Shown here: positions 1 through 64,000 of the stretch, piece after piece
How the letters are laid out: the number at the start of each line of letters is the position of its first letter
Position numbering within the stretch: position 1 is the stretch's first letter
DNA from: Candidatus Levyibacteriota bacterium
GTDB lineage: Bacteria; Patescibacteriota; Microgenomatia; Levybacterales; UBA12049
Direction of reading: 5' to 3'
Assembly (NCBI GenBank): GCA_016182185.1
Contig: JACOXU010000001.1
Coordinates: 530,915-594,914 of the forward strand
DNA: 64,000 nt
Program-made: the position numbers and the translations under genes
The notes under the pieces: model-generated
The model's input: only the letters and a program-made list of their open reading frames with translations
Told to the model about the DNA's origin: nothing
Database searches by the model: none

Positions 1-248
1 TGGAAGAAGGACTTTTTCCTCACTCAAGGAGCTTAATGGATAAACATCAACTCGAAGAGGAAAGAAGGCTCTGTTATGTAGGGATGACCAGGGCCCGGGA
101 AAAATTATTCCTCACTTATTCTAGGAAAAGATTATTCTTCGGACAAAGAACATCAAATATAATTTCAAGATTTATATTGGAACTTCCGGAAAATATATTA
201 TCTAATAATCTGCATCTTCTTAAGAAAGGAGATGTGGAATATTTATGA
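1..248 (+). CDS. UvrD/PcrA/Rep-family DNA helicase, C-terminal fragment (5' end lies outside window)
   Basis: The frame is open from the window edge: ...EEGLFPHSRSLMDKHQLEEERRLCYVGMTRAREKLFLTY. The EERRLCYVGMTRA motif is the hallmark C-terminal motif of superfamily-1 UvrD-like helicases. The ORF track only reports from the internal Met (36..248). Confidence 0.8.
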   Translation, partial: EEGLFPHSRSLMDKHQLEEERRLCYVGMTRAREKLFLTYSRKRLFFGQRTSNIISRFILELPENILSNNLHLLKKGDVEYL

Positions 249-1228
249 ATGCAAAAGATTTTAATAAGCATGTGAACCACCCTCTACAGGCATGGGAATG
301 GGGAGAGTTTAGAAAAAAAACAGGAATAAAAGTGATTCGGGGAGATAGCTTCCAGCTTACAATTCACAAGATTCCCAAAATGCCTTGGTCAATCGGATAT
401 TTGCCAAAAGGTAATATGCCAGACAAGAAATTAATTGAGGAGCTTAAAAAAATAGGTAAAGAAAATAACTGTATTTTCATTCAACTGGAGCCAAATGTTC
501 CTTCGTCAATGGTCAATAGTAAATGGTCAATGGTAAATCTTATTCCCGCTGCTCATCCGTTATTTACAAAATATACGTTTATCTTAGACTTAAATAAAAA
601 TGAACAAGAGCTGCTGGCTGGTATGCATCAAAAGACTCGCTACAATATAAAAGTTGCCCAAAAACATGGAGTAAAAATTATTGAAGATAATTCAGATAAG
701 GCTTTTAAGGAGTATCTAAAACTTACCCAGGAAACAACCAGAAGGCAAAATTTCTATGCCCATACCCCAAAATATCACAAGCTCATGTGGGAAACTCTGA
801 AAATCGTAAATCATCAATCATCAATCATCAATCGAGACCATCTCGCAGCTCATCTTCTTTTGGCAAAATATAAAAAAGAAATTCTTGCTGCTTGGATTTT
901 ATTTACTTTTAAAGATACTCTTTATTATCCTTACGGCGCATCTAGTGAGAAAAATCGCGAAACCATGGCAAGCAATCTTATCATGTGGGAGACGATAAAA
1001 TTCGGCAAGAAATTAGGACTTAAGCAATTTGATATGTGGGGAGCACTCTCGGAAAATCCGGATCCCAAAGATCCCTGGTATGGGTTTCATAGATTCAAGC
1101 AAGGTTATGGCGGGGAACTTGTAGAATTCATCGGCAACTACGACTTGGTAATAAATCCAGCTCTATACAATCTCTACAAAGTAGCCGACAAAATCAGGTG
1201 GATGGTTTTAAGATTAAAAGTTATCTAA
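245..1228 (+). CDS. FemAB-family (FemX-like) peptidoglycan aminoacyl-transferase
   Basis: 327 aa. The C-terminal block [40 protein letters not shown] aligns with the FemA block [55 protein letters not shown] aligns with the FemA segment QRKRNINKAINYGVKV. The length matches FemX (no coiled-coil insert). Confidence 0.7.
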   Translation: [327 protein letters not shown]

Positions 1229-1586
1229 CGTTAAATCTCTGAACTTCTCCAGGTTTTGCAACCTCATCCATTTTTGTCAAAAGCTCTCTTACCTTTTCCG
1301 CCCGTAGTTCCTCTGGTTGCCCTTTAATAAACCCAGTTAATCCTTGCGCAAATGCTGAGGTAATATTCTCATAGCCTGGATGATCCTCAGTTCCCACTGG
1401 CCAAACACTCCATTTAACTGACTGGTCATGTCTTCGAGCATACGCCAATGCAATTTCTCCAAATTCTTCCCCATATGTCTGTTTAAAATCTTCCTCTTCT
1501 TGTCTTTCTTTTCTGCTTTTTGCAAAAAATTCTTCTAATTCTGGACTGAGCACACGATCTTGTCTTGTCTCTGGTAAACCTTTCAT
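1221..1586 (-). CDS. hypothetical protein (121 aa, acidic, no recognisable domain)
   Basis: Clean ORF convergent with the FemX-like gene (8-nt overlap of stops region). Coding-like composition. No motif recognised. Confidence 0.4.
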   Translation of the reverse strand: MKGLPETRQDRVLSPELEEFFAKSRKERQEEEDFKQTYGEEFGEIALAYARRHDQSVKWSVWPVGTEDHPGYENITSAFAQGLTGFIKGQPEELRAEKVRELLTKMDEVAKPGEVQRFNVR

Positions 1587-1623
1587 AACATCACCTCCTT
1601 TGGGCCTGATTATAAATCTAAAA

Positions 1624-2148
1624 TTAGATTTTGTAAAGAAAGAGATTGTTTTTAATATCTGATTTTTGATATTTAATATTGAATTGGTATCGAAAACTTA
1701 CTATTCTCGTTCCTTTTTTGAGTTCTTTGCGGAATTTTGGCAAAAGTTGATTTAGGGCTTTTGGCACAAGATAAACTACTATCACAGTTGCTTCGGACAA
1801 ATTGCTGTTGAAAAAATTTTCCTGCCTTACTCCAACTACGTCAACCAACCCGTTAAACCAGACTCTAAATTTAGTAATCCAAAAGCGCAAAGGATCAATC
1901 TCAATCCCCACAGCTCTTGCACCGAACTCCTTGGCCGCGGTTATCAGAAAAGTTCCGTCTCCGCACCCCAAATCATAAACAATATCTTTTTTATTAATTT
2001 TTGCCAGTTTACAAATTTCTCTGGCTGTTTGTCTGTTTGTCCTCCACCACGGCGCCCAAGGACTGTCCGGTGGCCAAACCCATGACAGAATAATTAACAG
2101 TATAAAAATCAGAAGAAAAAGAACTAGATTAATAATCAAAAAACTCAC
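1624..2148 (-). CDS. membrane-anchored class I SAM-dependent methyltransferase
   Basis: N-terminal hydrophobic helix followed by VYDLGCGDGTF (SAM-binding motif I) and a Rossmann-like pattern. GTG start (track shows M). Confidence 0.65.
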   Translation of the reverse strand: MSFLIINLVLFLLIFILLIILSWVWPPDSPWAPWWRTNRQTAREICKLAKINKKDIVYDLGCGDGTFLITAAKEFGARAVGIEIDPLRFWITKFRVWFNGLVDVVGVRQENFFNSNLSEATVIVVYLVPKALNQLLPKFRKELKKGTRIVSFRYQFNIKYQKSDIKNNLFLYKI

Positions 2149-2160
2149 AATAATAATTTT

Positions 2161-2243
2161 TAAATCCTAATTTCTAAACAATTTTCCAAATTTCAAATCC
2201 CAAATTTTAGATCAATTAGGTTAATTAGGTCAATTAGAAATTT
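2161..2243. repeat. repeated intergenic element, copy 1 (overlaps the sodX stop codon)
   Basis: The 3' core aaatcccaaattttagatcaattaggttaattaggtcaattagaaatt is about 96 percent identical to 48411..48458. The upstream part shares the ctaatttctaaa / aaatcctaa / caaatcccaa blocks with 48361..48410. It contains the internal triple direct repeat aattaggt. Confidence 0.7.
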
Positions 2244-2520
2244 TAAATATCACTTTCCCAATTATATCTTTCTTATCTACCCATCCGATTTTTTTACTAT
2301 CTAGGCTATCTCTTCTATTATCTCCTCTTAAGAAATATTTATCTCCTTTTTTTTTCATAATTCTTTTAATATAAAATTTATTATTAAATTTGAAAATTAC
2401 CACATCTCTAATCCTTGGCTTGAAAAAAATAAAAGGAAGCGAACTTACCAAAACGCTTTGATTTTCTTTTAAAAGGGTGCCCATGCTGTGGCCTTTTATT
2501 TTAAATTTTGTCAGAAGCAT
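2230..2520 (-). CDS. sodX: nickel-type superoxide dismutase maturation protease SodX (signal peptidase S26 family)
   Basis: 96 aa. KGHSMGTL (Ser nucleophile box) and RGDNRRDSLDS (signal-peptidase box D-like). Sits immediately downstream of and co-oriented with the NiSOD gene, the canonical sodN-sodX arrangement. Confidence 0.8.
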   Translation of the reverse strand: MLLTKFKIKGHSMGTLLKENQSVLVSSLPFIFFKPRIRDVVIFKFNNKFYIKRIMKKKGDKYFLRGDNRRDSLDSKKIGWVDKKDIIGKVIFKISN

Positions 2521-3027
2521 TTATTTATGTGTGACAATTTCACCTTCTGTGGGATAACCTGAGGAAACACGTACGGGTGTTAAATTTTTAGTTTTATAAA
2601 ATATTTCGGCGATCTCCATTACTGTTTCGGTCATTTCTTCGCAGGAAGAAATATCGATAGTTTGTCGTGTTTTTATGGAAAGACTAACTGCTTTTTCCAT
2701 TAGACCCTTAAGCTTGGGAAAACTTCTGAAATGTTCTCCTTTAAAATAATCATTTTCTAAAGTTCCAAGTTCCTCCTCAATCAACTCTCCATGTTTTTCT
2801 TTGACATGAGTTAGCCTTGAAAGCTGGGAAATGATCTTCTTCCTTTCTTCGAAATCCGGCTCATCTTTTGAGGACTTCAAATCATTAAGCATTTGAGTCA
2901 TGCGAAGAACTGTATGGGCCGCCATTTGAGCATTATGCGGATCATAAATCCCACATGGAATATCGCAATGCGCAAATACATCTTGGGTAGGCAATAAATT
3001 TAATATGTAAAAAAAGATTTTTTTCAT
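2521..3027 (-). CDS. sodN: nickel superoxide dismutase precursor SodN
   Basis: A 19-aa leader (MKKIFFYILNLLPTQDVFA) is followed directly by HCDIPCGIYDP, the Ni-hook motif His-Cys-x-x-Pro-Cys-Gly-x-Tyr that becomes the mature N-terminus. Size is 168 aa with helical-bundle-type composition. Confidence 0.9.
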   Translation of the reverse strand: MKKIFFYILNLLPTQDVFAHCDIPCGIYDPHNAQMAAHTVLRMTQMLNDLKSSKDEPDFEERKKIISQLSRLTHVKEKHGELIEEELGTLENDYFKGEHFRSFPKLKGLMEKAVSLSIKTRQTIDISSCEEMTETVMEIAEIFYKTKNLTPVRVSSGYPTEGEIVTHK

Positions 3028-3104
3028 AAAATAATCATCTATATTATATAATACATTTACTTCCTTTTATCAAGTTATGGGAAGTGAAAGTTTTTTGTAA
3101 GAAA

Positions 3105-3407
3105 TTACTTCAAAGATTTATTAAGAACTGAGTTGGCTATTGAGAGAATTATCCCGAAGATAAGAGCCCACCAGAATCCATCGACTCTAAAACCGGGCAC
3201 TGTTTTTGCCGTAAGTTGGATAAGAACTGCATTAATTTCCAGCGTAAATAAACCTAAGGTTAAAAAATTTACAGGAAGAGTAAGGATAACAAGTATAGGT
3301 TTTATAACAGCGTTTATAATACCAAGCGCCAATGCCGCGACGATTGCTGTCATAAAGCTTGCCACATGAACTCCTGGCAAAATATAAGAAACACTTAATA
3401 TAACCAA
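3105..3407 (-). CDS. DUF360 / phage-holin-4-like small membrane protein (YvlD family)
   Basis: 100 aa, 3-4 TM segments. LPGVHV...ALALGIINAVIKPILVILTLPVNFLTLGLFTL...VPGFRVDGFW matches the DUF360/Phage_holin_4_2 consensus. Confidence 0.6.
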   Translation of the reverse strand: MVILSVSYILPGVHVASFMTAIVAALALGIINAVIKPILVILTLPVNFLTLGLFTLEINAVLIQLTAKTVPGFRVDGFWWALIFGIILSIANSVLNKSLK

Positions 3408-3456
3408 GGCGCTAATCAGTCAGCCTATTAGTATACTCATATCTTAAGCTCAGATC

Positions 3457-3666
3457 CTATTTCCCGCCGCAAATCTTACAATCGTTTTTATGGGTAAAAA
3501 CTAAATAAAGAGCCGACAAACCTACTAAAATATAGACTATCTGCTCAAGAGATGGGACTGATCCGAGAAGTGCAGTTACTAAATTGAAATTAAAAAGCCC
3601 TAGCAATCCCCAATTTAAGGCTCCTATAATTACGAGCGTAAAGGATACTATGTGTAATGCTTTCAT
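3457..3666 (-). CDS. DUF378 family membrane protein
   Basis: 69 aa. GALNWGLLGLFNFNLVTALLG...IVYILVGLSALYL is the DUF378 signature. Confidence 0.75.
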   Translation of the reverse strand: MKALHIVSFTLVIIGALNWGLLGLFNFNLVTALLGSVPSLEQIVYILVGLSALYLVFTHKNDCKICGGK

Positions 3667-3749
3667 TACTCACCTCCTTCCTGCTTACTCATATATAGTA
3701 GACACATTTGAGGAAATAAAGCAATAAGAAGAATGACTGAAGCTTTAAT

Positions 3750-4010
3750 TTATTTTTCTTCTTCTCTCTGAACTGTTATGGAGCATTCGGTAATAAGCGC
3801 TGCAATCGCTCCAACTGCGGCAAGGACTGGTGCGATAACCGCTCCGACAACTCCAAAGGTAAGAGGAAATTCTATCAACGCTTTACCCTTTTTATCTTTG
3901 ATAATAATTCTCCTCACATTCCCTTCTTTTATAAGCTCCTTAACTTTTTCAAGCAGTTTTTCGCCTGTTACATGAAATGTTTCTTCTTTTTTCTTAGTAG
4001 TCTTTTTCAT
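3750..4010 (-). CDS. DUF4342 domain protein
   Basis: 86 aa. VTGEKLLEKVKELIKEGNVRRIIIKDKKGKALIEFPLTFGVVGAVIAPVLAAVGAIAALITECSI matches DUF4342 throughout. Confidence 0.7.
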   Translation of the reverse strand: MKKTTKKKEETFHVTGEKLLEKVKELIKEGNVRRIIIKDKKGKALIEFPLTFGVVGAVIAPVLAAVGAIAALITECSITVQREEEK

Positions 4011-4056
4011 ATTTATATTATAACAGATTTAATTTAGTAAATTAAAATGTTAAGTA

Positions 4057-5967
4057 TTAAAAGAAAAGATATCTAGCACGCGTGGAAGTAACTGTGGATT
4101 GAGCTGAGGATTGATTACCGGAAGTATCATAAGCAATAACATTTATTGTGTAAGTAACATCTGATTGTCTCGGCACTTTCCATTGACAACTATACGAAGA
4201 GATTAGATCAGTACATTTTAATCTACCATTTATATAGAACTCGACTTTTTTAATACCTATGTTATCAGAAGCAGAAGCTATAATCGTTATTCTTTTGCCC
4301 CTCTGAATGCTACTACCATTAATTGGGTATGTAATTACAATAGTCGGTTTTATATTATCGATGGGTGTCTGCGTGGGTGTTGGACCGGAAGATGGAACAA
4401 CGCTAGGAATTGGAGTAGGTGTTGGGGTTGGAACTCTAGTTGGTGTTGGAGTAGGAGCCTTAGTTGGAGTTGGAATTGCTGTGGGAACAGAAGTTAAAGT
4501 AGGAAAACCAGTTGTCGGAGAGGGTATAACCGTTACAGCAAATTCGAAAGCGCCAATATCAGGAGCGCTTCCAGAAAAATTATCGTTATAACCTGGCAAA
4601 ACTACGCCCTTATCTATTAAAGGGCTTCCTGTTTGCAGTCTAAAATTAGAATCCCAACCAAAATTTGAAGTACTTATGCCATTTTTTTCTTGATTAGTAC
4701 TCGAGGAAAAATCGGTTATTGAACCGTATGTGGAACCTGCCCACTTGACAAAACGGGTTGTATCGGAGGTACGCAAGGCATCATAGTTAGCAGTACCCGT
4801 CGGAGCTTCTCCGGTTTCAATAACATACCTACTTGCATAAATAGCGTTATTCCTGAAATTCACATTGCTCAACCCTCCACCATTTGTTTGTTTTGCACCG
4901 TCTGCTACTTCACTTCCTGCAAAAAAACTATTGTGATAAACACGAACTTCCCCTACAGAACCATCTCCCATCTTAAACATTGCCGCACCTAATCCAAAAC
5001 GTTCAATTGGTTCGGAAATTACATTTCTGAATATCGTCAGAGGACCCGTAAGTGCGGGAGTAAATGCTATTCCTATCAGGCATCTTTTTATAGAGTTGTA
5101 TCTAACAATATTATTCTGATTTCCTCCTTCTGTCTGGATGCCATCATCGGCGCAATCGCTTATCGTATTATTTTCAATAATAGTATCTTTATTGAAGGAT
5201 CCATAAGCTACATCTTCCGGCTCTCCTCCAATACCATCATAACCACCGGTAATTGTGTTATTGGCAAAATGATGGCTGCCACCGGCAAAAAGAGCTGTAT
5301 TTTTTACCCAAATGCCATTTCCTCCGCCAGGTAAATTACCTGGAATGTCGGCTCTTCTTGTAATAACACTATTTAATACCTTAAGCCTCATGCCGCCTCC
5401 CCAAGATGCGATACCGGCTCTATATTGATCATCAATATCTGCACAATTGTAATCCTGAACGATTACATTATCTACGGTAACATCATTAGCAGTTTCAATT
5501 TTTATTCCTGCTTCATCAGATCTTTTAACTCCTATTCCTTTTATGGTTACCCCTGAAGATGTTACGTATATACCATTGGAATTATTACAGCCTCCATCAA
5601 TCCATACCTGGCCGTCTCCGAAATTTTGTAAAGTTAATGATTTATCAATATTTACCGTTTCATTATAAGTTCCTGTATGAATTGAGATCGTATCTCCATT
5701 TGCAGCCGCACTCACTGCAGATGATATATTTGAAAATCCTCCTGTCCCAACTATAAGAGTATTACCGCCTACAGCTTCGGGGTTAAAAATTTGCGTGTTT
5801 TGTATAAAAAATGGAGAGACAATAACAACAAGTGCAACAATAATTATTAAATATTTTGTTACTTTATCAAGAGATCTAAATGTCTCCCACAAAGACCTTA
5901 GCGGATTTTCCTTTTCTAATTTTTTATCTTGCTCTGAAGACGAATTGACAGTAAGTATTTTCACCAT
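4057..5967 (-). CDS. cell-surface right-handed parallel beta-helix (pectate-lyase fold) protein with PT-rich linker and C-terminal Ig-like domain
   Basis: N-terminal signal anchor. GTGGFSNISSAVSAAANGDTISIHTGTYNETVNIDKSLTL is a typical beta-helix start. Contains NxxG/IxxN-type repeats, a Pro/Thr-rich spacer (PTPTKAPTPTPTRVPTPTPTPIP) and a C-terminal beta-sandwich. Confidence 0.6.
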   Translation of the reverse strand: MVKILTVNSSSEQDKKLEKENPLRSLWETFRSLDKVTKYLIIIVALVVIVSPFFIQNTQIFNPEAVGGNTLIVGTGGFSNISSAVSAAANGDTISIHTGTYNETVNIDKSLTLQNFGDGQVWIDGGCNNSNGIYVTSSGVTIKGIGVKRSDEAGIKIETANDVTVDNVIVQDYNCADIDDQYRAGIASWGGGMRLKVLNSVITRRADIPGNLPGGGNGIWVKNTALFAGGSHHFANNTITGGYDGIGGEPEDVAYGSFNKDTIIENNTISDCADDGIQTEGGNQNNIVRYNSIKRCLIGIAFTPALTGPLTIFRNVISEPIERFGLGAAMFKMGDGSVGEVRVYHNSFFAGSEVADGAKQTNGGGLSNVNFRNNAIYASRYVIETGEAPTGTANYDALRTSDTTRFVKWAGSTYGSITDFSSSTNQEKNGISTSNFGWDSNFRLQTGSPLIDKGVVLPGYNDNFSGSAPDIGAFEFAVTVIPSPTTGFPTLTSVPTAIPTPTKAPTPTPTRVPTPTPTPIPSVVPSSGPTPTQTPIDNIKPTIVITYPINGSSIQRGKRITIIASASDNIGIKKVEFYINGRLKCTDLISSYSCQWKVPRQSDVTYTINVIAYDTSGNQSSAQSTVTSTRARYLFF

Positions 5968-6027
5968 TTGTTATATACTAATACAATATGACTAAAATAA
6001 ACTAATTGTCAAGTTTAGAATTTATTA

Positions 6028-7260
6028 CTAAATTATCTCTTCAATTCTTAATAACTCATTATATTTTGCCAGTCTTTCTCCGCGATCAGGACCGCCGAAT
6101 TTACATTGATCCGCTCCGACTCCAACGGCAAAGTCTGCAATAAAATAATCATTTGTTTCTCCTGCTCGATGAGCAACAATAGTTATTATTCCCGATTCTT
6201 TTGCTAGTTTTACTGCCTCAATTGTCTCAGTTACTGTTCCAATCTGATTAAGCTTTACTATAACACTATTTATAGCTTCCTCATCTATCGCCTTTTTAAT
6301 TCTTTTAATGCTTGTGGTTGTTAAATCATCTCCGACTATTTGATGATCTTCTCCGATTTCCGAAACCAAAGATGACCAATCACCCCATTCATCTTCAGAA
6401 AATGGATCCTCAAGAGACTTTATGGGATATTTTTTTGTCCAGTCAATAATTTTTCTCTTCCATTCATCCTGAAAATATTTTTTTTCATCTTCACTTCTCA
6501 AATAATATGTGTTATTTTGATAAAACTCTGATGCGGCAAAATCAATTGCCAAAGAAAAATCATTTCCAGCCTCATACCCCGCTTTATCAATTGCTTGAAT
6601 AATAAATTCAAAAGCTTCTTCATTGGATTTTAATTCTCTCGGACAAAATCCTCCTTCAAAACCTACTCCGGTTGAATAACCTTTTTCAATAAGAATCTGT
6701 TCAAGGGTTCGAAAAATTGATGCTGATTTATAAAGGATCTCTGCAAAACTTGAATCTGAATCTTTAGGTACTATCATAAACTCCTGGATATCAGTTGCCC
6801 AATTTCCGTGCCTTCCTCCCTCCATAAGAAGCACCAATGGTTTCGGAATTTGAAAGTTACTATTTAAGGAGAGCCTCCCGATGTATTTAAAAAGTTTTTG
6901 TTTCGTTGCATAAGAGGCAGCTCTTGCTGCGGCGAGGGAAACACCAAGAATTGCGTTGGCTCCCAGATGTGATTTATCCTCAGTTCCATCAATCTCGATT
7001 AAATTCTTATCAATTCCCTTCTGATCTTCAACATCCATCCCAATAATTTTTTTTGCTATTTCTCCATTTATATTTTCAATTGCTTTGCCAACTCCTAAAT
7101 CGGGCTCTCTGAGCTCTACTGCTTCATGTTTTCCCGTTGATGCGCCCGATGGAACTGCCGCCCTACCAACAATTCCATTTTCCAAAATTATATCAACTTC
7201 AACTGTGGGAATTCCGCGGGAATCAAGAATCTGGCGGGCTGAGATCTTTATAATTTTCAT
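6028..7260 (-). CDS. eno: enolase (phosphopyruvate hydratase)
   Basis: MKIIKISARQILDSRGIPTVEVD...SGASTGKHEAVELRE. Full-length enolase signature. Confidence 0.95.
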   Translation of the reverse strand: MKIIKISARQILDSRGIPTVEVDIILENGIVGRAAVPSGASTGKHEAVELREPDLGVGKAIENINGEIAKKIIGMDVEDQKGIDKNLIEIDGTEDKSHLGANAILGVSLAAARAASYATKQKLFKYIGRLSLNSNFQIPKPLVLLMEGGRHGNWATDIQEFMIVPKDSDSSFAEILYKSASIFRTLEQILIEKGYSTGVGFEGGFCPRELKSNEEAFEFIIQAIDKAGYEAGNDFSLAIDFAASEFYQNNTYYLRSEDEKKYFQDEWKRKIIDWTKKYPIKSLEDPFSEDEWGDWSSLVSEIGEDHQIVGDDLTTTSIKRIKKAIDEEAINSVIVKLNQIGTVTETIEAVKLAKESGIITIVAHRAGETNDYFIADFAVGVGADQCKFGGPDRGERLAKYNELLRIEEII

Positions 7261-7267
7261 AAAAACA

Positions 7268-8260
7268 CTAAACCGTGTTTATTGCCTTGCCATTTATAAA
7301 ACTTTGAATATTTTCGATTGTTACTTGAATAATTCTTTTAAGCGCCTCCTTACTATTAAAAGCGTTGTGCGGGGTAACAATCACCTTTGGATGCTTGATC
7401 AGAATATGATCATACAGAAGGGTTTTAAAATTTATGTTCTGCTGAGAAGATCTCGTTAAGATGGAGACTTCTTCATGCAGTTCATCTTCTTCCTCCAAGA
7501 CATCAAGACCCACGCCTGATAGAATACCCTGATCAAGACCTAGAAGTATTGCCTCAACATCTATTAAACCGCCTCTTGCAGTATTAATAAGATATGCTCC
7601 TTTCTTAAACTTTGAAATATTGTCTTTGTTAATAATGTGCTTTGTCTCAGTAGTCAAAGGGAGATGAAGAGTAACGACATCTGATTGACCAAGAAGAGTA
7701 TCTAAATCCTTGTATTCAAAATTAAGTCTTTTTGCAAGTTCTTCATCCGGATGACGAGCAAACGAAATTACTTTCATGCCAAAACCCTGAGCGATTCGAA
7801 GAACATGCTGCCCTATCTTTCCAAGACCGATTATTCCAATTGTCTTGTCACATAGATCAATTCCTATAAGTTGTGAGTGGTCGAAGTTAAGCCTTTGAAT
7901 TTGCTCAATAGCTTGAGGAATTTTTCTGGTTAAATTTAAAAGCAGGGCAAAAGTATGCTCTGCCACGGTACTGCTTCCATATTCGGGAACATTTGAGACA
8001 GCGATATTTTTGCTTCTACAGTAATCAAGATCTATATGATCAAATCCCGTCGATCTGGTTACTATTAATTTAAGATTGGGAAGTTTATCTATGATATCTT
8101 TATTGATATTTGATGAGATAAATGTTGAAATGATTTCCATATCAGCAAAAGACCCTGCATTGCCAGAATTAAGCTCGTCTTCAGTAAATACTGCATCTTG
8201 AAGGTTTTTCTGAAGGAGTTCTTTTTCCCATTCGGCAATTTCAAAGATAACCGTTTTCAT
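7268..8260 (-). CDS. D-isomer-specific 2-hydroxyacid dehydrogenase (D-lactate/phosphoglycerate dehydrogenase family)
   Basis: GIIGLGKIGQHVLRIAQGFGMKV is an NAD-binding Rossmann motif. It shows the family-typical catalytic region with the R..H pair and ends ...TPHNAFNS. Co-transcribed directly downstream of eno. Confidence 0.8.
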   Translation of the reverse strand: MKTVIFEIAEWEKELLQKNLQDAVFTEDELNSGNAGSFADMEIISTFISSNINKDIIDKLPNLKLIVTRSTGFDHIDLDYCRSKNIAVSNVPEYGSSTVAEHTFALLLNLTRKIPQAIEQIQRLNFDHSQLIGIDLCDKTIGIIGLGKIGQHVLRIAQGFGMKVISFARHPDEELAKRLNFEYKDLDTLLGQSDVVTLHLPLTTETKHIINKDNISKFKKGAYLINTARGGLIDVEAILLGLDQGILSGVGLDVLEEEDELHEEVSILTRSSQQNINFKTLLYDHILIKHPKVIVTPHNAFNSKEALKRIIQVTIENIQSFINGKAINTV

Positions 8261-8329
8261 ATATAAAATCTTGAGTACTAATTTATTCTAACATAAAATA
8301 AATAAGTGTCGGTATACAAAAAAAAATAA

Positions 8330-10630
8330 TTGATGTACGATAATATTATGGATAAAAAACTGATTGTTTGGTTCAAAGATGTTGATAAAAACGATATTGG
8401 ACTTGTGGGGGGAAAAGGCGCAAATTTGGGAGAGATGACCAAATCCGGTTTTCCAGTTCCTCAGGGATTTATTGTAACCTCAGAAGCTTATTATCAGTTT
8501 CTAAAAGAAAATGATTTGAGTCAAAAAATAAAAGATGTTCTTGAAAAAGTAAATTACGAAGACTCTAACGACCTAAATAGAGCTTCTCAGGAAGCAAAAA
8601 ATCTAATTATTCAAGGCAATATTTCTGAAGAGCTGAAAAATGAAGTAATTAATTCTTATAAAAAACTGATTGAAGAATTTCAGGGGGAGCTAGTTGCCGT
8701 CAGATCTTCTGCCACTGCCGAAGACTTGCCTAATGCTTCATTTGCGGGGCAACAGGAAACATTTTTAAACGTGAAAGGCGAGAAAAATTTATTGCAGAAA
8801 TTAAAAGAAGCTTGGGCATCTTTATTTGACGGGCGTGCTATTTTCTATAGACATGAAAACAGATTTGATCATTTCAAAGTAGGAATTGCGATTCCAGTTC
8901 AGAAAATGGTTGAGTCGGATGCCTCAGGCATTATGTTTACTCTTGATCCTGTTACAAATGATGATTCCAAAATTGTCATTGAGGCGATCTTCGGACTAGG
9001 AGAACTCATTGTCCAAGGAGCAGTAACCCCTGATCATTATGAGGTGGCCAAGGAATCAATGAATATTGCCAATAAAAAAATTTCGACTCAAACAGTACAA
9101 CTTATTAAAGAAGGTGACGTTGATAAAGAAGTCCAGATCGAGACCGAAAAGGGAAATTTACAGAAAATAACTGATGGACAGATTCTTAAACTGGCAGAAT
9201 TGGGGAAAAAGCTTGAAGAACATTATCAATTTCCTCAGGATAGTGAATGGGCTATAGAAAAAAATAATGTTTACCTGGTTCAAACACGACCAATAACTAC
9301 AATAAAATCTACCCAGGAAAAGAATGAAGAAGCATCTGAAAAAATAAATCTGACTGTAATTCTAAAGGGCGACCCGGCCAGCCCCGGAATCGCCTCAGGA
9401 CCTGTTAAAGTTCTTCAGAGCGCACAAGAGATTGACAAAGTAGTTGAAGGCGACGTTCTTGTCGCGCCCCAGACTAATCCTGATTTTGTTCCGGCTATGA
9501 AAAAGGCGGTCGCTATTGTTACAGACAAGGGCGGTCGAACTTCTCATGCGGCAATTGTCTCACGAGAAATCGGAATTCCGGCAGTTGTCGGGACAGCAGA
9601 AGCAACAGTAAAACTCAAGGAAGGCCTGGAGATTACTGTCAATGGCGCAACGGGCGAAATTTACGAGGGGTATTATAAGAAAAAAATAGATTCCCAAAAG
9701 ACAGAGTCGAATATTCAAACCAGAACAAAAGTTTATGTGAATTTGGGAGAACCAGAATTTGCAGACAAGATCGCAAAGCGTCATGTTGACGGAGTCGGAC
9801 TCTTAAGAGCAGAATTTATGATGGCAGGAATCGGAAAGCATCCCAAAAAATTTATCAATGAAGGCAAGCAAAATGAATTTATTGATAAACTTGCGGAGGG
9901 ACTTGAAAAATTCTGTCAAGTCTTCAATCCTCGTCCGGTTGTCTACAGAGCTTCGGATTTTAAGACTAATGAATACAGAAACCTTGAAGGAGGCTCTGAT
10001 TTTGAGCCAGAAGAACCAAATCCAATGCTTGGTTATAGAGGCGCTTATAGATATATAAAAGATCCGGATGTTTTCAAACTAGAACTTGAGGCAATCAAAA
10101 AGGTCAGAAACGAAAAAGGACTTAAAAATCTTTGGCTTATGATTCCCTTTGTCAGGACTGTCGATGAATTGATCAAGGTCAAAGAACTAGTTGAATCTTC
10201 AGATCTTAAAAGATCCCCGGATTTCAAACTCTGGATGATGGTGGAAATTCCCTCAAATGTAATTCTTCTTGAAGATTTTATAAAAGTCGGTGTCGATGGC
10301 GTGTCGGTTGGATCCAATGATTTAACCATGCTTGTCCTTGGAACTGATCGGGACAATAATCTGGTTGCCAAAGAATTTAATGAAGAAAACCAAGCAATTC
10401 TTTGGGCGCTTGAGAGAGTTGTTAAGACTACGCAGAAATACAATATTACCTCATCTCTTTGCGGACAGGCTGCCTCAACCTATCCTAGGCTCCTGGATAA
10501 ACTTGTTGATTGGGGCATAACCAGCGTCTCAGTTTCCCCTGATATGATAGACAAAACTCGGGAGCTAATTTCAGGCTTTGAAAAAGAATCAAATGGAAAT
10601 TTCTTCGGCAGATTATTTTCTAACACTTAA
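8330..10630 (+). CDS. ppsA: phosphoenolpyruvate synthase (pyruvate, water dikinase)
   Basis: 766 aa. GGKGANLGEM is the N-terminal ATP-grasp (PPDK_N) motif. GGRTSHAAIVSREIGIPAVVG is the phosphohistidine swivel domain. Ends with a C-terminal PEP-utilising TIM-barrel domain. Confidence 0.85.
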   Translation: MMYDNIMDKKLIVWFKDVDKNDIGLVGGKGANLGEMTKSGFPVPQGFIVTSEAYYQFLKENDLSQKIKDVLEKVNYEDSNDLNRASQEAKNLIIQGNISEELKNEVINSYKKLIEEFQGELVAVRSSATAEDLPNASFAGQQETFLNVKGEKNLLQKLKEAWASLFDGRAIFYRHENRFDHFKVGIAIPVQKMVESDASGIMFTLDPVTNDDSKIVIEAIFGLGELIVQGAVTPDHYEVAKESMNIANKKISTQTVQLIKEGDVDKEVQIETEKGNLQKITDGQILKLAELGKKLEEHYQFPQDSEWAIEKNNVYLVQTRPITTIKSTQEKNEEASEKINLTVILKGDPASPGIASGPVKVLQSAQEIDKVVEGDVLVAPQTNPDFVPAMKKAVAIVTDKGGRTSHAAIVSREIGIPAVVGTAEATVKLKEGLEITVNGATGEIYEGYYKKKIDSQKTESNIQTRTKVYVNLGEPEFADKIAKRHVDGVGLLRAEFMMAGIGKHPKKFINEGKQNEFIDKLAEGLEKFCQVFNPRPVVYRASDFKTNEYRNLEGGSDFEPEEPNPMLGYRGAYRYIKDPDVFKLELEAIKKVRNEKGLKNLWLMIPFVRTVDELIKVKELVESSDLKRSPDFKLWMMVEIPSNVILLEDFIKVGVDGVSVGSNDLTMLVLGTDRDNNLVAKEFNEENQAILWALERVVKTTQKYNITSSLCGQAASTYPRLLDKLVDWGITSVSVSPDMIDKTRELISGFEKESNGNFFGRLFSNT

Positions 10631-11862
10631 CTTGCGACATATTTAAGGATAAAAAGCGAATCTACAGAATCTACTCTTCCGTTTTTATCTACATCTGCCT
10701 GCGTTGCATTAATAGTATTTGATCCAGTTGAACATTTTGTTCCTGTTATTGATAGTTTTGCAACATAACGCTGAACTAAAAGAGCATCAACAGAGGTAAT
10801 CGATCCATCACAGTTTACATCTCCTCCGGTTGAAAAAAGAGCGCTGGTGCTATTTATGACCGCTCCACTTCCACAAGTATTGCTAGTTGGAGTACGCATA
10901 ATAAATTGATAGGTTCTCGTGGTTGGAAAAGCAATTTGTTTTGTACCAGAATTACCGCTTGCAAAAAATGCTTCGCCTGAACCGCTTGATGTGCATATAT
11001 AAGCACTCGGATAACCAGACGTGCTCCAGCTGATGGTTGACGTACAGGATGTACCTGAAATAACAAGACAGGGATTATGAGATATTCTAATACTTGCAGT
11101 AGGAACGGGTGTAGGAGTAGGTGTAGAAGTTGGGGTTGAAGCTATGTAGCTTACTGGGGTATCTATAGTTCCTCCAAGTTCTTGCGCCCAATACCAACCG
11201 AAGGTAGAATTGGGATTATATGCTCGGTAAAATCCAACAGCCGTGTAATTTGGGTTTAATAAATTTGCATTATGCCCTGGTGATCCTTTCCAAGCTTCAA
11301 GAGCCTCGGATCCTGTTTGAGACCCTGATGCCAAATTTTCTCCTCTCCATGTATTAAAAGTATATCCGAAATCGCTTTGTCTTTTAAAGGGATCGCGACC
11401 TAGCGAATCTGTATGTGAAAAATAATTTTTGGAAGCCATATCATTTGCCATCCACTTAGCAACCTCTGTTAATATTAGGGATGGTGTCAAAACAGATAAT
11501 CCTTTTTGCGCTCTGTAGTTATTGAAAAGTGCTAATAAATTTATAATTTCAGAGTCAACAGTATAATTCTGTGCTGGTGCGATTCCCGAACCAGAAACAA
11601 GCGATTTTGGAGCGATAGGCTGACTGCTTGAGGGAGCAACAGAGTAAGATGTGCCCACATTGGAAGTAATTGCCGCTTTCGGATTAAAAATTAAATATGT
11701 GCTTACAATTGATGGGGTTGCAACGGCAATAAGAATAATAGATACTATAAATAATCTGCTGAGCCCATCAAGAGAAAGAAACCATTCCCATATTAACTTG
11801 AATAAATTTCGTTGTCTGGAAGTTTTTTCGTGCTTGGAATCTATGGAAACAATTTTGGCCAT
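10627..11862 (-). CDS. membrane-anchored CAP/SCP (PR-1-like) domain protein with C-terminal type I dockerin
   Basis: Signal anchor. The CAP domain shows the C-terminal signature LEAWKGSPGHNANLLNPNYTAVGFY, with AQKGLSVL near its start. TPTSTPTPTPVPT linker. C-terminal double calcium-loop dockerin: DVNCDGSITSVDALLVQRYV ... DVDKNGRVDSVDSLFILKYV. Confidence 0.7.
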   Translation of the reverse strand: MAKIVSIDSKHEKTSRQRNLFKLIWEWFLSLDGLSRLFIVSIILIAVATPSIVSTYLIFNPKAAITSNVGTSYSVAPSSSQPIAPKSLVSGSGIAPAQNYTVDSEIINLLALFNNYRAQKGLSVLTPSLILTEVAKWMANDMASKNYFSHTDSLGRDPFKRQSDFGYTFNTWRGENLASGSQTGSEALEAWKGSPGHNANLLNPNYTAVGFYRAYNPNSTFGWYWAQELGGTIDTPVSYIASTPTSTPTPTPVPTASIRISHNPCLVISGTSCTSTISWSTSGYPSAYICTSSGSGEAFFASGNSGTKQIAFPTTRTYQFIMRTPTSNTCGSGAVINSTSALFSTGGDVNCDGSITSVDALLVQRYVAKLSITGTKCSTGSNTINATQADVDKNGRVDSVDSLFILKYVAS

Positions 11863-11950
11863 TTGTACTTAAATTAGTGTGGCTCAAAAAAAAATTAATG
11901 TCAAGTTAAGCTTGACAGCAGAATTAAAGAGTGTTAGCGTTTAATTATAG

Positions 11951-12445
11951 ATGAAGTTATTCAAATCTGCAGATAACTTTACCAAAATATTCGTTATTAC
12001 TGTGGTCCTGATTATCATCGCTACTCCGTTTATAGTCAGTCAATACCAAAATTCTAAACAGGAGGCAAAAGGTAATGATCCAGGTATTGTTACTGATGAA
12101 AATGGTTGTGTTTCAAAAGTCATCTTTAGCAATATTCCTATAAATCCCGGTCAGACAATAGAATACAGTCTCAATTATTGTCTTGATTATCCGGAAGGCG
12201 CATACATGGGTTGGGTATTTTGGCGACAGCAGCAAAGGGGTCCGACTAAATACCTGACACTGACTGTAACTTCTCCCACAGGATTAACATGGACTCAGAG
12301 AAATGATACGGGATCAGGCGTGGGCTGGTGGGACTATGTTGCAAATCCTAAAGGAGTCTGGAAATATTCTGTAAAAAGCGAGGGTGCAATAAAAACTATG
12401 TACGATATCAATTTAGCAGCCATAGGACGCGAAATTCCTCAATAA
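11951..12445 (+). CDS. small membrane-anchored exported protein (paralog of 12502..13011)
   Basis: 164 aa. N-terminus FKSADNFTKIFVITVVLIIIATPFIVSQYQN has the same anchor motif as three other proteins here. The extracellular domain is Trp/Gly-rich. Confidence 0.5.
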   Translation: MKLFKSADNFTKIFVITVVLIIIATPFIVSQYQNSKQEAKGNDPGIVTDENGCVSKVIFSNIPINPGQTIEYSLNYCLDYPEGAYMGWVFWRQQQRGPTKYLTLTVTSPTGLTWTQRNDTGSGVGWWDYVANPKGVWKYSVKSEGAIKTMYDINLAAIGREIPQ

Positions 12446-12501
12446 AACCTCTAAACCTTCTTGCTTGACAAATATCTTCTTTTTATCTAGTCTTAAATAA
12501 A

Positions 12502-13011
12502 ATGGCAGAAATTTTGTCAACCGGCTCACCTGAGGAGACCATGCAAAAAGAGGGATTTCTGAAATCCATCTCAGAGTCCTTCAAGTCTCTTGATCGTTTC
12601 ACCAAAGGATTTATATTTACAACTCTTTTATTAATAGTGGTTACCCCGTTTATAGTCAATCAATATTTAAATACTCTTCAGGAAGCAGCCGGAACCGGAA
12701 AGGATAATCTAGTCACCGCGATATCTGTTGCTGCTAATTCAGGCGGAAGTGTCACTTTTAATGTAACCAGATCAATACCATACGACAAAGAAACAATCTG
12801 GGTCACTAATCAATGCTGGAATAAAGATGACAAGTTAGTCCAGGATCAAGACGGTGCAGTTGCCTGGGGCACAACTCAGAGTCTTACCGGTACAACATCC
12901 CCACTTCCCACTGCAGGAGGTGTTAGGTGCACCGCCTATGTAACTCTACGACCCTGGCAAGACAAACCTTTAGGTGATAGTATTATTAATTACACTCCTG
13001 ACAGTCAATAG
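12502..13011 (+). CDS. small membrane-anchored exported protein (paralog of 11951..12445)
   Basis: 169 aa. FKSLDRFTKGFIFTTLLLIVVTPFIVNQYLN anchor motif. Tandem with its paralog. Confidence 0.5.
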   Translation: MAEILSTGSPEETMQKEGFLKSISESFKSLDRFTKGFIFTTLLLIVVTPFIVNQYLNTLQEAAGTGKDNLVTAISVAANSGGSVTFNVTRSIPYDKETIWVTNQCWNKDDKLVQDQDGAVAWGTTQSLTGTTSPLPTAGGVRCTAYVTLRPWQDKPLGDSIINYTPDSQ

Positions 13012-13303
13012 GGGCATCCGCAGTAAGTTGACTTTTACCAAAAACGTATGATATTTTTTTTATATTGATGCAGGAAAAATTACGGGAAAATAATTTGAAT
13101 CCTCATTATGCAGATCGAGGAGGTCATGGAGCAAGACATGATTTTTGGAAAAACGTAAGAAATGAATACGGACGAGTAGGTGAACTTCCCAAGGAAATAG
13201 CCTGGATTATTGTAAGAAATATGAGGCGCGATCCGCGAAGCGGAAGATAAATTACTCTCCTCTTTCTTCATAAAACTGACAATATATGGTATAACTACTC
13301 CGT

Positions 13304-13696
13304 ATGAAATACAATTTTTTGACGTCAGAGGAAAAAAGAGTAATTGAGAATGGGGCAACGGAGACTCCTTTCAGCGGAGAGTATGATGATTTTTATAAAG
13401 ACGGAGTTTTTATTTGCAGAAGGTGTGATGCTCCCCTTTTTTCTTCCAAAAGTAAATTTGACTCAGGATGCGGCTGGCCATCCTTTGATGAAAATTATCC
13501 TAATGCGGTCGAAAGGCTATCTGATCCGGATGGAATAAGAACTGAGATAAGATGCGCAAATTGCGATGGTCATTTGGGACATGTTTTTGAGGGAGAAAAA
13601 ATGACGGAAAAAGATACGAGGCACTGCGTTAATTCTTTATCAATCCGCTTTATTCCTCGTGGAGACAATTTACCGGAGGTGATTTATGAAAAATAA
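13304..13696 (+). CDS. msrB: peptide-methionine (R)-S-oxide reductase MsrB
   Basis: SelR domain. CxxC zinc pairs (CRRCDAPLF ... CANCDGHLGHVF) and the catalytic GCGWPSF motif. Confidence 0.9.
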   Translation: MKYNFLTSEEKRVIENGATETPFSGEYDDFYKDGVFICRRCDAPLFSSKSKFDSGCGWPSFDENYPNAVERLSDPDGIRTEIRCANCDGHLGHVFEGEKMTEKDTRHCVNSLSIRFIPRGDNLPEVIYEK

Positions 13697-14243
13697 ATTT
13701 GATACTGCAACTTTCGCCGGCGGATGTTTCTGGTGTACAGAGGCAATTTACAAAAGATTAAAAGGCGTTGAGTCAGTAACTCCGGGTTATACAGGCGGCC
13801 GTTTAGAAAATCCCTCATATGATACAGTCTGCCAAGGTAATACCGATCATGCTGAGGCAATTCAAATCGAATTTAATCCATTAATTATCTCATTTGAAAA
13901 ACTTCTCGATATTTTCTGGCATACCCATAATCCCACAACTTTAAATCAACAGGGAAACGATATAGGCACACAATACCGTTCTGAAATCTTTTATCATAAT
14001 GGGTCTCAAAAAGATATCGCTGAAAAATCAAAAAAAGAATTAGAAAAAACCCGTATTTACAAAGACCCTATTGTTACCAAAATAAGTCAGTTGACAAAAT
14101 TTTACCCTGCCGAGAGCTATCATATTAATTACTATGATAAAAATAAATCAGCTCCTTATTGTAATTTTATAATTGAGCCCAAGATTCAAAAACTCCTTAA
14201 AGAATACAGCCAGGATGTAAAAGATGAATATAAGGACGCGTAG
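13686..14243 (+). CDS. msrA: peptide-methionine (S)-S-oxide reductase MsrA
   Basis: FAGGCFWCTEAIY is the MsrA active-site GCFWC motif. Overlaps the msrB stop (operon). Confidence 0.9.
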   Translation: MKNKFDTATFAGGCFWCTEAIYKRLKGVESVTPGYTGGRLENPSYDTVCQGNTDHAEAIQIEFNPLIISFEKLLDIFWHTHNPTTLNQQGNDIGTQYRSEIFYHNGSQKDIAEKSKKELEKTRIYKDPIVTKISQLTKFYPAESYHINYYDKNKSAPYCNFIIEPKIQKLLKEYSQDVKDEYKDA

Positions 14244-14250
14244 AAATTGT

Positions 14251-14919
14251 TTATTTTTTTCCTAAATAAAATACAAAGAAATAGCCGTTGGCCGCCCCGC
14301 AACCGAAATTCCATTTTGGGTCAAGCAAGTTTTCTCTATGCCCCGCTGTTGATTTAGCCCATCCCTCATTGATTGCGTATTCTGGCGGTTGCTTAGCGCT
14401 TGACTGGAAAATAACCTCTCCCATTGCATTAAATTCAGCTTGAGATGAAAAAAATTTATTAAAACCTGCATGATTATCAAGGCTTCCATGCGCAATTAAT
14501 TCATCTAATCTTTTCAGTGCAATCTGGCACAAACTTTCACTCGATGCTAAAGGCGAAACTCCATTTGCGTTTCTGAAGGCATTTACCGCGGTTAATAAAC
14601 TTGATTCACTCTGAGGTGCGCTTGTCGGAACAACTGTTGGAAAAGGGGGTGGGGCTTGAGTCGGAAAAATGATTTGAGGAGTAGGCATTGGAGTAATTAT
14701 TTTTATCGTAGGGGCTGGCGTAACTGGAATAAGTGTGGGAGAAGATTTAATTTCTGATTTTGCGATTATTAGATTTTTTTCTAAATTTTCTTCCTGAGCA
14801 AAAACCGAAACCACCGAAAAAACAATAATTAATAGGGCAGCTGAGGTAATCTTGGGGAATTTTAAGAGGGAAAATTTTGTTTTTTGAAGCAACTTTAGTA
14901 ATTTATCTTTCTCCATCAA
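14251..14919 (-). CDS. secreted CAP/SCP-like (YkwD-type) domain protein
   Basis: Signal peptide and a PT-rich spacer (PTIKIITPMPTPQIIFPTQAPPPFPTVVPT). The CAP core LLTAVNAFRNANGVSPL...GHRENLLDPKWNFGCG. Confidence 0.6.
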   Translation of the reverse strand: MMEKDKLLKLLQKTKFSLLKFPKITSAALLIIVFSVVSVFAQEENLEKNLIIAKSEIKSSPTLIPVTPAPTIKIITPMPTPQIIFPTQAPPPFPTVVPTSAPQSESSLLTAVNAFRNANGVSPLASSESLCQIALKRLDELIAHGSLDNHAGFNKFFSSQAEFNAMGEVIFQSSAKQPPEYAINEGWAKSTAGHRENLLDPKWNFGCGAANGYFFVFYLGKK

Positions 14920-14980
14920 AATCGGGCATAAACTATTTTAACCACAGATAAAAATTTTTGCAAGGGAACGAAGATAATCT

Positions 14981-15754
14981 CTATTTTTGATCCCAGATGA
15001 TGTACGTAAATAACTTGTGTCCGCCGCCGAAATCACGCTCAAATAATGCGATTCGTCCGTTATCCTTAAGGAGCTTTCCCCAGTCGCTTCGATTAGGAAA
15101 TTCTCCCAGCGCAAAAGCTCGCCGCAAAGTTGATTTCGCTGTTGTTAAGCTGTCGAGATGAGAGTATATCAGATCGAGCTGGTCGTAATCATGCTGATTT
15201 GGGTGTTGATTCGGCACAGGATCACTTGAATAATCCATGCAGGTTCCAAGCGGCGGATTTTCAAAAATTTCATCCTGGTGATCAAGTCCTAATGTATGAC
15301 CTATTTCCTGACACATGACAAGATTCTTCCAGGCAGATGTATTATAGGTTGATGTATTAAAATATGTATCATTTGCTTTCACAACCCCTTGATAGATATG
15401 ACCATTGTTTACCCAGATTTGCGCAAGCCCAAGCCATCCGTTTCTGCCGTATCTGTAATTACAAACTTCGACTCGGCCATTAGTCGGACGGCAGCGTCTT
15501 GCATTCGTTCCACCGGCAACAATACTCGTATCAAGGACGGATGATATGCTCCAGTCAGAAGATGAAGTATTAAGATATGAATCCCAGGCAAGAGACACAT
15601 TGTCTCCAAGTCTTAAATTAAATGGGTTACCTGTTCGCGCCCAATGATAATTTCCCCATGAATGATTAGCATTTACGGTTGAAGAACCGAAAATTAAAAG
15701 GAAGAAAAACCCAACAGTTGTAGTGAATAAGATACTGCTAATTATTTTATACAC
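14981..15754 (-). CDS. secreted metzincin-like protein with degenerate zinc motif (QEIGHTLGLDH)
   Basis: Signal anchor plus about 230 aa. The motif CQEIGHTLGLDHQDE fits HExxHxxGxxH of matrixin/snapalysin-type metalloproteases except that the first His is Gln. Confidence 0.45.
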   Translation of the reverse strand: MYKIISSILFTTTVGFFFLLIFGSSTVNANHSWGNYHWARTGNPFNLRLGDNVSLAWDSYLNTSSSDWSISSVLDTSIVAGGTNARRCRPTNGRVEVCNYRYGRNGWLGLAQIWVNNGHIYQGVVKANDTYFNTSTYNTSAWKNLVMCQEIGHTLGLDHQDEIFENPPLGTCMDYSSDPVPNQHPNQHDYDQLDLIYSHLDSLTTAKSTLRRAFALGEFPNRSDWGKLLKDNGRIALFERDFGGGHKLFTYIIWDQK

Positions 15755-15829
15755 TATCTATTGAGATTAGCAAAATACAATTATCTGTGTCAAGAGGAAA
15801 CTCTTTTTGCCTAGTGGTAAAATAAAAAT

Positions 15830-16099
15830 ATGAAGAGATGGTCAGGGGAAGTTACCAAAACAAGCATAGCTCTGGATCTTGAAAAAGGTGTGTTTACCTG
15901 GGGTAATCCAAAGAAAATAGCTCAAAGTCTTAAGCGCTCAGCTGAAGAAAGTACGAGAAGAAAAGCCGATCCCTTTCAGTCTGCAATGTCTATGCTCAAC
16001 TTCTATATAAACCGCGCCGGTAAAAATCTTAAGCCTGAAAGAAGAAAAATACTTAACCAGACAAAGGAAGAACTCAGAAAATTATTCAAAAGGACTTAA
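15830..16099 (+). CDS. DUF3175 family protein
   Basis: 89 aa. KRWSGEVTKTSIALDLEKGVF...PKKIAQSLKRSAE...DPFQSAMSMLNFYINRAGKNL matches the DUF3175 consensus. Confidence 0.65.
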   Translation: MKRWSGEVTKTSIALDLEKGVFTWGNPKKIAQSLKRSAEESTRRKADPFQSAMSMLNFYINRAGKNLKPERRKILNQTKEELRKLFKRT

Positions 16100-16123
16100 A
16101 AGGCAGATGGGCAGGAATTTTTA

Positions 16124-16690
16124 TTAAGGTCTTCTGCTATTTTCTTTTGCTCCTTCGCTTGTTGACTGACCAAAGCTCTGACCATCCTCCTTAGCCGAAT
16201 CAGGTTGTGATTCTGTTACAGCTTGACCAAAACTGGCACTTTCATTTACACCAACACTAACCTCACTGTTAATCGGACCGTGTTCGTTTAAAACTATTTC
16301 TCCCCCTGAGGCAAGAGCGACAGAATTATCGACTGCGACTTGAGGAATTAAGGTTGGCATTGTTTTATCAGATTTAGTGTTTTCTGCTTGAATTCTAGTT
16401 GTCTCTTGAGTTTCAAGATTTGCCTTTACTTTTACACTAATAGATTGTCCTAGGTTTTCTCCGCCGTTGCTTGGGCTCTCTGGCGTTTGATCCTCTACAA
16501 TTGCTATAGAATCAATATCTTCTGATTGTTGAAAATTGGAATTTTGCGGATCAAGATTTTTGGCCGCTTCAGAAGTCATCCCTCCTCTTAAGGAAACTTC
16601 CTGTTGAGTCTGAGGAGGAAGATTTGCCGGTTTACCGCTTTGAACAAAAGCAGTAATCAACGTCATTAAGCTAGCTAAAAATTCTACCAT
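16124..16690 (-). CDS. secreted low-complexity (Q/S/E-rich) protein
   Basis: N-terminal hydrophobic signal then a compositionally biased sequence. Codon usage is consistent with coding. Confidence 0.35.
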   Translation of the reverse strand: MVEFLASLMTLITAFVQSGKPANLPPQTQQEVSLRGGMTSEAAKNLDPQNSNFQQSEDIDSIAIVEDQTPESPSNGGENLGQSISVKVKANLETQETTRIQAENTKSDKTMPTLIPQVAVDNSVALASGGEIVLNEHGPINSEVSVGVNESASFGQAVTESQPDSAKEDGQSFGQSTSEGAKENSRRP

Positions 16691-16825
16691 CTATATTCAC
16701 CTCCCTTCTTATATATAAGACCGAAGCTCGATAAATTCGTAACAAAAACCCTGCCGAAGGCAGGAGTGGACGGAATTATAGCCAATTCAGGAATAAAAAT
16801 CAAATACTATGTTAAACTAAAATCT

Positions 16826-17599
16826 ATGGACTATCTTCAATCAATATTACTTGGCATTGTTGAGGGTGCGACAGAATTTTTACCTATCTCATCAACCGGG
16901 CATCTTATTCTTACCTCTGATGTTCTTAAAATTCCTCAAACAGACTTTGTTAAAAGTTTTGAAATTTTTATTCAATTGGGAGCAATTTTGGCAATTGTTT
17001 TTCTTTATGCCAAAACTTTTTTAACAAATAGAGATGTCTTATTGAGAATTTGCATCGCCTTTCTACCAACTGTATTTATGGGACTTGCCTTTTATAAAAT
17101 TGTGAAAGACTTCTTAATCGGCAACACCTCGATTACCCTGCTGGCATTATCTCTCGGCGGAATTATTCTTATTTTCCTTGAGATTTTATATAAAGAAAAA
17201 GATCATCATGCGGATCGAATTGAAAAATTAAATCTAAAACAATCATTTTTAATCGGTCTTTGCCAGTCAGTAGCTCTTATTCCCGGTGTTTCAAGGGCAG
17301 CCGCAACAATTATTGGCGGACTTTTCTTAGGTGCCAAGAGAAAGACAGCAGTCGAGTTCTCTTTTCTTCTTGCAGTTCCTACTATGCTTGCTGCAACCGG
17401 ACTTGATCTTGTCAAAGGTAATCTAAGCTTTAATCAAAAAGAGTTCTTATTGCTTCTAGTCGGTTTCGTAACATCATTTATAGTGGCTCTTCTCTCAGTT
17501 AAATTTCTCTTGAGATTTATCAAAACACATAATTTTATTCCTTTTGGGATCTACAGAATTCTTCTTGCTCTCCTCTTCTGGCTATTGATAATGAAATAG
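16826..17599 (+). CDS. uppP: undecaprenyl-diphosphate phosphatase
   Basis: MDYLQSILLGIVEGATEFLPISSTGHLIL is the UppP/BacA N-terminal signature. Multi-TM protein. The track ORF starts 60 nt upstream at a GTG (16766), but the family N-terminus begins at this ATG. Confidence 0.8.
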   Translation: MDYLQSILLGIVEGATEFLPISSTGHLILTSDVLKIPQTDFVKSFEIFIQLGAILAIVFLYAKTFLTNRDVLLRICIAFLPTVFMGLAFYKIVKDFLIGNTSITLLALSLGGIILIFLEILYKEKDHHADRIEKLNLKQSFLIGLCQSVALIPGVSRAAATIIGGLFLGAKRKTAVEFSFLLAVPTMLAATGLDLVKGNLSFNQKEFLLLLVGFVTSFIVALLSVKFLLRFIKTHNFIPFGIYRILLALLFWLLIMK

Positions 17600-17627
17600 A
17601 TCTTAAATTTATTGTGGTATATTAAAA

Positions 17628-18266
17628 TTGATGGATCCGTTTTTGATATTTTCTCTAGTTAGAATTTCTGCGGCATTTCTTATTTTTAAATGGCCTCTTC
17701 CCGGAGTACTTTTTTCTGCACTTCTTGATGGATATGATTGGGATTTTCTGCATACCACAAGCGGATTCAATTATGACATTTATCAAGTATGGGATAAGAT
17801 AATGGATTTGACTTATTTAACTATTGCTCTATCAACAGTGAGGTATTGGAAAGACAAACTGGCAAAAAAGATTGCCTACTTTTTTTACTTCTTAAGAACA
17901 GGCGGTGTTGCTCTTTATTTTATTTTTCAAATAAAACCTCTTCTATTTTTCTTTCCTAATATCTTTGAAAATTTTTTCATCTGGTATCTTATTTTTACAA
18001 ATATAACCAAAAAGCATCTTGTTCCAAAATCTAAACTAGTCTGGGGAATTATAATTTTATCTATTACTATCCCTAAAATAATTCACGAATATGTAATGCA
18101 CATTAAAAATGAACAGCTTTGGTATTTATATGACTTCAACTTTATAGACAAAACCAATGAGGCACTCAGACAATACATGAACTGGCTGGGGTGGGGAAGC
18201 ATTTTTTACATAATCCCATTTGCTCTTGCTCTTTTTGCTGCCGCAAAATATAGAAACAAAAAATAA
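17628..18266 (+). CDS. hypothetical polytopic membrane protein
   Basis: 212 aa, 5-6 hydrophobic helices. No known motif. Confidence 0.45.
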   Translation: MMDPFLIFSLVRISAAFLIFKWPLPGVLFSALLDGYDWDFLHTTSGFNYDIYQVWDKIMDLTYLTIALSTVRYWKDKLAKKIAYFFYFLRTGGVALYFIFQIKPLLFFFPNIFENFFIWYLIFTNITKKHLVPKSKLVWGIIILSITIPKIIHEYVMHIKNEQLWYLYDFNFIDKTNEALRQYMNWLGWGSIFYIIPFALALFAAAKYRNKK

Positions 18267-18274
18267 AGTTTTAA

Positions 18275-18655
18275 TTATTTTATCTTGGTAAAAACAAACC
18301 CTGCAACGTATACCTGCAAGAAACCGCTCGCTGTCCAAACGAGCACCATAAGTAAAGATATTTGAAAACTGGTATAAGATATAAACATTCCCGGAATGGT
18401 TGCGATAATAAAATAAAATTTCGCAAACTCAAGCGGATCTTTTGCCTTAATTTTGTCCCAAAGATACGAAAGTACCAAGCCTACGATAAAAGGGTAGCCA
18501 AAAAAAGCAAGCATCAAAGGATCATCCCACGGTCTGAAAAGAGCAGGATTTTTATATTCTTGAGCAATCGGTGGAAATATCAGTCCGGCAAACCAATTAA
18601 ACCCAAGCCCGACAACTAATAGAATTACTCCTGCAATCAATCCTTTCTTTATCAT
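18275..18655 (-). CDS. hypothetical membrane protein
   Basis: 126 aa, 4 hydrophobic helices. Confidence 0.45.
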   Translation of the reverse strand: MIKKGLIAGVILLVVGLGFNWFAGLIFPPIAQEYKNPALFRPWDDPLMLAFFGYPFIVGLVLSYLWDKIKAKDPLEFAKFYFIIATIPGMFISYTSFQISLLMVLVWTASGFLQVYVAGFVFTKIK

Positions 18656-18707
18656 TTTCTCACCCCCTCTCCGAGAAAATGTCCATATTTCTTATTTTAT
18701 CAGGTTT

Positions 18708-19268
18708 TTACGGCTTGATTACTAATGATGCGGAAATGACCAAAAAAATCCCGATTGAATTTAAAATAAAGGAGACAATTAAAAACTGATAAGTTTTCAT
18801 CTTGGAAATTCCCATAAGACTTACTCCAATCTCATCAGGGAGAGGCGAGGCAACAATAATTGCTCCAACAACAGGCAAAGTCCAGCTGAAATATTTCGAG
18901 TGAAGTAATTTGGTGAAATGGTGATCCCCGTCGACATGATTATAGATAGAAACTATCTCATCCGTTAGGCTATCTTTGATAAATCTGAAAATTGTAACAT
19001 CACCTACCACTGCTCCCAGTCCGGCAACAAGACCTATTTCAATCGGGTTTAGGCTTTCTGACAAAACAAGAAGTATAATTGCTCCTGTTCCAACTGTAAA
19101 TGTAGAAACAAATAAAATCCCTCCAATAAATGCCCCGAGATAACCCAATGACCCCAGTCCCAGCAAAAAAGAATGGAAGATTTCAAGTCTTGAAATAAAG
19201 ACAGCAAAAGCTACACCAACCCCTGTTAAGATCAAATTTTTATATCGCAGATGAAGTTTATGATTCAT
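18708..19268 (-). CDS. hypothetical polytopic membrane protein
   Basis: 186 aa. Gly-rich TM helices (LGLGSLGYLGAFIGGILFV...). No known motif. Confidence 0.45.
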   Translation of the reverse strand: MNHKLHLRYKNLILTGVGVAFAVFISRLEIFHSFLLGLGSLGYLGAFIGGILFVSTFTVGTGAIILLVLSESLNPIEIGLVAGLGAVVGDVTIFRFIKDSLTDEIVSIYNHVDGDHHFTKLLHSKYFSWTLPVVGAIIVASPLPDEIGVSLMGISKMKTYQFLIVSFILNSIGIFLVISASLVIKP

Positions 19269-19351
19269 TTGTCTTTTTAATAATCTTACAAGGAAATTAT
19301 AGCAAAATTTTCATATTTGCTTTTCAGGATAGTCTAATCTATACTTAGCGG

Positions 19352-19873
19352 GTGAATTCCCTAAAATTTTCTTTGGTAATCATTATAGCCTTAGGAGTTA
19401 TAGGTTTAGCATTTATTTACAAAAATAGCTCTCAGGTTTTACCTTCTTCTCAAAAAAATTTTCCTACCCCTACCCCTTCTGCAGAGCCGTCTGTCTGGTT
19501 AACGCCTCTTCCATCTTCGCCAGTTTCTCCAACTCAACCGGCACAATCCGGAAACGGCAACCCCTGTTCGCCTTCAGAAAATTTCCTGTACAATGAGCCT
19601 GGGCGTGCATGGAATTGCGTTTCAAAGACTACTGGGGCTCAAATTGCCTGTTTTGCCCTGGGAGATTCACGTCTTAGCATTAATTCTGCTTCTCCAACAG
19701 GCTGGTGGTGTCAGCTTTCGCTCCAGGTTGAAACCGGGGTTTGTCCTGAAGGGGAAAACTGTGATTGGATGCCCGATAGCTTTACCTATGGAGACCGATC
19801 AAATCAAGAAGACTCATCAGTTATTTACACATGTTTTCGAGGAAGCCCCAACAACTGTCGTAAGGATAAGTAG
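19352..19873 (+). CDS. secreted cysteine-rich protein with PT-rich linker (GTG start)
   Basis: Signal anchor, PTPTPSAEPSVWLTPLPSSPVSPTQP linker, then a 10-Cys domain. An in-frame TAG stop lies two codons upstream of the GTG, so this is the only possible start. Confidence 0.4.
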   Translation: MNSLKFSLVIIIALGVIGLAFIYKNSSQVLPSSQKNFPTPTPSAEPSVWLTPLPSSPVSPTQPAQSGNGNPCSPSENFLYNEPGRAWNCVSKTTGAQIACFALGDSRLSINSASPTGWWCQLSLQVETGVCPEGENCDWMPDSFTYGDRSNQEDSSVIYTCFRGSPNNCRKDK

Positions 19874-19901
19874 CGTCCGCGCGGACTTACCACTTAATGT
19901 T

Positions 19902-20147
19902 TTAGGCCATTGCGCCCATTTTAATATCGCTTACGCCAAGTGCTTCAACTACCTTATCGGGACTGTCATATTTTCCTTCAGGCAACGTCTCCTTGAACCA
20001 TTTTTTGTCTGCTTCTGAGAAATCCGAAAGCTCATTGCATTCCTCGACCAACTCATCCTTTGTTGCCGGATAAGATTGATGGCTCTTCAAATGATCAATC
20101 ATGTTTTTTATGTCCACTCTCATCACCTCCTTTTTTGACTTAAACAC
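19902..20147 (-). CDS. DUF2795 family protein
   Basis: 81 aa. HLKSHQSYPATKDELVEECNELSDFSEADKKWFKETLPEGKYDSPDKVVEAL matches the DUF2795 pattern (YPAxKxELxxxAxxxGAxxEVxxxLxxLPDxxYxSPxxV). Confidence 0.6.
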   Translation of the reverse strand: MFKSKKEVMRVDIKNMIDHLKSHQSYPATKDELVEECNELSDFSEADKKWFKETLPEGKYDSPDKVVEALGVSDIKMGAMA

Positions 20148-20221
20148 TTTACCCCAACGCCAGTAGTAAGTACTCTATAAATCGGTAAGAAGACTGTAAG
20201 AAGGACATCACATCCTATTTT

Positions 20222-20650
20222 CTACATATTGGTCGGCTGGAGCATACCGACCATATTTCCTTCGGTGTCTTTAAACATGACAAATTGCCCAATATCTGGA
20301 ATGTCCATTGGTTTTCCCTGAATTTTTCCGCCTGATTTTTTCACGGTTTCCATATGTTTTTTAAGATTATCTACCGAAATTACGATATGAGGAATCTTAC
20401 CTTCAGGTCCCCATTGAAAAAATCCGCCGTTTATAGCGCCCTTCTTTTTATGCATCCTGTTTTTATCCAAAGGCGTTGTGGTAGCCAAAAGATAGCTACC
20501 CATATCTTTTCCAAGCTGAGTCATTTCCCAACCAAAGACAGTTTCGTAGAATTTCTTTGTACGTTTTTTGTCCCGGGCGGGCATTTCAAAATGTACTACC
20601 GGATTCATTGGCATTTTAATCACCTCCTTATCCTTCTGCTGCTTTTTCAA
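20222..20650 (-). CDS. VOC-family (glyoxalase/bleomycin-resistance fold) protein
   Basis: PVVHFEMPARDKKRTKKFYETVFGWEM ... GGKIQGKPMDIPDIGQFVMFKDTEGNMVGMLQP is the typical beta-alpha-beta-beta-beta VOC module. Confidence 0.7.
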   Translation of the reverse strand: MKKQQKDKEVIKMPMNPVVHFEMPARDKKRTKKFYETVFGWEMTQLGKDMGSYLLATTTPLDKNRMHKKKGAINGGFFQWGPEGKIPHIVISVDNLKKHMETVKKSGGKIQGKPMDIPDIGQFVMFKDTEGNMVGMLQPTNM

Positions 20651-20782
20651 GATCAGAGATTACTAGCTTTTTCATTTTAAGAAATGCCGCAGTTACACGC
20701 TCTGCATAATATCTTATCTGGAGTTAAAGTTTAGCAAAGATTATGAAAGAAATAAATGCAGAAAATTGTAAGAAAATGTATT

Positions 20783-21364
20783 CTATTTTCTTCTCTCCCT
20801 TACTATCCCGATGCGCTTGTTTTGGGCAGTCATTCTAACCAAATAATCAAGCGCTTTCTTATACATTTCCGGTCTGTGTCTTTTTCGGCTTTCAATATAG
20901 GCAATTCTGATTCTCTGATAAGATGAAGACATTTTTTGAAAATTCTCCCAGGCATTTTTCTCTTTCTTTAATGCCCTTGAAATCTCAGAAGGAATTACAA
21001 AGGTTTCGTCGTTATCTTTTTGCGGATCATAAACATGGGCAAGTGCGGCAAGTCCTGCCTTTGTCATCTTTCTTTCTTTGATAAGCTGGCGGATGCGTTC
21101 TTTATTCATTTGGGATAACTCACTTGTGGATTTTCGGGGAGAGAAGCGTTGAGCAAAACTTTCATCATCAACTTTTTTGACAATGCTATCTATCCAGCCA
21201 AAGCAAAGAGCTTCCAAAACTGAATCATCGTACGAGATACGAGCCTTGCCGGTTTCTTTTCGATAGAATATGAGCCAAATTTCAGGCTCCTTTTTGTAAT
21301 TCTTTGACAGCCACAAACGCCACTCCTTCCTGCTTGTGACATAAAGTGTCTTCCCAATCTTCAT
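20783..21364 (-). CDS. YdeI/OmpD-associated (DUF1801-like) family protein
   Basis: YDDSVLEALCFGWIDSIVKKVDDESFAQRFSPRKSTS matches the YdeI/OmdA core. Confidence 0.65.
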   Translation of the reverse strand: MKIGKTLYVTSRKEWRLWLSKNYKKEPEIWLIFYRKETGKARISYDDSVLEALCFGWIDSIVKKVDDESFAQRFSPRKSTSELSQMNKERIRQLIKERKMTKAGLAALAHVYDPQKDNDETFVIPSEISRALKKEKNAWENFQKMSSSYQRIRIAYIESRKRHRPEMYKKALDYLVRMTAQNKRIGIVRERRK

Positions 21365-21376
21365 GAGGAGATTATA

Positions 21377-21850
21377 TCAGAGCCATCGGCGTACTTGCTT
21401 CTTGTAGCTTAGCCATTTCTTGCCGAACTTTCGCTCTAATTGTTTTTCCTCTTTTCTAATCATAAAATCAGTTAAGAAAAAGGTTATAGCTGTAATAAAA
21501 ATTCCGCTTGGTGATCCAAAAAGCAAAGTTGCCCCGAAAAAAATAAATACATTTCCGCCAAGATAGAGCGGGTTTCTTGAAAAGCGATAGGGGCCTGAGG
21601 TGATAAGTTTATTCTGGGGAGCAAGTGAGATTACTTTCATCTTATGCTGGTAAAAGTGAAACGTCGCCCAGACTCGCAGGAGGAACCCAACTGTTAAAGA
21701 CAATAATCCGGCCGAAGTTGCCAGAGGGGATCTGAAGTTGCTTATTCCAAAAAGAAAATCCAGCTTTGTTCCGAGAAAGACAATAATCAATCCTACTATT
21801 ATTACACCAATATTGTGGAGCAGACTTTTGAGAAGATTTCTCAACATCAT
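21377..21850 (-). CDS. isoprenylcysteine carboxyl methyltransferase / phospholipid methyltransferase family membrane protein
   Basis: 4-TM protein with YRFSRNPLYLGGNVFIFFG (RNPxY motif) and a C-terminal EE..L...FG region. Confidence 0.65.
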   Translation of the reverse strand: MMLRNLLKSLLHNIGVIIVGLIIVFLGTKLDFLFGISNFRSPLATSAGLLSLTVGFLLRVWATFHFYQHKMKVISLAPQNKLITSGPYRFSRNPLYLGGNVFIFFGATLLFGSPSGIFITAITFFLTDFMIRKEEKQLERKFGKKWLSYKKQVRRWL

Positions 21851-21857
21851 CTATCTC

Positions 21858-22328
21858 TTACTCGTACTTTATTTCTATGTTATCGCCATCGTGCATCATA
21901 TAGTTTTCGAAGTCTTTACTCTCACTTCCATTTACCAGCATTTTTACTGTTCCTTCAGAGCCGTTTGTTTCGTCAAATAATGTGTTTGAACTAAATTGTT
22001 TGTTCCAGATTCGGAAGAAATTTCCAAGCTTGGTCTCATCTTTTGCAACTACACCCTGCATTTCCATATGCACAACTCCGCTCTTATAATCTTCTACATG
22101 TGTGTGCATTGGCTGATGGACCGCTCCTAAGCCAATATTGTCAGTAAATTCTTGCTTTTTTCCTTTTATGTAAACTGTAAGTCTTGGATGCCAATGCAGA
22201 CCGTTACGGGAAACAACATCAGCTTCAGGTACGGTTTCTTCACTCTTGGACAAGAAAAATATTCCGCCAATAAAAATAATGATTGTGACAAGAATTACAC
22301 CGCCTATTACTTTTACTTCTGTAGTCAT
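21858..22328 (-). CDS. hypothetical membrane-anchored protein
   Basis: 156 aa. N-terminal TM then a soluble domain with His-rich segments (HQPMHTHVEDYKSGVVHMEMQG). No family recognised. Confidence 0.4.
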   Translation of the reverse strand: MTTEVKVIGGVILVTIIIFIGGIFFLSKSEETVPEADVVSRNGLHWHPRLTVYIKGKKQEFTDNIGLGAVHQPMHTHVEDYKSGVVHMEMQGVVAKDETKLGNFFRIWNKQFSSNTLFDETNGSEGTVKMLVNGSESKDFENYMMHDGDNIEIKYE

Positions 22329-22549
22329 ATCTCAAATGTTTCAGAACCTATTATACAGGAAACAACCTTTGTTGCAATAAGGAGGAATAGTTAATCATTT
22401 ACTTCTTAGCGAAAAACGAAAAAGTAAATGGCCAAAAGTATGAAAACTATTAAGAGCAGTCCCAGGTTCTTATTCTCCTGGAATAGTCCTTTCTTTTTTG
22501 CCATAAAAATATCATTTCAAAAAGAAAAAAATTTGTCAATAAGAGAGTC

Positions 22550-22578
22550 TTTATTTTTGTAGGCGCGCATGCTAAAAT
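22550..22578 (+). promoter_or_regulatory. putative sigma-70 promoter of tRNA-Asn (TTTATT-17 nt-TGcTAAAAT)
   Basis: -35-like TTTATT at 22550-22555 and extended -10 tgcTAAAAT ending at 22578, with a 17-nt spacer. The tRNA begins 44 nt downstream. Confidence 0.35.
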
Positions 22579-22621
22579 AGCTTCACAATTAAAGATTGAT
22601 TGAGAGGGTCGAGAATTTAGC

Positions 22622-22696
22622 TCCTCTGTAGCTCAGCGGTAGAGCAATCGCCTGTTAAGCGATGGGTCGGAGGTTCGAATCCTCCCGGAGGAGCCA
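22622..22696 (+). tRNA. tRNA-Asn (anticodon GTT), CCA encoded
   Basis: Folded by hand. Acceptor TCCTCTG/CGGAGGA (one G-U pair), D-arm GCTC-AGCGGTA-GAGC, anticodon stem ATCGC/GCGAT, loop cTGTTAa, T-arm GGAGG-TTCGAAT-CCTCC, discriminator G, CCA. The 5' end is identical to E. coli tRNA-Asn (UCCUCUGUAG...). Confidence 0.9.
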
Positions 22697-22799
22697 AGTT
22701 CTCGACAAAAGAATTTCAACCGAGGATAGTTTATCCTGAACGGAGTCGAAGGAAATCCTCGCGAGGGAGCCCAAATTCGTTAGTATAGCCTTCATCTTT

Positions 22800-23378
22800 A
22801 TGAGTTGGCAATCTTGGCAACATCTAGGAAATTTAAGTCCCAGACAATTTGTCTGTGGATTTTGTAGTGATAAAGTTGGTGCCCACATGGGTTACCATAA
22901 CAGCCATAATGGTCACTTAATTTATATCTGTCCAAATTGTGGAGCTCCTACCTATTTTGTTGGTAACATCCAGCATCCCGGAGCAATAATTGGTAGGAGT
23001 ATAAAGAATCTTCCGGAGGATGTTAATGAAGTTTATAGAGAAATCAGAGAATCTGTACAAAACGCTTGCTATACCGCAGCAGTGCTTTTGGGAAGAAAGC
23101 TATTGATGCATATAGCAGTTGATATTGCAAAAGCTAAAGAAGGAAACTCATTTGTTAGTTATATAGACCATTTGAGTAAATCCGGTTACATTCCACCACA
23201 TGGTGGCAAGTGGCTAACTTTTGTTAAAGATATAGGGAATGAAAAAAATCATGAATTAAAAATTGGAGAAAAAGATGAGTCGGAAAAAATACTAAAATTC
23301 ATAGAAGTTCTATTAATATTCATTTATGAGTTCCCAAATGAATTACCCGACGAAGAGGTCGCTACTCCAACAACATAA
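22800..23378 (+). CDS. Zn-ribbon plus DUF4145 (HEPN-like) domain protein
   Basis: N-terminal CxxC...CxxC ribbon (CGFCSDKV ... CPNCGAP). C-terminal EDVNEVYREIRESVQNACYTAAVLLGRKLLMHIAVDIA...IDHLSKSGYIPPHGGKWLTFVKDIGNEKNHE...ILKFIEVLLIFIYEFP follows the DUF4145 consensus including the (R/K)xxGNxxxHE motif. This domain is usually found fused to restriction or abortive-infection proteins. Confidence 0.6.
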   Translation: MSWQSWQHLGNLSPRQFVCGFCSDKVGAHMGYHNSHNGHLIYICPNCGAPTYFVGNIQHPGAIIGRSIKNLPEDVNEVYREIRESVQNACYTAAVLLGRKLLMHIAVDIAKAKEGNSFVSYIDHLSKSGYIPPHGGKWLTFVKDIGNEKNHELKIGEKDESEKILKFIEVLLIFIYEFPNELPDEEVATPTT

Positions 23379-23386
23379 TTGACAAT

Positions 23387-23926
23387 ATGAAAGTCTCCCA
23401 TATTTCAGAAAAGGAGAGGATTAATCTTTACAAGATTGCAATAGCTCACAATGATGTCACCGAAGCATTATTTACAATACGATTATTTTTAAAAACTGTT
23501 AATGACATACGAGATCCTAACTTTCAGCCCCTTCAAGATGCAATTGTTATCGCATACGCAAGACCTTTTACGGAAAATCGGCCGTATGGACCTTTAGATA
23601 GAAAGTGGGGGATGTTCAGTGGCCATGGGATGCAAAGATTGCACGAGTTGCTTGTAGATACGAGAAATACTTTGATTGCGCATAGTGACAAGTTGTATCG
23701 AAAGGTGCAAATAATTCCTGATGGAACATCAACTGTTCCAGGCTTACCGACAACAAAAGGTCTTGGAATTACAGTAGGAACGAAGAAAATTGCTATAGAT
23801 ATGTTTCCTCGGATCGAAGCGTTATGCCTAGACTTAGGAGGAAGGCTAGATACTGAAATGTTTGATTTACTTGATAGTCTTTATGGAGACAAAGAACTAC
23901 CCTCAGAGCCATTCGACTTGGTATAG
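23387..23926 (+). CDS. hypothetical protein, partner of the DUF4145 gene
   Basis: 179 aa. Begins 9 nt after the upstream stop (operon). No recognisable motif. Confidence 0.45.
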   Translation: MKVSHISEKERINLYKIAIAHNDVTEALFTIRLFLKTVNDIRDPNFQPLQDAIVIAYARPFTENRPYGPLDRKWGMFSGHGMQRLHELLVDTRNTLIAHSDKLYRKVQIIPDGTSTVPGLPTTKGLGITVGTKKIAIDMFPRIEALCLDLGGRLDTEMFDLLDSLYGDKELPSEPFDLV

Positions 23927-24104
23927 AGTAATCGTTTTATTTCCTTCCACCTTTCCCTCAATTGTCCAATCCAACCTGGATTTTCGAAAGCCTCAATTAT
24001 GTTCACCATTTCAGGTATACTGTGCCAAGGTGAGCGGAGTTACGGATTTCTTCGTTTTTCTTCGGATTTTTATAACCCCGGTTAATTTGTGATAACCTTA
24101 AATA

Positions 24105-24827
24105 ATGGAAGTATTATTTTTAATCGCAGCTTTTTTTTCTGAAATAGTTGGAACAGTGGCTGGATTTGGTTCTTCTACAGTATTCTTACCTCTTGCTTTA
24201 CTCTTTTTCGATTTCAAGACCGCCTTGGTGCTAGCTGCTCTACTTCATATCTTTGGCAATATAGGAAGAATTAGCTTTTTCAAGCATGGACTTGACAAAC
24301 ACATGCTTCTGATTTTTGGCATTCCAAGCGTAGTGCTAACTCTTATAGGAGCTTTATTGGTGTCATATCTTCCGCAAGACATACTCAAAGGTATTTTGGG
24401 TATATTTCTTGTTATATATGCAGGTATTTCTTTTTGGAAAGAAGATTTAAAAGTAAAACCATCATTATTCAAGTCGATCTTAGGAGGAGGACTTTCAGGT
24501 TTTCTTGCAGGTTTAATTGGCACTGGCGGTGCTTTAAGGGGAGCATTCTTAACAGCGTTTGGGTTACCAAAAGAAAAATATATCGCGACAGCTGCTGCAA
24601 TAGCGTTGGCAGTTGATATAACGAGAATTCCCTTCTACTTTGCAGGAGGGTTTTTGAGTAGCCAGTATTATTGGTATATTCCGCTTTTACTCGTAATTGC
24701 ACTGGCAGGTTCTTTTGCAGGAAAACAGATTGTAAAGAGAGTTCCTCAAAAGAATTTTAAAAAAATTGTTTTGATAGCTATATTAGTAGTTGGTTTGAGG
24801 TTTATTTTTGATTGGATAATAGGGTAG
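24105..24827 (+). CDS. TauE/SafE (DUF81) family sulfite/anion exporter
   Basis: 240 aa, 7-8 TM. A duplicated GxGGG-type motif (VAGFGSSTVFLPL ... LIGTGGALRGAFL) is typical of TauE/SafE. Confidence 0.75.
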   Translation: MEVLFLIAAFFSEIVGTVAGFGSSTVFLPLALLFFDFKTALVLAALLHIFGNIGRISFFKHGLDKHMLLIFGIPSVVLTLIGALLVSYLPQDILKGILGIFLVIYAGISFWKEDLKVKPSLFKSILGGGLSGFLAGLIGTGGALRGAFLTAFGLPKEKYIATAAAIALAVDITRIPFYFAGGFLSSQYYWYIPLLLVIALAGSFAGKQIVKRVPQKNFKKIVLIAILVVGLRFIFDWIIG

Positions 24828-24994
24828 GCTTATTTCAATAAGCTCACTGCTGGTGTATATTGTAACTTTTTTATTTCCAACCATCTCTATCGCATTTCAC
24901 CAATATAGCTTAGGTTTTTGAAAAGCGTGTATAATGTTGTCAAATTAAGCCTGATTTACCGGTATAGTAATCCAAGGCTCGCGGAACTGAATTC

Positions 24995-26092
24995 CTAATC
25001 TTTGACATCGATTTTTTCTAAATCCTCATCTTTATCTGAAATTTTTATGGTTTTTATTTTGGGTTTTCTGAAATTAAGATAAATAAATACACCTGCGAAG
25101 GCAAAGACCAGTCCCCAAATCAAAACCAGAATACCTAAGTTTTTTGCAGTCAAACCACCTATTAAAGTTTTTTCCGGTTTTTTGGTCGGGGTTGTTTGAG
25201 ATGTTTGAGAAATCCCGGTGGGAGGAACCGGAGTGTTTATAACCGTTTCTTCATTTACTTGACCATTAATATTTTCTTGCTGAACTATTGGAGCCAGAGT
25301 AGGAGCAGAAGTTGGAACCTTAGTCGGTACTCCTGTCGGAGCAGGTGTTGGCGTAGGAGTTGCGCTTTGACCTGCTACGACGGCAAGTTCATTGGAACTG
25401 GCTCCTGCGCTGCAGCCATTCATAGCTTTGACCACAAAATAATAGGTCACTCCAGGTGAGAGATACCCAATTGTGTAATTGTCTTGCTTTCCTACATTGG
25501 GATTCCCATAAATATAATTGCCTGATGAAAGTCCATAGGACACTACATAATAAGAAACAGGATCAGAAACCGTAGTCCAGGTAAGTTTAACCTGGCTTGA
25601 ACTTGGAGAAGTTGCGGAAGATAATGTTGGGGCTCCGGGCACTGCATCTCCGCAACTTGGACTGGTGAAATTAACACTTGCTTGACTTAGGGAAACATTT
25701 ACATCAAGATCTTTGATGTTGAATTTATCAGTTTGGACACTATTTGATTTGACCGTAAAGGTTGCAACATTGGCCGCATTACTATCATGACCCGTGGTCA
25801 CCGTAAGACTGGTCGTTCCTTTAGCGTTCCCATTTATTATAAGATTGGAATCTGTTCCCACAAGTGATATTTCCACCCTGTGGTTATTCACAGGACCGGG
25901 TGTTGATGCATCATCGAGAAGTTTCACTGTAATTTTTGACGTGCTCGTTCCATTGGCAGGAACAGATGAAGGCTCAACCGTAACAGTCGAATTGGACGCA
26001 CTCAAGGCCGCATAGGAAGACCTAGGAAAAATAAAGTTTGAAATAGAATAAAAAAGTATAATTAAAAATAAAAAGATTTTTTTCTCTAGCAT
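24995..26092 (-). CDS. surface protein with Ig/fibronectin-III-like domains, PT-rich stalk and C-terminal TM anchor
   Basis: Signal peptide and beta-sandwich domains (an FN3-like WTTVSDPVSYYVVSY). ATPTPTPAPTGVPTKVPTSAPT linker. C-terminal hydrophobic helix plus a basic tail (LIWGLVFAFAGVFIYLNFRKPK). Confidence 0.5.
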   Translation of the reverse strand: MLEKKIFLFLIILFYSISNFIFPRSSYAALSASNSTVTVEPSSVPANGTSTSKITVKLLDDASTPGPVNNHRVEISLVGTDSNLIINGNAKGTTSLTVTTGHDSNAANVATFTVKSNSVQTDKFNIKDLDVNVSLSQASVNFTSPSCGDAVPGAPTLSSATSPSSSQVKLTWTTVSDPVSYYVVSYGLSSGNYIYGNPNVGKQDNYTIGYLSPGVTYYFVVKAMNGCSAGASSNELAVVAGQSATPTPTPAPTGVPTKVPTSAPTLAPIVQQENINGQVNEETVINTPVPPTGISQTSQTTPTKKPEKTLIGGLTAKNLGILVLIWGLVFAFAGVFIYLNFRKPKIKTIKISDKDEDLEKIDVKD

Positions 26093-26169
26093 TTATCCTC
26101 CGCAGTTTAATTATTACACTTTTGTCCTATTAACTTCCACATGCTGTATAATATATAGTATAGTCAGAA

Positions 26170-27363
26170 GTGAATATTTTAGGGAAAATAAATTTACAAA
26201 AAATAATCTCACTCCTCAGGTCCGCCGCTTTTAAGCCGTTGGTTATAATACTCGCACTTCTAGTAATTTTTATCTATCAATATTTCGCAAGTGTTTCAAA
26301 TCTCAATAACAAGATCGGAGATTTGAGGAACAGGAATTCTTCTCTTGAAACAAAAATCAAAAATATCAATAATGAACTTACCGAACTTAAAAATCAGGAC
26401 CAGTATAAAATTAACGAAGATCTTAAAAACAATATTAAAAATATCGAAAACTCCTATAAATCCGCTCTTGAGTCTTACAAGAAGATTCTTGATCTTCGTG
26501 TTCAAAAAGCAAAGACTGCGGATTTGGAAAACCAATTCGCCAAAGTTTTAAATTATTTATCAACTCTTAACTATTCATCGGCGAGCGCGGATCTTAAACT
26601 CTTATCGGAAAATATTAAAAAGGTAGAAGACAGTCTGGTTGTAGTACAGACTACCAGTTTCACTGATGCACCGGTAAGCAATTCTCCCCCGGGTAGCGGA
26701 TTTTCCCAACAAAAAGTCTCAACAGAAAAAGGGGAATTTTTGGTTTCAATTGTTGCCGCTGATCTTAATTCAACGCATGTAATCGTAGATACAGCATCAG
26801 ACGGTGACTGCCGTGATAACTGCCCTGTTCTTCCACTTGCAACCTACATAGCAAGAAGCGGGGGTTTTGCCGGAATAAACGGATCATATTTCTGTCCAGC
26901 TGATTATCCGAGTTGCGCGGGTAAAGTAAATTCATTCGATACTTTACTTATGAACAAAAATAAAGTCTATTTCAATTCCGACAATAATGTCTATAGCAGC
27001 GTACCCTTGGTATACTTCACCGGAAACTCTATGGGTGTACGGGGCCGTTCTTCCGACTGGGGAAGAGACACAGGAGTCGACAGTGTAATTGCCATGCAGA
27101 CACTTCTTGTCTCAGGTGGTAATCCGACCGGAGCAGTAGGCGGCAAAGGAGCAAAAACTTTTATCGGAGCACGAGGAAGTACTGTTTATATAGGCATTGT
27201 TTATAACGCAACTTTTCAAGAGGCAGGTTTTGCCCTTAAGGCTCTGGGAATCGAAAATGCTTTAAATCTTGATCAGGGCGGATCAACCGCCCTTTGGTAC
27301 GGAGGCTACAAGGCGGGTCCGGGAAGAAATTTACCAAATGCGGTTATTTTGGTGAGAAAGTAA
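26170..27363 (+). CDS. membrane-anchored phosphodiester glycosidase (NAGPA/DUF2233) family protein with coiled-coil stalk
   Basis: N-terminal TM, an about 100-aa coiled coil, then FAGINGSYF ... LNLDQGGSTALW, which resemble the GINGGFF and LDGGGSS motifs of the phosphodiester glycosidase family. Confidence 0.6.
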   Translation: MNILGKINLQKIISLLRSAAFKPLVIILALLVIFIYQYFASVSNLNNKIGDLRNRNSSLETKIKNINNELTELKNQDQYKINEDLKNNIKNIENSYKSALESYKKILDLRVQKAKTADLENQFAKVLNYLSTLNYSSASADLKLLSENIKKVEDSLVVVQTTSFTDAPVSNSPPGSGFSQQKVSTEKGEFLVSIVAADLNSTHVIVDTASDGDCRDNCPVLPLATYIARSGGFAGINGSYFCPADYPSCAGKVNSFDTLLMNKNKVYFNSDNNVYSSVPLVYFTGNSMGVRGRSSDWGRDTGVDSVIAMQTLLVSGGNPTGAVGGKGAKTFIGARGSTVYIGIVYNATFQEAGFALKALGIENALNLDQGGSTALWYGGYKAGPGRNLPNAVILVRK

Positions 27364-28461
27364 TTAGCTGGCCAAGGCTCTATCATAATCTATGCCTCTC
27401 TGGGTTACGGCAGAAACCGCATCATCAAACCGGCTGATTTGCTGTTCTATGTCTTCTTCTGAATTTTTTTCAGAAAGAACCAGTCCGACGAGTTTTTGAA
27501 ATATTTCGACAAGCTTTCTTATCGCGTTTTCCTCCCTGACTTTTTCATAATTTCTTTCTGCGGGGTTTTTTTTGCTTTTTGCAAGATGCACATCTGCTCT
27601 TGCTACATTATGCATAGTCCCTTTCATTGAATCGACCAAGGAATCTAATTTTATTGAAAGTCTTCTTTTTTGTGGTTTTAAATATTCCGTCAAGCCTGAC
27701 AAATAAAAATAAATCATACCAACTCCATTAAGTCTGGCTTTAAAATCAGCTTCTCTTCGTAGCTCTTCTGCTCTTTCCATTATGCTTGACAAGCCTTTTG
27801 GGAAAGGCTCATTGAGCTTCTTAAGAGCCGCTTCTCTTACCTTGTCAATTTTGGGAAGAAGGTCTGGATGCAGCTTGATTATTTGCTCAAAGCTTAAACC
27901 ATCCCTAAGAAAGCTTTTTACCTCTTCAAAATAAAACTTAGGCATAGTCTCAAGATAAACCTCTTCTGCCATTTCTAAACTTCCTATGTCCTTGGCTCTT
28001 ATGACCATGCCGATAATTTCCGGTTTTTCTTCTTTGGGAAAAATATGGGAAGCAACAGAATCTGCTGTATCCGAATGGACAGTATGTGAAATTTCCCTCA
28101 ATATGCCTTTTATTGCTGCTGTATCTCTCTGCCCGTTTGACTCAACTTCAAGTTCTCTTTCGGTTCTTACCTGAAGTTTTTCCATTTTTTCTGTGTCTTG
28201 TGAAATGATCCCTCTTTCAAACAACAATCCTCTGGTTTCAACAAGTGCTGCGATCATTTCCTGTTCAAATGGTGATCTGTATTCTATTGCGTCTTTTACA
28301 ATCTGTTCGTTTCGTCTTCTGAGATCTCTTCTTTCTTGCATTTTTTGGGAAATAATATCAAGATGAAAAAGGGATGTGGCAAGTCTTGCCGCAGGAGAAG
28401 CTTCGGCAACAGGAAGATTGGTATTTATGTCATCCCGATCGTGTAAGACCTCGGCAGCCAT
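27364..28461 (-). CDS. hypothetical protein encoded as third gene of the dnaG-rpoD operon
   Basis: 365 aa, helical/charged. Begins 36 nt after the rpoD stop. No motif recognised. Confidence 0.5.
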   Translation of the reverse strand: MAAEVLHDRDDINTNLPVAEASPAARLATSLFHLDIISQKMQERRDLRRRNEQIVKDAIEYRSPFEQEMIAALVETRGLLFERGIISQDTEKMEKLQVRTERELEVESNGQRDTAAIKGILREISHTVHSDTADSVASHIFPKEEKPEIIGMVIRAKDIGSLEMAEEVYLETMPKFYFEEVKSFLRDGLSFEQIIKLHPDLLPKIDKVREAALKKLNEPFPKGLSSIMERAEELRREADFKARLNGVGMIYFYLSGLTEYLKPQKRRLSIKLDSLVDSMKGTMHNVARADVHLAKSKKNPAERNYEKVREENAIRKLVEIFQKLVGLVLSEKNSEEDIEQQISRFDDAVSAVTQRGIDYDRALAS

Positions 28462-28497
28462 AACAACTCAATTTTAGCAAAAGAAGTAAATAGAAAT

Positions 28498-29580
28498 CTA
28501 TCCCAAATAGTCTTTGAGTTTATTTCCTCGTGATGGATGTCTTAATTTTCGAAGTGCCTTTGCTTCAATTTGTCGTATTCGCTCACGCGTTACCGCAAAC
28601 ATTTTACCTACCTCCTCAAGAGTCTTAGGCTTTCCATCCTTAAGACCAAATCTTTCTTCAAGTACTCTTCTTTCCCGATCAGAAAGCGTACCCAAGACCT
28701 GTTCAACCTGTTCTTTGAGAAGTTCACGCGAGGCGCTGTCAAAAAGAGTCGGCGCCGATGTATCATGAATAAAATCACCCAGGCGAGAATCTTCCTCATC
28801 TCCAACCGGGGACTCAAGGCTGGCAGGTTCTTGGGAAATTTTAATTATTTCCATTGCCTTTTCAGGTTCAATGCCTAAAACTTTAGCAACCTCCTCAGGC
28901 GTTGGCTCTCTTCCTAATTCCTGCATGAGTTTTCGCGACGCCCGTAGAAATCTATTGATATTTTCAACCATGTGAACGGGGATTCTGATCGTTCTTGCCT
29001 GATCGGCAATGGCACGGGTGATGGATTGGCGAATCCACCAAGTGGCATAAGTTGAAAATTTATAGCCTCTCCGCCAATCGTACTTTTCAACAGCCCTTAT
29101 CAATCCCTGATTTCCTTCTTGGATCAAATCAAGAAGAGTCAAGCCTCGTCCGACATATTTTTTGGCAATTGATACAACCAGTCTTAGATTTGAATTTATC
29201 AGAATTTTCTTGGCTTCTTTATCACTCTTTTCAACTCTTTTGGCAAGAGAAATCTCTTGCTCAAAATTAAGAAGCGGTATTCTTCCGATCTCTTTAAGAT
29301 ACATTCTTACAGGATCTGAGATTGTTCCCTCGGTCAGAACGGTTAAAGCCGCCAGTTCTTTTTCCAAATCCTCTATTGGTTTTTCATTCTCCTGATCGGC
29401 GGCAACTGATTCAAAAACATCTATGTCATATTTAAGAAGTTTATCGTAAAGCTTATCCAAATCCTGGATGTGCTCCTCGGGTCTTGGAAAAATTGCCAAT
29501 ATTTCATCCTGGGTTATATAACCTCTTTTTCTTGCAGAATCAACAATATCTTTTAAAATATCGGGAGTTTTTTGCTTCAT
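28498..29580 (-). CDS. rpoD: RNA polymerase primary sigma factor (sigma-70 family)
   Basis: Region 2-4 signatures present: [45 protein letters not shown], and the C-terminal region-4 HTH ([29 protein letters not shown]). Confidence 0.9.
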
Positions 29581-29604
29581 ATTTACCTTTATTTTACCAC
29601 AAAC

Positions 29605-31374
29605 TTAGGATTTTGACAGAAGACTTATTAAATCCGATAGTTCTCGCTGAAGTTTTTCAATTACTTCTCCGTCTTTCTCTTTACTTTTTGTTTTTAAATT
29701 TAAATTTGTATCCTTAATTTTGTTCTTAAGAAAAGTCAGGCGAAGTTCCCTTGCGACACTCTTAAGTTCCCGTTCAAATTTTTCAGGTTCCTCAAATTTT
29801 GGAATCGGAAATAAAAAGCATGTGTCAAAAATTGGAATTATTTCTTTTGGGATAAATTCTGAAAAAATTTTACCGTTGAATTCTTCATATTTTGCAAAAT
29901 AATTTGATAAATTATCATAAATTTTTCTATGCGATGGCAATTTAAAATTATAGTCCGATAGTATTTTATCGGAGCTTTCATAAGATTTTTTCACATCTTC
30001 ACTTTGAAGAATAAGGGAAAGTAAATATTCTTCCAAAATTTCTGTCCTGTCTCTTGCAGTTTTGGCTGATATAGCAGTCTTTTTGGATGTTTCCTTTTTC
30101 AGGATCTTTTCCATTTCAAGCATTAAATTTTCAAATGAGGTATCTAATGTGTTGCTCAAAATCTTAAGGTAATGTTCTTTGACAATTTGATTTTCAATTC
30201 CACCGATCAACGGCAGAATGCTGTCGCCTATTTTCTTTTTCCCCTCCGAGGTTGTATTGCCGAATTTCTTCAAGAAACTGTCGATCAGAAAATCATATAC
30301 TCCAACGTCATTTTTGACAGCTTTTTTGAAAAAAACCGGATCTTTTTTTATGGCATCATCTGGATCCTTGAATTCACCAAGTAATATAACCGTGGTGGTT
30401 AATCCTTTTTTCTCAAGAGAAGGAAGGCTTCTGACAATTGCCTCAAAGCCTGCTTCATCCTGATCAAGACAAAGAGTCACCTTTTGGGCAAATCTTGATA
30501 TAAGAGTGGCTTGATCCTCGGTTAGCGCAGTCCCTTTGAGGGCAATTACATTCTTTATTCCGATTGAGAAACAGGAAATCACATCAAATTCTCCTTCAAC
30601 AATAACTGCCTGCCCAGTTTTCTTAATCTCGTCTTTTGCCATATTGAGTCCGAAAAATACTGTTCCTTTATGATAGACAGGGGTGTCTTTTGTATTCACA
30701 TATTTTGAAATTTCACCCTTGTCATCAATAATTCTTCCAGAAAAACCCATGATATTATCCCTCTGATCAAAAAGAGGAAACATAATTCTGCTTCTGAAAA
30801 AATCTACCACCCTACCCTCTCTTGCGAAAGAAATACCGGCATCGATAATGTCTTGTTTTGAATATTTTTTCTTATTTACAAGATAATTGGATAAGGCTCT
30901 CCCTTCCCTTGAGGAAAAACCGATTTTGAAGGTTTCTATAAGTCTTTGGTCAATTTTTCTCGTTTTTAAAAGATAAGAGAGAGCCATCTTGCCAACCGGG
31001 TGTTTGGTTAAAATATAATGGTAAAATTCAGAGGCTACGCGGTTTAGATTGTATATCTTTTCCTTCTTGGAGGTTTCGGTTTTGGTAAAAACGCTTTCTG
31101 AAAGCTCGATCCCCGCCTTTTTTGCTAAAATTCTTAGGGCTTCTATAAATTCCAGATTTTCATAGTCCATCAGAAAGGTGAAACAATCCCCGCCTTTTTG
31201 ACAACCAAAACAATGCCAAATCTGCCGCTCCGGAGAAATTATAAATGAGGGAGTTTTCTCATTGTGAAACGGGCAATTAGTTTTAAAATTTCTTCCTGCC
31301 TTTTTAAGCGAAAGGTATTCGCTTATCAAAGCGACTATGTCAATTTTTTCTCTAACTTTTGCAACCTCATCCAT
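29605..31374 (-). CDS. dnaG: DNA primase
   Basis: CHC2 zinc finger CPFHNEKTPSFIISPERQIWHCFGCQKGGD and a TOPRIM domain (VIVEGEFDVIS ... LCLDQDEAG). Immediately upstream of rpoD. Confidence 0.9.
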   Translation of the reverse strand: MDEVAKVREKIDIVALISEYLSLKKAGRNFKTNCPFHNEKTPSFIISPERQIWHCFGCQKGGDCFTFLMDYENLEFIEALRILAKKAGIELSESVFTKTETSKKEKIYNLNRVASEFYHYILTKHPVGKMALSYLLKTRKIDQRLIETFKIGFSSREGRALSNYLVNKKKYSKQDIIDAGISFAREGRVVDFFRSRIMFPLFDQRDNIMGFSGRIIDDKGEISKYVNTKDTPVYHKGTVFFGLNMAKDEIKKTGQAVIVEGEFDVISCFSIGIKNVIALKGTALTEDQATLISRFAQKVTLCLDQDEAGFEAIVRSLPSLEKKGLTTTVILLGEFKDPDDAIKKDPVFFKKAVKNDVGVYDFLIDSFLKKFGNTTSEGKKKIGDSILPLIGGIENQIVKEHYLKILSNTLDTSFENLMLEMEKILKKETSKKTAISAKTARDRTEILEEYLLSLILQSEDVKKSYESSDKILSDYNFKLPSHRKIYDNLSNYFAKYEEFNGKIFSEFIPKEIIPIFDTCFLFPIPKFEEPEKFERELKSVARELRLTFLKNKIKDTNLNLKTKSKEKDGEVIEKLQRELSDLISLLSKS

Positions 31375-31440
31375 GTTTTTGATTATTTTACCACTTCCTT
31401 ATTGCTTTTCCTACCAACCTAATTTAAAATAACTTTTGGT

Positions 31441-32712
31441 ATGGCTGTAACCTTAGTGATTGGGTCTCAGTGGGGAGACGAAGGAAAAGGCAAAATAATT
31501 GATTATCTTTCTTTACAATCAGATTATGTAGTCAGATTCCACGGTGGAAATAACGCCGGCCATACAGTAATCAATAATTTGGGAAAATTCCCCATGCATC
31601 TTGTTCCCTCAGGAATCTTCAACAAAAAAAGCAAGGCAGTTATTGCCAACGGAGTTATCCTGGATCTTGAAGTATTAATCTTAGAAATTGCAAATCTTGA
31701 AAAAGCGGGCATAAAAATAAAAGACAGATTTTATATTTCTCCACGCTGCCATATCATTATGCCCTATCATAAGATTCTCGACCGTCTATACGAAGATGCC
31801 AAGGGGAAAAAGAAAACTGGCACAACCGGAAGAGGAATTGGACCTACATATGCCGATAAAGTGAGCTACAACGGGATAAGAATTTCAGACCTTATGAATA
31901 AAGATTCATTTTTGGAAAAGCTCGACACTCAGCTTCGAATCAAAAATAAAATTCTTGCGGCCCTTGGCGCAAAAAAAGTTTCAAAAAAGAAAGTGATAAA
32001 AAATTTTATGAAGTTTAGAGAAAAAATTAAGCCTTACGTTTCAAATGCCTATCCCCTACTTCATAAAGCGGTAAAGGACAAAAAGAATATTCTTCTTGAA
32101 GGAGCACACGGAGTATTTCTTGATAATGATTGGGGAACCTATCCATTTGTAACTGCTTCAACTGTACTATCAGGCGGAGTAACTCAGGGTGTTGGAATTC
32201 CTCCGGCAAGTATTAAAAATATAATCGGGGTGGTTAAAGCATATACGACACGTGTCGGTGAAGGACCTTTTCCGACTGAACTTTTCAATAGCGAAAGCGA
32301 AAAATTGAGAAAAAATGGAAATGAATTCGGAACAACGACCGGAAGAGCAAGAAGATGCGGCTGGTTAGATGCAGAGCTTATTAAATTCGCAAGTCAAATA
32401 AATGGCTATACCGGACTTGCCGTTACCAAACTTGACGTTTTGGATGGATTTACCAAAATAAAGATTTGTGTTTCTTATACCTTTAATGGAAAAAGAGTTA
32501 ATTATTTTGATGGTGACGCCGGTTTCTTAAGAAGAGTAAAACCAGTTTACAAAACGCTTCCGGGATGGAAAAAATCAACGAAAGGAATTAAAAAATATTC
32601 CGAACTGCCTATTGAAGCCAGGAATTATCTCAAGGAAATTGAAAATTTGGTCGGAATCAAGATTAAATATGTTTCAACCGGTGGGGAAAGAACCGAAATT
32701 ATAAAAATATGA
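31441..32712 (+). CDS. purA: adenylosuccinate synthetase
   Basis: GSQWGDEGKGKIID P-loop and GHTV motif. Full-length at 423 aa. Confidence 0.95.
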   Translation: MAVTLVIGSQWGDEGKGKIIDYLSLQSDYVVRFHGGNNAGHTVINNLGKFPMHLVPSGIFNKKSKAVIANGVILDLEVLILEIANLEKAGIKIKDRFYISPRCHIIMPYHKILDRLYEDAKGKKKTGTTGRGIGPTYADKVSYNGIRISDLMNKDSFLEKLDTQLRIKNKILAALGAKKVSKKKVIKNFMKFREKIKPYVSNAYPLLHKAVKDKKNILLEGAHGVFLDNDWGTYPFVTASTVLSGGVTQGVGIPPASIKNIIGVVKAYTTRVGEGPFPTELFNSESEKLRKNGNEFGTTTGRARRCGWLDAELIKFASQINGYTGLAVTKLDVLDGFTKIKICVSYTFNGKRVNYFDGDAGFLRRVKPVYKTLPGWKKSTKGIKKYSELPIEARNYLKEIENLVGIKIKYVSTGGERTEIIKI

Positions 32713-34124
32713 CAGAACAGAAAAGAAAACCCCTGCCTCTCACAGAACTTACAGCACTTACAACTCTTGATGGACGGAATCGGGCAGATGTAGTGGAACT
32801 TGCTTTTTATGTTTCAGAATTTGGAATTATTAGAACCCGAGTCGAAGTTGAAGCGAAATATTTAGTCGCTCTTTCAGAAGTTGGAGTAGTAAGACCTCTT
32901 ACAAAACCTGAGAAAACAAAGCTTATGTCTTTCGGAGATAGATTTTCTCTTTCTGATGCAAAGAAAATTAAGAAAATCGAAGAAGAAACCGATCATGATG
33001 TTAAAGCAATGGAAAAAGCCTTCAGAGAAATGCTTTCAGGCACATCAATGGAAGACTTAATAGAAAAGGTTCATTTCGGCTTAACATCTGAAGATATAAA
33101 TAACATAACCTACCGTCTTGTCTTAAAACGTGTAACTAAAGAGGTTTTTCTTCCGGTACTTGATGGGCTTGTTGATGATTTACTTAAACGAGCTAATGAT
33201 GAAAAAGAAACTCCCATGCTCGCCCGAACGCACGGACAACCGGCTGTTCCAACAACTCTGGGGCATGAAATTGCGGTCTTTGCCCGAAGACTCAACAAGC
33301 AAGTTCGTTCCCTTGAAGATTATCCTCTTGAAGCAAAGCTGACAGGTGCAATAGGCAACCTCAACGCATTAAAAGACAGCTATCCTGATATAGACTGGAT
33401 TACTTTTTCAGAAAATTTTCTTAGATCTCTCGGATTTGATCCCAATCTCATTACTACCCAAATTGCTCCATATGAAGACGTGATTGAATACTTTCAGCAT
33501 TACTCGCGCATAAACGGAATAGTTCTTGATCTTGATCAGGATGCATGGCGCTACATTAGTGATGATTGGTTTACTCAAGAGTTAAAAGAAAATGAGGTTG
33601 GTTCTTCAACTATGCCGCAAAAGATCAACCCGATAAAATTTGAGAATAGCGAAGGGAATCTGGGAAAATCAACCGCACTGTTTGAATTCGACGCTAGAAA
33701 ACTTCCTGTCTCCAGACTTTCACGAGACCTTTCAGATAGCACTGTTATAAGAGACATGGGTGCTCCTCTTGGCTGGTCGCTTCTGGCCTATAAAAATACG
33801 AGAAGAGGACTTTTACGAATTTCCCCGAATGTTAAACTTATGACGCAGATCTTGAATGAGGATTGGTCGATTCTGGCCGAGGCGGCTCAGACAAGAATGA
33901 GAAGATTTGGCGTTGATGATCCTTACTCTATTGTGAAAAAATTAACTCGAGGCAAACAAATCGGAAGAAAAGAATGGATCGGAATAGTTGATCAGCTTCC
34001 GCTTTCTGATGAAGAGAAAAAAGATTTAAAACGTTTAACACCTGAAAAATATATTGGCTTAGCAGTAGAACTGACCGAAAAAGCTGTAGAAGAAATCAAT
34101 TCCTCAAGAAAAACAATTCATTAA
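32709..34124 (+). CDS. purB: adenylosuccinate lyase
   Basis: Fumarase/aspartase-family fold with the conserved SSTMPQKINP signature. ATGA overlap with purA. Confidence 0.9.
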   Translation: MTEQKRKPLPLTELTALTTLDGRNRADVVELAFYVSEFGIIRTRVEVEAKYLVALSEVGVVRPLTKPEKTKLMSFGDRFSLSDAKKIKKIEEETDHDVKAMEKAFREMLSGTSMEDLIEKVHFGLTSEDINNITYRLVLKRVTKEVFLPVLDGLVDDLLKRANDEKETPMLARTHGQPAVPTTLGHEIAVFARRLNKQVRSLEDYPLEAKLTGAIGNLNALKDSYPDIDWITFSENFLRSLGFDPNLITTQIAPYEDVIEYFQHYSRINGIVLDLDQDAWRYISDDWFTQELKENEVGSSTMPQKINPIKFENSEGNLGKSTALFEFDARKLPVSRLSRDLSDSTVIRDMGAPLGWSLLAYKNTRRGLLRISPNVKLMTQILNEDWSILAEAAQTRMRRFGVDDPYSIVKKLTRGKQIGRKEWIGIVDQLPLSDEEKKDLKRLTPEKYIGLAVELTEKAVEEINSSRKTIH

Positions 34125-34154
34125 AAATTAAAAATTTCAAATTATAAATTTCCG

Positions 34155-34240
34155 CTATTCCCACTCCATTGTTGCTGGAGGTTTTGTCGTTATATCGTAC
34201 ACTACACGGGAGATTCTGGAAACTTCCTCTATGATTTTAA
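34155..34240 (-). pseudogene. orphan 3'-terminal fragment of a second guaA copy (28 codons, [31 protein letters not shown])
   Basis: Its translation ends ...[22 protein letters not shown]. The intact guaA at 35809 ends ...[22 protein letters not shown]. Nucleotide identity is about 83 percent over 60 nt, with differences concentrated at third codon positions. Confidence 0.55.
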
Positions 34241-34867
34241 AGAAGTTTTTTTATAATCTTCTATAGCATTTCTGTGTTTGTAGGCTATGTTTTCAGGAAG
34301 ACTGTCTGGAGAAAAATATTTCCAGCTCCTGTCTTCCTCGTTTAATTTAATTTCTCCTTTAGGTTTTCCATAAAAAATTATGTCAATGTGTATACCCCTC
34401 AGATCATCATCTATTCTGTAAGTACCAATGATCCCAGAGATCTCAACTTCGATTCCAGCTTCTTCTTTTGTTTCTCTTTTTATTGCCTGCTGAGCTGTCT
34501 CTTCATATTTAATAAAGCCTCCGGGAAGAACCCAGTAATCCTTGAAGGGCTCTTTACTTCTCTGAAGCATCAGTATTTTTCCGTCTTTCTCAAGTACAAT
34601 ACTGACTACTGGTTTAGGATTGTTCCAGAAGATGAGGCCGCAATTCTCGCATCTTTTTCTATTGTCTCCATCAACAAGCTCGGATATTAAATCTTCCTTG
34701 CAGTTTGGACAGAAGTTGTATTTATCTAGTGGCTTATTCGTATTTAGCACATTATAAATATTATAGCACTGGGAATATGATTTATTTAGAAGTGGGCTCT
34801 GGAAGATGTTCTTTATACCAAAGGATGGTTTTTCGCAAACCTTCAACAAGTGGAGTAGAAGGGACAT
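34229..34867 (-). CDS. NUDIX hydrolase with N-terminal zinc ribbon (NudC-like)
   Basis: CPNCKEDL...CENCG ribbon, then the Nudix box [24 protein letters not shown]. The track ORF overlaps the upstream epimerase by 86 nt. The true start is probably internal, e.g. the GTG at 34750. Confidence 0.7.
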
Positions 34868-35720
34868 ATCCTATCGCTTCTAATGTACGTGTATCCCCGA
34901 GGGTTACTGAATGCTCAGGCTCTCCTTGTCTCATTGGAAAATGCATAATTGGACTACGGGAATCAGTAAGTCCAACAATTGTTCTTGCAAGCTCATTGAC
35001 TGTAATTCCTTTTCCTGTACCCGCATCCATTACATGATGAACGTAACTTCTAAGCTGCATTGACCGGATCATTACTTCGGCCATGTCTTCTACATATACA
35101 AGATCAAGTATTTGAGTGCCATCTCCAAACACTTCAAGAGGCTCATTCTGAAGAGCTCTTACTATAAAATTGGGCACAGCTTTTCTAACCGGTGCATGTT
35201 TTTGTCTTGGACCATACACATTTAATCCACGAACAACTTTCACATCAACTCCATATTCGCTTTGATACATCAGAGAAAAATCTTCAGCGACTTTCTTCGT
35301 TATGGCATACGGATTCGGCCAGTCAATTCCACCAATTGTAATCATAGTGCCTCTTTTCCCTTGATCTTTTATTGCTTCGAGTACAGTTAGAGCCCCGAAT
35401 ATGTTTTCTCTAACTGCATAAACTGGATCATCAATAGTCTCTGAGGTTCCCAGTACTCCTGCGAGATGAAAAACGTATTTACTCTGAGAGACAGCTCTTT
35501 TAATTTCTTCTTCATCTGCAATATCTCCCTGAATGTGTTTTATAGAAGTTTCACCTGTAGGTATTTGCTTAGTAGAATTATCAAAAGTTATAACTTTGTA
35601 CCCATCTCGTGAAAGTCTGTCAACTAAATGACTTCCGATAAATCCTCTTCCACCAGTTACGAGGATCGCAGAGTCAATTCCTTCTTTTCTTTCACTTACC
35701 GCTTCTTTTTGAAGTGACAT
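34782..35720 (-). CDS. NAD-dependent epimerase/dehydratase (extended SDR, UDP-sugar 4-epimerase-like)
   Basis: ILVTGGRGFIGSHLVDRL is the glycine-rich NAD motif. Catalytic YxxxK region present (YAITKKVAE). Confidence 0.8.
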   Translation of the reverse strand: MSLQKEAVSERKEGIDSAILVTGGRGFIGSHLVDRLSRDGYKVITFDNSTKQIPTGETSIKHIQGDIADEEEIKRAVSQSKYVFHLAGVLGTSETIDDPVYAVRENIFGALTVLEAIKDQGKRGTMITIGGIDWPNPYAITKKVAEDFSLMYQSEYGVDVKVVRGLNVYGPRQKHAPVRKAVPNFIVRALQNEPLEVFGDGTQILDLVYVEDMAEVMIRSMQLRSYVHHVMDAGTGKGITVNELARTIVGLTDSRSPIMHFPMRQGEPEHSVTLGDTRTLEAIGYVPSTPLVEGLRKTILWYKEHLPEPTSK

Positions 35721-35808
35721 GCTGAAATTATAGCAGAATAAATCTAGAAGTCAATATTATAGGCTACTTTGCAACTATTAATCTTTGAGATTAGAAATTG
35801 GGAATTTG

Positions 35809-37377
35809 TTATTCCCACTCCATTGTGGCCGGTGGTTTGGTAGTTATATCGTAGACCACGCGAGACACGCCTTGGACTTCATTTACAATTCTTGATGAAA
35901 TCCTCTGAAGTACCTCATATGGAATCTTTGCCCATGAAGAAGTCATGACATCATTTGATTCAACCACGCGAAGGGCAATAACTTCTCCAAAAACTCTTCC
36001 GTCGCCTTTTACTGCAGTTGAAAAAGCATTGGTTAAAACGGGAAAAGAGAGAAATACTTTTTCCAATATTTTTGCCTTTTTAAGTTCCTCAAGAATTATA
36101 TTATCTGCTTTTTTCTGCTTTTTAAGCCTTGTTTCTGTTACTTCTCCACGGATGCGTATGGCAAAACCCGGGCCCGGAAAGGGCTGTTTTTCTGTAAATT
36201 CTGAAGGAAGATCAAGCCTTCTTCCGATTTCTCTGACTTCATCTTTATAATAATTTCTTACCGGCTCCAAAAGTTTTAATTTCATATTTTTAGGAAGCCC
36301 TCCAACATTATGATGACTTTTTATTCTTGCCGCGTGAATTGCTCCTTTATCCCCCTTCGCTAAAGCTTCGGCGGGACTCCGCTGGGCTCCGCTTTCTATC
36401 ACATCTGAGTAAATTGTTCCCTGAAGAAGAAATTCGGCCTTTATCTTTTGCTTCTTAAGTCTTTTCATCTCTCTCTCGAATATTTTTATATAAGACTTCC
36501 CTATCAATACCCGCTTCTTTTCGGGATCTGATACGCCTTTTAATTTTTTGAGTGTTTCTTTTTGGGCATTTATTATTCTAAGTTTTATATTGATATGAGC
36601 AAAAATTTTCTTAAGGTGCTCTCTAGTTCCGTCTCTCATAAGTCCGTTATCAACGTATACAGGAATAAATTTTCTTCCTATTGCCTTGGCTGTTAGGACT
36701 GAAGCGACAGTTGAATCAACTCCTCCTGAAACTGCTCCGATAACATAGGTCTTCCCGACTTTTTCTTTTATCTCTTTTTCTATTTTTTTGATATCCAAAA
36801 CGTGATTTTGGATTTTCATATCGCACATATAAATAAAATTTTTAAAGATTTCCTTGCCGAACTCGGTATGTTCAACTTCAGGGTGAAATTGAACGCCAAA
36901 GATTTTTTTCTTAAAATCTGCGGCAAAAGCAAACGGAACATGTTCGGTGGAGCCTATTATCTTAAATCCCTTGGGAAGTTTTATTATCTCATCGCCGTGG
37001 CTCATCCAAACCCTAAAAGATTTTGACAAACCATCTGTAATTTTGAATTTTGAATTTTGAATTTTGAATTGACTCGGTCCGTACTCTTTCTTACCATTTA
37101 TAACCTTCCCTCCTAAAAGGAGAGCAGCCAGTTGAAATCCATAGCAAATTCCAAGCATGGGAATATCAAGAGAAAAAATTTGAGAATCAATTGTGGGTGC
37201 GTTTTTTGCATATACAGATGAGGGACCGCCTGAGAGAATTATTCCTTTATTAGTTTTTTTATTTATTTTTCTCACTATCCCCTCAGGCGGAAGAATTTTA
37301 TATGAAATTCCAAGTTCTTTTAGACGGCGAGAAATAAGATGGGTAGTTTGTGATCCAAAATCAATTATTGCAATCAT
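35809..37377 (-). CDS. guaA: GMP synthase (glutamine-hydrolysing)
   Basis: N-terminal class I glutamine amidotransferase (GICYGFQL catalytic Cys), ATP pyrophosphatase SGGVDSTV P-loop, and the C-terminal dimerisation domain ending KPPATMEWE. Confidence 0.95.
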   Translation of the reverse strand: MIAIIDFGSQTTHLISRRLKELGISYKILPPEGIVRKINKKTNKGIILSGGPSSVYAKNAPTIDSQIFSLDIPMLGICYGFQLAALLLGGKVINGKKEYGPSQFKIQNSKFKITDGLSKSFRVWMSHGDEIIKLPKGFKIIGSTEHVPFAFAADFKKKIFGVQFHPEVEHTEFGKEIFKNFIYMCDMKIQNHVLDIKKIEKEIKEKVGKTYVIGAVSGGVDSTVASVLTAKAIGRKFIPVYVDNGLMRDGTREHLKKIFAHINIKLRIINAQKETLKKLKGVSDPEKKRVLIGKSYIKIFEREMKRLKKQKIKAEFLLQGTIYSDVIESGAQRSPAEALAKGDKGAIHAARIKSHHNVGGLPKNMKLKLLEPVRNYYKDEVREIGRRLDLPSEFTEKQPFPGPGFAIRIRGEVTETRLKKQKKADNIILEELKKAKILEKVFLSFPVLTNAFSTAVKGDGRVFGEVIALRVVESNDVMTSSWAKIPYEVLQRISSRIVNEVQGVSRVVYDITTKPPATMEWE

Positions 37378-38523
37378 TTAATAATTTTTACCGCTATTGG
37401 TGATCAAAATGCTATGAGGATGACTTTCCTGAAGTGACGATTGGGTAATTTGAATAAATTTTGCTTTTTGCCAAAGTCCTTTAATATTTTTTGCTCCAAC
37501 ATAATACATTCCAGACTTTATTCCTCCAATCGATTGATCAATTAGCTCTTTAACAGTTCCTTTTATCGGCACGAGACCTTCTACGCCCTCTGCAATAAGC
37601 GTTCTCTCTTTGTAACTTTTTCCATGGAATTCATCTTCTGATTTTACCCTGGCGCCCTTCTCCATCGCAGAAACTGAACCCATGCCTCTATATTCTTTAA
37701 ATCTGAAAGTCTGATGTTTTTTATTAAAGACACTTTGAAATCTATGGGGCACCTGGTCTCTTCTTAGAAGAACTGTTTTGCCGGGAGATTCTATGGTTTG
37801 GGCAAAAAATCCTCCCATCATACATGAAGATGCGCCGGCCGCCAAGGCTTTCATCATATCCCCTGAGTATCTTATTCCCCCATCGGCAATCAAAGGAATC
37901 TGGGCCTTTCTGGCAATTTTAGAAATTTCAAGTAAAGCTGTTATCTGTGGGACGCCCATACCTGAAATTATTCTGGTTGTGCAGATTGCGCCCGGTCCCA
38001 TGCCGACCCTGAGCCCATCTGCCCCAGCCGAAATTAAAGCTTTTGCACCTTCTGACGTTGCGATGTTTCCAGAAATTACATTGATTTTTGGAAATTTTTT
38101 TTTAATAAAAATTGTTGCGTCAATGACTCCTTTTGAAAAACCGTGCGCCGAGTCAACTACAATTACATCTGCCCCTGCCTTAACTATTGCCTCTGCTCTT
38201 TTCTGATAGCTCTGGCCAGAGCCTACTGCCGCACCCACCAATAATTTTTGAGTTTTTACTTTTTTGACTTCTTTTGCCTGATTTTCCGCGGAAAGATTTC
38301 TATGAATTATGCCTATTCCGCCTAATTTTGCAAGAGCAATCGCAAGTTTTGCTTCAGTAACTGTATCCATAGGAGCAGAAACAAAGGGAATTTGTAATTT
38401 TATATGTTTCGTTAGATTTGTAGATAAATCTATGTCTTGTCTTGAGAAATCAGAGTAACCGGGGAGAAGTAAAACATCATCGAAGGTAAGACCGATTGGT
38501 AGTGCAGATTTTTGAGGCTCCAT
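37378..38523 (-). CDS. guaB: IMP dehydrogenase lacking the CBS (Bateman) subdomain
   Basis: LTFDDVLLLPGYSDF...SAPMDTVTE..GGIGIIHRN, catalytic loop GMGPGAICTTR, and a flap present. Only 381 aa: the sequence runs from ...AKEVKKVK straight into the barrel, with no CBS pair. Confidence 0.8.
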   Translation of the reverse strand: MEPQKSALPIGLTFDDVLLLPGYSDFSRQDIDLSTNLTKHIKLQIPFVSAPMDTVTEAKLAIALAKLGGIGIIHRNLSAENQAKEVKKVKTQKLLVGAAVGSGQSYQKRAEAIVKAGADVIVVDSAHGFSKGVIDATIFIKKKFPKINVISGNIATSEGAKALISAGADGLRVGMGPGAICTTRIISGMGVPQITALLEISKIARKAQIPLIADGGIRYSGDMMKALAAGASSCMMGGFFAQTIESPGKTVLLRRDQVPHRFQSVFNKKHQTFRFKEYRGMGSVSAMEKGARVKSEDEFHGKSYKERTLIAEGVEGLVPIKGTVKELIDQSIGGIKSGMYYVGAKNIKGLWQKAKFIQITQSSLQESHPHSILITNSGKNY

Positions 38524-38562
38524 AATTAACTATATATGGAAACAGGATAATTGTCAAGACAA

Positions 38563-39225
38563 TTAGGAGGCGACTGATAAATTTCTCACCTGCTCTCTTA
38601 ATGGCTCTGATAATCCTTGTTTTAAACTGAACTCTCCGAAGGCAGATTCATAACCAGACTCGCTAAGTATTTTCATTCCCTCCTGAACAGTCCCGCACTC
38701 GAATAAATCTTTGTCCAATTGATCTCTTAGTACTTTTGATCCCAATTGATATTTTACTTCCTTGAAAAAAAGCATATCTATATTTCCATTTCCTTTCATG
38801 ACTCCTATTATTCCAATAGGTCCATTTTTCGATTCCTCTGGGTGCACCCTTTGAAGATCGGCAATACTTGGTATAAAAGAATCAACCATATGATAGCCGC
38901 CTATTGTTGGAGGATGGAAATGAAAATCTATTACAGGAACATTTTCTTCTTCCAACTGTTTATCAATCTCTTTTCTGGTTTCATCATCCTGCTCCAAGCT
39001 ATTTATTGACATTACTTTTTCTTCCACTATAGATACGTCTTTTGTTTCAGAATCCATAAAAACAATAAATCCTGCTTCAAATGGTTCCTCTAATTTTTCC
39101 AGTTTATCGTGTAGTCTTTTTATGGATTCCTTGAAAAGTTTAGAATCAATTAATCTTGCGATTTCTTCTCCTGTAAGTAACGGCCTTTGAGACGGCTTAA
39201 TCTCCGGAGACGTGGTCCCTTCCAT
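38563..39225 (-). CDS. hypothetical protein with JAMM/MPN-like motif variant
   Basis: 220 aa. VIDFHFHPPTIGGYHMVD resembles the JAMM motif HxHPx6Sx2D, with His in place of the Ser. Otherwise unrecognised. Confidence 0.35.
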   Translation of the reverse strand: MEGTTSPEIKPSQRPLLTGEEIARLIDSKLFKESIKRLHDKLEKLEEPFEAGFIVFMDSETKDVSIVEEKVMSINSLEQDDETRKEIDKQLEEENVPVIDFHFHPPTIGGYHMVDSFIPSIADLQRVHPEESKNGPIGIIGVMKGNGNIDMLFFKEVKYQLGSKVLRDQLDKDLFECGTVQEGMKILSESGYESAFGEFSLKQGLSEPLREQVRNLSVAS

Positions 39226-39265
39226 GGGCTTATTATACCACCCGACTTAGTGGTAATATAAATAT

Positions 39266-40798
39266 ATGTTGGCAAAGGTTAATTCAGCGGCGATTGTCGG
39301 GCTTGATGCAGTACCGGTTGAGGTTGAAGTTGATATCGCATCCCAAGGACTTCCTTCATTTACCATTGTCGGACTTCCCGATAAAGCAGTTGAGGAGTCA
39401 AAAGAAAGAGTAAGAAGTGCGATCAAAAACTCAGGGGCTGATTTTCCCGCAAAAAGAATAACTGTCAATCTGGCACCAGCTGATTTGCCCAAAGAAGGAC
39501 CGTCCTATGATCTGCCGATTGCACTTGGAATTCTTCTTGCTTCAGAGCAACTCAAGACAGACATTAATGACTCAATTTTTACAGGAGAGCTGTCTTTGGA
39601 TGGAAGACTTAGGCATACCAATGGTATACTGCCACAGGCGATCATGGCCAAAGGAAAGAAAATTAAGAAAATTTTTCTACCTGCCATAAATGCCAAAGAA
39701 GCAGCAATTTTAAAAGGCATTCAAGTTTTCCCTGTTCCTACCCTACTCTCGCTTTTTTATCACCTGAATGGACAAGAGAAAATAATTTCTCAAAGACATA
39801 TAAATATTAATTCTCTTTTCAAAGAAGAATTTTTTGATCTTGATATGAATGAGATAAAAGGACAGGAGCAGGCCAAAAGAGCACTTGAGATTGCCGCAGC
39901 AGGATCACATAACATTTTGTTTAAAGGTCCTCCGGGTGCAGGAAAAACCCTTCTTGCCCGAACCCTTCCCTCTATTCTTCCCAGACTAACATTTGAAGAG
40001 GCACTTGAAGTCACAAAAATTTACAGCATCTCAGGACTCTTAGATAATAAATCTTTAATCATTAAAAGATCTTTCCGTTCTCCTCACCATACCACCTCTC
40101 ATATTGGCCTCATCGGTGGAGGCCAAGTGCCAAAACCTGGGGAAATCTCACTTTCTCACCGCGGTGTTTTATTTTTGGACGAGTTTCCTGAATTTCCCAG
40201 ACATGTTCTTGAAGCTCTAAGACAACCTATGGAGGATGGAAACGTGACTATTTCAAGATCATCAGGCAGAATAAATTTCCCTGCTAAATTTATGCTGGTC
40301 GCAGCCCAAAATCCTTGTCCATGTGGATATCTTGGGGATAATACTCATGAATGCAAGTGCAGTGCTTCTCAAATCATTAAATATCAAAAGAGAATTTCAG
40401 GTCCTATGCTTGATCGAATTGATATCCATCTTGACGTTCCGCCAGTCAAAATAGAAAAACTTACTACAAATGAAAACAAAGTAAAAACAGAAAACTCAAG
40501 AGAAATACGAAAAAGAGTCCAGAAGGCACGTGATGTTCAGACTAAAAGATTTAAGGAACGCAAGATTACAACAAATTCTGAGATGGGGAATAAGGATCTT
40601 AAGGAATTTTGTGAACTTTCAAAGGAATGCATAGATCTTCTTCGCCTTGCGGTTTCTAAGATGAAACTATCAGCCCGCTCATATCATAGAACCATAAAAC
40701 TCTCAAGAACCATTGCCGATCTTGAAGCTTCAAAAAATATTAAAGTCAATCATATCGCAGAAGCCTTGCAGTACAGACCCAAACGAGAAGCAATATAA
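39266..40798 (+). CDS. YifB/ComM family Mg-chelatase-like AAA+ ATPase
   Basis: N-terminal Lon-protease-like domain (AAIVGLDAVPVEVEVDI), Walker A GPPGAGKT, ChlI-type sensor regions, and a C-terminal Mg_chelatase_C domain. Confidence 0.85.
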   Translation: MLAKVNSAAIVGLDAVPVEVEVDIASQGLPSFTIVGLPDKAVEESKERVRSAIKNSGADFPAKRITVNLAPADLPKEGPSYDLPIALGILLASEQLKTDINDSIFTGELSLDGRLRHTNGILPQAIMAKGKKIKKIFLPAINAKEAAILKGIQVFPVPTLLSLFYHLNGQEKIISQRHININSLFKEEFFDLDMNEIKGQEQAKRALEIAAAGSHNILFKGPPGAGKTLLARTLPSILPRLTFEEALEVTKIYSISGLLDNKSLIIKRSFRSPHHTTSHIGLIGGGQVPKPGEISLSHRGVLFLDEFPEFPRHVLEALRQPMEDGNVTISRSSGRINFPAKFMLVAAQNPCPCGYLGDNTHECKCSASQIIKYQKRISGPMLDRIDIHLDVPPVKIEKLTTNENKVKTENSREIRKRVQKARDVQTKRFKERKITTNSEMGNKDLKEFCELSKECIDLLRLAVSKMKLSARSYHRTIKLSRTIADLEASKNIKVNHIAEALQYRPKREAI

Positions 40799-40822
40799 AA
40801 CCCTGTGTTACAATAATTATTA

Positions 40823-43192
40823 ATGGAAAAGGGACTAAGCAGTCATGAAGTAAATCAGCTTCTTGCAGTTCATGGAAAGAATGAGATAACAGCGAAAAGA
40901 TCTTTTTCCCCGTTTATTCTTTTTCTGTCTCAATTCCCTTCATTTCTTAATGGCATACTATTCCTAGCTGCAATTTTTTCATTTTTTATCAGTGACGTTT
41001 TAGACGCAGTATTTATCCTGGCAATTCTTCTTCTTAATGGAACCGTAGGTTTTATTCAGGAATATAATGCCGAAAAGTCGCTTGAAAAGCTCAAGAATTA
41101 CGTATTGCCTCTCTCAAGAGTGCTCCGTAATGGAAAAGAAGAGGAAATACCTACTTCAGATATAGTACCGGGTGATATTGTAATTCTTTCCGAAGGAGAT
41201 CGAATTCCTGCAGACGGAGTACTTGTCCATCATGAAGACCTGGAAGTTGATGAATCTATTCTAACGGGTGAATCTCTTCCGGTTGCCAAAGAGCAAAATG
41301 CCGAGGTTTTTGGAGGAACTCTTGTCCTAAAAGGTAAAGGTCATTTGAAAATTCAGAAAACAGGGATGAAGACACATTTTGGCCAAATTGCCGAAACACT
41401 CTCTACTCTTTCTCCCGATAAAACCCCGCTTAATCACCGGCTAAATGTCTTAGGAAAAATAATCTCATTTATTGCCATCCTGGCTGCCTTGTCAATCATT
41501 CCAATTGGCCTTTCGCAAAACAGAGAGCTTTTTCCTTTAATTCTTTTATCTATAAGCATTACGGTTGCGGCAGTTCCACAAAGTCTTCCGACCGTAATTA
41601 CGATTGCACTTGCTATTGGAACAACAAGAATGGCCAAAAAGAATGCGATAGTCAGAAAAATGCATGCTGTTGAAACACTCGGATCGATTCAGGTTTTGTT
41701 GGTTGATAAGACCGGTACGCTGACTGAAAACTCAATGAGAGTGAAAAAATACTGGATTCAGGATAAGAAAAAATTTGAATCTCTCTTGCGCGCCTGTATT
41801 TTTGGTAACACTGCTTCTCTTGCCCAAAAAGGATCGCAGGATAAATATGACATCATAGGAGATAGAACTGACGGTGCTTTGCTTCTTTGGGCAAAAAGTC
41901 ACGCAAAAAATCTTAACACACTTAAAGATGGGGGCGAAATTACTGATGAATTCGTTTTTGATCCGGAACAAAAAACAATAACTACAGTTTGGGAAGAACA
42001 TGGAAAAAAATATGTTTTCGTCAGAGGAGCTCCTGAAGCAATAATCGAAGAAAGCGAATTGTCTGAAAAAGAAAAAACCAAAATAACCAAATTTTATGAA
42101 GACTATGCTTCGAATGGACTTCGTGTCATTGCCTTTGGGGAAAAACTTGAAAAACACAAAGGAAGTGTGAAACGAGATCATTTGGAAAAAAATTTAGACT
42201 TCCTTGGTTTTGTCGGAATTTACGATCCTCCAAGAGATGAAGCAAGAGAAGCAGTGCTTAAGGCAAGAAACGCAGGCATCACAACGATTATGGTAACAGG
42301 GGACAATGAAAAAACAGCTCTTTCTATTGCAAAAGACGTTGGTATCCTTGAAAAAGATGAAGATGTTATTACGGGAGAGGAGCTTGAAAAACTAAATGAT
42401 GATGAAGTAGCCAAAATTATTGACCATGTGAGGGTCTTTGCCAGAAGCAGACCCGAAGATAAACTGCGTCTTGTAACGATTCTAAAGAAAAAGGGGTATG
42501 TTGTCGGCGTTACCGGAGACGGAGTCAATGACTCTCTTGCTCTTAAGAGAGCAGATGTTGGAGTTTCGATGGGACAAACCGGAACAGATGTAGCTAAAGA
42601 AGCCAGTGATATAGTTCTTGCGGATGATAATTTTTCAACTCTTGTATCGGCTGTTGAAGAAGGAAGAATTATTTATCATAACATATTAAAAGCAATCACT
42701 TATCTTCTCTCGGGAAATTTATCAGAACTGTCTCTTATTGTTTTTGCGACACTTTTGGGATTGCCTAGTCCTCTTATACCAACTCAAATATTATGGATCA
42801 ATTTAATAACCGATGGTCTTCCGGCTCTTGCTCTTGCTTCCGATAATAAAGATCCGGATCTTATCAAAGATGGTCCTCGGAATCCTAAAACCCCTATTCT
42901 CTCTAAAAAACGAAGTATATTCATAGCGCTTGTCGGCTTGTCCTTGTCTTTTTTCCTGCTTTCCGTTTTTTATTTAATTATAAATCTGGGAAAATCAGAA
43001 ATGCTAGCCCGAACCGTAGTATTTAATCTTTTGATTTTTTCACATATGGGATTGGCGTTTGTGGTCAGAGGAAAATCACTCTTTAAATTCAATCCTTTTC
43101 TGGTGTGGGGAGTGTTTGGAATAATTATTCTACAGATAATTATTACATTTACTCCGTTTTTTCAAGATATATTTCATTTGGGATTTAAATAG
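40823..43192 (+). CDS. cation-transporting P-type ATPase (type IIA, Ca2+/Mg2+-type)
   Basis: TGES, DKTGTLT (phosphorylation site), TGDN, and GDGVNDSLALKRADVGVSMG motifs. Nine predicted TM helices. The protein ends (…FFQDIFHLGFK*) where the tenth helix of homologs would begin. Confidence 0.9.
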   Translation: MEKGLSSHEVNQLLAVHGKNEITAKRSFSPFILFLSQFPSFLNGILFLAAIFSFFISDVLDAVFILAILLLNGTVGFIQEYNAEKSLEKLKNYVLPLSRVLRNGKEEEIPTSDIVPGDIVILSEGDRIPADGVLVHHEDLEVDESILTGESLPVAKEQNAEVFGGTLVLKGKGHLKIQKTGMKTHFGQIAETLSTLSPDKTPLNHRLNVLGKIISFIAILAALSIIPIGLSQNRELFPLILLSISITVAAVPQSLPTVITIALAIGTTRMAKKNAIVRKMHAVETLGSIQVLLVDKTGTLTENSMRVKKYWIQDKKKFESLLRACIFGNTASLAQKGSQDKYDIIGDRTDGALLLWAKSHAKNLNTLKDGGEITDEFVFDPEQKTITTVWEEHGKKYVFVRGAPEAIIEESELSEKEKTKITKFYEDYASNGLRVIAFGEKLEKHKGSVKRDHLEKNLDFLGFVGIYDPPRDEAREAVLKARNAGITTIMVTGDNEKTALSIAKDVGILEKDEDVITGEELEKLNDDEVAKIIDHVRVFARSRPEDKLRLVTILKKKGYVVGVTGDGVNDSLALKRADVGVSMGQTGTDVAKEASDIVLADDNFSTLVSAVEEGRIIYHNILKAITYLLSGNLSELSLIVFATLLGLPSPLIPTQILWINLITDGLPALALASDNKDPDLIKDGPRNPKTPILSKKRSIFIALVGLSLSFFLLSVFYLIINLGKSEMLARTVVFNLLIFSHMGLAFVVRGKSLFKFNPFLVWGVFGIIILQIIITFTPFFQDIFHLGFK

Positions 43193-43223
43193 AATTGATA
43201 CTTTTGTATGATATAATCTCGCC
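43193..43223 (+). promoter_or_regulatory. leaderless-type promoter (extended -10 TGATATAAT, 7 nt before ATG) of the LAGLIDADG gene
   Basis: The sequence is ttgtaTGATATAATctcgccATG. The same TGATATAAT-N6-8-ATG arrangement precedes the accessory genes at 44.3-47.3 kb. Confidence 0.4.
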
Positions 43224-44003
43224 ATGATTGAATACCAAACGCCAATTAGAAAAACCCCTGATGTCAAAGAAAAAATCCCAGACATGTATGACGTGGCTTG
43301 GCTTTCGGGAATCTTTGAAACAGGAGGATCAATAGGCTTCTCAATTGAAACATGGCCGAATAGACCTAATTATGAATCGGCCTATCCTTATCTTTCTCGC
43401 AATGATTCTCATGATAGGACAACCGTCCTGAAAGATCTTTTTGGTGGTAGAAGTCAAATTCAAAAAATAAATTCATGGAGATGGGAGTTAAAGGGGCCCA
43501 ACGCAATCGAAACTGCGCTTAGCATGGACTTGTTCTCCCCCTCCCGAAGAAGCGTCATTGAGATGTTCAGAGAATTTGACAGAGAAGATTTAATGAGTAA
43601 GAAAGTTAAGCTCACAAAAGAATTTAGACAAAATGGAATCCGCAGAAATCCTGTATGTGAAGATGAATATTTTCGTCTTCTCCAATATCCTGCATTTACG
43701 GCCGGCATATTTGATGCAATCGGAACAGTTGACAATGCGCCCTACGCACCTCTAAGAACCCAGTTTGAAAGCACTAATCAACCCCTTCTTAATGCAATGA
43801 GAGAAAGATTTGGAGGCTCAACTTATATCAGGGTGAAACCGGGAACTCAAGTCAGATTAAGAGAAGCAAAATGGGTCACTGTAAATCCGTCTCTTGAACT
43901 GACATTGGCAGCAGAAAAAAGTCAAGAGTTGCTTGAGTTAATTTCTTCCCATCTTCAGATGAATAGAACAAGAGTTGAAGATGCACTGAATGGATTAAAA
44001 TAG
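43224..44003 (+). CDS. free-standing double-motif LAGLIDADG homing endonuclease
   Basis: Two dodecapeptide motifs: VAWLSGIFETGGSIGF and PAFTAGIFDAIGTVDN (pattern L-[AS]-G-[FI]-[FI]-[DE]-x-x-G-[ST]). Size 259 aa. Not embedded in an intron or intein that I can see. Confidence 0.6.
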   Translation: MIEYQTPIRKTPDVKEKIPDMYDVAWLSGIFETGGSIGFSIETWPNRPNYESAYPYLSRNDSHDRTTVLKDLFGGRSQIQKINSWRWELKGPNAIETALSMDLFSPSRRSVIEMFREFDREDLMSKKVKLTKEFRQNGIRRNPVCEDEYFRLLQYPAFTAGIFDAIGTVDNAPYAPLRTQFESTNQPLLNAMRERFGGSTYIRVKPGTQVRLREAKWVTVNPSLELTLAAEKSQELLELISSHLQMNRTRVEDALNGLK

Positions 44004-44324
44004 TTTGCCACCGAGGGGGGTATCTCTTTCAGGAATTATGAGAATTGCTTTGCCTTCTTCATCCGGAAATCCCAAAGTGAGCACTTCGGAAACTGCCGGA
44101 CCCATTTGAAAGGGAGGAAAATTTACCACACCTGCTACTAATTTTCCTATTAGATCTTCTTTTTTATAATGAGTAAACTGGCCAATTGATTGTTTAATCC
44201 CGATTTCAGAACCAAAATCAATCTTCATTTTGTAAGAGGGTTTTCGAGCGGCAGGGTAATCCTCAACTTCCAGAATCTTGCCGACTCTTATGTCTAACTT
44301 TTTAAAATCATCAATCGTTGTCAT
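43995..44324 (-). CDS. csaA: tRNA-binding protein CsaA/Trbp111 (EMAP/MetRS C-terminal-like OB fold)
   Basis: MTTIDDFKKLDIRVGKILEVEDYPAARKPSYKMKIDFG...IGKLVAGVVNFPP is the tRNA_bind domain signature. Start taken at the Met that begins the domain (the track ORF is 16 codons longer). Confidence 0.75.
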   Translation of the reverse strand: MTTIDDFKKLDIRVGKILEVEDYPAARKPSYKMKIDFGSEIGIKQSIGQFTHYKKEDLIGKLVAGVVNFPPFQMGPAVSEVLTLGFPDEEGKAILIIPERDTPLGGKLF

Positions 44325-44331
44325 AAAAAAA

Positions 44332-44937
44332 TTATACCAGAGGCTCCGTTCCCGGTCTTTTGAAAAATGCAATTACTTCGTCATCTGATCTTTTTATCGA
44401 CTCTACTTCTGAAAAACCGAGTTCCGAAAGTACCTTACCTGTCCAAGTTAGCCTAGCTGCTTCCTCAGGCCCTAACCCTTCTTGGAGTAATTTTTGGAAT
44501 TCCTGGTAATTATCTGAACCCCATTCATTTCCTTCAGTCAAAATCCATTTTGCTTCAAATCTTACGACAGGATAACCCTCATTTTTGAAATGATTTAAGG
44601 CAAAAACCAGAAAATTTCTGGCAAAAAAATCAGGATGCCTTTCTCCGGTTTGTTTTCTGGTGTAAATATCCGCACTAGCAGTTTTTCCATGAACATTTGC
44701 CTGCATGGTAAATGCCGGCTCATCCTCGTCATATATTCTTATCCAAGCGGTGTTGCTTCTTTGAACCATGTCTGCCATAACTTTTCTCCCGGAACCTGTT
44801 TCAATCCTTCCTTTTCTAAAATGTGATTCTTTTTCATGTAGATTTAAGCCGTACTTACCCCGAACAAAAGGATAAGGGACCAACGGACGATTTGATTCCT
44901 GGGGTTTTGAAACTTCCTTTGATTCTTCTCCATCCAT
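44332..44937 (-). CDS. unknown-family protein, paralog A of a three-member local family
   Basis: 201 aa. Shares with 44979..45521 and 46708..47292: YPY[VI]xGKxG near the N-terminus, TGERHPDxFARxFLxFA, and [DP]EEAA+xTWTGKxxxELGFSE[VI]E near the C-terminus. The start codon lies 6 nt after a TATAAT. Confidence 0.5.
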   Translation of the reverse strand: MDGEESKEVSKPQESNRPLVPYPFVRGKYGLNLHEKESHFRKGRIETGSGRKVMADMVQRSNTAWIRIYDEDEPAFTMQANVHGKTASADIYTRKQTGERHPDFFARNFLVFALNHFKNEGYPVVRFEAKWILTEGNEWGSDNYQEFQKLLQEGLGPEEAARLTWTGKVLSELGFSEVESIKRSDDEVIAFFKRPGTEPLV

Positions 44938-44958
44938 GGGGCAATTATATCAGAAGAG
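44938..44958 (-). promoter_or_regulatory. repeated 21-nt promoter element, copy 1 (gene sense CTCTTCTGATATAATTGCCCC, extended -10)
   Basis: Plus-strand ggggcaattatatcagaagag. Near-identical copies at 45561..45582 and 46000..46020. TATAAT is 6 nt from the ATG of paralog A. Confidence 0.5.
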
Positions 44959-44978
44959 CGGAAGGGAATTTAAAAAAT

Positions 44979-45521
44979 TTATCCCTGATCAGGTTTTTTG
45001 AAAACCACCCTTAAACCTCCACTTTCATCTTCTGCCATGCTTTCAATTTCTGTAAATCCGAATTCTCCTGCTAGCCTACCTGTCCACGTAGCTTTAGCAG
45101 CATCTTCAGGATCAATTCCTTTCTTGAGCATTCTTGAGTATTGACTGTAGTTAGTAGAGGCGAATTTATCAAGGCTTGGTATCCAATATGAAGAGTATGT
45201 GTTTATCTCATATCCATTGCTCAAAAAGTATTCATATGCGAAAATTAAAAATCTTCTTGCAAATAAATCCGGGTGTCTTTCTCCCGTTATGTATCTTCGG
45301 GTGTGGACAGCTGCTATAAAAGTGTCTTCAACAACTTTAGCAGACACATGATATCCACTAAATTCTTCATCTTCTATCTCAATTGAATCTCTTCTGATAT
45401 CATAATGCAGAAGACTTCCGGATCCGCCTTTTGTTATGCTCCTTATATTAACAGGTAAGTCTTTAAAAGGGATCCCATACTTACCCTTAACATAAGGATA
45501 ACCAACTTTGGTTTCAACCAT
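44979..45521 (-). CDS. unknown-family protein, paralog B
   Basis: 180 aa. MVETKVGYPYVKGKYG ... GGSGS ... ITGERHPDLFARRFLIFA ... DPEDAAKATWTGRLAGEFGFTEIE ... FKKPD. A proximal TATAAT lies 8 nt before the ATG. Confidence 0.5.
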   Translation of the reverse strand: MVETKVGYPYVKGKYGIPFKDLPVNIRSITKGGSGSLLHYDIRRDSIEIEDEEFSGYHVSAKVVEDTFIAAVHTRRYITGERHPDLFARRFLIFAYEYFLSNGYEINTYSSYWIPSLDKFASTNYSQYSRMLKKGIDPEDAAKATWTGRLAGEFGFTEIESMAEDESGGLRVVFKKPDQG

Positions 45522-45560
45522 AGAGAAGGATTATAGATCCGAAAAGGGGAAATATCAAAT

Positions 45561-45582
45561 CGGGGCAATTATATCAGAAGAG
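45561..45582 (-). promoter_or_regulatory. repeated 21-nt promoter element, copy 2
   Basis: Plus-strand cggggcaattatatcagaagag, between the cupin stop and the paralog B start. Confidence 0.45.
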
Positions 45583-45589
45583 GATTATT

Positions 45590-45970
45590 TTATTCTTTTG
45601 GTTCTAGCTTAATTGCGTTTGCGGAAGTTGTGCCGGGGACATTAAATTCAAATAATTTCATTTCTCCTTGATATTCATATTCTCCTCCATCAGGAATAAC
45701 AAAAAGGCTTCCCACTTTAACCTCGTGAGCAACTCCATTTAAAGTAAACATTCCTGTTCCTTCTCTTACATAATAGCTCCTCGTTGCACCAACCATTCTT
45801 GTTAACGGATGCCTACCATGAACATCGACACTTAAAGCGCTATAGCCTAATCCATCTTCAGGCTTCACATAATGATCGCCTGAAAATCCTTCTCTATCAA
45901 AATGCTCCGTCTTATCAAAAGAGATTTTTCTCGGGTGGGGTATTGACTTAGAACCTTCGGCTTCGCTCAT
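45590..45970 (-). CDS. cupin-domain protein
   Basis: Start taken at Met-13 of the track ORF (MSEAEGS...) because gcTATAATtcattcATG places a -10 box 6 nt upstream. The upstream 12 codons of the track ORF would run through that promoter. The cupin beta-barrel region is VDVHGRHPLTRMVGATRSYYVREGTGMFTLNGVAHEVKVGSLFVIPDG. Confidence 0.55.
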   Translation of the reverse strand: MSEAEGSKSIPHPRKISFDKTEHFDREGFSGDHYVKPEDGLGYSALSVDVHGRHPLTRMVGATRSYYVREGTGMFTLNGVAHEVKVGSLFVIPDGGEYEYQGEMKLFEFNVPGTTSANAIKLEPKE

Positions 45971-45999
45971 GAATGAATTATAGCACAAGCACACAAAAT

Positions 46000-46020
46000 G
46001 AGGCAATTATATCAGAAGAA
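46000..46020 (-). promoter_or_regulatory. repeated 21-nt promoter element, copy 3
   Basis: Plus-strand gaggcaattatatcagaagaa, immediately after the toxin gene stop. Confidence 0.45.
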
Positions 46021-46383
46021 TTATCTATTTTTGGCTCCTCTTAGCGATGTATATTTTCCATAAAGTGAATTTCGGGTACTTCTGCTAAGAAGTGCATTGA
46101 GATTTTTGTCCAGCTTCTCAGATGCAAGTTTTTGAGAAACGCCTATAACCCCGCTTTCTTCACTTCTTTCAGCTAATTTTTTGAAATGATTAACATTATA
46201 AGTCACTATTAGTCTTTTCTGTTTACAGGCAATATCATATACCTCTCTGTCTAGGACCCCGCCTTTATTCAAATCCAATTTAATATGCTTTAAATTGTGC
46301 CTACTGTTAGTTCTTGGAAGTAAATTTTTAGAGTACACACCTTCGTCCAGAAGTAGAGAATGCTTATGAGGCTTGCGAGACAT
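46021..46383 (-). CDS. DUF5615-type PIN-like (Mut7-C-like) putative toxin
   Basis: 120 aa. LLLDEGV...LLPRT...HNLKHIKLDL ... KRLIVTYNVNHFKKLA matches the DUF5615 pattern. A 20-nt overlap with the upstream DUF433 gene is typical of TA coupling. Confidence 0.5.
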   Translation of the reverse strand: MSRKPHKHSLLLDEGVYSKNLLPRTNSRHNLKHIKLDLNKGGVLDREVYDIACKQKRLIVTYNVNHFKKLAERSEESGVIGVSQKLASEKLDKNLNALLSRSTRNSLYGKYTSLRGAKNR

Positions 46384-46582
46384 GATTATTTATTATTTGA
46401 GCGCCTTCTTCCACAACTTTTTTAATTATTTCTACGGACAACTGTGGATACAACTCATTAATCGCTTCCGGAGAAAATCCGTCATTGAGTAGAAAAAATA
46501 TTTTTCTTGCAGGAATCCTAGTTCCTTTTATTACAGCTTCTCCTCCAAGTATTTCTCTGTCTGATATTATATATTTCTTCAT
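46364..46582 (-). CDS. DUF433 family putative antitoxin
   Basis: 72 aa. IISDREILGGEAVIKGTRIPARKIFFLLNDGFSPEAINELYPQLSVEIIKKVVE is the DUF433 consensus (ISDPxILGGKPVIKGTRIP...). Confidence 0.7.
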   Translation of the reverse strand: MKKYIISDREILGGEAVIKGTRIPARKIFFLLNDGFSPEAINELYPQLSVEIIKKVVEEGAQIINNHVSQAS

Positions 46583-46617
46583 AATTTTAGTTTATTTTAA
46601 TAAGCGTAGCTTGTCAA
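46583..46617 (-). promoter_or_regulatory. promoter of the DUF433/DUF5615 pair (TTGACA-17 nt-TAAACT, 6 nt before ATG)
   Basis: Gene-sense ccaTTGACAagctacgcttattaaaaTAAACTaaaattATG. A further TGATATAAT sits 35 nt upstream (plus 46636..46644). Confidence 0.4.
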
Positions 46618-46707
46618 TGGACTCAATGGAGTAAGATTATATCATAACTAATCAATAACTAATATGTAGAGCTTTGAATATTATTTTGGGGGAGATTTTG
46701 AAAACAA

Positions 46708-47292
46708 TTAAGTTTGATTTGGTTTTCTAAATATTGCGGTTGTAGCTAGCTCGCCATCGGGAGTTTCTTCAGCTCCTATCTCTTCTAATTTTATTTCAGA
46801 ATAACCAAGCTCCGCAAATAGTTTTCCTGTCCATGTTTCTTTTGCAGCCCTAACAGGATCTCCATGAACTGACATTTCATCCTGAAAAATTTGTAGATTA
46901 ATAGAATTTGGCGCCCAAGTACCTTTGCATCCAGAAATAAAAATATTATTATCTGATAAGTATGTTAAGGCAAAAACAATAAATTTCTTTGCATACATGT
47001 CAGGATGTACATCTTGAGGATTGTCTTCATATACATCTAAAGGAGATGTTCGAGTTCTTATATTGAAATTTACAATTTCACTCACGACTTGAACCGACAT
47101 AAATCTATCAGGATAACCAACATCTCTTACAGAGAGCATATCGCTGCCAACTGTATATTGTAATTCAGATCCAGACCCACCTCTAATAACACCGGTACAT
47201 TTGCCTTTGGTTCTATACCTTTCGATTATTGCCTCAAGAGATATTCCTTTTTTGCCTTCAATATAAGGATAGTTTCCTTCAACTTCAACCAT
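46708..47292 (-). CDS. unknown-family protein, paralog C
   Basis: 194 aa. MVEVEGNYPYIEGKKG ... GGSGS ... QDVHPDMYAKKFIVFA ... DPVRAAKETWTGKLFAELGYSEIK ... FRKPN. Confidence 0.5.
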   Translation of the reverse strand: MVEVEGNYPYIEGKKGISLEAIIERYRTKGKCTGVIRGGSGSELQYTVGSDMLSVRDVGYPDRFMSVQVVSEIVNFNIRTRTSPLDVYEDNPQDVHPDMYAKKFIVFALTYLSDNNIFISGCKGTWAPNSINLQIFQDEMSVHGDPVRAAKETWTGKLFAELGYSEIKLEEIGAEETPDGELATTAIFRKPNQT

Positions 47293-47330
47293 AGACGAGA
47301 ATTATACTCTTTGGATTTTGTTATATCAAC
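47293..47330 (-). promoter_or_regulatory. promoter of paralog C (TTGATA-17 nt-TATAAT, 8 nt before ATG); the -35 is formed by the last codons of ruvB
   Basis: Gene-sense TTGATAtaacaaaatccaaagagTATAATtctcgtctATG. The TTGATA spans the ruvB codons Leu-Ile-stop. Confidence 0.5.
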
Positions 47331-48355
47331 TTTTGTTGTTTTTTGGGTTCTTCGGGATGCTTCTTTCCTAAATGTTCGTAGGCGGAGGGAGTGGCGACTC
47401 TTCCCCTACTCGTTCTTTTTATAAACCCAATTTGTAAAAGATACGGCTCTACGACTTCTTCAAGTGTTCCAGTATCCTCTGATATGGTTGATGCAATAGT
47501 TTCAAGTCCCACTGGCCCACCGCTATGCTTGTCAATTATTGCCTTTAAGAACCTTCGATCAGAACTATCAAGCCCCATCTCGTCTACCTCAAGCATCTTG
47601 AGCGCTTCATCTACTAATTCTTTGGTAATTTTTCCCTCCCCTTTTACCTGTGCAAAATCGCGTGCCCTCTTTAATAATTTTAAACCAATTCGGGGAGTCC
47701 CTCTGGCTCTTTTGGCAATTTGCTTGACACTCTCTTTATCAATTGCGACTTTAAGTTTTTTGGCGGCATTTTCTATAATAGTTTCTAAATCCTTCGGATC
47801 ATAAAAATTCAAACGGTGAACTACGCCAAAGCGGTCCCTAAGGGGCGCAGACATTAGCCCGATCCGTGTAGTTGCTCCGATGATGGTAAATTGGGGCAAA
47901 TCCAATCTTAAAGTTCGGGCGGAAGGCCCTTTTCCCAGAACTATGTCTAGCGCATAATCTTCCATGGCAGGATAAAGCGTCTCCTCAACTACTTTATTTA
48001 ACCTGTGAATTTCATCGATAAATAATATATCTCCTTTTTCAAGATTGGTTAGAATCGAAGCAAGATCCCCCGCTCGCTCAATCGCAGGGCCTGAGGTCAC
48101 TCTGATATTTGCTCCCATTTGCTTGGCAACCAGATGAGAAAGCGTGGTCTTCCCCAGTCCCGGAGGTCCATACAAAAGTATATGTTCTATCGCCTCTTTT
48201 CTTTTCTTCGCCGCATTTATGGCAATATGAAGAGATTCTTTTACCTGCGTTTGTCCCAGAAATCCAGTCCAGTCCGAAACCCGAAGAGAAGTAAAGAGTA
48301 CCTGTTCTTCTGGTGTTTCCTGTTCGTCAAGTTTAATCTGTTTCTTATTTGCCAT
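47321..48355 (-). CDS. ruvB: Holliday junction branch-migration helicase RuvB
   Basis: [22 protein letters not shown] Walker A. An AAA+ sensor region. A C-terminal winged helix. Confidence 0.95.
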
Positions 48356-48360
48356 ATTTT

Positions 48361-48458
48361 TAAAATTTCTAACCTCTAATTTCTAAATCCTAAACAAATC
48401 CCAATTTTCAAAATCCCAAACTTTAGATCAATTAGGTGAATTAGGTCAATTAGAAATT
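48361..48458. repeat. repeated intergenic element, copy 2 (between ruvA stop and ruvB start)
   Basis: See 2161..2243. The core aaatcccaaactttagatcaattaggtgaattaggtcaattagaaatt differs at 2 positions from copy 1. Confidence 0.7.
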
Positions 48459-48465
48459 ATCATGT

Positions 48466-49041
48466 TTATTTTCCCAAGTATTTCAGGGCTAGTCTTACCT
48501 TTTCTTCGACTCCCTCAATCTTCTTATCAATATTTTTCATCGCTTCTTTTGCTTCTTTTACGCTGAAACCAAAAGTCTTAAGAACATTTAGAACTTCAAG
48601 TGTCTGGCCGTCTGTCTCCTCGGATAAATCAAGATCTTCAAGGCTGCCGAGTTTTCCCCGAAGCTCAATTATAATCTTTTGGGCATTCTTTCTCCCAAGT
48701 CTTGGCACCTGGGTAAAAAATTCAACATCTCCCTTGATAACCGCCCCGATTATATTTTTTCTATTGCCTACTGAAAAGATATTTATAGCACTTCTGGGAC
48801 CAATGCCTGAAACTGAAATGATTCTTTCAAAAAGTTTTAGATCCTCTGCTGAAGAAAATCCGAAAAGCTCCAAAACATCTTCCCTGACATAGGTGTAGGT
48901 ATATATTTTTATCTGTGAGAAAAGTACGGCGCTGCCTAAAACATCTGCCGCGACAGTTGCCTTATAGCCTACTCCATTTACATCAATGATTAATGTAGTC
49001 CCGTCTTTTAATTCTACTTTTCCCTTAAGACTTCCTATCAT
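48466..49041 (-). CDS. ruvA: Holliday junction DNA-binding protein RuvA
   Basis: MIGSLKGKVELKDGTTLIIDVNGVGYKATV (OB-fold N-terminus). Helix-hairpin-helix motifs. C-terminal RuvB-interaction domain. Confidence 0.9.
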   Translation of the reverse strand: MIGSLKGKVELKDGTTLIIDVNGVGYKATVAADVLGSAVLFSQIKIYTYTYVREDVLELFGFSSAEDLKLFERIISVSGIGPRSAINIFSVGNRKNIIGAVIKGDVEFFTQVPRLGRKNAQKIIIELRGKLGSLEDLDLSEETDGQTLEVLNVLKTFGFSVKEAKEAMKNIDKKIEGVEEKVRLALKYLGK

Positions 49042-49519
49042 ACTTTCCTATCTTTCTTGAAAATAAATGTGTAAGTCCTACTGCCAGGGCATCTGCCGTA
49101 TCATCAGGCCTAGGAATTTCTTTAAGATTAAGAATTGTCTTAACCATTTTGCCAATTTGAACCTTCTCTGCCCGTCCATATCCTGAAACTGCAATTTTAA
49201 CTTGTAAGGGCGTGTAAATTCCTATAGATAATTTTTTCTGAGCACCGGCCAAAAGCACTACTCCCCTGGCCTGTCCTACTACAAAAGCGGTTTTTGCATT
49301 CGTGTTGAAAAAAAGTTCCTCAACTGAAAGTGCATCTACTTTGTATTTATTTATTAATTTTATAACTTTGTCGTAAATTTCAAAAAGCCTTTTGGGTGTT
49401 TCAAGATTAGGAGACGTTTCAAGACAATCATAATCAAGGGCTGAAAATTTTCCGTTATTTTCTTCAATAATCCCCCACCCTGTTCGGGCTATCCCGGGAT
49501 CAATTCCCAAAACACGCAT
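49025..49519 (-). CDS. ruvC: crossover junction endodeoxyribonuclease RuvC
   Basis: MRVLGIDPGIARTGWGIIE (RNase H-fold catalytic Asp). Overlaps the ruvA start. Confidence 0.9.
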   Translation of the reverse strand: MRVLGIDPGIARTGWGIIEENNGKFSALDYDCLETSPNLETPKRLFEIYDKVIKLINKYKVDALSVEELFFNTNAKTAFVVGQARGVVLLAGAQKKLSIGIYTPLQVKIAVSGYGRAEKVQIGKMVKTILNLKEIPRPDDTADALAVGLTHLFSRKIGKYDRKS

Positions 49520-49592
49520 AAATTCTTTCGTATTATAACATTTAAATCAACGGTTGTAATAATAAGGCAGTTGAGGTAAAATATAAATCTTA

Positions 49593-50318
49593 ATGAAAAG
49601 AGAAAAACTCAAGGTTGAGAAAAGAAAGATTTTAGGCAAGAAGGTAAAAAAATTAAGACGTGAAGGAGTCTTGCCGGCCAATGTGTATGGAAAAGATATA
49701 AAATCAGTTTCTGTACAAGTGGCTCAAAAAGAATTCGATAAAGTTTTCAAAGAGGCCGGAGAAACCGGATTGGTCGATTTGGAGCTTGATAGCAAATTAC
49801 TTCCGGTCTTAATCCACAATGTTCAATCAGATTATCTAGGTAATCCTCTACACGCTGATTTTTTCCAAGTAAATCTTAAAGAAAAAGTTAAAACCATGGT
49901 TCCGATCGTTGTCATTGGAGAACCCAAGGCCGTGACTGACAAGGTTGGACTTCTTATGCAGATAATTTCTGAGGTTGAAGTTGAAGCTTTGCCTGAAGAA
50001 TTGCCCGAAAATATTGAAGTGAATGTCGAGCCCTTAGCAACAGTTGATGAGCAGGTTACAGTCGGAGATCTTAAGACCGCAAAAGATGTTACTGTTCTGA
50101 CTGATCCAACCCAAGTTGTCGTAAAAATCTCAGAACTTGTCAGTAAAGAAGCAGAAGAACTTGCCGCTGAGGAGGCTGCGGCTGCTGAGGAAGCCAAGGC
50201 AGAAGCCGGAGAAGAAGAACCAGCTGAAGGCGAGGCTCCAGTCGAAGAAAAGAAAGAACCCTCCACCGCTAAAGCCCCGGCGGGCGAGGAAAAACCCGCA
50301 GAGGAAAAGACTGAATAA
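49593..50318 (+). CDS. rplY: ribosomal protein bL25 (Ctc/general stress form) with long Ala/Glu-rich acidic C-terminal tail
   Basis: The N-terminal 95 aa match L25 (KLKVEKRKILGKKVKKLRREGVLPANVYGK). About 70 aa of tail composed of AEE/EEA repeats. Confidence 0.8.
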   Translation: MKREKLKVEKRKILGKKVKKLRREGVLPANVYGKDIKSVSVQVAQKEFDKVFKEAGETGLVDLELDSKLLPVLIHNVQSDYLGNPLHADFFQVNLKEKVKTMVPIVVIGEPKAVTDKVGLLMQIISEVEVEALPEELPENIEVNVEPLATVDEQVTVGDLKTAKDVTVLTDPTQVVVKISELVSKEAEELAAEEAAAAEEAKAEAGEEEPAEGEAPVEEKKEPSTAKAPAGEEKPAEEKTE

Positions 50319-50322
50319 CTTC

Positions 50323-50751
50323 CTATTGTTTGTTTAGTATCAACTCTAACTCTCTTCCCTCTTTAAAATTCGGGTCCAAAGATAATGTTTTCTGAAGATA
50401 CTCTCTTGACTTGTCAAAATTTTTGAGTCTGTATTCCAAAATTGCCAACTGAAAATAAGCATCTCTATAACCCTTGTACTCTTCGGTAATTGATTGCCAA
50501 TTTTTAATTTGGTTGACAATCGATTCTCGTTCCCTCTCAAGCTCGGTTTTGTTGCGTAAATTTCTATAAAGATCAAGGGAAACATAAACAATTCCGCCAA
50601 TAAAAAGCGCTGTGAGAAAACCTGCAACAATAAGTCTCTTCTGGAACTTCTTAAGATGCTTGATGACAGGGGCTTCGGTAATAAATCGGTAAATTCTCGG
50701 GAATTTAAGCTTAAGAGTTATATATTTTAGTTTTTGAGCAGATTTATGCAT
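50323..50751 (-). CDS. membrane-anchored TPR-repeat protein
   Basis: One TM then a TPR-like helical repeat (YRDAYFQLAILEYRLKNFDKSREYLQKTLSLDPNF). Confidence 0.45.
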   Translation of the reverse strand: MHKSAQKLKYITLKLKFPRIYRFITEAPVIKHLKKFQKRLIVAGFLTALFIGGIVYVSLDLYRNLRNKTELERERESIVNQIKNWQSITEEYKGYRDAYFQLAILEYRLKNFDKSREYLQKTLSLDPNFKEGRELELILNKQ

Positions 50752-52858
50752 GAACCGGCCACTCCTCTATTGCTAAAGATTCGCCGAATCCGAATCTTTG
50801 ATAAATCTCTTCTGTCACAAAGGGCACAAAGGGATGAAGAAGTTTCAGAAGTATCAAATATAAATTAATAAGAACCGTATACGAGTTTTCAGTTATTCTG
50901 TTTTTGACATCCTCGATATATTTGTCCGCAAATTCATGCCAGGTGAAATCATACAATCCCTCAGCTGTAAAATGAAAGTTATAATGCTCTATGTGTTTGG
51001 TCATGTCTTTTATTAATTTGTCTGTTTTTTCTATCCATTCTCTATCGTTTTTATGCATTGCTATTTTTAATAATTCCTTAATTGACTTTTGAGTTTTGAC
51101 TTTTGAGTTTTGACTTCGATTTATTTCAATAAATCGTCCTATATTCCAGAGTTTATTTGTAAACTTACGGGCAGCATCAAGTTTGGGATAAGAAAGCGCC
51201 TGGTCATTACCAAATGCGGTGCCATAAACTAAGGCAAATCTTACAGCGTCTGCTCCGTATTGATCAACAGTCTCGAGAGGATCAATCACATTTCCCTTGG
51301 ATTTACTCATTTTTTTGCCTAGCGGATCTTTCACCATTCCATGCAAAACTACATCTTTAAAAGGGATTTCTCCTGTTGCATAAATACCGACCATGATCAT
51401 TCTTGCCACCCAGAATAATAAAATGTCGTACATTGTTTCCATAACAGATGTAGGATAAAAATAATCGAAATCACCCGGCTTTGTGGTTTTAAGCGTAGCA
51501 AAAGGCCACTGAGCTGAAGAAAACCAAGTATCAAAAGTGTCCTCATCTTGCTTAAGTTTTTTAGAATTACAATCCTTACATTTTTCAGGAATTTCTCTCT
51601 CTGTAATCACCCAAGAATTGCACTCTTGACATTGCCAGGCAGGGATTCGTATTCCCCAGACAATTTGTCTTGAGATATTCCAGTCTTTTATATTCTTCAA
51701 AAACCAAAGAATATTCTTTTCATGTCTTTTTGGATAAAATTTAATTTTCCTTTCCTCAATTGCCTCAATAGCGGGGTTTGCCAAAGGCTCCATTTTGACA
51801 AACCATTGAGGCATAAGCATGGGTTCAATGGTTGTTCCGCATTTATAGCAAACTTCGATTGTGTGAATATAATCATTGTCGACTTTTTCAATTAAGCCTT
51901 TTTTCTCCATATCCTCTGCTACTTTTCCTCTTGCTTCTTTCACTCTCATACCTTTATATGGCCCGGTAATCTCAGTCAGCCTGCCATCTAGGTCAATTAC
52001 TTTTATAATTTCTAAATTATGTCTTTTGCCCATTTCAAAATCCTTCATATCATGGGCCGGGGTTACCTTGACAACACCAGTACCAAAATCTGGGTCTATT
52101 ACTTCATCTGCAATTATCTTCATTTTTCTTTTACCTAAGAGCGTCTCAAACTCTATTTCTTTGCCAATGTACCTCTGATATCTCTTATCTTTTGTATTAA
52201 CAGCAATTGCCGTATCTCCAAATTTGGTTTCAGGCCTTACTGTTGCCAGAGTGAGAGGACCGTATTTTATAAAATAAAGAGGGTCTTTTTGTTCCTTATG
52301 ATTCACCTCAAGATCTGAAAACGATGTGCCGCATTTTGTACAGTAATTTACCAGTCTCTCTCCTCTATAGATCAGCCCATCGTCATACATTTTTTTAAAT
52401 GTCTTGTAGACAATTTTTACGATATCTTCATCCAAAGTAAACTTATTGCGAGTCCAATCAAGAGAAAAACCCAGTCTTTTCAATTGATTTTGCATTCCCT
52501 TCTTATTTTCCAAGACATAATCAAGGATCATCTTGTAAAGTGTCTCCCGGTCAAAATCAAAACGCGATTTCCCTTCTTTCTCAAGTTTTTTTTCAAAAAC
52601 GAACTGAGTTTCAAAACCTGCATGATCTGCTCCCGGAAGCCAAAGGGTCGCAAAGCCTTTCATTCGATGAAATCGGATCAGTATATCTTCAATTACATAC
52701 ATCGCATGTCCGAAATGTAACGGGGCGTTTGCATTCGGCGGAGGAAGAATTATTGAATAAGGCTTTTTCTGATTTTTTGGGGGAGTAAAATATCGATTTG
52801 TTTCCCACATTTGATAGATTTTTTCTTCAACAAATTTATGATTATAGACTTTATCCAT
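50744..52858 (-). CDS. valS: valyl-tRNA synthetase (compact form)
   Basis: Class I HIGH (PPPNANAPLHFGHAM) and KMSKS (KMSKSKGN) motifs. WNISRQIVWGIRIPAW is the ValRS-type editing/CP1-junction motif. Start set at MDKVYNHKFVEEKIYQMWETNRYFTP, which parallels the ValRS N-terminus (the track ORF has 12 extra codons). Confidence 0.7.
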   Translation of the reverse strand: MDKVYNHKFVEEKIYQMWETNRYFTPPKNQKKPYSIILPPPNANAPLHFGHAMYVIEDILIRFHRMKGFATLWLPGADHAGFETQFVFEKKLEKEGKSRFDFDRETLYKMILDYVLENKKGMQNQLKRLGFSLDWTRNKFTLDEDIVKIVYKTFKKMYDDGLIYRGERLVNYCTKCGTSFSDLEVNHKEQKDPLYFIKYGPLTLATVRPETKFGDTAIAVNTKDKRYQRYIGKEIEFETLLGKRKMKIIADEVIDPDFGTGVVKVTPAHDMKDFEMGKRHNLEIIKVIDLDGRLTEITGPYKGMRVKEARGKVAEDMEKKGLIEKVDNDYIHTIEVCYKCGTTIEPMLMPQWFVKMEPLANPAIEAIEERKIKFYPKRHEKNILWFLKNIKDWNISRQIVWGIRIPAWQCQECNSWVITEREIPEKCKDCNSKKLKQDEDTFDTWFSSAQWPFATLKTTKPGDFDYFYPTSVMETMYDILLFWVARMIMVGIYATGEIPFKDVVLHGMVKDPLGKKMSKSKGNVIDPLETVDQYGADAVRFALVYGTAFGNDQALSYPKLDAARKFTNKLWNIGRFIEINRSQNSKVKTQKSIKELLKIAMHKNDREWIEKTDKLIKDMTKHIEHYNFHFTAEGLYDFTWHEFADKYIEDVKNRITENSYTVLINLYLILLKLLHPFVPFVTEEIYQRFGFGESLAIEEWPVHA

Positions 52859-52996
52859 AAATATCTTATGCGAGTATTGTACCATACAGAACATTTGTTA
52901 AACTAGAAAAAATCGCTTTGTTTGAAGCCGAGTACACGAAAATTATGTGAACCGATAGTTGTGTTCGAAAATTCTCTTAAAAGCGGTGTTTTAAAA

Positions 52997-55714
52997 TTAC
53001 TGCTCTTGGCCAAGGCTTAAAATAAAATCTTGGTCTTTTAAGATCTCTTTTGAGAATAGAACTTTTCCATCAGACACACTTAGATTGTCAGAAAATGAAA
53101 CTACTTGATATGAAGAGGGGAAAGTAATTGATAGAATAAAAGGGTAGGTCTCAGTTCCCGGCTGTTTAAAATATTTTAAGCTGTATAAGATAGAGGATGA
53201 ATCATCGTTAAAATTTTTGGGTAATTCGTAATCTATGGAAATTTTTTTTGTAGTCTGTGCAGGAATCATTGTAAGAAATCCATAAATAGTTTTCCCCGCC
53301 TCTTCTGTTCTGTCAATTTCAAGAAGCTGTGGAGGAATAAAATTTTTCTGCTCGTAAATTAACGGATCTGTTACTGCGCTCCCAATCTTTTGAGGAATTC
53401 CGTCCATAAAAACCTGTGACAGGGATGCATTTTGAGGAAGTATAAACCTAACATAATTTTTATAGTCACCTCCAGGCCAATCAACACTGTTGTTTTTATA
53501 AACTACAGTTGCTCTTGATGAGACAGAACCATCCTCATTAATATTTATTTCTCCCGTTATGTTTCTCTCTATAAAAAAATTTGCCTTGTTTACTCCAAGA
53601 TTTGCCTCGTTTATTCCAAAAAAATCATTAATTGAGATTGAGTTCTGATTGACTTGCTGCGAGAAGGAAGTTCTGTTGTCCCAAAGAGAGGATGACCATC
53701 CATTAACCGTAAAGAGATTCTGTAAATTGACGTTATTAAATGAAAATATAATATGTTTTTCTTCAATTGAATTTATAACCGCCCTTAAAATAGAAAAATA
53801 GGGTAGGTTTTTGTTTTCTGATACCTTAGTTTGAATTGCTCTTGCCAAAGATCTTAAAAAATCTTTTTTTTGAGTAGATGATGGAAAAAAATCTTTTTCT
53901 GCATGAGTCTGAGTAAGTAGATACATATTTTCAGAGTTCACAATTTCATTATATTCCGGAACTTCAACTGGTCCAATCTCATTCAAAAGTGTCTTCAGAA
54001 ATGAAACATCGATGCCTATCACGCCGTCCACTCTTTGGCTCATTTCTTCATTGAGAAAAAAGGCAGCTGTATAGGCTGATTGTCTAAAATCAGGATCAAA
54101 ATTACTATCTCTCATATACCAATGTGGTTTCTGCAAATACCTTCGAATCGGAAACGGGGGCTCAACATGTCCCTTCAGCTGTCCATCTGCATCATAAATA
54201 TCATTTATTACAAAATCAATAATTCTGCCCCTATCTAAACTCAGAATTCCGTATGATCCGATAAAACCGCCGCCAGGCCTAAGCTCCATATTATTTTGAA
54301 AGAGTATCAGATAAGTTTTTTTTGTATCAACAGCTAAAATATCAGGCAGAGCCTCTTGGATAACGGAAATCTGTTCTATAAAACTCATATAGTTATTAAT
54401 TTCGCTTTTATATGAATCGGGGAGTTTATTTTCCAAATATATTTCCTGAAAAAGAACAATCGCACTTCTTGCTAAAAATTGAGGCTCGAGGATTTCATTC
54501 TGAAAATTTTTAGCATTCCCCGAAGATATGTTCTTAAGTACGAAACCAGCTGAAGATAGGTAATTTATTCCTTTTGATAATTTAACACCAGTGTCAATGT
54601 TTGCAATTAAAGAATCAGCAATTCTGTCTTGCCCAAAAATTGCAAGTTCAAAAAGAAATCCATTGGCGCTTGCTTTTGAAATTTCAAAAAAAGTCTTGGA
54701 TATTGATGAAGCATTAAAAGCTTTTTCTAAAGAGCCGCTTTTAAGCATATTGGTTGAATTTCGAATTTCAACATATCCTAAAAAAGAAAATAAAAGAGTA
54801 GAGGCAAAAGGCAATAGTAGAAAAATCAATAAAAATAAGGATAAAGATTTAAAAATGTATTTTACTTTTTTCATAACATTTGTGTTGTTTTTCTGCTCAC
54901 TTTGCTTTGAGCCCTTTACATCTATCTCAGCTCCGGTCAATTTTTTTGAGAGGGGGTATTGATCATTTATGAGATATTTTCCTTCTTGGAGAATTTTAGT
55001 TTCGGCATTTTGCTTTTCTTTTTTTACAAAATCAATTTTTATGTCGGGGTTTGATTTTTGAAATATATGCGCTAAAGATAAATATGTTTGCGGATAACGC
55101 GGGAAAAGATAATAGATTTTAAAAGAATCCTCTGTGCCAAAAGATAATTTTATTATTTCATCAACTACGTCATCCTCAAGGACAGGAAAGATCTTCTCCA
55201 TTCCATCCCCAGGAATTTTAATCTTCCTGTGTTTCTTTGCCTGATAAATCAACTCATTGACAATAGAATTTTGGTCATCCCAATTACCGCCAAAAGCATC
55301 TCCATAGATAATAATTTTTAACTTCCTATATTCTCCTTTGATTTTATCGATAAAGCTCCATGATATATTTCTTAGGCTTGTAATATAAACTAGTGGAGAT
55401 TTATTTTCTCGAGCTTTTTGAATAAAAACATTAAATGACTCTCGTATAAATGGCTCTCCTTCATCTATTATGAAAATATAAGAGTAAAGGTTTTCAGGAA
55501 TTTGCGAGAATCTTTTCAAAAAGGGAACGTAGAATGTGTTAGAAGTGTTTAAATCACTTGCTCTTGGCTCTATCCCGCTCACATAAACTATAAAAAGATC
55601 ATCTGCTAAGTTCTTAAGTATTGTCGCTCCTAAATTTCCGCGCTTGTCTACGATAAGTGCCAGAGGAATATTTGATGCGGATTTTTCTTCTACGAGGAGG
55701 ACAGGTTTCTTCAT
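52997..55714 (-). CDS. DUF4012 domain-containing membrane protein with N-terminal cytoplasmic domain
   Basis: 905 aa. About 280-aa cytoplasmic region, one TM, then an extracytoplasmic domain containing FQNNMELRPGGGFIGSYG (the DUF4012 NNAELRPxGGFIG signature). Confidence 0.6.
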   Translation of the reverse strand: MKKPVLLVEEKSASNIPLALIVDKRGNLGATILKNLADDLFIVYVSGIEPRASDLNTSNTFYVPFLKRFSQIPENLYSYIFIIDEGEPFIRESFNVFIQKARENKSPLVYITSLRNISWSFIDKIKGEYRKLKIIIYGDAFGGNWDDQNSIVNELIYQAKKHRKIKIPGDGMEKIFPVLEDDVVDEIIKLSFGTEDSFKIYYLFPRYPQTYLSLAHIFQKSNPDIKIDFVKKEKQNAETKILQEGKYLINDQYPLSKKLTGAEIDVKGSKQSEQKNNTNVMKKVKYIFKSLSLFLLIFLLLPFASTLLFSFLGYVEIRNSTNMLKSGSLEKAFNASSISKTFFEISKASANGFLFELAIFGQDRIADSLIANIDTGVKLSKGINYLSSAGFVLKNISSGNAKNFQNEILEPQFLARSAIVLFQEIYLENKLPDSYKSEINNYMSFIEQISVIQEALPDILAVDTKKTYLILFQNNMELRPGGGFIGSYGILSLDRGRIIDFVINDIYDADGQLKGHVEPPFPIRRYLQKPHWYMRDSNFDPDFRQSAYTAAFFLNEEMSQRVDGVIGIDVSFLKTLLNEIGPVEVPEYNEIVNSENMYLLTQTHAEKDFFPSSTQKKDFLRSLARAIQTKVSENKNLPYFSILRAVINSIEEKHIIFSFNNVNLQNLFTVNGWSSSLWDNRTSFSQQVNQNSISINDFFGINEANLGVNKANFFIERNITGEININEDGSVSSRATVVYKNNSVDWPGGDYKNYVRFILPQNASLSQVFMDGIPQKIGSAVTDPLIYEQKNFIPPQLLEIDRTEEAGKTIYGFLTMIPAQTTKKISIDYELPKNFNDDSSSILYSLKYFKQPGTETYPFILSITFPSSYQVVSFSDNLSVSDGKVLFSKEILKDQDFILSLGQEQ

Positions 55715-55733
55715 TAAGCCTATTTTAGGCTAA

Positions 55734-56159
55734 TTAGTCGATTGTGTCTAGCGCAAGATTTACTAGCTTGTCTGCTTGGGTGTTTTTTTCTCGCGGGATG
55801 TGATTATAATAAATTGGAAATTTAATTTCTGCCTCTTTTTCCTTAACTTGATAATATAAATTTTTAAGTGCTGTGTTCTTAATTCTAAAGAGACCTGAAA
55901 TTTGCGAATAGGCCAGATTTGAATCTAAAAATAAATAAATTTTTACATCTTCAGCTAAATTATTTTTATTCTCAATAATCCATTCAAGTGCACTTATAAC
56001 TGCTTTGTATTCGGCTATGTTGTTGGTTGCTCTTCCAATTTTTCTTCCAAAACCGGCAATTTTTCTACCATCTTGGTCTGTTATATAAACCCCGGTTGCC
56101 GAAGGACCGGGATTGCCCCTTGCGCCTCCGTCAACATAAATATTAAGATGAGAAAACAT
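55734..56159 (-). CDS. rnhA: ribonuclease HI
   Basis: IYVDGGARGNPGPSATGVYI ... ATNNIAEYKAVISALEW ... HIPREKNTQADKLV (catalytic DEDD residues). Confidence 0.85.
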   Translation of the reverse strand: MFSHLNIYVDGGARGNPGPSATGVYITDQDGRKIAGFGRKIGRATNNIAEYKAVISALEWIIENKNNLAEDVKIYLFLDSNLAYSQISGLFRIKNTALKNLYYQVKEKEAEIKFPIYYNHIPREKNTQADKLVNLALDTID

Positions 56160-56168
56160 ATAATCTTA

Positions 56169-57488
56169 TTATATATTGTAACATTTCGCCCAGCATAAAC
56201 CTAGGGCAAAAGAAAAAAGAAGTTGTCCTTGCTGAAGCGTTAAAAAATAATGATCAAAAAAACCTAAAATTAAAATGCAGGAAAGAATCGTAAATCGTAA
56301 ATCGTAAATCGTAAATCGTAAATTACGATAAGTCCTTATAATAAACCATAAAAAAAACAACAGGCCAGATAATCCAACCTGTAAAGCAATGAGTAAAAAT
56401 ATATTGTGCACTGGTTGAAAATAAAAAATGTTATCTCGCATCGAAATTAGAGAAAGTTCTGATATTGAGTTGTTTATACCAACCCCAAATATGGGATTTT
56501 GAATTATCAAAAAGACTGAATTTTTAATTAAATCTAGTCTAGTTTTAATAACAGGATCTGAAAAACTTAAGTCTAAAAATCGACTACCTAACGGAGTGAA
56601 GAATATACCAAAAAATATGGCTAGAACTATTAATAAATAAAGTGTTCCGTATTTGTTTTTTTGTCCAATTGTTCTGAAAATAAAGGTAGTAACAATCACT
56701 AGCCACAAGAGAATTGCAACTCTACTCATGGAAAGAAATAGAGAAATTGAGCCGACAATAAGCGAAAAGGCAAACATTCTTAGCAGAAACTTGTTCTTTG
56801 TAATCAAATTATAAAGAATTAAAATCATTGAAATAAGGAGAAAGCCCGAAAGCACATTAGGATGTGAAAAAGTAGCATAGGGACGGAGCACAAGATTACC
56901 ATTTAAAGATGCATTGGCAATCCCGGGCGTCTGTCCGTTAAAGGATCTTTCACCCAAAAAATATAATAGCCCCCCTAAAGAACCCTGATTTATAAATTGA
57001 AAAACAGCAATTAAGGATTCAAATATTAATGTTATTGAAAAAATAATTAGTATTTTTTTGAATCTCTTTTTATTAATAAAGACAGATGTATAATAACCAA
57101 TAAATCCAAATTCGATCAGCTTAATTATTCCATACCATCCTGCCATTTGATTTTTGGAAACAACAATCCCTGCGATAATTAAAAAGGGGAGTAATAACAA
57201 AAAACTCTTTGTTTTAAGTAAATCCGCCAAAGCACCAATGAGTTTTTCAAAAGAAAGGTTTCTCGTATTATTTATTAACCAAAAAGCAAAAAGGAGAATA
57301 ATTAAAACATCTGTTATGTATAAGGTGGGGGATAAATAATCAACTCTTATGCCGTAAATGTATGAAAAAGATGGCCAAAAATGACGTCCAAGTTGGGTTG
57401 GAAGAAAAAGAATAATAAGGTAGTAAATTAGGTGTTCTAGGTTAGGTCTTCGGCCTGACAACCAATACTCTATCTTTCCCATCGCCAA
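56169..57488 (-). CDS. O-antigen ligase (Wzy_C/WaaL) family polytopic membrane protein
   Basis: More than 10 TM. YATFSHPNVLSGF...LSMSRVAILLW resembles the Wzy_C region. Contains an in-coding heptanucleotide repeat (see repeat feature). Confidence 0.6.
   Translation of the reverse strand: MAMGKIEYWLSGRRPNLEHLIYYLIILFLPTQLGRHFWPSFSYIYGIRVDYLSPTLYITDVLIILLFAFWLINNTRNLSFEKLIGALADLLKTKSFLLLLPFLIIAGIVVSKNQMAGWYGIIKLIEFGFIGYYTSVFINKKRFKKILIIFSITLIFESLIAVFQFINQGSLGGLLYFLGERSFNGQTPGIANASLNGNLVLRPYATFSHPNVLSGFLLISMILILYNLITKNKFLLRMFAFSLIVGSISLFLSMSRVAILLWLVIVTTFIFRTIGQKNKYGTLYLLIVLAIFFGIFFTPLGSRFLDLSFSDPVIKTRLDLIKNSVFLIIQNPIFGVGINNSISELSLISMRDNIFYFQPVHNIFLLIALQVGLSGLLFFLWFIIRTYRNLRFTIYDLRFTILSCILILGFFDHYFLTLQQGQLLFSFALGLCWAKCYNI
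56289..56323. repeat. heptanucleotide tandem repeat (cgtaaat x5) inside the O-antigen-ligase-like CDS
   Basis: cgtaaatcgtaaatcgtaaatcgtaaatcgtaaat encodes ...NLRFTIYDLRFTI... on the minus strand. Confidence 0.85.
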
Positions 57489-57900
57489 CCGATTCTGTCA
57501 TGACTTCATCGTCATTTTGAAAAGTAAGATGGATTATCCTTCTTTCCCAGGCTTTGAGCATGGGTAGGGTAAATTCTCTTCGTTCAGATAAAACTTTATC
57601 TTTTGTTTCTTGGGCTAGGTTCTTAAGCCAATCTTCCCGATTTTTACGATACTCTCCAACCTCTACAGAAATCCTCTTAAACTCTTTTAAGCTCCTCGAG
57701 ATGCACAAAGATAAGATAAGCTGAAGAGATTCAAGAATATCTCCGTGATGACCGATCACAATTCCGCTATCAGGCGTGTCTAATATGATTTCGTATCCAT
57801 CGTCATTTTCTCTTATTTCGATGTCTGCCTCGATTCCCAAAAGAACCAAAAGCTCTTCGGTTATTTTTTTAATTATTTTTTGGTCTTTTTTTTCACTCAT
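57442..57900 (-). CDS. Jag/KhpB RNA-binding protein (Jag_N + KH + R3H)
   Basis: KH-like GxxG region (GIVIGHHGDILESLQ) and a C-terminal R3H (ERRIIHLTFQNDDEVMTESVGDG). The conserved position is downstream of yidC. Confidence 0.8.
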   Translation of the reverse strand: MSEKKDQKIIKKITEELLVLLGIEADIEIRENDDGYEIILDTPDSGIVIGHHGDILESLQLILSLCISRSLKEFKRISVEVGEYRKNREDWLKNLAQETKDKVLSERREFTLPMLKAWERRIIHLTFQNDDEVMTESVGDGKDRVLVVRPKT

Positions 57901-58742
57901 TTACTTTTACCTATTAATTTATTTTTCCAACTTTCTAATCCACCAAGTCCGACTATTTGATACTGCTGTATTATACCGAATAAAGTGAACGTATTCCAGT
58001 ATAAAGAAAGGCCAATGGGAAAAGTATAAGAGAAAAAACCTATCATAATTGGGAAGATATATGTGGATTGTGATTGAAATGCAGAAGCAAAATCATCTTT
58101 TTTCTTTTCCTGCCTGCCGGCAGGCAGGTCTTTATTTTTAGCGTTCTGGGATGCAGGAGTAAATAACATTTTCGATTGTATAAACTGAAGGACTCCAGTG
58201 ATGATTGGGACTAAGAAAATTAAAGGACCCAGCGTCGATAGAAGATTTGCTGGGTTTGACCCGAGCGGAAGACCAAAAAAATTAGTATCCCATCCGTTTG
58301 TTATTTTTAAAAAATCAAAGTACACAACTTTATTAATTTCTGAAATTACTTTTTGTGATTCTGGCCGAACAATTTGCTGAAGAACAGAATACAATCCCCA
58401 AATGATCGGCAGCTGAACCAGCATGGGCAGGCATCCTGCTGCCGGATTTACGCCGTGTTCTTTGTATAACCTCATTGTTTCTTGCTGAAGACGTTTCGCA
58501 TCTTCTTTATGTTTTTCTTTAAGCTTGGAAAGGTGCGGACTTAATTCCTGCATTTTCTTCGATGCTTTAAGCTGAGAAGCCATCATGGGATACAATGCAA
58601 ATCTTATCAGGGCAGTCAGTATAATTATCGAAAATCCGAGAGCATATGGAATACTTAAGGTAAACAGTAGTTTGTAAATAGCGATTAGTCCGTTTAAAAT
58701 AGGCCAAACTAGAACATAGTTAAAAATATTTGGATCACTCAT
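57897..58742 (-). CDS. yidC: membrane protein insertase YidC/Oxa1 (short form)
   Basis: YidC core: KMQELSPHLSKLKEKHKEDAKRLQQETMRLYKEHGVNPAAGCLPMLVQLPIIWGLY. 5 TM. Confidence 0.85.
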   Translation of the reverse strand: MSDPNIFNYVLVWPILNGLIAIYKLLFTLSIPYALGFSIIILTALIRFALYPMMASQLKASKKMQELSPHLSKLKEKHKEDAKRLQQETMRLYKEHGVNPAAGCLPMLVQLPIIWGLYSVLQQIVRPESQKVISEINKVVYFDFLKITNGWDTNFFGLPLGSNPANLLSTLGPLIFLVPIITGVLQFIQSKMLFTPASQNAKNKDLPAGRQEKKKDDFASAFQSQSTYIFPIMIGFFSYTFPIGLSLYWNTFTLFGIIQQYQIVGLGGLESWKNKLIGKSK

Positions 58743-58957
58743 ATAATATTTTGTCTATAAAATGGCTGACATTTTAAAAATCTGACAAAAAAATTATATC
58801 CACCTAAGAATAGACCGTTTTCCTTTATTTGCTTTTTGGCAAATTCTGAGCAGGACGGCGAGAACCTACACGATCCCCTTATCCCTAAAATATTTTTAAG
58901 GAACAGGGAAAGATACTGCTGATAAAAATTTATTAATAATATAGTCAGGTACTTCAT
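58739..58957 (-). CDS. yidD: membrane protein insertion efficiency factor YidD
   Basis: CRFSPSCSEFA ... FLKCQPF is the conserved YidD Cys motif. 72 aa. Confidence 0.8.
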   Translation of the reverse strand: MKYLTILLINFYQQYLSLFLKNILGIRGSCRFSPSCSEFAKKQIKENGLFLGGYNFFVRFLKCQPFYRQNII

Positions 58958-59283
58958 TTAATTAAGTAGTTTTTATTCAAAATTTTATTAAATTCAAAGA
59001 AAATTTGACTAAAGCTGGCTTTTACTGATTCTTCTTTGGCAATAATTAAAAAATCTATCCCTGCTTTTATATCATCAAGGTTTTTCTCAACGCAGATTCT
59101 AAGAAACCTTTTTATTCTGTTTCTACCAACTGCAGTTTTACTAATTTTTTTTGAAACAATGAAACCAAACCTACTAACGCCTTGTGTATTACTTTGAATT
59201 TTTATTAAAAAAAAACGGGAAGAAATTTTACTGCCTTCCTTTATTTTTGTTCTTGCTGGAAGACGATTTATTTTATTGAGCAT
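58954..59283 (-). CDS. rnpA: ribonuclease P protein component
   Basis: KTAVGRNRIKRFLRICV (RNR motif). 109 aa. The canonical position is between rpmH and yidD. Confidence 0.8.
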   Translation of the reverse strand: MLNKINRLPARTKIKEGSKISSRFFLIKIQSNTQGVSRFGFIVSKKISKTAVGRNRIKRFLRICVEKNLDDIKAGIDFLIIAKEESVKASFSQIFFEFNKILNKNYLIK

Positions 59284-59417
59284 TAGATAGCGATTCTTTT
59301 TCTTCCTTTTTTTCTTCTTCTTTTTATTACTTTTTCCCCAGAGTATGTTTTTGTTCTGGCCCTGAAACCATGCTTTCTTTTTCTTTTTATTTTTTTAGGT
59401 TTTGTTAATCTCTCCAT
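59283..59417 (-). CDS. rpmH: 50S ribosomal protein L34
   Basis: Not in the ORF track (44 aa). Translation [44 protein letters not shown] matches the L34 pattern (K..KRKR.HGFRAR..T..G..V...RR.KGRK). The stop overlaps the rnpA ATG by 1 nt. Confidence 0.85.
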
Positions 59418-59480
59418 ATTATTAAGAATTAAAATATTATAACAGAAACTTTTTTTGTTTAATAGTATCAGAAGACATAG

Positions 59481-59552
59481 TTTTATCCATTTTTTTATCT
59501 TGACAAAAAGTTATCCACATCGCTAAACTCATTATCACCGGAAATTATTTTT
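59481..59552. promoter_or_regulatory. DnaA-box cluster upstream of dnaA (oriC / dnaA autoregulatory region)
   Basis: Perfect TTATCCACA at 59511..59519. TTATCCAtt at 59483..59491. TTATCACCg near 59541..59549. AT-rich surroundings between the divergent rpmH and dnaA. Confidence 0.6.
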
Positions 59553-59560
59553 TAAAACTT

Positions 59561-60913
59561 ATGACTAAAGAAAATCAAGAACTCTGGAAAGCCATTTTGG
59601 GAGAAATCGAAACAGAAGTATCAAGGGCAATTTTTTTAACCCTTTTTAAACACACTTTTCTTATTTCTTTTGAAAACGGAGTAATGACTATTGCTGCCTC
59701 ATCCGTAATGATCGTCGATCTTCTGCAAAAAAGATATTATCAAATCATAAAAAAGACCGTTGATAAGCATACTGGTCTTAGCGTAAAAATAATTTTTGTT
59801 CCCAAAACTATTTTCCCTGAGATAAAAACTGATGATAAAGATGGACCGCTTTTTGCCGGAGAAGAGAAAAGCACAATAATCGGGCATCTACCGAGAGTAC
59901 GTAAGGAATACACCTTTCAAACTATGGCTGTCTCATCAAGTAATCAGCTTGCTTATGTCAGCGCGCAGACTGTTGCTAAAAAAATTGGTACAGCGTATAA
60001 CCCTCTTTTTATCTATGGGCCGGTTGGAGTAGGAAAAACGCACCTTATACACGCTATTGCAAACAAGGTGTTTGAAGAGTCTCAAGATAAGAAAATTTTT
60101 TATATAACCAGCGAGGGTTTTACAAATGAAGTCGTAGAGGCTATAAGAACAAACGATACTGCAAGAATGAAGAAAAAATTTAGAAACGTAGATATTTTAG
60201 CTATTGATGATGTTCAATTTGTGGCAGGAAAAGAAAGAGTTCAGGAGGAATTATTTCACACCTTCAACACCCTAATAGATAAGGGCGCCCAGGTTGTGCT
60301 TTCTTCGGATAGGCCCCCATCCGAAATAAAAAAACTTGAAAAGAGACTTTCTTCTCGCTTCTCAGGCGGCCTAACAGTCGATATAGAGCCTCCGGATTTT
60401 GAATTAAGAACGGCAATTTTACTTATAAAAGCCAAGAAGTATGATTTTCCGCTAACGATTGATGCGGCAAAAAAAATTGCCGAACACTCACAAGACGCAA
60501 GGAAACTCGAGGGAATTCTATTGCGAATAATGACCGAAGCCCAATCAATCGAGGGGGAATTGTCAAACAATATTATAGAAAAGGTTTTATATAACAATAA
60601 TAAAACTGCTCTTAGTTATTATCACCCAGACGAGATAATAAATAACGTCTGCTCCTTCTATAAAATAAAACCAACCCAAATTAAAGGGGTTAAAAGAGAC
60701 GCCCTTTTGGTTCGGGCAAGGCAAATAGCAATGTATATTTTAAGATCCAGGCTTAATCTTTCATATGTTGAAATAGGAAACATACTCGGCGGAAGAGATC
60801 ACACGACAATTATGCACGGTGTTGAGAAAGTAGAGGGGCTCCTCTCGGGGGAACTGTTTTCGGATGAGGTCAATAAAATAATAAGCACTACTGGGGGAAA
60901 TCTTGTGGATTAA
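59561..60913 (+). CDS. dnaA: chromosomal replication initiator protein DnaA
   Basis: AAA+ Walker A GPVGVGKTH, sensor motifs, and the C-terminal DNA-binding domain (ARQIAMYILRSRLNLSYVEIGNILGGRDHTTIMH). Confidence 0.95.
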   Translation: MTKENQELWKAILGEIETEVSRAIFLTLFKHTFLISFENGVMTIAASSVMIVDLLQKRYYQIIKKTVDKHTGLSVKIIFVPKTIFPEIKTDDKDGPLFAGEEKSTIIGHLPRVRKEYTFQTMAVSSSNQLAYVSAQTVAKKIGTAYNPLFIYGPVGVGKTHLIHAIANKVFEESQDKKIFYITSEGFTNEVVEAIRTNDTARMKKKFRNVDILAIDDVQFVAGKERVQEELFHTFNTLIDKGAQVVLSSDRPPSEIKKLEKRLSSRFSGGLTVDIEPPDFELRTAILLIKAKKYDFPLTIDAAKKIAEHSQDARKLEGILLRIMTEAQSIEGELSNNIIEKVLYNNNKTALSYYHPDEIINNVCSFYKIKPTQIKGVKRDALLVRARQIAMYILRSRLNLSYVEIGNILGGRDHTTIMHGVEKVEGLLSGELFSDEVNKIISTTGGNLVD

Positions 60914-61060
60914 AAGCCCCCCCGCCCCCTCCTTATTTTCCCCCAACCATTTCCACATTTTTATAAACATCTTTTCCACAAAAAAACTACACTGGCAGTC
61001 TTGCTTTTTTCCACTTTTCCCTATAAACTACTACAACTACAAATTTAAATATATTAGTAA
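60914..61060. promoter_or_regulatory. dnaA-dnaN intergenic region with DnaA-box-like TTTTCCACA repeats and an unusual C-rich tract
   Basis: tttccacat, ttttccacaaaa and ttttccactttt (TTWTNCACA-like) occur within 80 nt. Preceded by cccccccgccccctcc and followed by AT-rich sequence. tgtggatta (reverse box) sits at the dnaA stop. Confidence 0.45.
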
Positions 61061-62176
61061 ATGAGAATTCTGCTTCTGTCTGAAAATATTAATAAAAAAT
61101 TACCATTTGTAAGCCATGCTGTTTCAAGCAGGTCGCAACTTCCGATACTTTCTAATTTTCTTCTAAGGTCTCAAAAGGGGAAGTTTTACATATGCGCTAC
61201 CGACCTTGAAATAGGAATAGAGGAAAACATTCCAGCAAACATTGAAGAAGATGGGGAGATAACTGTTCCAGCAAGAGTTTTTTTTGAATTTATCTCAGGA
61301 ATTCAAAAAGGGAAAATTCTCCTTTACACCAAAGAAACGAGCTTATTTTTGGAGTCAGATGGGATCAAAACCGTCTTTCAGACTATGCCACCAGGGGACT
61401 TCCCCAAACTATACGAAGACAAGGGCGGGAAACAGGGAACCTTAAAGAAGGATGTTGTTGAAAAGAATTTTGCAAAAGTTGTTTTTGCGGCAAGCCAGGA
61501 TAACGAGAGACCGGCCCTATCGGGGGTTTTGTTTAAAAAAGAAAAAAGAGGAAGTTTTTCTGTGGTTGCAACCGATGGGTACAGGCTTTCTTTAAAAAGA
61601 GACGTCTCGGTCGTTGAGGAAGAAGAGTCGTCTGACGGGGTTGGGTTTCTTGCTCCCGTAAGATTAATAAAAGAATTAATATCCCTAAAAAACAATGGTG
61701 ATATTGGAATATATTCTTCAAAGAAAAACAATCAAATAATGTTTTTTCAAGATGAAACCGTTTTGGTAGGAAGGTTAATAGAGGCAGAGTTTCCTAACTA
61801 TGAAAAAATAATTCCGAGTGATTTTTCATCAAGAACTGTTTTGGACCGAAGAGAATTGCATCAAGCTGTAAAATCATCTTCAATTTTTGCCCGCGAGACA
61901 ACAAACATTATTAAATTTTCTCTTGAAAAAAACAAAATAACCCTTTCTGCAAGCGCTCCGTCTTTGGGCGAAAGCAGGATTGATGTTGGTGCAAAGACCG
62001 AAGGAGAGGAAAACGAAATAGCCTTCAATGCCAGATATTTACTGGAGCTATTGGGAAACATAGAAGAAGAGGAAGTTGTTTTTGAGATGAGCGGTCCGCT
62101 TAACCCCGGAGTTTTTAAAATACCAGAGGATCCCAACTTTCTCCATATCATCATGCCCATTAGAGTGCAGGGGTGA
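61061..62176 (+). CDS. dnaN: DNA polymerase III beta sliding clamp
   Basis: 371 aa, three-domain clamp pattern, immediately after dnaA. MRILLLSENINKKLPFVSHAV... is a typical DnaN start. Confidence 0.9.
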   Translation: MRILLLSENINKKLPFVSHAVSSRSQLPILSNFLLRSQKGKFYICATDLEIGIEENIPANIEEDGEITVPARVFFEFISGIQKGKILLYTKETSLFLESDGIKTVFQTMPPGDFPKLYEDKGGKQGTLKKDVVEKNFAKVVFAASQDNERPALSGVLFKKEKRGSFSVVATDGYRLSLKRDVSVVEEEESSDGVGFLAPVRLIKELISLKNNGDIGIYSSKKNNQIMFFQDETVLVGRLIEAEFPNYEKIIPSDFSSRTVLDRRELHQAVKSSSIFARETTNIIKFSLEKNKITLSASAPSLGESRIDVGAKTEGEENEIAFNARYLLELLGNIEEEEVVFEMSGPLNPGVFKIPEDPNFLHIIMPIRVQG

Positions 62177-62681
62177 CCTGTTCATTTGGAGGTTTGGTTT
62201 CCGCACCTGAAGCCTCTTCATCACGCGTTACGATAGCCTTAAATTCAAGCTTATATTCACTACCCAAGGACGAACCGAGTTGACTTTTAACTTTTTTAAT
62301 TATTAATGTGTATGTCTGATCAGGCTTCCAAAAAGATTTTGGCCTAAAGGATAGCTTTGTTGCCGACTGATCCAATCGAGTTATGACCACGATGGTCGGA
62401 TTTATCTCATAGTCAAGACTGGTTGGGTCAATTGAATCATTAAGCTCTATAGTAACAGTAGAAGATATAGCCAAAGACTTTAGATATTTTTCTTCTGGAT
62501 AAACAGATATGATTCTTAGAATTTCCTGTCCACCTGGATAGCTCCCCGATATGGGAGTGGGTGTTGGTTGTTCTTGGGATGGCGCAATAGGATTTTTGCC
62601 AGTCAGCAAGACATAAATAATGAAAAAGAGTATTAAAACAGATACGCCTATTAAAAAAAATATAATTCTTGATTTTCCCAT
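62160..62681 (-). CDS. hypothetical membrane-anchored exported protein (beta-sandwich-like)
   Basis: 173 aa. N-terminal TM then a Pro-rich segment (PSQEQPTPTPISGSYPGG). Confidence 0.4.
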   Translation of the reverse strand: MGKSRIIFFLIGVSVLILFFIIYVLLTGKNPIAPSQEQPTPTPISGSYPGGQEILRIISVYPEEKYLKSLAISSTVTIELNDSIDPTSLDYEINPTIVVITRLDQSATKLSFRPKSFWKPDQTYTLIIKKVKSQLGSSLGSEYKLEFKAIVTRDEEASGAETKPPNEQVTPAL

Positions 62682-62709
62682 ACAGTAATTTTACTCTTTT
62701 TACCGAGTG

Positions 62710-64000
62710 TTATCTACACATACCTAGATCTTCTGGATTCAGCCAGCCGGCGCCTCCATTTTCCCTTTCTGGATTCTTTCCGATATTTATATGAACATGG
62801 GGGAAAGAGGTCGACGCTATTGTTGTCACTATGTCTCCTGATTTATAAGTATTGCCATCGCCCGGTGGGTTAACAGACGGTCCGTTAAGATGAAGTAGGC
62901 GAAGATCCCAAATGTCGCTTCCAACAGTTGCCTTGAATACGTGGCCATAACCACCTCCGCTTCCCGGGGGGACAGCGTAGCTCGTTACATACTCCCAAGA
63001 AGCTGTTTGGTTGTTAAGAGTTGGGAGGTAAACAGGTGTTCCGGGTGAAGCCGGAACATCGATTGAGTGAGCTCTTCTCTGATCATTTGTCGCTTCAATG
63101 GTTCCCTGAAAACATACCCCATAAGAACGGCCGCAGTGCCCTCTGTCTATTGGCTCAGGCCCTGCGCAGGCGGACAGATTGTATTGCGGATCAGACATAA
63201 AGGAACCGCACGAAATAAAAGGAGTGATGTTTTGTCCTCCCTTAATGGGGCAAGAGGATGCAAGAGATGTTGCCTGACAGTTTATATAGCTATTCCAAAC
63301 ATCCTCTCCGTAATTATATGGTCCTTCAGAACAGCCACCTGGTCCATAACGAAGACAGCCATAATACCTTCTGGCAATTTCATATACGGTTGTCTGATCC
63401 CAAGGGCCATCTCCATTAATGCTTTGCTTGTCGTTTTTTACTTTAAATGCCGCTGCGGTAATCGAATCTCTTATGCTATAAATTCTAAGTATGTTCGCTG
63501 GGGCCATGTTATTAGGGGGATCTATGGTAGTTTTTACTCCATCTTTATCAAATAAAGTTTTCATCTCAACTGCGTTTCTGGTAAATACTCCAGCAAACGT
63601 TCCAGGGGTAAACTGCATTATTCCATAGGCGACTCCGCTTGAAACCGCATCGTAATCATTTTCTAAATAAGCCGGATCTGTTCTTGTAAAAGCGCCTTCT
63701 GATTCAACGCGCATTATGCCTGCAACAACCGCAGGCGGCACGCCTACCCGGTTTGAAATATCAGCAACAACAGCAGCCATTTGCGGGTTTCCAAACATTA
63801 CCTCAACCGTTGAGCTTCCACCTCTATAAAAAACACATGAAGATATATCTCCTGAGCCCGATCCTCCTCCTGGCGGTTGGGATCCTCCAGTTGATCCACC
63901 TTGAGAATCAAGCGCGACCCCGCTTCCCCCGCCAAGCAACATAAATAAGGTAAAGAGAATAATTAAAACTATGACAATAATAATGGCGGCGGGAATCCAA
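62710..64000 (-). CDS. membrane-anchored cell-wall hydrolase: lytic transglycosylase (SLT) domain plus C-terminal M23-like domain; 5' end beyond window
   Basis: AVVAGIMRVESEGAF ... AYGIMQFTPGTF (SLT catalytic Glu-Ser and the MQ motif). The C-terminal PHVHINIG and other His/Asp residues look M23/LytM-like. The reading frame stays open upstream of the track ATG through a hydrophobic helix (…IPAAIIIVIVLIILFTLF-MLLGGG) to the window edge, so the track start is not the true start. Confidence 0.6.
   Translation of the reverse strand, partial: WIPAAIIIVIVLIILFTLFMLLGGGSGVALDSQGGSTGGSQPPGGGSGSGDISSCVFYRGGSSTVEVMFGNPQMAAVVADISNRVGVPPAVVAGIMRVESEGAFTRTDPAYLENDYDAVSSGVAYGIMQFTPGTFAGVFTRNAVEMKTLFDKDGVKTTIDPPNNMAPANILRIYSIRDSITAAAFKVKNDKQSINGDGPWDQTTVYEIARRYYGCLRYGPGGCSEGPYNYGEDVWNSYINCQATSLASSCPIKGGQNITPFISCGSFMSDPQYNLSACAGPEPIDRGHCGRSYGVCFQGTIEATNDQRRAHSIDVPASPGTPVYLPTLNNQTASWEYVTSYAVPPGSGGGYGHVFKATVGSDIWDLRLLHLNGPSVNPPGDGNTYKSGDIVTTIASTSFPHVHINIGKNPERENGGAGWLNPEDLGMCR

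Follow-up and report, generated by a model that had tools for sequence, protein, structure and literature searches.

Four exported proteins encoded in a 64,000-nucleotide window of a Candidatus Levyibacteriota genome share an N-terminal leader of about 65 residues, and at least 200 other secreted-protein families of Levybacteria begin with it as well. The leader family is real, strictly N-terminal, and fixed in its internal spacing, and it precedes only extracellular passengers. Based on its sequence features we interpret the shared segment, with moderate confidence, as an extended Sec-type signal sequence specific to Levybacteria, probably cleaved after its invariant last residue, Ala or Gly.

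The four N-termini quoted in the first-pass annotation of the window were all found letter-exact. We refer to the CAP-dockerin protein (10627-11862, minus strand) as P1, the beta-helix/Big_7 protein (4057-5967, minus strand) as P2, a 164-aa protein (11951-12445, plus strand) as P3, and a 169-aa protein (12502-13011, plus strand) as P4. The range 10627-13011, to which that annotation had assigned the motif, omits P2. The leaders and passengers are as follows.

11674..11862, minus strand: leader module of the CAP-dockerin protein P1, residues 1-63, ending ...IFNPKA (HMM E = 8.5e-26)
10636..11535, minus strand: passenger of P1, CAP domain plus type I dockerin
11182-11535, minus strand: CAP domain of P1, residues 110-227 (Pfam PF00188, E = 5.7e-20)
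10636-10824, minus strand: type I dockerin of P1, residues 347-409 (Pfam PF00404, E = 9.3e-13)
5773..5967, minus strand: leader module of the beta-helix/Big_7 protein P2, residues 1-65, ending ...IFNPEA (HMM E = 5.7e-25)
4060..5772, minus strand: passenger of P2, right-handed beta-helix, Pro/Thr linker, and Big_7 Ig domain (Pfam, NCBIfam)
4138-4347, minus strand: Big_7 Ig domain of P2, residues 541-610 (Pfam and NCBIfam)
11951..12067, plus strand: short-form leader of P3, residues 1-39, MKLFKSADNFTK...KQEA (HMM positions 25-64, E = 5e-18)
12068..12442, plus strand: passenger of the 164-aa protein P3, no known family
12502..12687, plus strand: leader module of the 169-aa protein P4, residues 1-62, ending ...NTLQEA (HMM E = 3.9e-28)
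12688..13008, plus strand: passenger of the 169-aa protein P4, predicted small all-beta domain from about residue 72, no known family

Neither the P3 nor the P4 passenger had a match in Pfam or NCBIfam. The AF2 model of P4, built on a three-sequence alignment, has seven strands and a passenger pLDDT of 70-86, with low confidence overall (mean pLDDT 65) and a dip at residues 59-69, around the leader/passenger junction. P3 lies 88 nt from the divergent CAP gene. Its leader has no N-terminal extension, its orthologue P0041 begins likewise, and this short form looks like a plain signal peptide. P3 and P4 had been described as tandem paralogs; this is accurate for their leaders, which are related, but not for their C-terminal parts, which have no detectable similarity.

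Several methods singled out the same four proteins in the window, as the first-pass annotation had proposed. The pattern F.S.D..[ST][KR], run on the six-frame translation, matched exactly four times, each match heading one of the four ORFs. Pairwise BLASTP alignments were confined to the first ~65 residues (E = 5e-07 for P1/P2, 7e-10 for P1/P4, and 9e-14 for P3/P4), and P2 aligned with P1 over residues 1-65 only. The similarity had been described as starting directly before the TM helix; in three of the proteins it starts at Met1 (M-[AV]-[KE]-I-[LV]-[ST]), the exception being P3 with its missing extension. An HMM built from 134 family members recovered only P1 to P4 from the six-frame ORFs of the window (E from 4e-28 to 5e-18), with no further match at E<10 despite the many other membrane proteins encoded there, indicating that the leader is not generic TM composition.

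The leader recurs far beyond the window, in line with the original proposal. A profile of P1 to P4, searched against 1.84 billion cluster representatives, identified 209 clusters at E<=1e-3, of which 81 reached E<=1e-10. Where organism names were given, the matches were mostly from Candidatus Levybacteria. The 150 matches listed all begin at residues 1-15, in proteins of 47-1627 aa. An exhaustive HMM search was required, as word-index protein searches with module alignments, ill-suited to short hydrophobic queries, gave 0 and 4 matches. A hand-made degenerate DNA pattern run against genome contigs gave 7 true and 2 chance matches, and with a recall estimated at only about 12% it has little bearing on prevalence. 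Leader copies within one genome were only 31-41% identical, whereas orthologues in other MAGs were 74-88% identical, so the copies must be old and kept in place by selection. These identities also argue against merely recent paralogy in one genome. Such paralogy, chance resemblance, and generic TM-helix composition together deserve hardly any credence as explanations of the four segments. The segments are short and hydrophobic and the initial profile was built on only four sequences, but E values reached 1e-24 in the protein search, always at the N-terminus, and together with the HMM scan, which passed over every other membrane protein of the window, this already refutes chance or generic composition.

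The passengers are diverse. Eighty leader-bearing proteins carry 58 Pfam families, all of extracellular types, which bears out the idea of a lineage-restricted, recurrent N-terminal signal on many unrelated exported proteins. Among them are Big_7 (19 members), CAP (16), dockerin (16), subtilase (9), the Fervidolysin N-prodomain (7), LamG, CBM96, GH99, GH44, and PA14. None of the 80 passengers has an autotransporter domain. Members combining subtilase and prodomain show a pre-pro arrangement. The leader marks only some exported proteins; elsewhere in the window, export relies on ordinary signal peptides. Its sequence changes more slowly than those of the passengers: in diverged pairs, leader and passenger identities were 77% vs 59%, 82% vs 54%, 81% vs 40%, and 98% vs 34%. 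Near-identical leaders were also found on unrelated passengers.

The leader opens with a conserved start, M-[AP]-[KRE]-I-[LIV]-[ST]-[FYV]-[GN], within an N-terminal extension of about 20-25 residues that is predicted to be cytoplasmic and disordered. A short amphipathic juxtamembrane helix, [LI]-W-x-x-F-x-S-L-D-[KR]-F-T-[KR], is followed by a hydrophobic helix, T...L...T-P-[FY]-I-V, with an invariant T-P, and by an extended tail, roughly six residues long, that closes with [QPS]-x-[A/G]. In the AF2 model of the P1 leader, residues 1-19 are disordered, residues 20-30 and 33-57 form helices, and residues 58-66 are coil. F-T-K and the final A lie 27 residues apart in 140 of 143 members, including P4 (K35 to A62) and P1, in which R36 aligns with the K (R36 to A63). 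Lysine and arginine average 3.0 before the hydrophobic helix and 1.24 after it (143 members), which indicates an N-in orientation. Conservation extends from Met1 to the final A/G and then drops at once. Among the 150 listed matches this last residue (-1) is A in 133 and G in 17. Proline is absent from +1 and +2 in all 150 and occurs in 8-23 of them at each of +3 to +12, with some circularity at +1 to +3, since the selecting profile ran seven residues past the A.

Much of this anatomy is that of a Sec signal peptide, a class from which the first-pass annotation had excluded the motif. The classical layout, a tripartite n-h-c organization at the extreme N-terminus with positive-inside charge, is present. 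In the AF2 model the helix stops six residues short of the A, which leaves a c-region of normal length, and a small residue at -1 with no Pro at +1 agrees with the classical criterion for signal peptidase I. Beta-helix orthologues support the same boundary. Of 117 beta-helix homologues checked, only 5 have the leader module, and several that lack it start instead with ordinary signal peptides, whose ends read ...AAA|S, ...ASA|A, ...AGA|A, or ...GSA|N. In orthologues from other phyla these signal peptides stop 0-1 residue before the NTLIVGxGGYxTI strand, and the conserved A of the leader lies 2-3 residues before the same NTLIVG strand; the beta-helix of P2 opens with VGG-NTLIVGTGGF, three residues past the A. 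The leader boundary is positionally equivalent to the signal-peptide cleavage sites of these orthologues. The exclusion of a Sec signal peptide is thus not supported, in view of the n-region, the hydrophobic helix, the short tail with its A/G end, the absence of Pro at +1/+2, and the AxA signal peptides of orthologues that end at the same place.

Three features depart from a typical signal peptide. The n-region is atypically long (median 35 residues), and the predicted hydrophobic helix, at 25 residues (AF2), resembles a signal anchor more than a typical h-region, which argues against cleavage. Residue -3 also argues against it. Type I signal peptidase follows the (-3,-1) Ala-X-Ala rule (PMC9360617), with a small or neutral residue, not Q, N, P, or a charged one, at -3. 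The leader breaches this rule in 108 of the 150 listed matches (Q 64, P 39, N 5), and canonical residues occur only as S 22, T 7, A 4, and V 3, whereas the ordinary signal peptides of the same window have S or V at this position. We therefore do not file the leader as a canonical member of the Sec/signal peptidase I class, only as one that may work like it.

The same features would suit an uncleaved type II signal anchor, inserted via Sec or YidC, that acts as the sole tether of a passenger shown on the cell surface, with the cytoplasmic extension and helix face binding a partner. The helix is long and highly hydrophobic (mean KD 2.59 over its 17-residue core), about 70% of members have Q or P at -3, which is unfavorable for signal peptidase I, and the strongly conserved cytoplasmic part makes more sense if it is kept in the mature protein. 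Only 2-3 of 119 members have a membrane anchor besides the leader, so that cleavage would set most of these apparent surface proteins of a probable episymbiont free; the two members with a C-terminal TM anchor are consistent with a cleaved leader. We nevertheless regard a permanent anchor as unlikely, although it carries some weight. An invariant A/G exactly where conservation ends, with no Pro at +1/+2, would have no obvious role in an anchor, and the A matches the cleavage position of the orthologues. Beta-helix members and some CAP members have no room for a stalk, as their folded domains begin only 2-5 residues after the A. The subtilases have a pre-pro layout, and the presence of a dockerin in 16 of 80 members points to attachment by another route.

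A lineage-specific peptidase or sorting enzyme might instead read T-P...[QPS]-x-[A/G], perhaps along with the cytoplasmic extension, as an N-terminal counterpart of sortase/LPXTG, exosortase/PEP-CTERM, or the SipW-TasA pair. The combination of a non-canonical -3 with an invariant -1, the conserved polar residues inside the helix (T, T-P), the fixed spacing within the leader, the better conservation of leader than passengers, and the restriction to a subset of exported proteins are all compatible with such an enzyme, and SipW for TasA is a precedent for a dedicated signal peptidase (PMC10269814). However, no protease, sortase, or rhomboid consistently adjoined leader genes, either in the window or at about ten related loci (within L001-L020); one sortase lay 2.5 kb from a leader gene, in locus L020 only. 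The window encodes a single S26 peptidase, which is the SodX partner of the Ni-SOD gene beside it, and nothing sets the proposed enzyme apart from a general LepB with relaxed S3 specificity. Dedicated sorting of this kind thus seems quite improbable. A broader version is likewise distinctly unlikely. In it, the leader would tag the substrates of a novel N-terminal sorting system of Levybacteria, whose dedicated membrane peptidase or targeting factor reads both T-P...[QPS]-x-[A/G] and the conserved cytoplasmic extension, and the at least 200 tagged families would form the host-interaction surface proteome of the lineage.

If the leader is an extended Sec-type signal sequence, its hydrophobic helix would insert N-in/C-out and drive the passenger through SecYEG, and a signal peptidase that cuts behind the invariant A/G would then most likely free the passenger. 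A further step peculiar to the lineage, for example in targeting, timing, or the choice of secretion site, might depend on the conserved extension and the polar helix face, as in ESPR and YSIRK/GXXS leaders.

CPR/Patescibacteria are uncultivated and probably episymbiotic, and what can be learned of their lifestyle comes mainly from their surface proteins. A 65-residue leader recognizable by HMM allows direct listing of the exported proteome of Levybacteria, including proteases, CAP and dockerin proteins, glycosidases, and adhesin-like repeats, and it aids the placement of gene starts and the annotation of hundreds of 'hypothetical' proteins. Pfam-A (2025) and NCBIfam 20.0 contain no model of it, so a curated family could be built from the present alignment. 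We found no description of the leader in the literature searched on Levybacteria, Microgenomates, or Patescibacteria. It provides a testable case of conserved signal-peptide extensions outside model Proteobacteria and Firmicutes, and Q/P at -3 raises the question of CPR signal peptidase specificity.

Other signal types were searched for among the members. A lipobox (L-x-x-C) and a type IV prepilin signal (class III; G at -1 before the helix, E at +5) were each found in 0 of 143, as the first-pass annotation had held; any Cys in the module or the next 6 residues occurred in 9 of 143, and the leader has [KR]-F-T-[KR] at the prepilin position. No Tat signal (S/T-R-R-x-F-L-K before the h-region) was found in the 143, and any RR in the n-region occurred in only 5. 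Rhomboid-type recognition motifs have hydrophobic residues at P4 and P2'; the leader has N/R/T/K and T/G/S there and so does not fit. At E<=10, none of 134 modules matched ESPR (PF13018) or YSIRK/GXXS (PF04650), and KxYKxGKxW (TIGR03715) was absent from their NCBIfam matches. A genuine LPXTG signal with a TM helix was found in 0 of 119 members.

Among known systems, the KxYKxGKxW signal of accessory-Sec glycoproteins is a conserved N-terminal extension that marks a special exported class, but no SecA2/SecY2 genes were seen near leader members, and the passengers are not serine-rich repeat proteins. In the SipW-dependent pair TasA/TapA, a secreted subset unsuited to the general signal peptidase is cut by a dedicated one (PMC10269814), whereas no SipW-like gene was found beside leader members, and the carriers of the leader are hundreds of unrelated proteins rather than an operon-encoded pair. 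ESPR leaders, on large surface proteins, exceed 50 residues and place a phylogenetically restricted conserved extension before a normal-like signal peptide (PMC8151025). The Levybacteria leader resembles these leaders of type V secreted proteins in its length and its lineage-limited extension ahead of a signal-peptide-like part. It differs in sequence, in its host (a CPR bacterium, not a proteobacterium), in its passengers, which are not autotransporters, and in its sequence-conserved h- and c-regions with Q or P at -3. In staphylococci and streptococci, some surface proteins have a Sec signal peptide in which the YSIRK/GXXS motif spans the n- and h-regions and determines the secretion site (PMC5962339, PMC11841062). 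The leader is likewise a conserved N-terminal element of a subset of exported proteins, but it has about twice the length, its conservation reaches from Met1 to the presumed cleavage position, and it has no LPXTG partner. LPXTG/sortase and PEP-CTERM/exosortase, to which the motif had originally been compared, also place a short conserved tag with a TM helix on numerous surface proteins that are otherwise unrelated, within a single lineage. These tags sit at the C-terminus and invariably come with a dedicated enzyme, whereas the leader is N-terminal and doubles as export signal, and no such enzyme was found near it. In kind the leader therefore stands nearer to ESPR or YSIRK than to these C-terminal tags, and it appears to behave like ESPR or YSIRK leaders without being homologous to them.

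The first-pass annotation described an N-terminal motif, possibly a lineage-specific sorting signal, shared by four exported proteins of the window (GC ~0.38). The four ORFs and the N-terminal sequences quoted for them were recovered exactly:

10627-11862, minus strand: CAP-dockerin protein (P1)
4057-5967, minus strand: beta-helix/Big_7 protein (P2)
11951-12445, plus strand: 164-aa protein (P3)
12502-13011, plus strand: 169-aa protein (P4)

MBI2031538.1, MBI2031534.1, MBI2031539.1, and MBI2031540.1 are exact matches of these proteins; the source MAG, in which the contig spans 617 kb, is Candidatus Levybacteria (Microgenomates, CPR), and each protein is a singleton at 90% identity clustering. 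The expression F.S.D..[ST][KR] matched the six-frame translation of the window four times, each time heading one of the four ORFs. Pairwise BLASTP alignments were confined to the first ~65 residues, the module or leader (P1 1-63 versus P2 1-65, E=5e-07; P1/P4 leaders, E=7e-10; P3/P4, E=9e-14), and no credible alignment among the four was found downstream, in the passengers. The earlier description of P3 and P4 as tandem paralogs thus holds for their leaders and fails beyond them. Leader similarity starts at Met1 in three of the proteins; P3 is separated by 88 nt from the CAP gene, which is transcribed divergently; the P3 leader is limited to the distal 39 residues, and the P3 orthologue P0041 begins the same way. 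A -35-like CTTGACA is found 35-45 nt before the start codons at 5967(-), 11862(-), 11951(+), 12502(+), and 15754(-), none of which has an obvious Shine-Dalgarno sequence, suggesting very short leaders on these mRNAs. The element is not family-specific, because a non-member gene also has it.

The module recurs well beyond these four proteins. A search of 1.84 billion cluster representatives with a profile built from the four segments matched 209 proteins at E≤1e-3, a lower bound because only four sequences built the query, and 81 at E≤1e-10, with the best scores outside the source genome reaching 8e-24. All 150 matches listed start within residues 1-15 of proteins of 47-1627 aa; many database proteins are incomplete, coming from short contigs. 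When the six-frame ORFs of the window were searched with an HMM of 134 members, the four known ORFs were found and no further match at E<10, despite the presence of YidC, UppP, a P-type ATPase, an O-antigen ligase, and many other membrane proteins, so the motif does not reduce to generic TM composition.

Among the sources that carry a name, Candidatus Levybacteria is the label of the clusters of three members (P0006, P0037, and P0152) as well as of the window itself, and two member clusters are labelled "Patescibacteria group". The one "Planctomycetota" member (P0144) is on a 3.1-kb contig that was probably mis-binned. Scanning GTDB species representatives with a degenerate DNA pattern yielded seven true matches, five of them in TPA_asm MAGs titled "uncultured Gammaproteobacteria" (loci L002, L003, L005, L007, and L009). 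We distrust these titles because the loci have a GC of 0.32-0.40 and because L005 and L009 share a Trx-TrxB-member arrangement with L016, a further member locus (TrxB 72% identical), which points to mislabelling or mis-binning of those contigs.

The anatomy of the module was derived from a MAFFT alignment of 152 N-termini, site-centred counts, and motif and spacing statistics for the 143 sequences in which the conserved Pro and the terminal A/G are both present. It starts with M (137/146), then A (73), P (46), V (11), or T (9), followed by [K/R/E], I (118/144), [L/I/V], [S/T], [F/Y/V/I], and [G/N], and continues into a variable linker of low conservation. The juxtamembrane part reads K-[EQ]-N-x-[FL]-K-x-[LI]-W(113/149)-x-x-F(123/150)-x-S(122/151)-L-D(129/152)-[KR]-F(131/152)-T-[KR](145/152), the hydrophobic stretch x-F-I-[IV]-T-x-x-L-[IL]-x-x-x-T(133/152)-P(145/152)-[FY]-I-V, and the tail x-N-Y-[QL]-x-F-x-[Q 64/P 39/S 22]-x-[A 133/G 17]. 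In 140 of 143 sequences, the final A lies 27 residues beyond the K of F-T-K. Over the 15 residues preceding the helix, K+R averages 3.0, compared with 1.24 after it, indicating an N-in orientation. Past the A, in sequences picked by a profile that itself extends seven residues beyond it, relative entropy falls from ~3 bits to <0.5 within two or three columns, and Pro is absent at +1 and +2 (0/150 each) and occurs 8-23 times per position at +3 to +12. No lipobox, Tat motif, or prepilin-like G-F-T-L-I-E was found among the 143 members. AlphaFold2, run on the module alignment (mean pLDDT 73), predicted disorder for residues 1-19, an 11-residue helix at 20-30 (LFKLIWEWFLS) ending in a break at L-D, a 25-residue helix at 33-57 continuous through T-P, and coil for the last six residues ahead of the A.

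Passengers are diverse and all of extracellular type. The 80 members of ≥250 aa carry 58 different Pfam families, including Big_7 (19 members), CAP and Dockerin_1 (16 each), Peptidase_S8 (9), TSP3 (8), Fervidolysin N-prodomain (7), and Laminin_G_3 (5), along with CBM96, GH99, GH44, PA14, FG-GAP, NHL, and peptidase M11. Given their Peptidase_S8 and Fervidolysin N-prodomain passengers, the subtilases are laid out as pre-pro-enzymes with the module in the "pre" position. Among the 119 members of ≥150 aa, a further hydrophobic segment is present in only two or three, and a genuine LPXTG signal in none. The window also encodes another CAP-domain protein, 14251-14919(-), which has an ordinary leader (...VVSVFA↓QEE; arrows mark leader ends) and no match to the module HMM; both kinds of leader are therefore used for one passenger type within a single genome. 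Members adjoining rplA in a secE-nusG-rplK-rplA cluster (L018 7497-13343, from a Levybacteria MAG; L019 7576-12426, a JGI contig with a Levybacteria-labelled protein cluster, where the gene sits between rplA and downstream rplJ-rplL) also differ in passenger, which is of unknown type in one (1114 aa) and has GH115_C in the other (821 aa).

Module copies within the source genome are only 31-41% identical, and orthologues in other MAGs 74-88%. In diverged pairs, module identity exceeded passenger identity (77% versus 59%, 76% versus 65%, 82% versus 54%, and 81% versus 40%), and near-identical modules occur on passengers that barely align or do not align. Members P0047 and P0032 are 98% identical in the leader and 34% in the passenger; another pair has modules 86% identical and passengers alignable over 22 residues only. 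At L016 8726-14071, a CarboxypepD_reg protein adjoins a subtilase of 1356 aa; both are members, their leaders match at 75% identity over 71 residues, and their passengers are unrelated. This pair and P0047/P0032 suggest duplication or recombination carrying the leader between genes. The ordinary signal peptide of a secreted protein is usually less conserved than its mature part; the reverse pattern here argues for sequence-specific recognition.

The beta-helix passenger of P2 has 116 homologues at E≤1e-10, and the module HMM matched only five of 117 such sequences (114 retrieved homologues plus P0002, P0060, and P0109). Several module-free homologues, some labelled Dehalococcoidia, have an ordinary signal peptide whose end immediately precedes the domain's first strand (...NDLAAA↓STVIVGTGGY, ...DHASA↓ATLTVGAGGY, ...QPAGA↓ATLVVGNGGY, and ...RGGSA↓NTLVVGAGGY). 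The junctions in module-bearing orthologues are ...IFNPEA↓VGGNTLIVGTGGF, ...IFNPKA↓AGGNTLIVGSGGY, and ...DVRQHA↓AVNEIIVGSGGY, which places the invariant A where a normal leader has its -1 residue. By this comparison the module would replace, and end like, a signal peptide, and the -1 equivalence is the strongest argument for it. The closest module-free orthologue, P0174 (556 aa, 402-kb JGI contig; passenger 66% identical), has a long leader of another kind (...SKKSLLLIAGTLLLLVSIPLTVYFAQQRLNLNSKAAA↓NTLIVG). This leader has no HMM match but is laid out similarly to the module, with I-P in the helix, then a long tail and AAA, and may represent a sister form of extended leader from a related lineage.

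The module appears to work like an extended Sec-type signal sequence and is probably a cleaved extended leader. Five features favour cleavage after the A/G: conservation stops abruptly at an invariant small residue, Pro is excluded at +1, the geometry of the c-region fits, the subtilases have a pre-pro arrangement, and the beta-helix comparison points the same way. The case is weakened by position -3, which is Q or P in ~70% of members, against the Ala-X-Ala rule for signal peptide cleavage sites (PMC9360617) that ordinary leaders in the window obey (SYA↓A, VNA↓N, and VFA↓Q), by the long helix, and by most members being without any other anchor. These last points would suit an uncleaved signal anchor, which we consider rather unlikely in view of the evidence for cleavage.

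An enzyme dedicated to recognizing or processing the module, on the model of SipW for TasA (PMC10269814), would agree with the sequence-specific recognition argued from module conservation and is by analogy conceivable, if improbable; the neighbourhoods of members within the window, in its right flank, and at loci L001-L020 showed no recurrent protease, sortase, or rhomboid. The window encodes a single S26 peptidase (2230-2520), which is paired with the adjoining Ni-SOD gene as its SodX-type partner. This region, 2230-3027(-), encodes a nickel superoxide dismutase (HCDIPCG after a short leader), then the small S26-family peptidase, a SodN/SodX maturation pair that precomputed Sod_Ni and Peptidase_S26 Pfam matches in L010 confirm and that is unrelated to the leader family. 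In the right flank, beyond dnaA-dnaN (window 59561-62176), a type IV secretion-like cluster (L013 5867-14633) directly follows dnaN by the replication origin genes, with a VirB4/TraG-type ATPase, TraC-like, PrgI, and four T4SS_pilin genes. One gene of this cluster, encoding 480 aa, extends into the window, where ORF 62710-63942 represents its 3' part. Elsewhere in the window, 44332-47292(-) holds three paralogous ORFs of 180-201 aa (44332-44937, 44979-45521, and 46708-47292) with common motifs such as YP[YF][VI].GK.G, HPD.[FY]A..F..FA, and TWTG[KR].

No Pfam-A or NCBIfam model covered the module, either in full proteins (E≤1) or in 134 isolated modules (E≤10), where the best family matched 7/134 at E≥0.02; the ESPR (PF13018), YSIRK (PF04650), TIGR03715, Tat, and prepilin models were absent from the families reported. 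Our literature search found no published description of it. The nearest analogues in kind, to neither of which the module belongs, are ESPR, a conserved, phylogenetically restricted extension of ~25 residues before a normal signal peptide that affects export kinetics (PMC8151025), and YSIRK/GXXS, a conserved motif directing septal secretion (PMC5962339, PMC11841062).

Follow-up and report, generated by a model that had tools for sequence, protein, structure and literature searches.

Results and Discussion

Gene Content of the tRNA-Asn Locus

The locus of interest lies in a window of 64,000 nucleotides, by which we mean the whole stretch of DNA analyzed here, and comprises a tRNA-Asn gene followed on the same strand by two short protein-coding genes, denoted ORF1 and ORF2 (Table 1). 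The tRNA-Asn(GTT) gene is the sole tRNA gene in the window, and an Rfam scan of the locus returned nothing besides it. ORF1 and ORF2 are separated by 8 nt, with no terminator-like site between them, promoter and terminator scans of the locus were unremarkable, and we infer that the two genes are probably co-transcribed here.

An earlier reading of this DNA (the sequence-only reading) had described a tRNA-Asn gene followed by two same-strand genes, and this layout is borne out in coordinates, strand and spacing by ARAGORN, Rfam and the ORF calls. The same reading correctly recognized that ORF1 combines a CxxC..CxxC ribbon (C19, C22, C44 and C47) with a DUF4145 domain, the latter being matched above the curated Pfam cut-off, and that ORF2 is a protein of 179 aa of unknown family, in line with the lack of any significant match to it in Pfam, NCBIfam, PHROG or PADLOC. 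Because homologues of both proteins are numerous and each family possesses invariant residues, as discussed below, ORF1 and ORF2 are genuine genes under purifying selection. The genes that surround them cover mixed accessory functions, namely a glyoxalase, OmdA, a PEMT/ICMT-type methyltransferase, a TauE exporter, and fn3 and NAGPA surface proteins. A protein identical to ORF1 is on record from a Candidatus Levybacteria MAG.

Table 1. Positions (in the window), strand and supporting evidence for the features of the tRNA-Asn locus
Feature	Position	Strand	Evidence
tRNA-Asn (anticodon GTT, CCA encoded)	22622–22696	+	ARAGORN; Rfam tRNA, 71.1 bits, E = 4.6e-15
Degenerate direct copy of the tRNA 3′ part (T-arm, acceptor 3′ strand, trailer)	22744–22778	+	Local alignment
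ORF1, 192 aa, RAZR/PD-T7-4-like, zinc ribbon and DUF4145/HEPN	22800–23378	+	Pfam, PADLOC, PHROG, profile, AF2
ORF1 N-terminal Cys4 zinc-ribbon domain (residues 1–66), putative trigger sensor	22800–22997	+	
ORF1 active-site stretch K143...H151	23226–23252	+	Aligned to RAZR R146...H154
ORF2, 179 aa, unannotated family of ~180 aa, predicted HEPN-like (AbiU2-like) RNase	23387–23926	+	
ORF2 motif R93-N-T-L-I-A-H99 (R-[NHD]-x4-H)	23663–23683	+	Alignment of 71 sequences

Distant Homology of ORF1 to RAZR

The closest characterized system is PD-T7-4 from E. coli UMB1727, which was renamed RAZR (ring-activated zinc-finger RNase) in 2026 (Zhang et al., Nature 2026; PMC13017515). RAZR is an abortive-infection system made up of one gene, whose product joins an N-terminal Cys4 zinc ribbon to a C-terminal DUF4145 domain, the latter being a divergent HEPN RNase, and its defence function depends on the catalytic residues R146 and H154, with R146A abolishing defence (PMC13017515). 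The protein assembles as a 24-mer around ring-shaped phage proteins (the portal or the Erf-like Gp77), and once assembled cleaves single-stranded RNA non-specifically; its specificity is set by the zinc ribbon, which is the variable domain, and HEPN domains in general function as dimers (PMC13017515).

Several searches place ORF1 in this family. ORF1 matches Pfam DUF4145 (PF13643) with 31.5 bits against a curated cut-off of 23.1 (E = 1.9e-7) and the PADLOC PD-T7-4 model with E = 2.6e-7, this being the only PADLOC model matched, by 33 of 34 diverse members of the ORF1 family, for which we found at least 185 homologues. While a single-sequence phmmer search with ORF1 did not find the RAZR chain (PDB 9y9c), the family profile aligns with it colinearly (E = 0.0021, residues 15–173 on 10–175), placing K143 of ORF1 on R146 and H151 on H154. 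The AF2 model of ORF1 (pLDDT 91) shows a beta-rich ribbon with both CxxC pairs on beta-strand knuckles, followed by a helical domain, with K143 at the end of helix 136–145 and H151 in the loop after that helix. When this model was searched with Foldseek, the best PDB match was again 9y9c (probability 1.00), with HEPN toxins and Csm6 next in rank; we note, however, that this match has an identity of 17% and a TM-score of only 0.38–0.40.

The two proteins share their domain order (Cys4 zinc ribbon, then DUF4145/HEPN), a similar size (192 vs 219 aa for RAZR), an active-site stretch with conserved GN..H and identical x7 spacing, and an organization as a single gene, with no neighbour shared among the annotated contexts of the ORF1 family. 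In both, the zinc ribbon is the more variable domain, with an entropy of 2.01 bits compared to 1.42 bits for the HEPN domain in the ORF1 family. They differ in that their identity is only ~17%, in that ORF1 carries a lysine (K143) at the position of the catalytic Arg146 while keeping the catalytic histidine (H151), and in their hosts, a CPR bacterium (Levybacteria) in the case of ORF1 and a proteobacterium in the case of RAZR. RAZR (PD-T7-4) and ORF1 are distantly homologous, which makes ORF1 a new member, from CPR, of an established defence family. The sequence-only reading had described ORF1 as a standalone zinc-ribbon and HEPN-like (DUF4145) protein of defence type, and its proposal that the stretch KDIGNEKNHE (K143...H151) contains the active site proves correct in the family-profile alignment to R146 and H154 of RAZR.

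Family-wide conservation bears directly on the substitution at position 143. The four cysteines C19, C22, C44 and C47 are present in all family sequences that cover them (115–118 of 120), G146 and N147 are invariant, H151 is found in 119 of 120 sequences, and position 143 is occupied by R in 62, by K in 57 and by Q in one. The near-invariance of H151, G146 and N147, together with a basic residue at position 143 in every sequence save the one with glutamine, argues for a maintained active site in the ORF1 family.

Genomic Contexts of ORF1 Relatives

ORF1 relatives occupy diverse settings, including a Collierbacteria element that is flanked by two serine recombinases and has an Xre-type gene upstream, an accessory region of a Berkelbacteria genome, and a position downstream of proS. 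They are also present on 53 IMG/VR viral contigs and in two temperate-type phages, in the latter just upstream of the terminase genes. The phage-borne group is represented by phrog_1305, which ORF1 matches over its full length (E = 1e-24); its members, such as Lactobacillus phage KC5a orf31 and Terrisporobacter phage TVCOM_ph1 CDS0061, are solo genes and full-length homologues of ORF1 at ~36% identity (E = 1e-33 to 1e-34), whereas ORF1 lies on the chromosome, away from any phage genes.

As PHROGs labels this group “DNA binding protein”, ORF1 could in principle be a phage-derived zinc-ribbon nucleic-acid-binding regulator and no defence RNase, with the replacement of the catalytic arginine by K143 marking a loss of catalysis; the location of the phage relatives between regulatory genes and the terminase would be consistent with such a role. 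We consider this very unlikely. The label is an unverified annotation, and the conservation of H151, G146 and N147, together with a basic residue at position 143 in all sequences except the one with glutamine, speaks against the loss of catalysis. A gene position before the terminase also fits an accessory, moron-type phage gene. Finally, the characterized member of the family, RAZR, is an RNase that requires both R146 and H154 for defence (PMC13017515).

Returning to ORF1 as a RAZR-type effector, we infer its RNase activity, its trigger and its defence phenotype by analogy with RAZR. By this homology, the variable Cys4 zinc ribbon of ORF1 would sense large ring-shaped phage assemblies such as portals, and binding to the ring would bend inactive linear oligomers into a ring of their own, repositioning the HEPN (DUF4145) dimers and activating them. 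H151 and the basic K143 would then cleave single-stranded RNA non-specifically, such that translation would stop and the infection would be aborted.

ORF2 Represents a Candidate HEPN Family

In the case of ORF2, the evidence comes from the conservation within its family and from its predicted topology. Close homologues number 22 (55–91% identity), the sole named record among them being from a Microgenomates bacterium. An exhaustive profile search (E ≤ 1e-3) expands the family to 599 representative clusters at 50% identity, nearly all of which are standalone proteins of ~180 aa. A word-indexed profile search with ORF2 added no annotated relatives, and searches of phage records and of viral contigs with ORF2 gave no match.

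In an alignment of 71 members (25–47% identity), Y57, H86 and H99 are invariant, and R93, D23, R59, F61 and D101 are near-invariant. Two of these residues delimit an R...H motif, in which R93 is present in 70 of 71 sequences and H99 in all 71, with N, H or D at position 94 in 64 and an x5 spacing in 68. The AF2 model of ORF2 (pLDDT 78.5) is mainly helical (helices 8–37, 46–62, 72–75, 80–95 and 137–166), with the motif at the junction of predicted helix 80–95, third among the long helices, and the loop after it, and with a low-confidence hairpin (97–132) directly after the motif. The Rx4–6H active site of HEPN proteins lies at this same helix-end/loop position, with a polar N, D or H following the arginine (PMC3710099), and both the predicted location of the ORF2 motif and the polar residue after its arginine fit this published definition (PMC3710099).

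Among annotated families, HEPN_AbiU2 alone turns up repeatedly in the weak matches of the ORF2 family, being matched by 17 of the 71 members with a best E-value of 0.0021. All of these matches are sub-threshold: ORF2 itself scores 11.9 bits (E = 0.15) against a cut-off of 26.8 for PF18734, and the highest score, obtained in a scan of 10 proteins, is 15.8 bits against the same cut-off. The matches mostly cover one ~25-position part of the model: among eight proteins scanned individually, those of five members and of both family consensuses fall within profile positions ~107–140, with the exception of one longer match that begins at profile position 69.

Like AbiU2, the HEPN family (Pfam PF18734) of the Lactococcus abortive-infection system AbiU (Anantharaman et al. 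2013), the ORF2 family is mainly helical, is of similar size and carries a conserved R...H motif, and its recurring AbiU2 profile matches, while weak, are limited to one short part of the model. It differs from AbiU2 in that the matches are below the curated threshold and no PADLOC match is obtained, as well as in the predicted beta-hairpin insert after the motif and in the additional invariant residues Y57, R59 and H86.

An alternative assignment is that ORF2 is no HEPN protein and that its R...H pair is a feature of a different kind of helical enzyme or binding protein. PDB profile searches with ORF2 were empty, its model gave no significant fold match in the PDB or BFVD, no PADLOC family matches or recurs across the ORF2 family, and hhalign found nothing between the ORF2 family and the HEPN family of ORF1. 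Such an assignment could draw on this lack of significant similarity to HEPN proteins, in sequence as well as in fold, on the shortness and sub-threshold scores of the AbiU2 matches, and on H86, Y57 and R59, which are equally invariant and lie outside the canonical HEPN description. Set against this is the recurrence of AbiU2, and of no other family, among the weak matches. We regard the non-HEPN assignment as the less probable one, while giving it appreciable weight. The motif and the predicted topology argue instead for ORF2 as a predicted HEPN-fold, metal-independent RNase with an R93/H99 active site, and for its family as a candidate new, as yet unnamed, HEPN family. If so, ORF2 would act alone as a toxin or abortive-infection effector, with R93 and H99 supporting metal-independent RNA cleavage.

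ORF1 and ORF2 Are Not a Conserved Pair

The sequence-only reading had grouped the two genes as a plausible small defence or toxin–antitoxin-like module, in which ORF2 was the “unknown partner” of ORF1. Across the contexts that we inspected, this pairing does not hold up: no ORF2 relative was found near ORF1-family genes (0 of 60 loci), and no ORF1 relative near ORF2-family genes (0 of 13 loci). ORF2 relatives are instead found after a 104-aa and a 66-aa ORF close to toxin–antitoxin genes, overlapping the gene for a small membrane protein, between rpsJ and rplC, near a DUF4258/DUF2283 pair, and in further settings. The closest ORF1 relative, on contig L015, appears frameshifted, and an unrelated gene comes next. 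ORF1 and ORF2 occur together only here and in three further contigs, which come from the same population and the same groundwater study and have an identical arrangement. Conserved housekeeping synteny across the lineage, which the earlier reading had named as the pattern that would contradict it, was likewise not seen, as the other genomes show different, non-syntenic contexts.

Two sets of candidates considered during these comparisons were rejected. A 192-aa neighbour on contig L116, tried as a possible ORF1 relative, is a membrane protein without a profile match. The small overlapping ORFs near ORF2 genes, considered as possible antitoxins, have no evident resemblance to each other by eye (76 aa in the window, 66 aa on contigs L001 and L004).

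The known systems that most resemble a two-gene arrangement of this kind are the HEPN-MNT type II/VII pairs (such as PDB 5yep and 7ae6), in which a small HEPN RNase toxin is encoded in a two-gene operon, and the ORF1 model indeed has these HEPN toxins as structural neighbours. However, the neighbour of ORF1 is no nucleotidyltransferase antitoxin, and the pairing of ORF1 with ORF2 is not conserved.

A dedicated defence or toxin–antitoxin-like module, with ORF2 serving as antitoxin, regulator or co-effector, would account for the shared strand, the 8-nt gap, the lack of a terminator between the genes and the identical arrangement in the three further contigs of the same population, and hetero-association of two HEPN proteins is conceivable given that HEPN domains act as dimers (PMC13017515). 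Nevertheless, we give this reading very little credence: beyond that one population the two families do not co-occur at any of the 60 and 13 loci, RAZR functions as a single gene (PMC13017515), and ORF2 shows a catalytic-type motif of its own rather than antitoxin features, its HEPN signature (R93-N-x4-H99) being in fact the more canonical of the two. ORF1 and ORF2 are not a conserved module and are most likely two independent genes, although their 8-nt spacing and the stable order across the four contigs from this population would be compatible with a locally restricted functional link.

The tRNA-Asn Gene as a Possible Integration Site

The position of the two genes next to a tRNA gene raises the question of whether they arrived by integration, as the sequence-only reading had suggested. 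We found no anomaly in GC content or skew across ORF1 and ORF2 (GC of 0.361 and 0.393, respectively, compared to 0.376 for the window), no integrase or recombinase domain among the ten flanking ORFs scanned (18708–27363), and no direct or inverted repeats bracketing the two genes in a search of 22500–26500. Similarly, no copy of the tRNA 3′ end was found downstream of ORF2 in a search across the window, the similarity between the intergenic region 23927–24104 and the tRNA 3′ end is at chance level, and the repeat candidate near 24040 that had been put forward obtains a score of 16, which was equalled by 153 of 300 shuffles and is not above chance.

One significant repeat does exist, namely the degenerate copy of the tRNA 3′ part listed in Table 1. 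This element has a local alignment score of 30, compared to 15.1 ± 2.8 for shuffled sequences, a score that was reached by 0 of 500 and 1 of 300 shuffles in two runs, in addition to which there is a 16-mer match with 3 mismatches. However, the copy sits between tRNA-Asn and ORF1, such that ORF1 and ORF2 are not bracketed. The exact tRNA pattern had no match in genome contigs and a single one in metagenome contigs (L056, with 273 nt downstream only), where the identical tRNA is followed by the same degenerate element and the upstream flank differs. The element may be the scar of a former att site or else part of a trailer that has been conserved. A search based on the TauE neighbour recovered 37 loci, among which no other flanking gene is common and none has an adjacent tRNA-Asn, and neither this search nor that with the tRNA pattern found a syntenic relative showing an empty site.

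That ORF1 and ORF2 arrived in a small genomic islet, as cargo inserted at the 3′ end of tRNA-Asn, would be in keeping with their direct adjacency to this gene and with the significant degenerate copy, as well as with the evident mobility of both families, whose context differs in every genome, and with the ORF1 relatives on phages and recombinase-flanked elements. The copy, on the other hand, precedes ORF1 rather than bracketing the pair, and recurs in L056 next to a different upstream flank; no second repeat follows ORF2, the ten flanking ORFs lack an integrase or recombinase domain, the GC content equals that of the window, and no syntenic relative is available to show an empty site. We consider an islet of this kind improbable, and integration at tRNA-Asn is unsupported.

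Conclusions

The reading that we favor, and consider reasonably probable, is that of two independent single-gene HEPN-type modules that are adjacent to each other within a variable stretch of accessory genes in a Candidatus Levybacteria genome. Beyond this, we tentatively put forward a broader proposal, which we would describe as possible rather than probable: that ORF2 exemplifies an undescribed and widespread family of standalone HEPN-type RNases (~600 clusters at 50% identity), which would be mobile in CPR (Microgenomates) genomes and, with no cognate antitoxin, serve as effectors of the abortive-infection or toxin type encoded by a single gene, and that the CPR branch of RAZR, despite the substitution of Arg by Lys, would stay an active ring-triggered RNase.

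CPR/Patescibacteria have small genomes in which few defence systems are recognized. The sizeable RAZR-like branch in Levy-, Collier- and Berkelbacteria and in Firmicutes phages would extend the mechanism described in 2026 well beyond enterobacteria, and within the ORF1 family an Arg-to-Lys exchange in the active site occurs naturally. The “toxin plus partner” reading of the locus is corrected in that the adjacency of ORF1 and ORF2 does not amount to a system, and the ORF2 family provides a concrete, unannotated lead toward a possible new HEPN effector.

Sequence Elements around tRNA-Asn

The acceptor stem of tRNA-Asn is lengthened into both flanks by a 19-nt inverted repeat (89% complementary), and, as the flanking bases are also similar around the identical tRNA of L056, an unrelated metagenome contig, this repeat suggests an extended precursor helix. 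We note, furthermore, a degenerate direct copy of the 3' part of the tRNA, GTCGAAGGAAATCCTCGCGAGGGAGCCCAAATTC, 48 nt downstream of the gene, which is kept in L056 (reverse strand) approximately 30 nt past the tRNA, and which could be either the relic of an old att site or a conserved element with a trailer or processing role.

Genomic Contexts of ORF1, ORF2 and Neighboring Genes

The nearest relative of ORF1 (the zinc ribbon and DUF4145/HEPN protein), on contig L015 (75–90% identity), is recovered by tblastn as two overlapping pieces, and looks frameshifted or decaying. In a Collierbacteria genome (L009), the ORF1 homologue directly follows an Xre-type HTH gene and is flanked by two large serine recombinase genes, a region that looks like tandem integrated elements.

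A homologue of ORF2 (predicted HEPN-like; 79% identity) lies, in a CPR genome (L017/L016), between rpsJ (S10) and rplC (L3), followed by two small unknown ORFs, so that the EF-Tu/S10 ribosomal-protein gene order, otherwise conserved, is broken there. Adjoining ORF2 in the window is a TauE/SafE exporter gene, with 70–82% identity among many CPR lineages (Gottesman-, Davies-, Woese-, Ames-, Curtiss- and Levybacteria; L019–L050); the window and these loci have no flanking genes in common. Such a distribution suggests that the gene is unusually strongly conserved or has spread horizontally.

Finally, a glyoxalase/bleomycin-resistance-type gene is present in three unrelated contexts at most a few kb from a gene of the ORF1 or ORF2 family, and may be a marker of the same type of variable accessory region.

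Coordinates of the features discussed
Feature	Sequence	Position
Inverted repeat arms	window	22608–22626 / 22688–22706
Degenerate tRNA-Asn copy	window	22744–22778
Corresponding tRNA-Asn part	window	22665–22701
ORF1 relative	L015	128–689
Serine recombinase genes	L009	62–1672; 6679–8268
ORF2 homologue	L017	3534–4076
ORF2 homologue	L016	366–908
TauE/SafE exporter	window	24105–24827
Glyoxalase-type gene	window	20222–20650
Glyoxalase-type gene	L011	3792–4169
Glyoxalase-type gene	L115	2723–3103

Follow-up and report, generated by a model that had tools for sequence, protein, structure and literature searches.

A duplicated guaA 3′ end flanks an inserted epimerase/NUDIX gene pair in a Levybacteria genome and recurs at guaA in other Microgenomates

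We found that two genes, encoding an epimerase and a NUDIX hydrolase, lie between two copies of the guaA 3′ end in a 64-kb stretch of a Candidatus Levyibacteriota genome (the whole 64,000 nucleotides analysed, hereafter the window). By comparison with the empty sites of its closest relatives, this two-gene block is an insertion. The initial annotation of the locus had explained it by a one-off recombination; instead, it is one instance of recurrent insertion at the guaA 3′ end of Microgenomates. In our view, Campbell-type insertion of a mobile cassette carrying a mimic of the guaA end is the best reading, and we hold it with about even confidence.

The window contains one intact guaA (GMP synthase, 522 aa) at 35809–37377 on the minus strand. 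Pfam GATase, NAD_synthase and GMP_synt_C cover its full length, and the GMP_synt_C match runs to residue 521; an exactly matching protein, P0121, bears the annotation Candidatus Levybacteria. Repeat search and translation delimited two copies of its end, both on the minus strand. The guaA-proximal, attL-like copy is the functional end itself, the last 27 codons and the stop codon (35809–35892). The purB-proximal, attR-like copy (34155–34238) is an untranslated relic: 34155–34214 is perfectly coding-like, and the degenerate arm at 34215–34238 includes the NUDIX stop codon. When 34155–34298 (minus strand) is translated, the frame is closed by a stop 31 codons upstream, and the body of guaA is missing. 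The repeat search returned a single 81-nt direct repeat (34156–34236 and 35810–35890; 74% identity, spacing 1654 nt), and a degenerate 45-nt tail pattern matched the window at exactly these two copies (expected number from 100 shuffles, 0). A 17-nt block, ACAATGGAGTGGGAATA, is identical in relic and functional copy and includes the published core GAGTGGGA. The repeat was also present in three independent Logan assemblies from different samples (L081–L083), which are 100% identical across both copies; an assembly artefact is therefore excluded. Translation, repeat search and assemblies thus agree with the initial annotation that a guaA 3′-end repeat brackets the NUDIX and epimerase genes. Contigs of the same population all carried the integrated form, and none carried an excised circle or a same-strain empty site.

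The differences between the copies follow the codon structure of guaA. The last 60 nt differ at 12 positions, giving 80.0% identity and not the roughly 83% first reported, while the accompanying remark that mismatches fall nearly all at wobble positions stands: 11 of the 12 are at third codon positions, and the remaining one is a conservative V/I change. When 12 random substitutions were simulated 1,000,000 times, no run kept frame and stop intact with at most one amino-acid change (P<1e-6). Because of this third-position bias and its improbability under random substitution, the relic and the functional copy are, on codon-position evidence, two guaA coding alleles and not a gene end and its decayed local duplicate, as the initial annotation had argued. 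Just upstream, the 21 nt from −84 to −64 are 57% identical, with four amino-acid differences.

The closest relatives have empty sites. Their GuaA proteins are 80% (L086), 76% (L087/L088) and 77% (L089) identical to that of the window; a C-terminal GuaA query found none above 88% identity, and the two best partial GuaA C-terminal matches (L173, L174) have no cassette after guaA. In L086, L087/L088 and L089, guaA and purB are adjacent, 22–50 bp apart, with no cassette between them, which upholds the proposal that the two-gene block arrived by insertion. That proposal had been staked on relatives lacking the fragment, and none of L086–L089 carries a second tail. In BLASTN alignments of L086, L087 and L089 with the window, the relatives' guaA 3′ end and spacer (about −97 to +27) align twice, once to each copy; the alignment ends at 35784–35809 and picks up again at 34226–34251. 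As the empty site aligns to both copies, we conclude that about 1.53 kb was inserted (34252–35783, minus strand, with no counterpart in the relatives' empty sites) and that about 105 bp of target, roughly −81 to +25, was duplicated. This target is longer than the fragment originally noticed, since roughly 25 nt of the spacer that follows the stop codon belong to it as well.

The relic is contiguous with the native guaA–purB spacer (34125–34154), whose 30 nt align with the L086, L087 and L089 spacers as far as the purB stop; it thus fits its description as a scar next to purB. The purB gene itself (adenylosuccinate lyase; Pfam Lyase_1 and ASL_C; 32709–34124, plus strand) is convergent with guaA and, being adjacent to guaA in L086–L089, is its ancestral neighbour. 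The relic had been taken for the tail of a foreign guaA. The copies are indeed two alleles, but upstream of the shared core the sequence alone leaves it ambiguous which of them is foreign: both match L086, L087 and L089 about equally there in a segment-wise comparison. Among sites with agreement between the outgroups L086 and L087, four are derived in the functional copy and one in the relic. A sliding-window scan found no divergence breakpoint along guaA, and the relatives are too distant to show one. A relative of the cassette (L084, 87.5% identical) lies on a 1512-bp contig, which breaks off 45 nt before one repeat and 21 nt before the other.

The first cassette gene encodes an SDR NAD-dependent epimerase/dehydratase (312 aa; 34782–35720, minus strand; Pfam Epimerase, 4e-45; exact protein P0001), for which every NCBIfam match is under equivalog cut-offs. 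The second encodes a 173-aa NUDIX hydrolase that has a zinc ribbon at its N-terminus (34229–34750, minus strand; Pfam NUDIX and Zn_ribbon_Nudix). An 86-nt overlap between the two genes had been offered as a hint of a recent junction; it is an artefact of ORF calling. In the gene calls of L081–L083, the NUDIX gene starts at GTG 34750, which is 31 nt past the end of the epimerase gene; this is also the point from which homologues (L084, L090, L092) align. Judged by these alignments, the longest NUDIX ORF (to 34867) is an over-extension. We also considered whether the NUDIX C-terminus is a fusion product of the junction and ruled this out, as homologues are equally long. The pair is conserved in other CPR contigs (L090, L092). 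Related epimerase/NUDIX pairs elsewhere are not at guaA and have the opposite gene order, and we found no genome with the native order guaA, epimerase, NUDIX. Annotation of the locus should flag the relic as a non-gene and correct the NUDIX start.

Directly upstream of the epimerase start lies a putative sigma-70-like promoter of the cassette (TTGACT-16-TATAAT with TG; 35727–35754, minus strand), a consensus match at 11 of 12 positions. The guaA stop codon is followed by spacer-like sequence (CAAATTCCCAATTTCTAAT; 35784–35817, minus strand), and the L086 alignment reaches 35784, about 25 nt past the stop. Here, the last guaA codons pair with the spacer-like sequence (TGGGAAT/ATTCCCA) in a terminator-like hairpin, 35817 to 35799, with a predicted fold of −10.5 kcal/mol and a z-score of only −1.6; L086 has an equivalent guaA-end hairpin. 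The neighbouring genes are guaB, guaA, purB and purA (Pfam), and dnaA and dnaN lie 24 kb from the site, which makes the locus origin-proximal. There is no anomaly in GC or skew over the cassette, and thus the donor is indistinguishable from the host by composition. The locus has no Rfam family, and no tail duplication accompanies either of the other two insertions in the window that are specific to the lineage.

The same footprint recurs at the end of guaA in no fewer than seven lineages of Microgenomates. An extra guaA tail on the same strand was found downstream of guaA in 8 of 160 other Microgenomates loci: five of 80 from genomes (L054, L060, L061, L076, L079) and three of 80 from metagenomes (L116, L143, L165). 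Apart from the close group L054/L060/L061, the hosts share 53–66% GuaA identity. The cassettes of these eight loci are 0.06–1.1 kb long, lack an integrase and are co-directional with guaA; including the window, cassette genes are co-oriented with guaA at nine of nine loci. Their contents (MazE+PIN, Phd, TrpR-like, DUF4258+YokU/MqsA-like, AbiEii, AAA_28) are mostly toxin–antitoxin genes, and the MazE/PIN cassette also has its own promoter-like site. Two loci (L054, L060) hold two cassettes in tandem, the maximum array size. The junctions cluster at −27 to −39 in nine of 11 tail fragments. Across the 30-nt core, tail copies from the same genome show wobble-site differences throughout, with no fixed identical overlap region; in L079, a 26-nt block immediately upstream of the core is identical between copies. 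A scan for shorter repeats with the 12-mer GARTGGGARTRR gave six extra matches without further similarity, which we judge to be chance and not true tails, with one doubtful exception (L067, 10551).

One cassette family, the YokU cassette, is common to very distant hosts. Its copies in L061 and L165 are 82% identical in amino acids and 81% in nucleotides, against 58% and 67% for the host GuaA and 73% in amino acids for PurA, and their homology stops 2 nt past the relic tail. By this comparison of identities, the YokU cassette has moved horizontally to the same site in distant hosts.

Based on these results, we propose a Campbell-type model for the insertion. The guaA end of the host would have recombined with a mimic of that end borne by the incoming DNA, which was presumably circular. 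This would leave one complete guaA, the cassette starting right behind its last codons and terminator-like hairpin, and a displaced second guaA end that would remain untranslated between the cassette and purB. By analogy with the integrase-less CR2-sul2 unit and the GIsul2 integrase, the enzyme may be a site-specific recombinase that acts in trans from another locus. The cassette may be retained because it has its own promoter and guaA stays intact. This model accords with the empty sites, the two alleles, the shared core, the recurrence, the clustered junctions, the horizontal movement and the restored gene end. Against it, no recombinase, circle or same-strain empty site was found, nor any viral contig with the tail core (0 matches). 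By Pfam, only the SDR epimerase and NUDIX hydrolase lie between the repeats, with no integrase or recombinase, and no recombinase was detected among 34 window ORFs scanned in this way; a regex search found no recombinase motif in the window. Of the 137 ORFs in first or second place after guaA at the 80 genome loci, the families represented two or more times included no recombinase (Pfam), and no partner island or integrase was seen near any of the nine footprint loci. In addition, copies vary at wobble sites across the core, where a tyrosine recombinase would need an identical overlap region, and a duplication of about 105 bp with lineage-typical spacer far exceeds a 19–20-bp att site.

The length of this segment fits homologous recombination on homeologous DNA at least as well. 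Thus, it is possible, though we consider it rather improbable, that the topology was the same, a circle with a guaA-end segment and a single crossover, and that host homologous recombination acted on the homeologous segment of about 105 bp with no dedicated recombinase. More generally, the ultra-conserved guaA end would then be portable homology on which cassettes hitch-hike between genomes. The duplicated −81 to +25 segment includes a Levybacteria-typical spacer (AATT[C/T]CCAATTTC), which indicates that the segment came from a related guaA locus and not from a minimal att site. The absence of an integrase everywhere examined, the wobble variation across the core and the identical 26-nt block of L079 also favour host recombination. 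However, nine of 11 fragments share only 27–39 nt with several mismatches, a poor substrate for RecA, and the YokU cassette moved between hosts whose guaA genes are only 67% identical in nucleotides. Neither the clustering of junctions nor the strict co-orientation is predicted, and the origin of the first tail-bearing circle is left unexplained. Homology-facilitated illegitimate recombination, essentially the model of the initial annotation, seems unlikely to us. A linear Levybacterium donor with the 3′ part of guaA, spacer, epimerase and NUDIX would have been anchored in guaA and its far end joined about 81 nt before the resident stop, with the resident end kept downstream. Such an event accounts for a foreign tail with a foreign spacer next to guaA and for their native counterparts next to purB. 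The divergent relic arm (−84 to −64), with its first- and second-position changes, is as expected near an illegitimate junction, and the NUDIX stop codon lies inside this arm. Yet it predicts neither the recurrent −27 to −39 junctions in unrelated lineages nor the tandem arrays (L054, L060), nor that one cassette should occupy one site in hosts whose divergence would preclude a homologous anchor. The missing breakpoint along guaA also counts against it, although the distance of the relatives would hide one, as does the failure to find guaA natively before epimerase and NUDIX.

Explanations confined to the locus itself fare worse. The insert is flanked by direct repeats, as in target-site duplications, and one could imagine that the guaA end was duplicated at insertion, as a target site or in tandem, and that the copies then diverged in place while the relic decayed. 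We consider it very improbable: decay should hit all codon positions, whereas the 60 nt are free of frameshifts and stops and their differences are confined almost entirely to third positions; the functional copy is the more derived of the two, the opposite of relic decay; and the target duplications that transposases are known to make are far shorter than about 105 bp. It is hardly credible that the second tail is a conserved functional element, such as a shared terminator or regulatory RNA, or an assembly chimera. A weak terminator-like hairpin does lie on the reverse strand of the relic (34164–34180), 40 nt after purB, but it has only 5 bp, the relic region folds with an energy no better than shuffles, no Rfam family is matched, and the element is missing from all the closest relatives. 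The identical sequence in three independent assemblies speaks against a chimera.

We tentatively suggest, as a possibility that we rate well below even, that the Microgenomates guaA 3′ end may be an integron-like platform for cassette acquisition without an adjacent integrase. Small, strictly co-oriented modules (toxin–antitoxin pairs, regulators and, here, a nucleotide-sugar-type epimerase/NUDIX pair), each with a guaA-end mimic of 30–40 nt, would be inserted serially at the last codons and would move between hosts with GuaA identities down to 58%. Either a recombinase acting in trans or a mechanism based on short homology and independent of recombinases may be at work, and it would have to tolerate wobble variation in its site.

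The mobile elements of CPR/Patescibacteria are poorly known, and the small genomes of these bacteria are thought to be rather static. The present locus documents the gain of genes at an exactly defined hotspot, where empty site, cargo and both junctions can all be seen. Because a cassette family is common to distant hosts, these sequences indicate an active route by which toxin–antitoxin and small metabolic modules are exchanged without an integrase on the element. Repeats of the guaA tail provide a simple marker for recently acquired genes in CPR genomes, and they allow the recombinase to be hunted by co-occurrence.

The guaA 3′ end is already described as a hotspot for islands in other phyla, including GIsul2 and ICERspD18B, with the direct repeat ACAATNGAGTGGGAATNNTT and the core GAGTGGGA (PMC7775301, PMC9376610); our loci are Microgenomates instances with small integrase-less cassettes. 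The islands use P4-type tyrosine integrases and have direct repeats of 19–20 bp (PMC7775301, PMC9376610, PMC5704250). As in these islands, the window insert is targeted to the last codons of a guaA that stays intact, and it lies between direct repeats; the block ACAATGGAGTGGGAATA, present in both window copies, matches the repeat that has been published. The window insert differs in having no integrase, AlpA, transfer or replication genes, in its size (1.5 kb versus 15–30 kb), in its CPR host, and in a repeat of 81–105 nt at 74–80% identity versus about 20 nearly identical nucleotides. The integrase-less CR2-sul2 unit is excised and integrated by the GIsul2 integrase at guaA-end att sites (PMC9376610, PMC5704250). 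Like this unit and CIMEs of the ICESt1 type, the Microgenomates cassettes are small recombinase-less cargo between two copies of a target-gene end, form tandem arrays at one site (L054, L060) and commonly carry toxin–antitoxin genes. However, they are much smaller (0.06–1.65 kb), are all co-oriented with guaA and have no partner island or integrase in sight at the nine loci; nor, in contrast to CIMEs, is descent from a decayed larger element evident.

Other elements resemble the guaA cassettes in part. Integron arrays likewise consist of small, co-oriented, mostly single-function cassettes beside a fixed site, each with a copy of the recombination site, and toxin–antitoxin genes are common among them. 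But the guaA loci have no IntI, attI or attC-type imperfect palindrome, and their arrays hold at most two cassettes; the window and MazE/PIN cassettes have their own promoter-like sites, whereas integron cassettes are mostly promoterless. We therefore rejected an integron gene cassette at the window locus, given the guaB/guaA/purB/purA neighbours, a repeat that is the end of a coding gene, and the TTGACT-16-TATAAT site. A transposon with target-site duplication was rejected on the length (81–105 nt), identity (74–80%) and wobble-confined differences of the repeat; the repeat search found no terminal inverted repeats flanking the insert. Xer-dependent IMEX and pdif modules are also recombinase-less, and they insert in tandem at one chromosomal site of about 28 bp by means of host enzymes. 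The guaA site differs in lying inside a gene about 24 kb from dnaA/dnaN and not at the terminus dif; pdif orientation alternates, whereas the guaA copies are direct. A dif/Xer-dependent element was rejected, as the locus is origin-proximal and the copies are direct repeats. The logic of integration is the same as at the 3′ ends of tRNA and tmRNA genes, where the element mimics the gene end, the gene survives and the displaced end becomes the distal repeat. The guaA target differs in being protein-coding, and because of this the mimic would evolve under codon constraint, with differences confined to wobble positions.

The window belongs to a genome of Candidatus Levybacteria (Microgenomates, CPR), the name under which its exact epimerase and GuaA proteins are recorded from a 617-kb contig. 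Two copies of the guaA 3' end lie on its minus strand. One is the end (35809-35892) of the functional GMP synthase gene (guaA, 35809-37377); the other, the relic, is an untranslatable fragment at 34155-34238, on the purB side. A repeat search of the window recovered them as one direct repeat of 81 nt with 74% identity and a spacing of 1654 nt. A degenerate 45-nt pattern for this tail had just two matches in 64 kb, which were the two copies, against a chance expectation of none, and the whole structure was identical in three independent assemblies from other samples. Thus, the divergent repeat described in the initial annotation is real. Over the last 60 nt, the relic is 80% identical to the functional copy, rather than about 83% as first estimated, and 11 of the 12 differences fall at third codon positions. 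When random substitutions were simulated, 0 of 10^6 trials preserved the peptide as well as the relic does. These results support the earlier suggestion of a foreign coding allele. In the 21 nt upstream, identity is only 57%, and the changes fall at all three codon positions. The relic can thus be divided into a stretch that is perfectly coding-like (-60 to 0 relative to the guaA stop) and, upstream of it, a degenerate arm. Comparison with relatives revealed no breakpoint of divergence along guaA; upstream of a 17-nt block shared by both copies, the two match relatives about equally, and either could be the foreign one there.

Of the relatives retrieved with GuaA, the three closest (L086, 80% GuaA identity; L087/L088, 76%; L089, 77%) have the gene order guaB-guaA, convergent purB-purA, dnaG, sigma-70. 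Here purB and guaA are neighbours, the adjacency about which the initial annotation had wondered, with a gap of 22-50 bp and neither a cassette nor a second tail. Two more distant Levybacteria (L020 and L044) share this empty arrangement. In BLASTN comparisons with the window, the alignment of relatives reaches 35784 (~25 nt beyond the guaA stop) and restarts at 34226-34251, and a stretch of theirs between roughly -97 and +27 matches both copies. Given this break and double match, the window carries ~1.53 kb of extra DNA together with a duplicated target of ~105 bp, made up of the guaA end and part of the guaA-purB spacer. The complete native spacer directly adjoins the relic, which, with the empty sites, bears out the proposal that a cassette inserted and left a scar.

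Downstream of the functional copy comes a short version of the spacer, CAAATTCCCAATTTCTAAT, which forms a terminator-like hairpin with the last guaA codons; L086 has an equivalent, and the fold statistics are weak. TGGGAAT in these codons pairs with ATTCCCA 5 nt downstream (window 35799-35817; L086 2777-2808), a pairing lost in the relic. The motif AATTTCCAATTTC follows guaA in several Levybacteria (L086, L087 and the metagenome locus L143). On the plus strand, the relic tail read in reverse complement, CTCCATTGTTGCTGGAG, scores together with the T-rich run after it as a weak terminator-like site (34164-34180), 40 nt past the purB stop. The guaA end might have doubled as the purB terminator in the ancestral convergent layout. 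L176 and L177, which are Logan contigs from the same population, end 20-27 nt past the purB stop (~34145-34151), just before the relic, where another Logan assembly (L083) begins; a graph branch in the spacer could be a strain polymorphism at the relic junction. In some Levybacteria the purA-purB pair is absent from the position after guaA. In L173 (1-464), a guaA relative with an in-frame stop that is possibly a pseudogene or a sequencing error, dnaG directly follows guaA, as in L018.

Elsewhere, the window has a lineage-specific insertion of 1.13 kb relative to L087 and L089 (27367-28498), with no flanking repeat. It contains a 365-aa ORF (27364-28461, minus) with no Pfam match and separates the genes for sigma-70 and a NAGPA-domain protein, which are neighbours in relatives. 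A second lineage-specific insertion (38560-39250), also with no flanking repeat, contains a 220-aa ORF (38563-39225, minus) with no Pfam match between comM and guaB; the gap between these two genes is 10-230 bp in L089, L006 and L018. The sole tRNA gene of the window, tRNA-Asn (22622-22696), has a DUF4145-domain ORF (22800-23378) after it, and this region (22622-23378) may be a small tRNA-end island.

Between the two guaA ends lie genes for an SDR epimerase/dehydratase (34782-35720) and a 173-aa zinc-ribbon NUDIX hydrolase, with a near-consensus promoter-like site (TTGACT-16-TATAAT, minus strand, 35754->35727). Gene calls in independent contigs and alignment of homologues place the NUDIX start at a GTG at 34750; the 86-nt overlap with the epimerase gene, formerly taken as a hint of a recent junction, is an artefact of choosing the longest ORF. 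Homologues of the two genes also adjoin in other CPR contigs, in reverse order, with a 4-8 nt overlap and away from guaA. The cargo can thus be taken as a functional two-gene module. Such pairs occur in unrelated neighbourhoods in L090 (4489-5888) and L092 (3290-4685), the latter next to a Terminase_2 gene.

Mini-cassettes recur in Microgenomates, and the window case is one of them. We scanned 80 Microgenomates genome loci in six frames and at the DNA level and found extra guaA tails in five: L054 and L060 (two each), L061, L076 and L079, all downstream of guaA on the same strand. Three of 80 metagenome loci (L116, L143 and L165) also had them. GuaA identity among the hosts is only 53-66%, the close group L054/L060/L061 excepted. 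The segments between tails span 0.06-1.1 kb in these other loci and encode a MazE-type antitoxin with a PIN toxin, a Phd antitoxin, a TrpR-like protein, DUF4258 with a YokU/MqsA-like antitoxin, an AbiEii toxin or an AAA_28 ATPase; all cassette genes are co-directional with guaA. The coding-perfect part starts near -30 in 9 of 11 fragments, where it follows a short degenerate arm (TTACCAnC vs ATCACCACC); L079 has a longer mimic (-48 to -56), and so does the window (-60 to -81). 'Empty' units in L076 (9092-9154) and L116 (7525-7593) consist of a 33-39-nt spacer with a 10-bp GC hairpin, then a complete second tail. The two hairpins (G[T/C]ACCG[A/C]CTGGT[A/G]C) differ by one compensatory pair, and the hosts' GuaA proteins are 55% identical.

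Sequence comparison indicates that cassettes have moved from host to host. The YokU-type cassettes of L061 and L165 are 82% (aa) and 81% (nt) identical, whereas their hosts share 58% (aa) and 67% (nt) in GuaA and 73% in PurA; the cassette homology covers arm and relic tail and ends 2 nt past the relic stop codon. The DUF4258 toxin gene, intact in L061 (9542-9850), is reduced to its final 11 codons in L165 (7516-7556), which leaves an antitoxin-only remnant of this mobile toxin-antitoxin cassette. The MazE/PIN cassette differs in array position between L054 and L060, but vertical descent could account for its divergence. The L061 toxin gene begins 2 nt past the guaA stop (9536-9545), and this cassette is therefore probably co-transcribed with guaA; the window and MazE/PIN cassettes, in contrast, have promoter-like sites of their own.

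The topology of a conservative insertion, with the target duplicated and a second guaA-end allele supplied, is well supported. We propose that a putative recombinase acting in trans may insert the cassette site-specifically at the guaA end, a reading to which we give about an even chance. Recurrence at one site, clustered junctions, tandem arrays, published precedent and movement between hosts that have diverged too far to recombine homologously all favour it. Against it count the wobble differences between copies in the same genome, which extend over the entire core, and, in the window, the 105-bp duplicated segment with its lineage-typical spacer. Nor was a recombinase found in 34 ORFs of the window compared with Pfam, in a motif scan of the window or in ORFs downstream of guaA in the 80 genome loci. 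The 105-bp segment fits recombination with DNA of a related guaA locus, and the same event through host homologous recombination is a possible but rather unlikely alternative. Linear donor DNA joined homologously on one side and illegitimately on the other, as initially pictured, seems more doubtful still. Little weight goes to a local duplication, to an artefact or to the second tail as a conserved functional element.

The guaA 3' end is a known insertion hotspot of genomic islands and ICEs that carry tyrosine integrases of the P4 type and have direct repeats of 19-20 bp, such as ACAATNGAGTGGGAATNNTT in ICERspD18B and the core GAGTGGGA in GIsul2 (PMC7775301, PMC9376610, PMC5704250). The 17 nt identical between the window copies are the same sequence as this published direct repeat or core. 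An integron cassette, a Xer/dif element and a transposon target duplication were considered, and the structure lacks the defining features of each; dnaA and dnaN (59561-62176) make the window origin-proximal, with the guaA locus ~24 kb away from them. As it has no integrase, the window structure falls outside the autonomous guaA islands. It is best treated as an integrase-less form of guaA 3'-end integration, which is new for CPR bacteria. The GIsul2 integrase also mobilises CR2-sul2, an integrase-less unit between such sites (PMC9376610), and CIMEs are decayed att-flanked elements that pile up in tandem at target-gene ends (PMC5704250). The window structure works like these.
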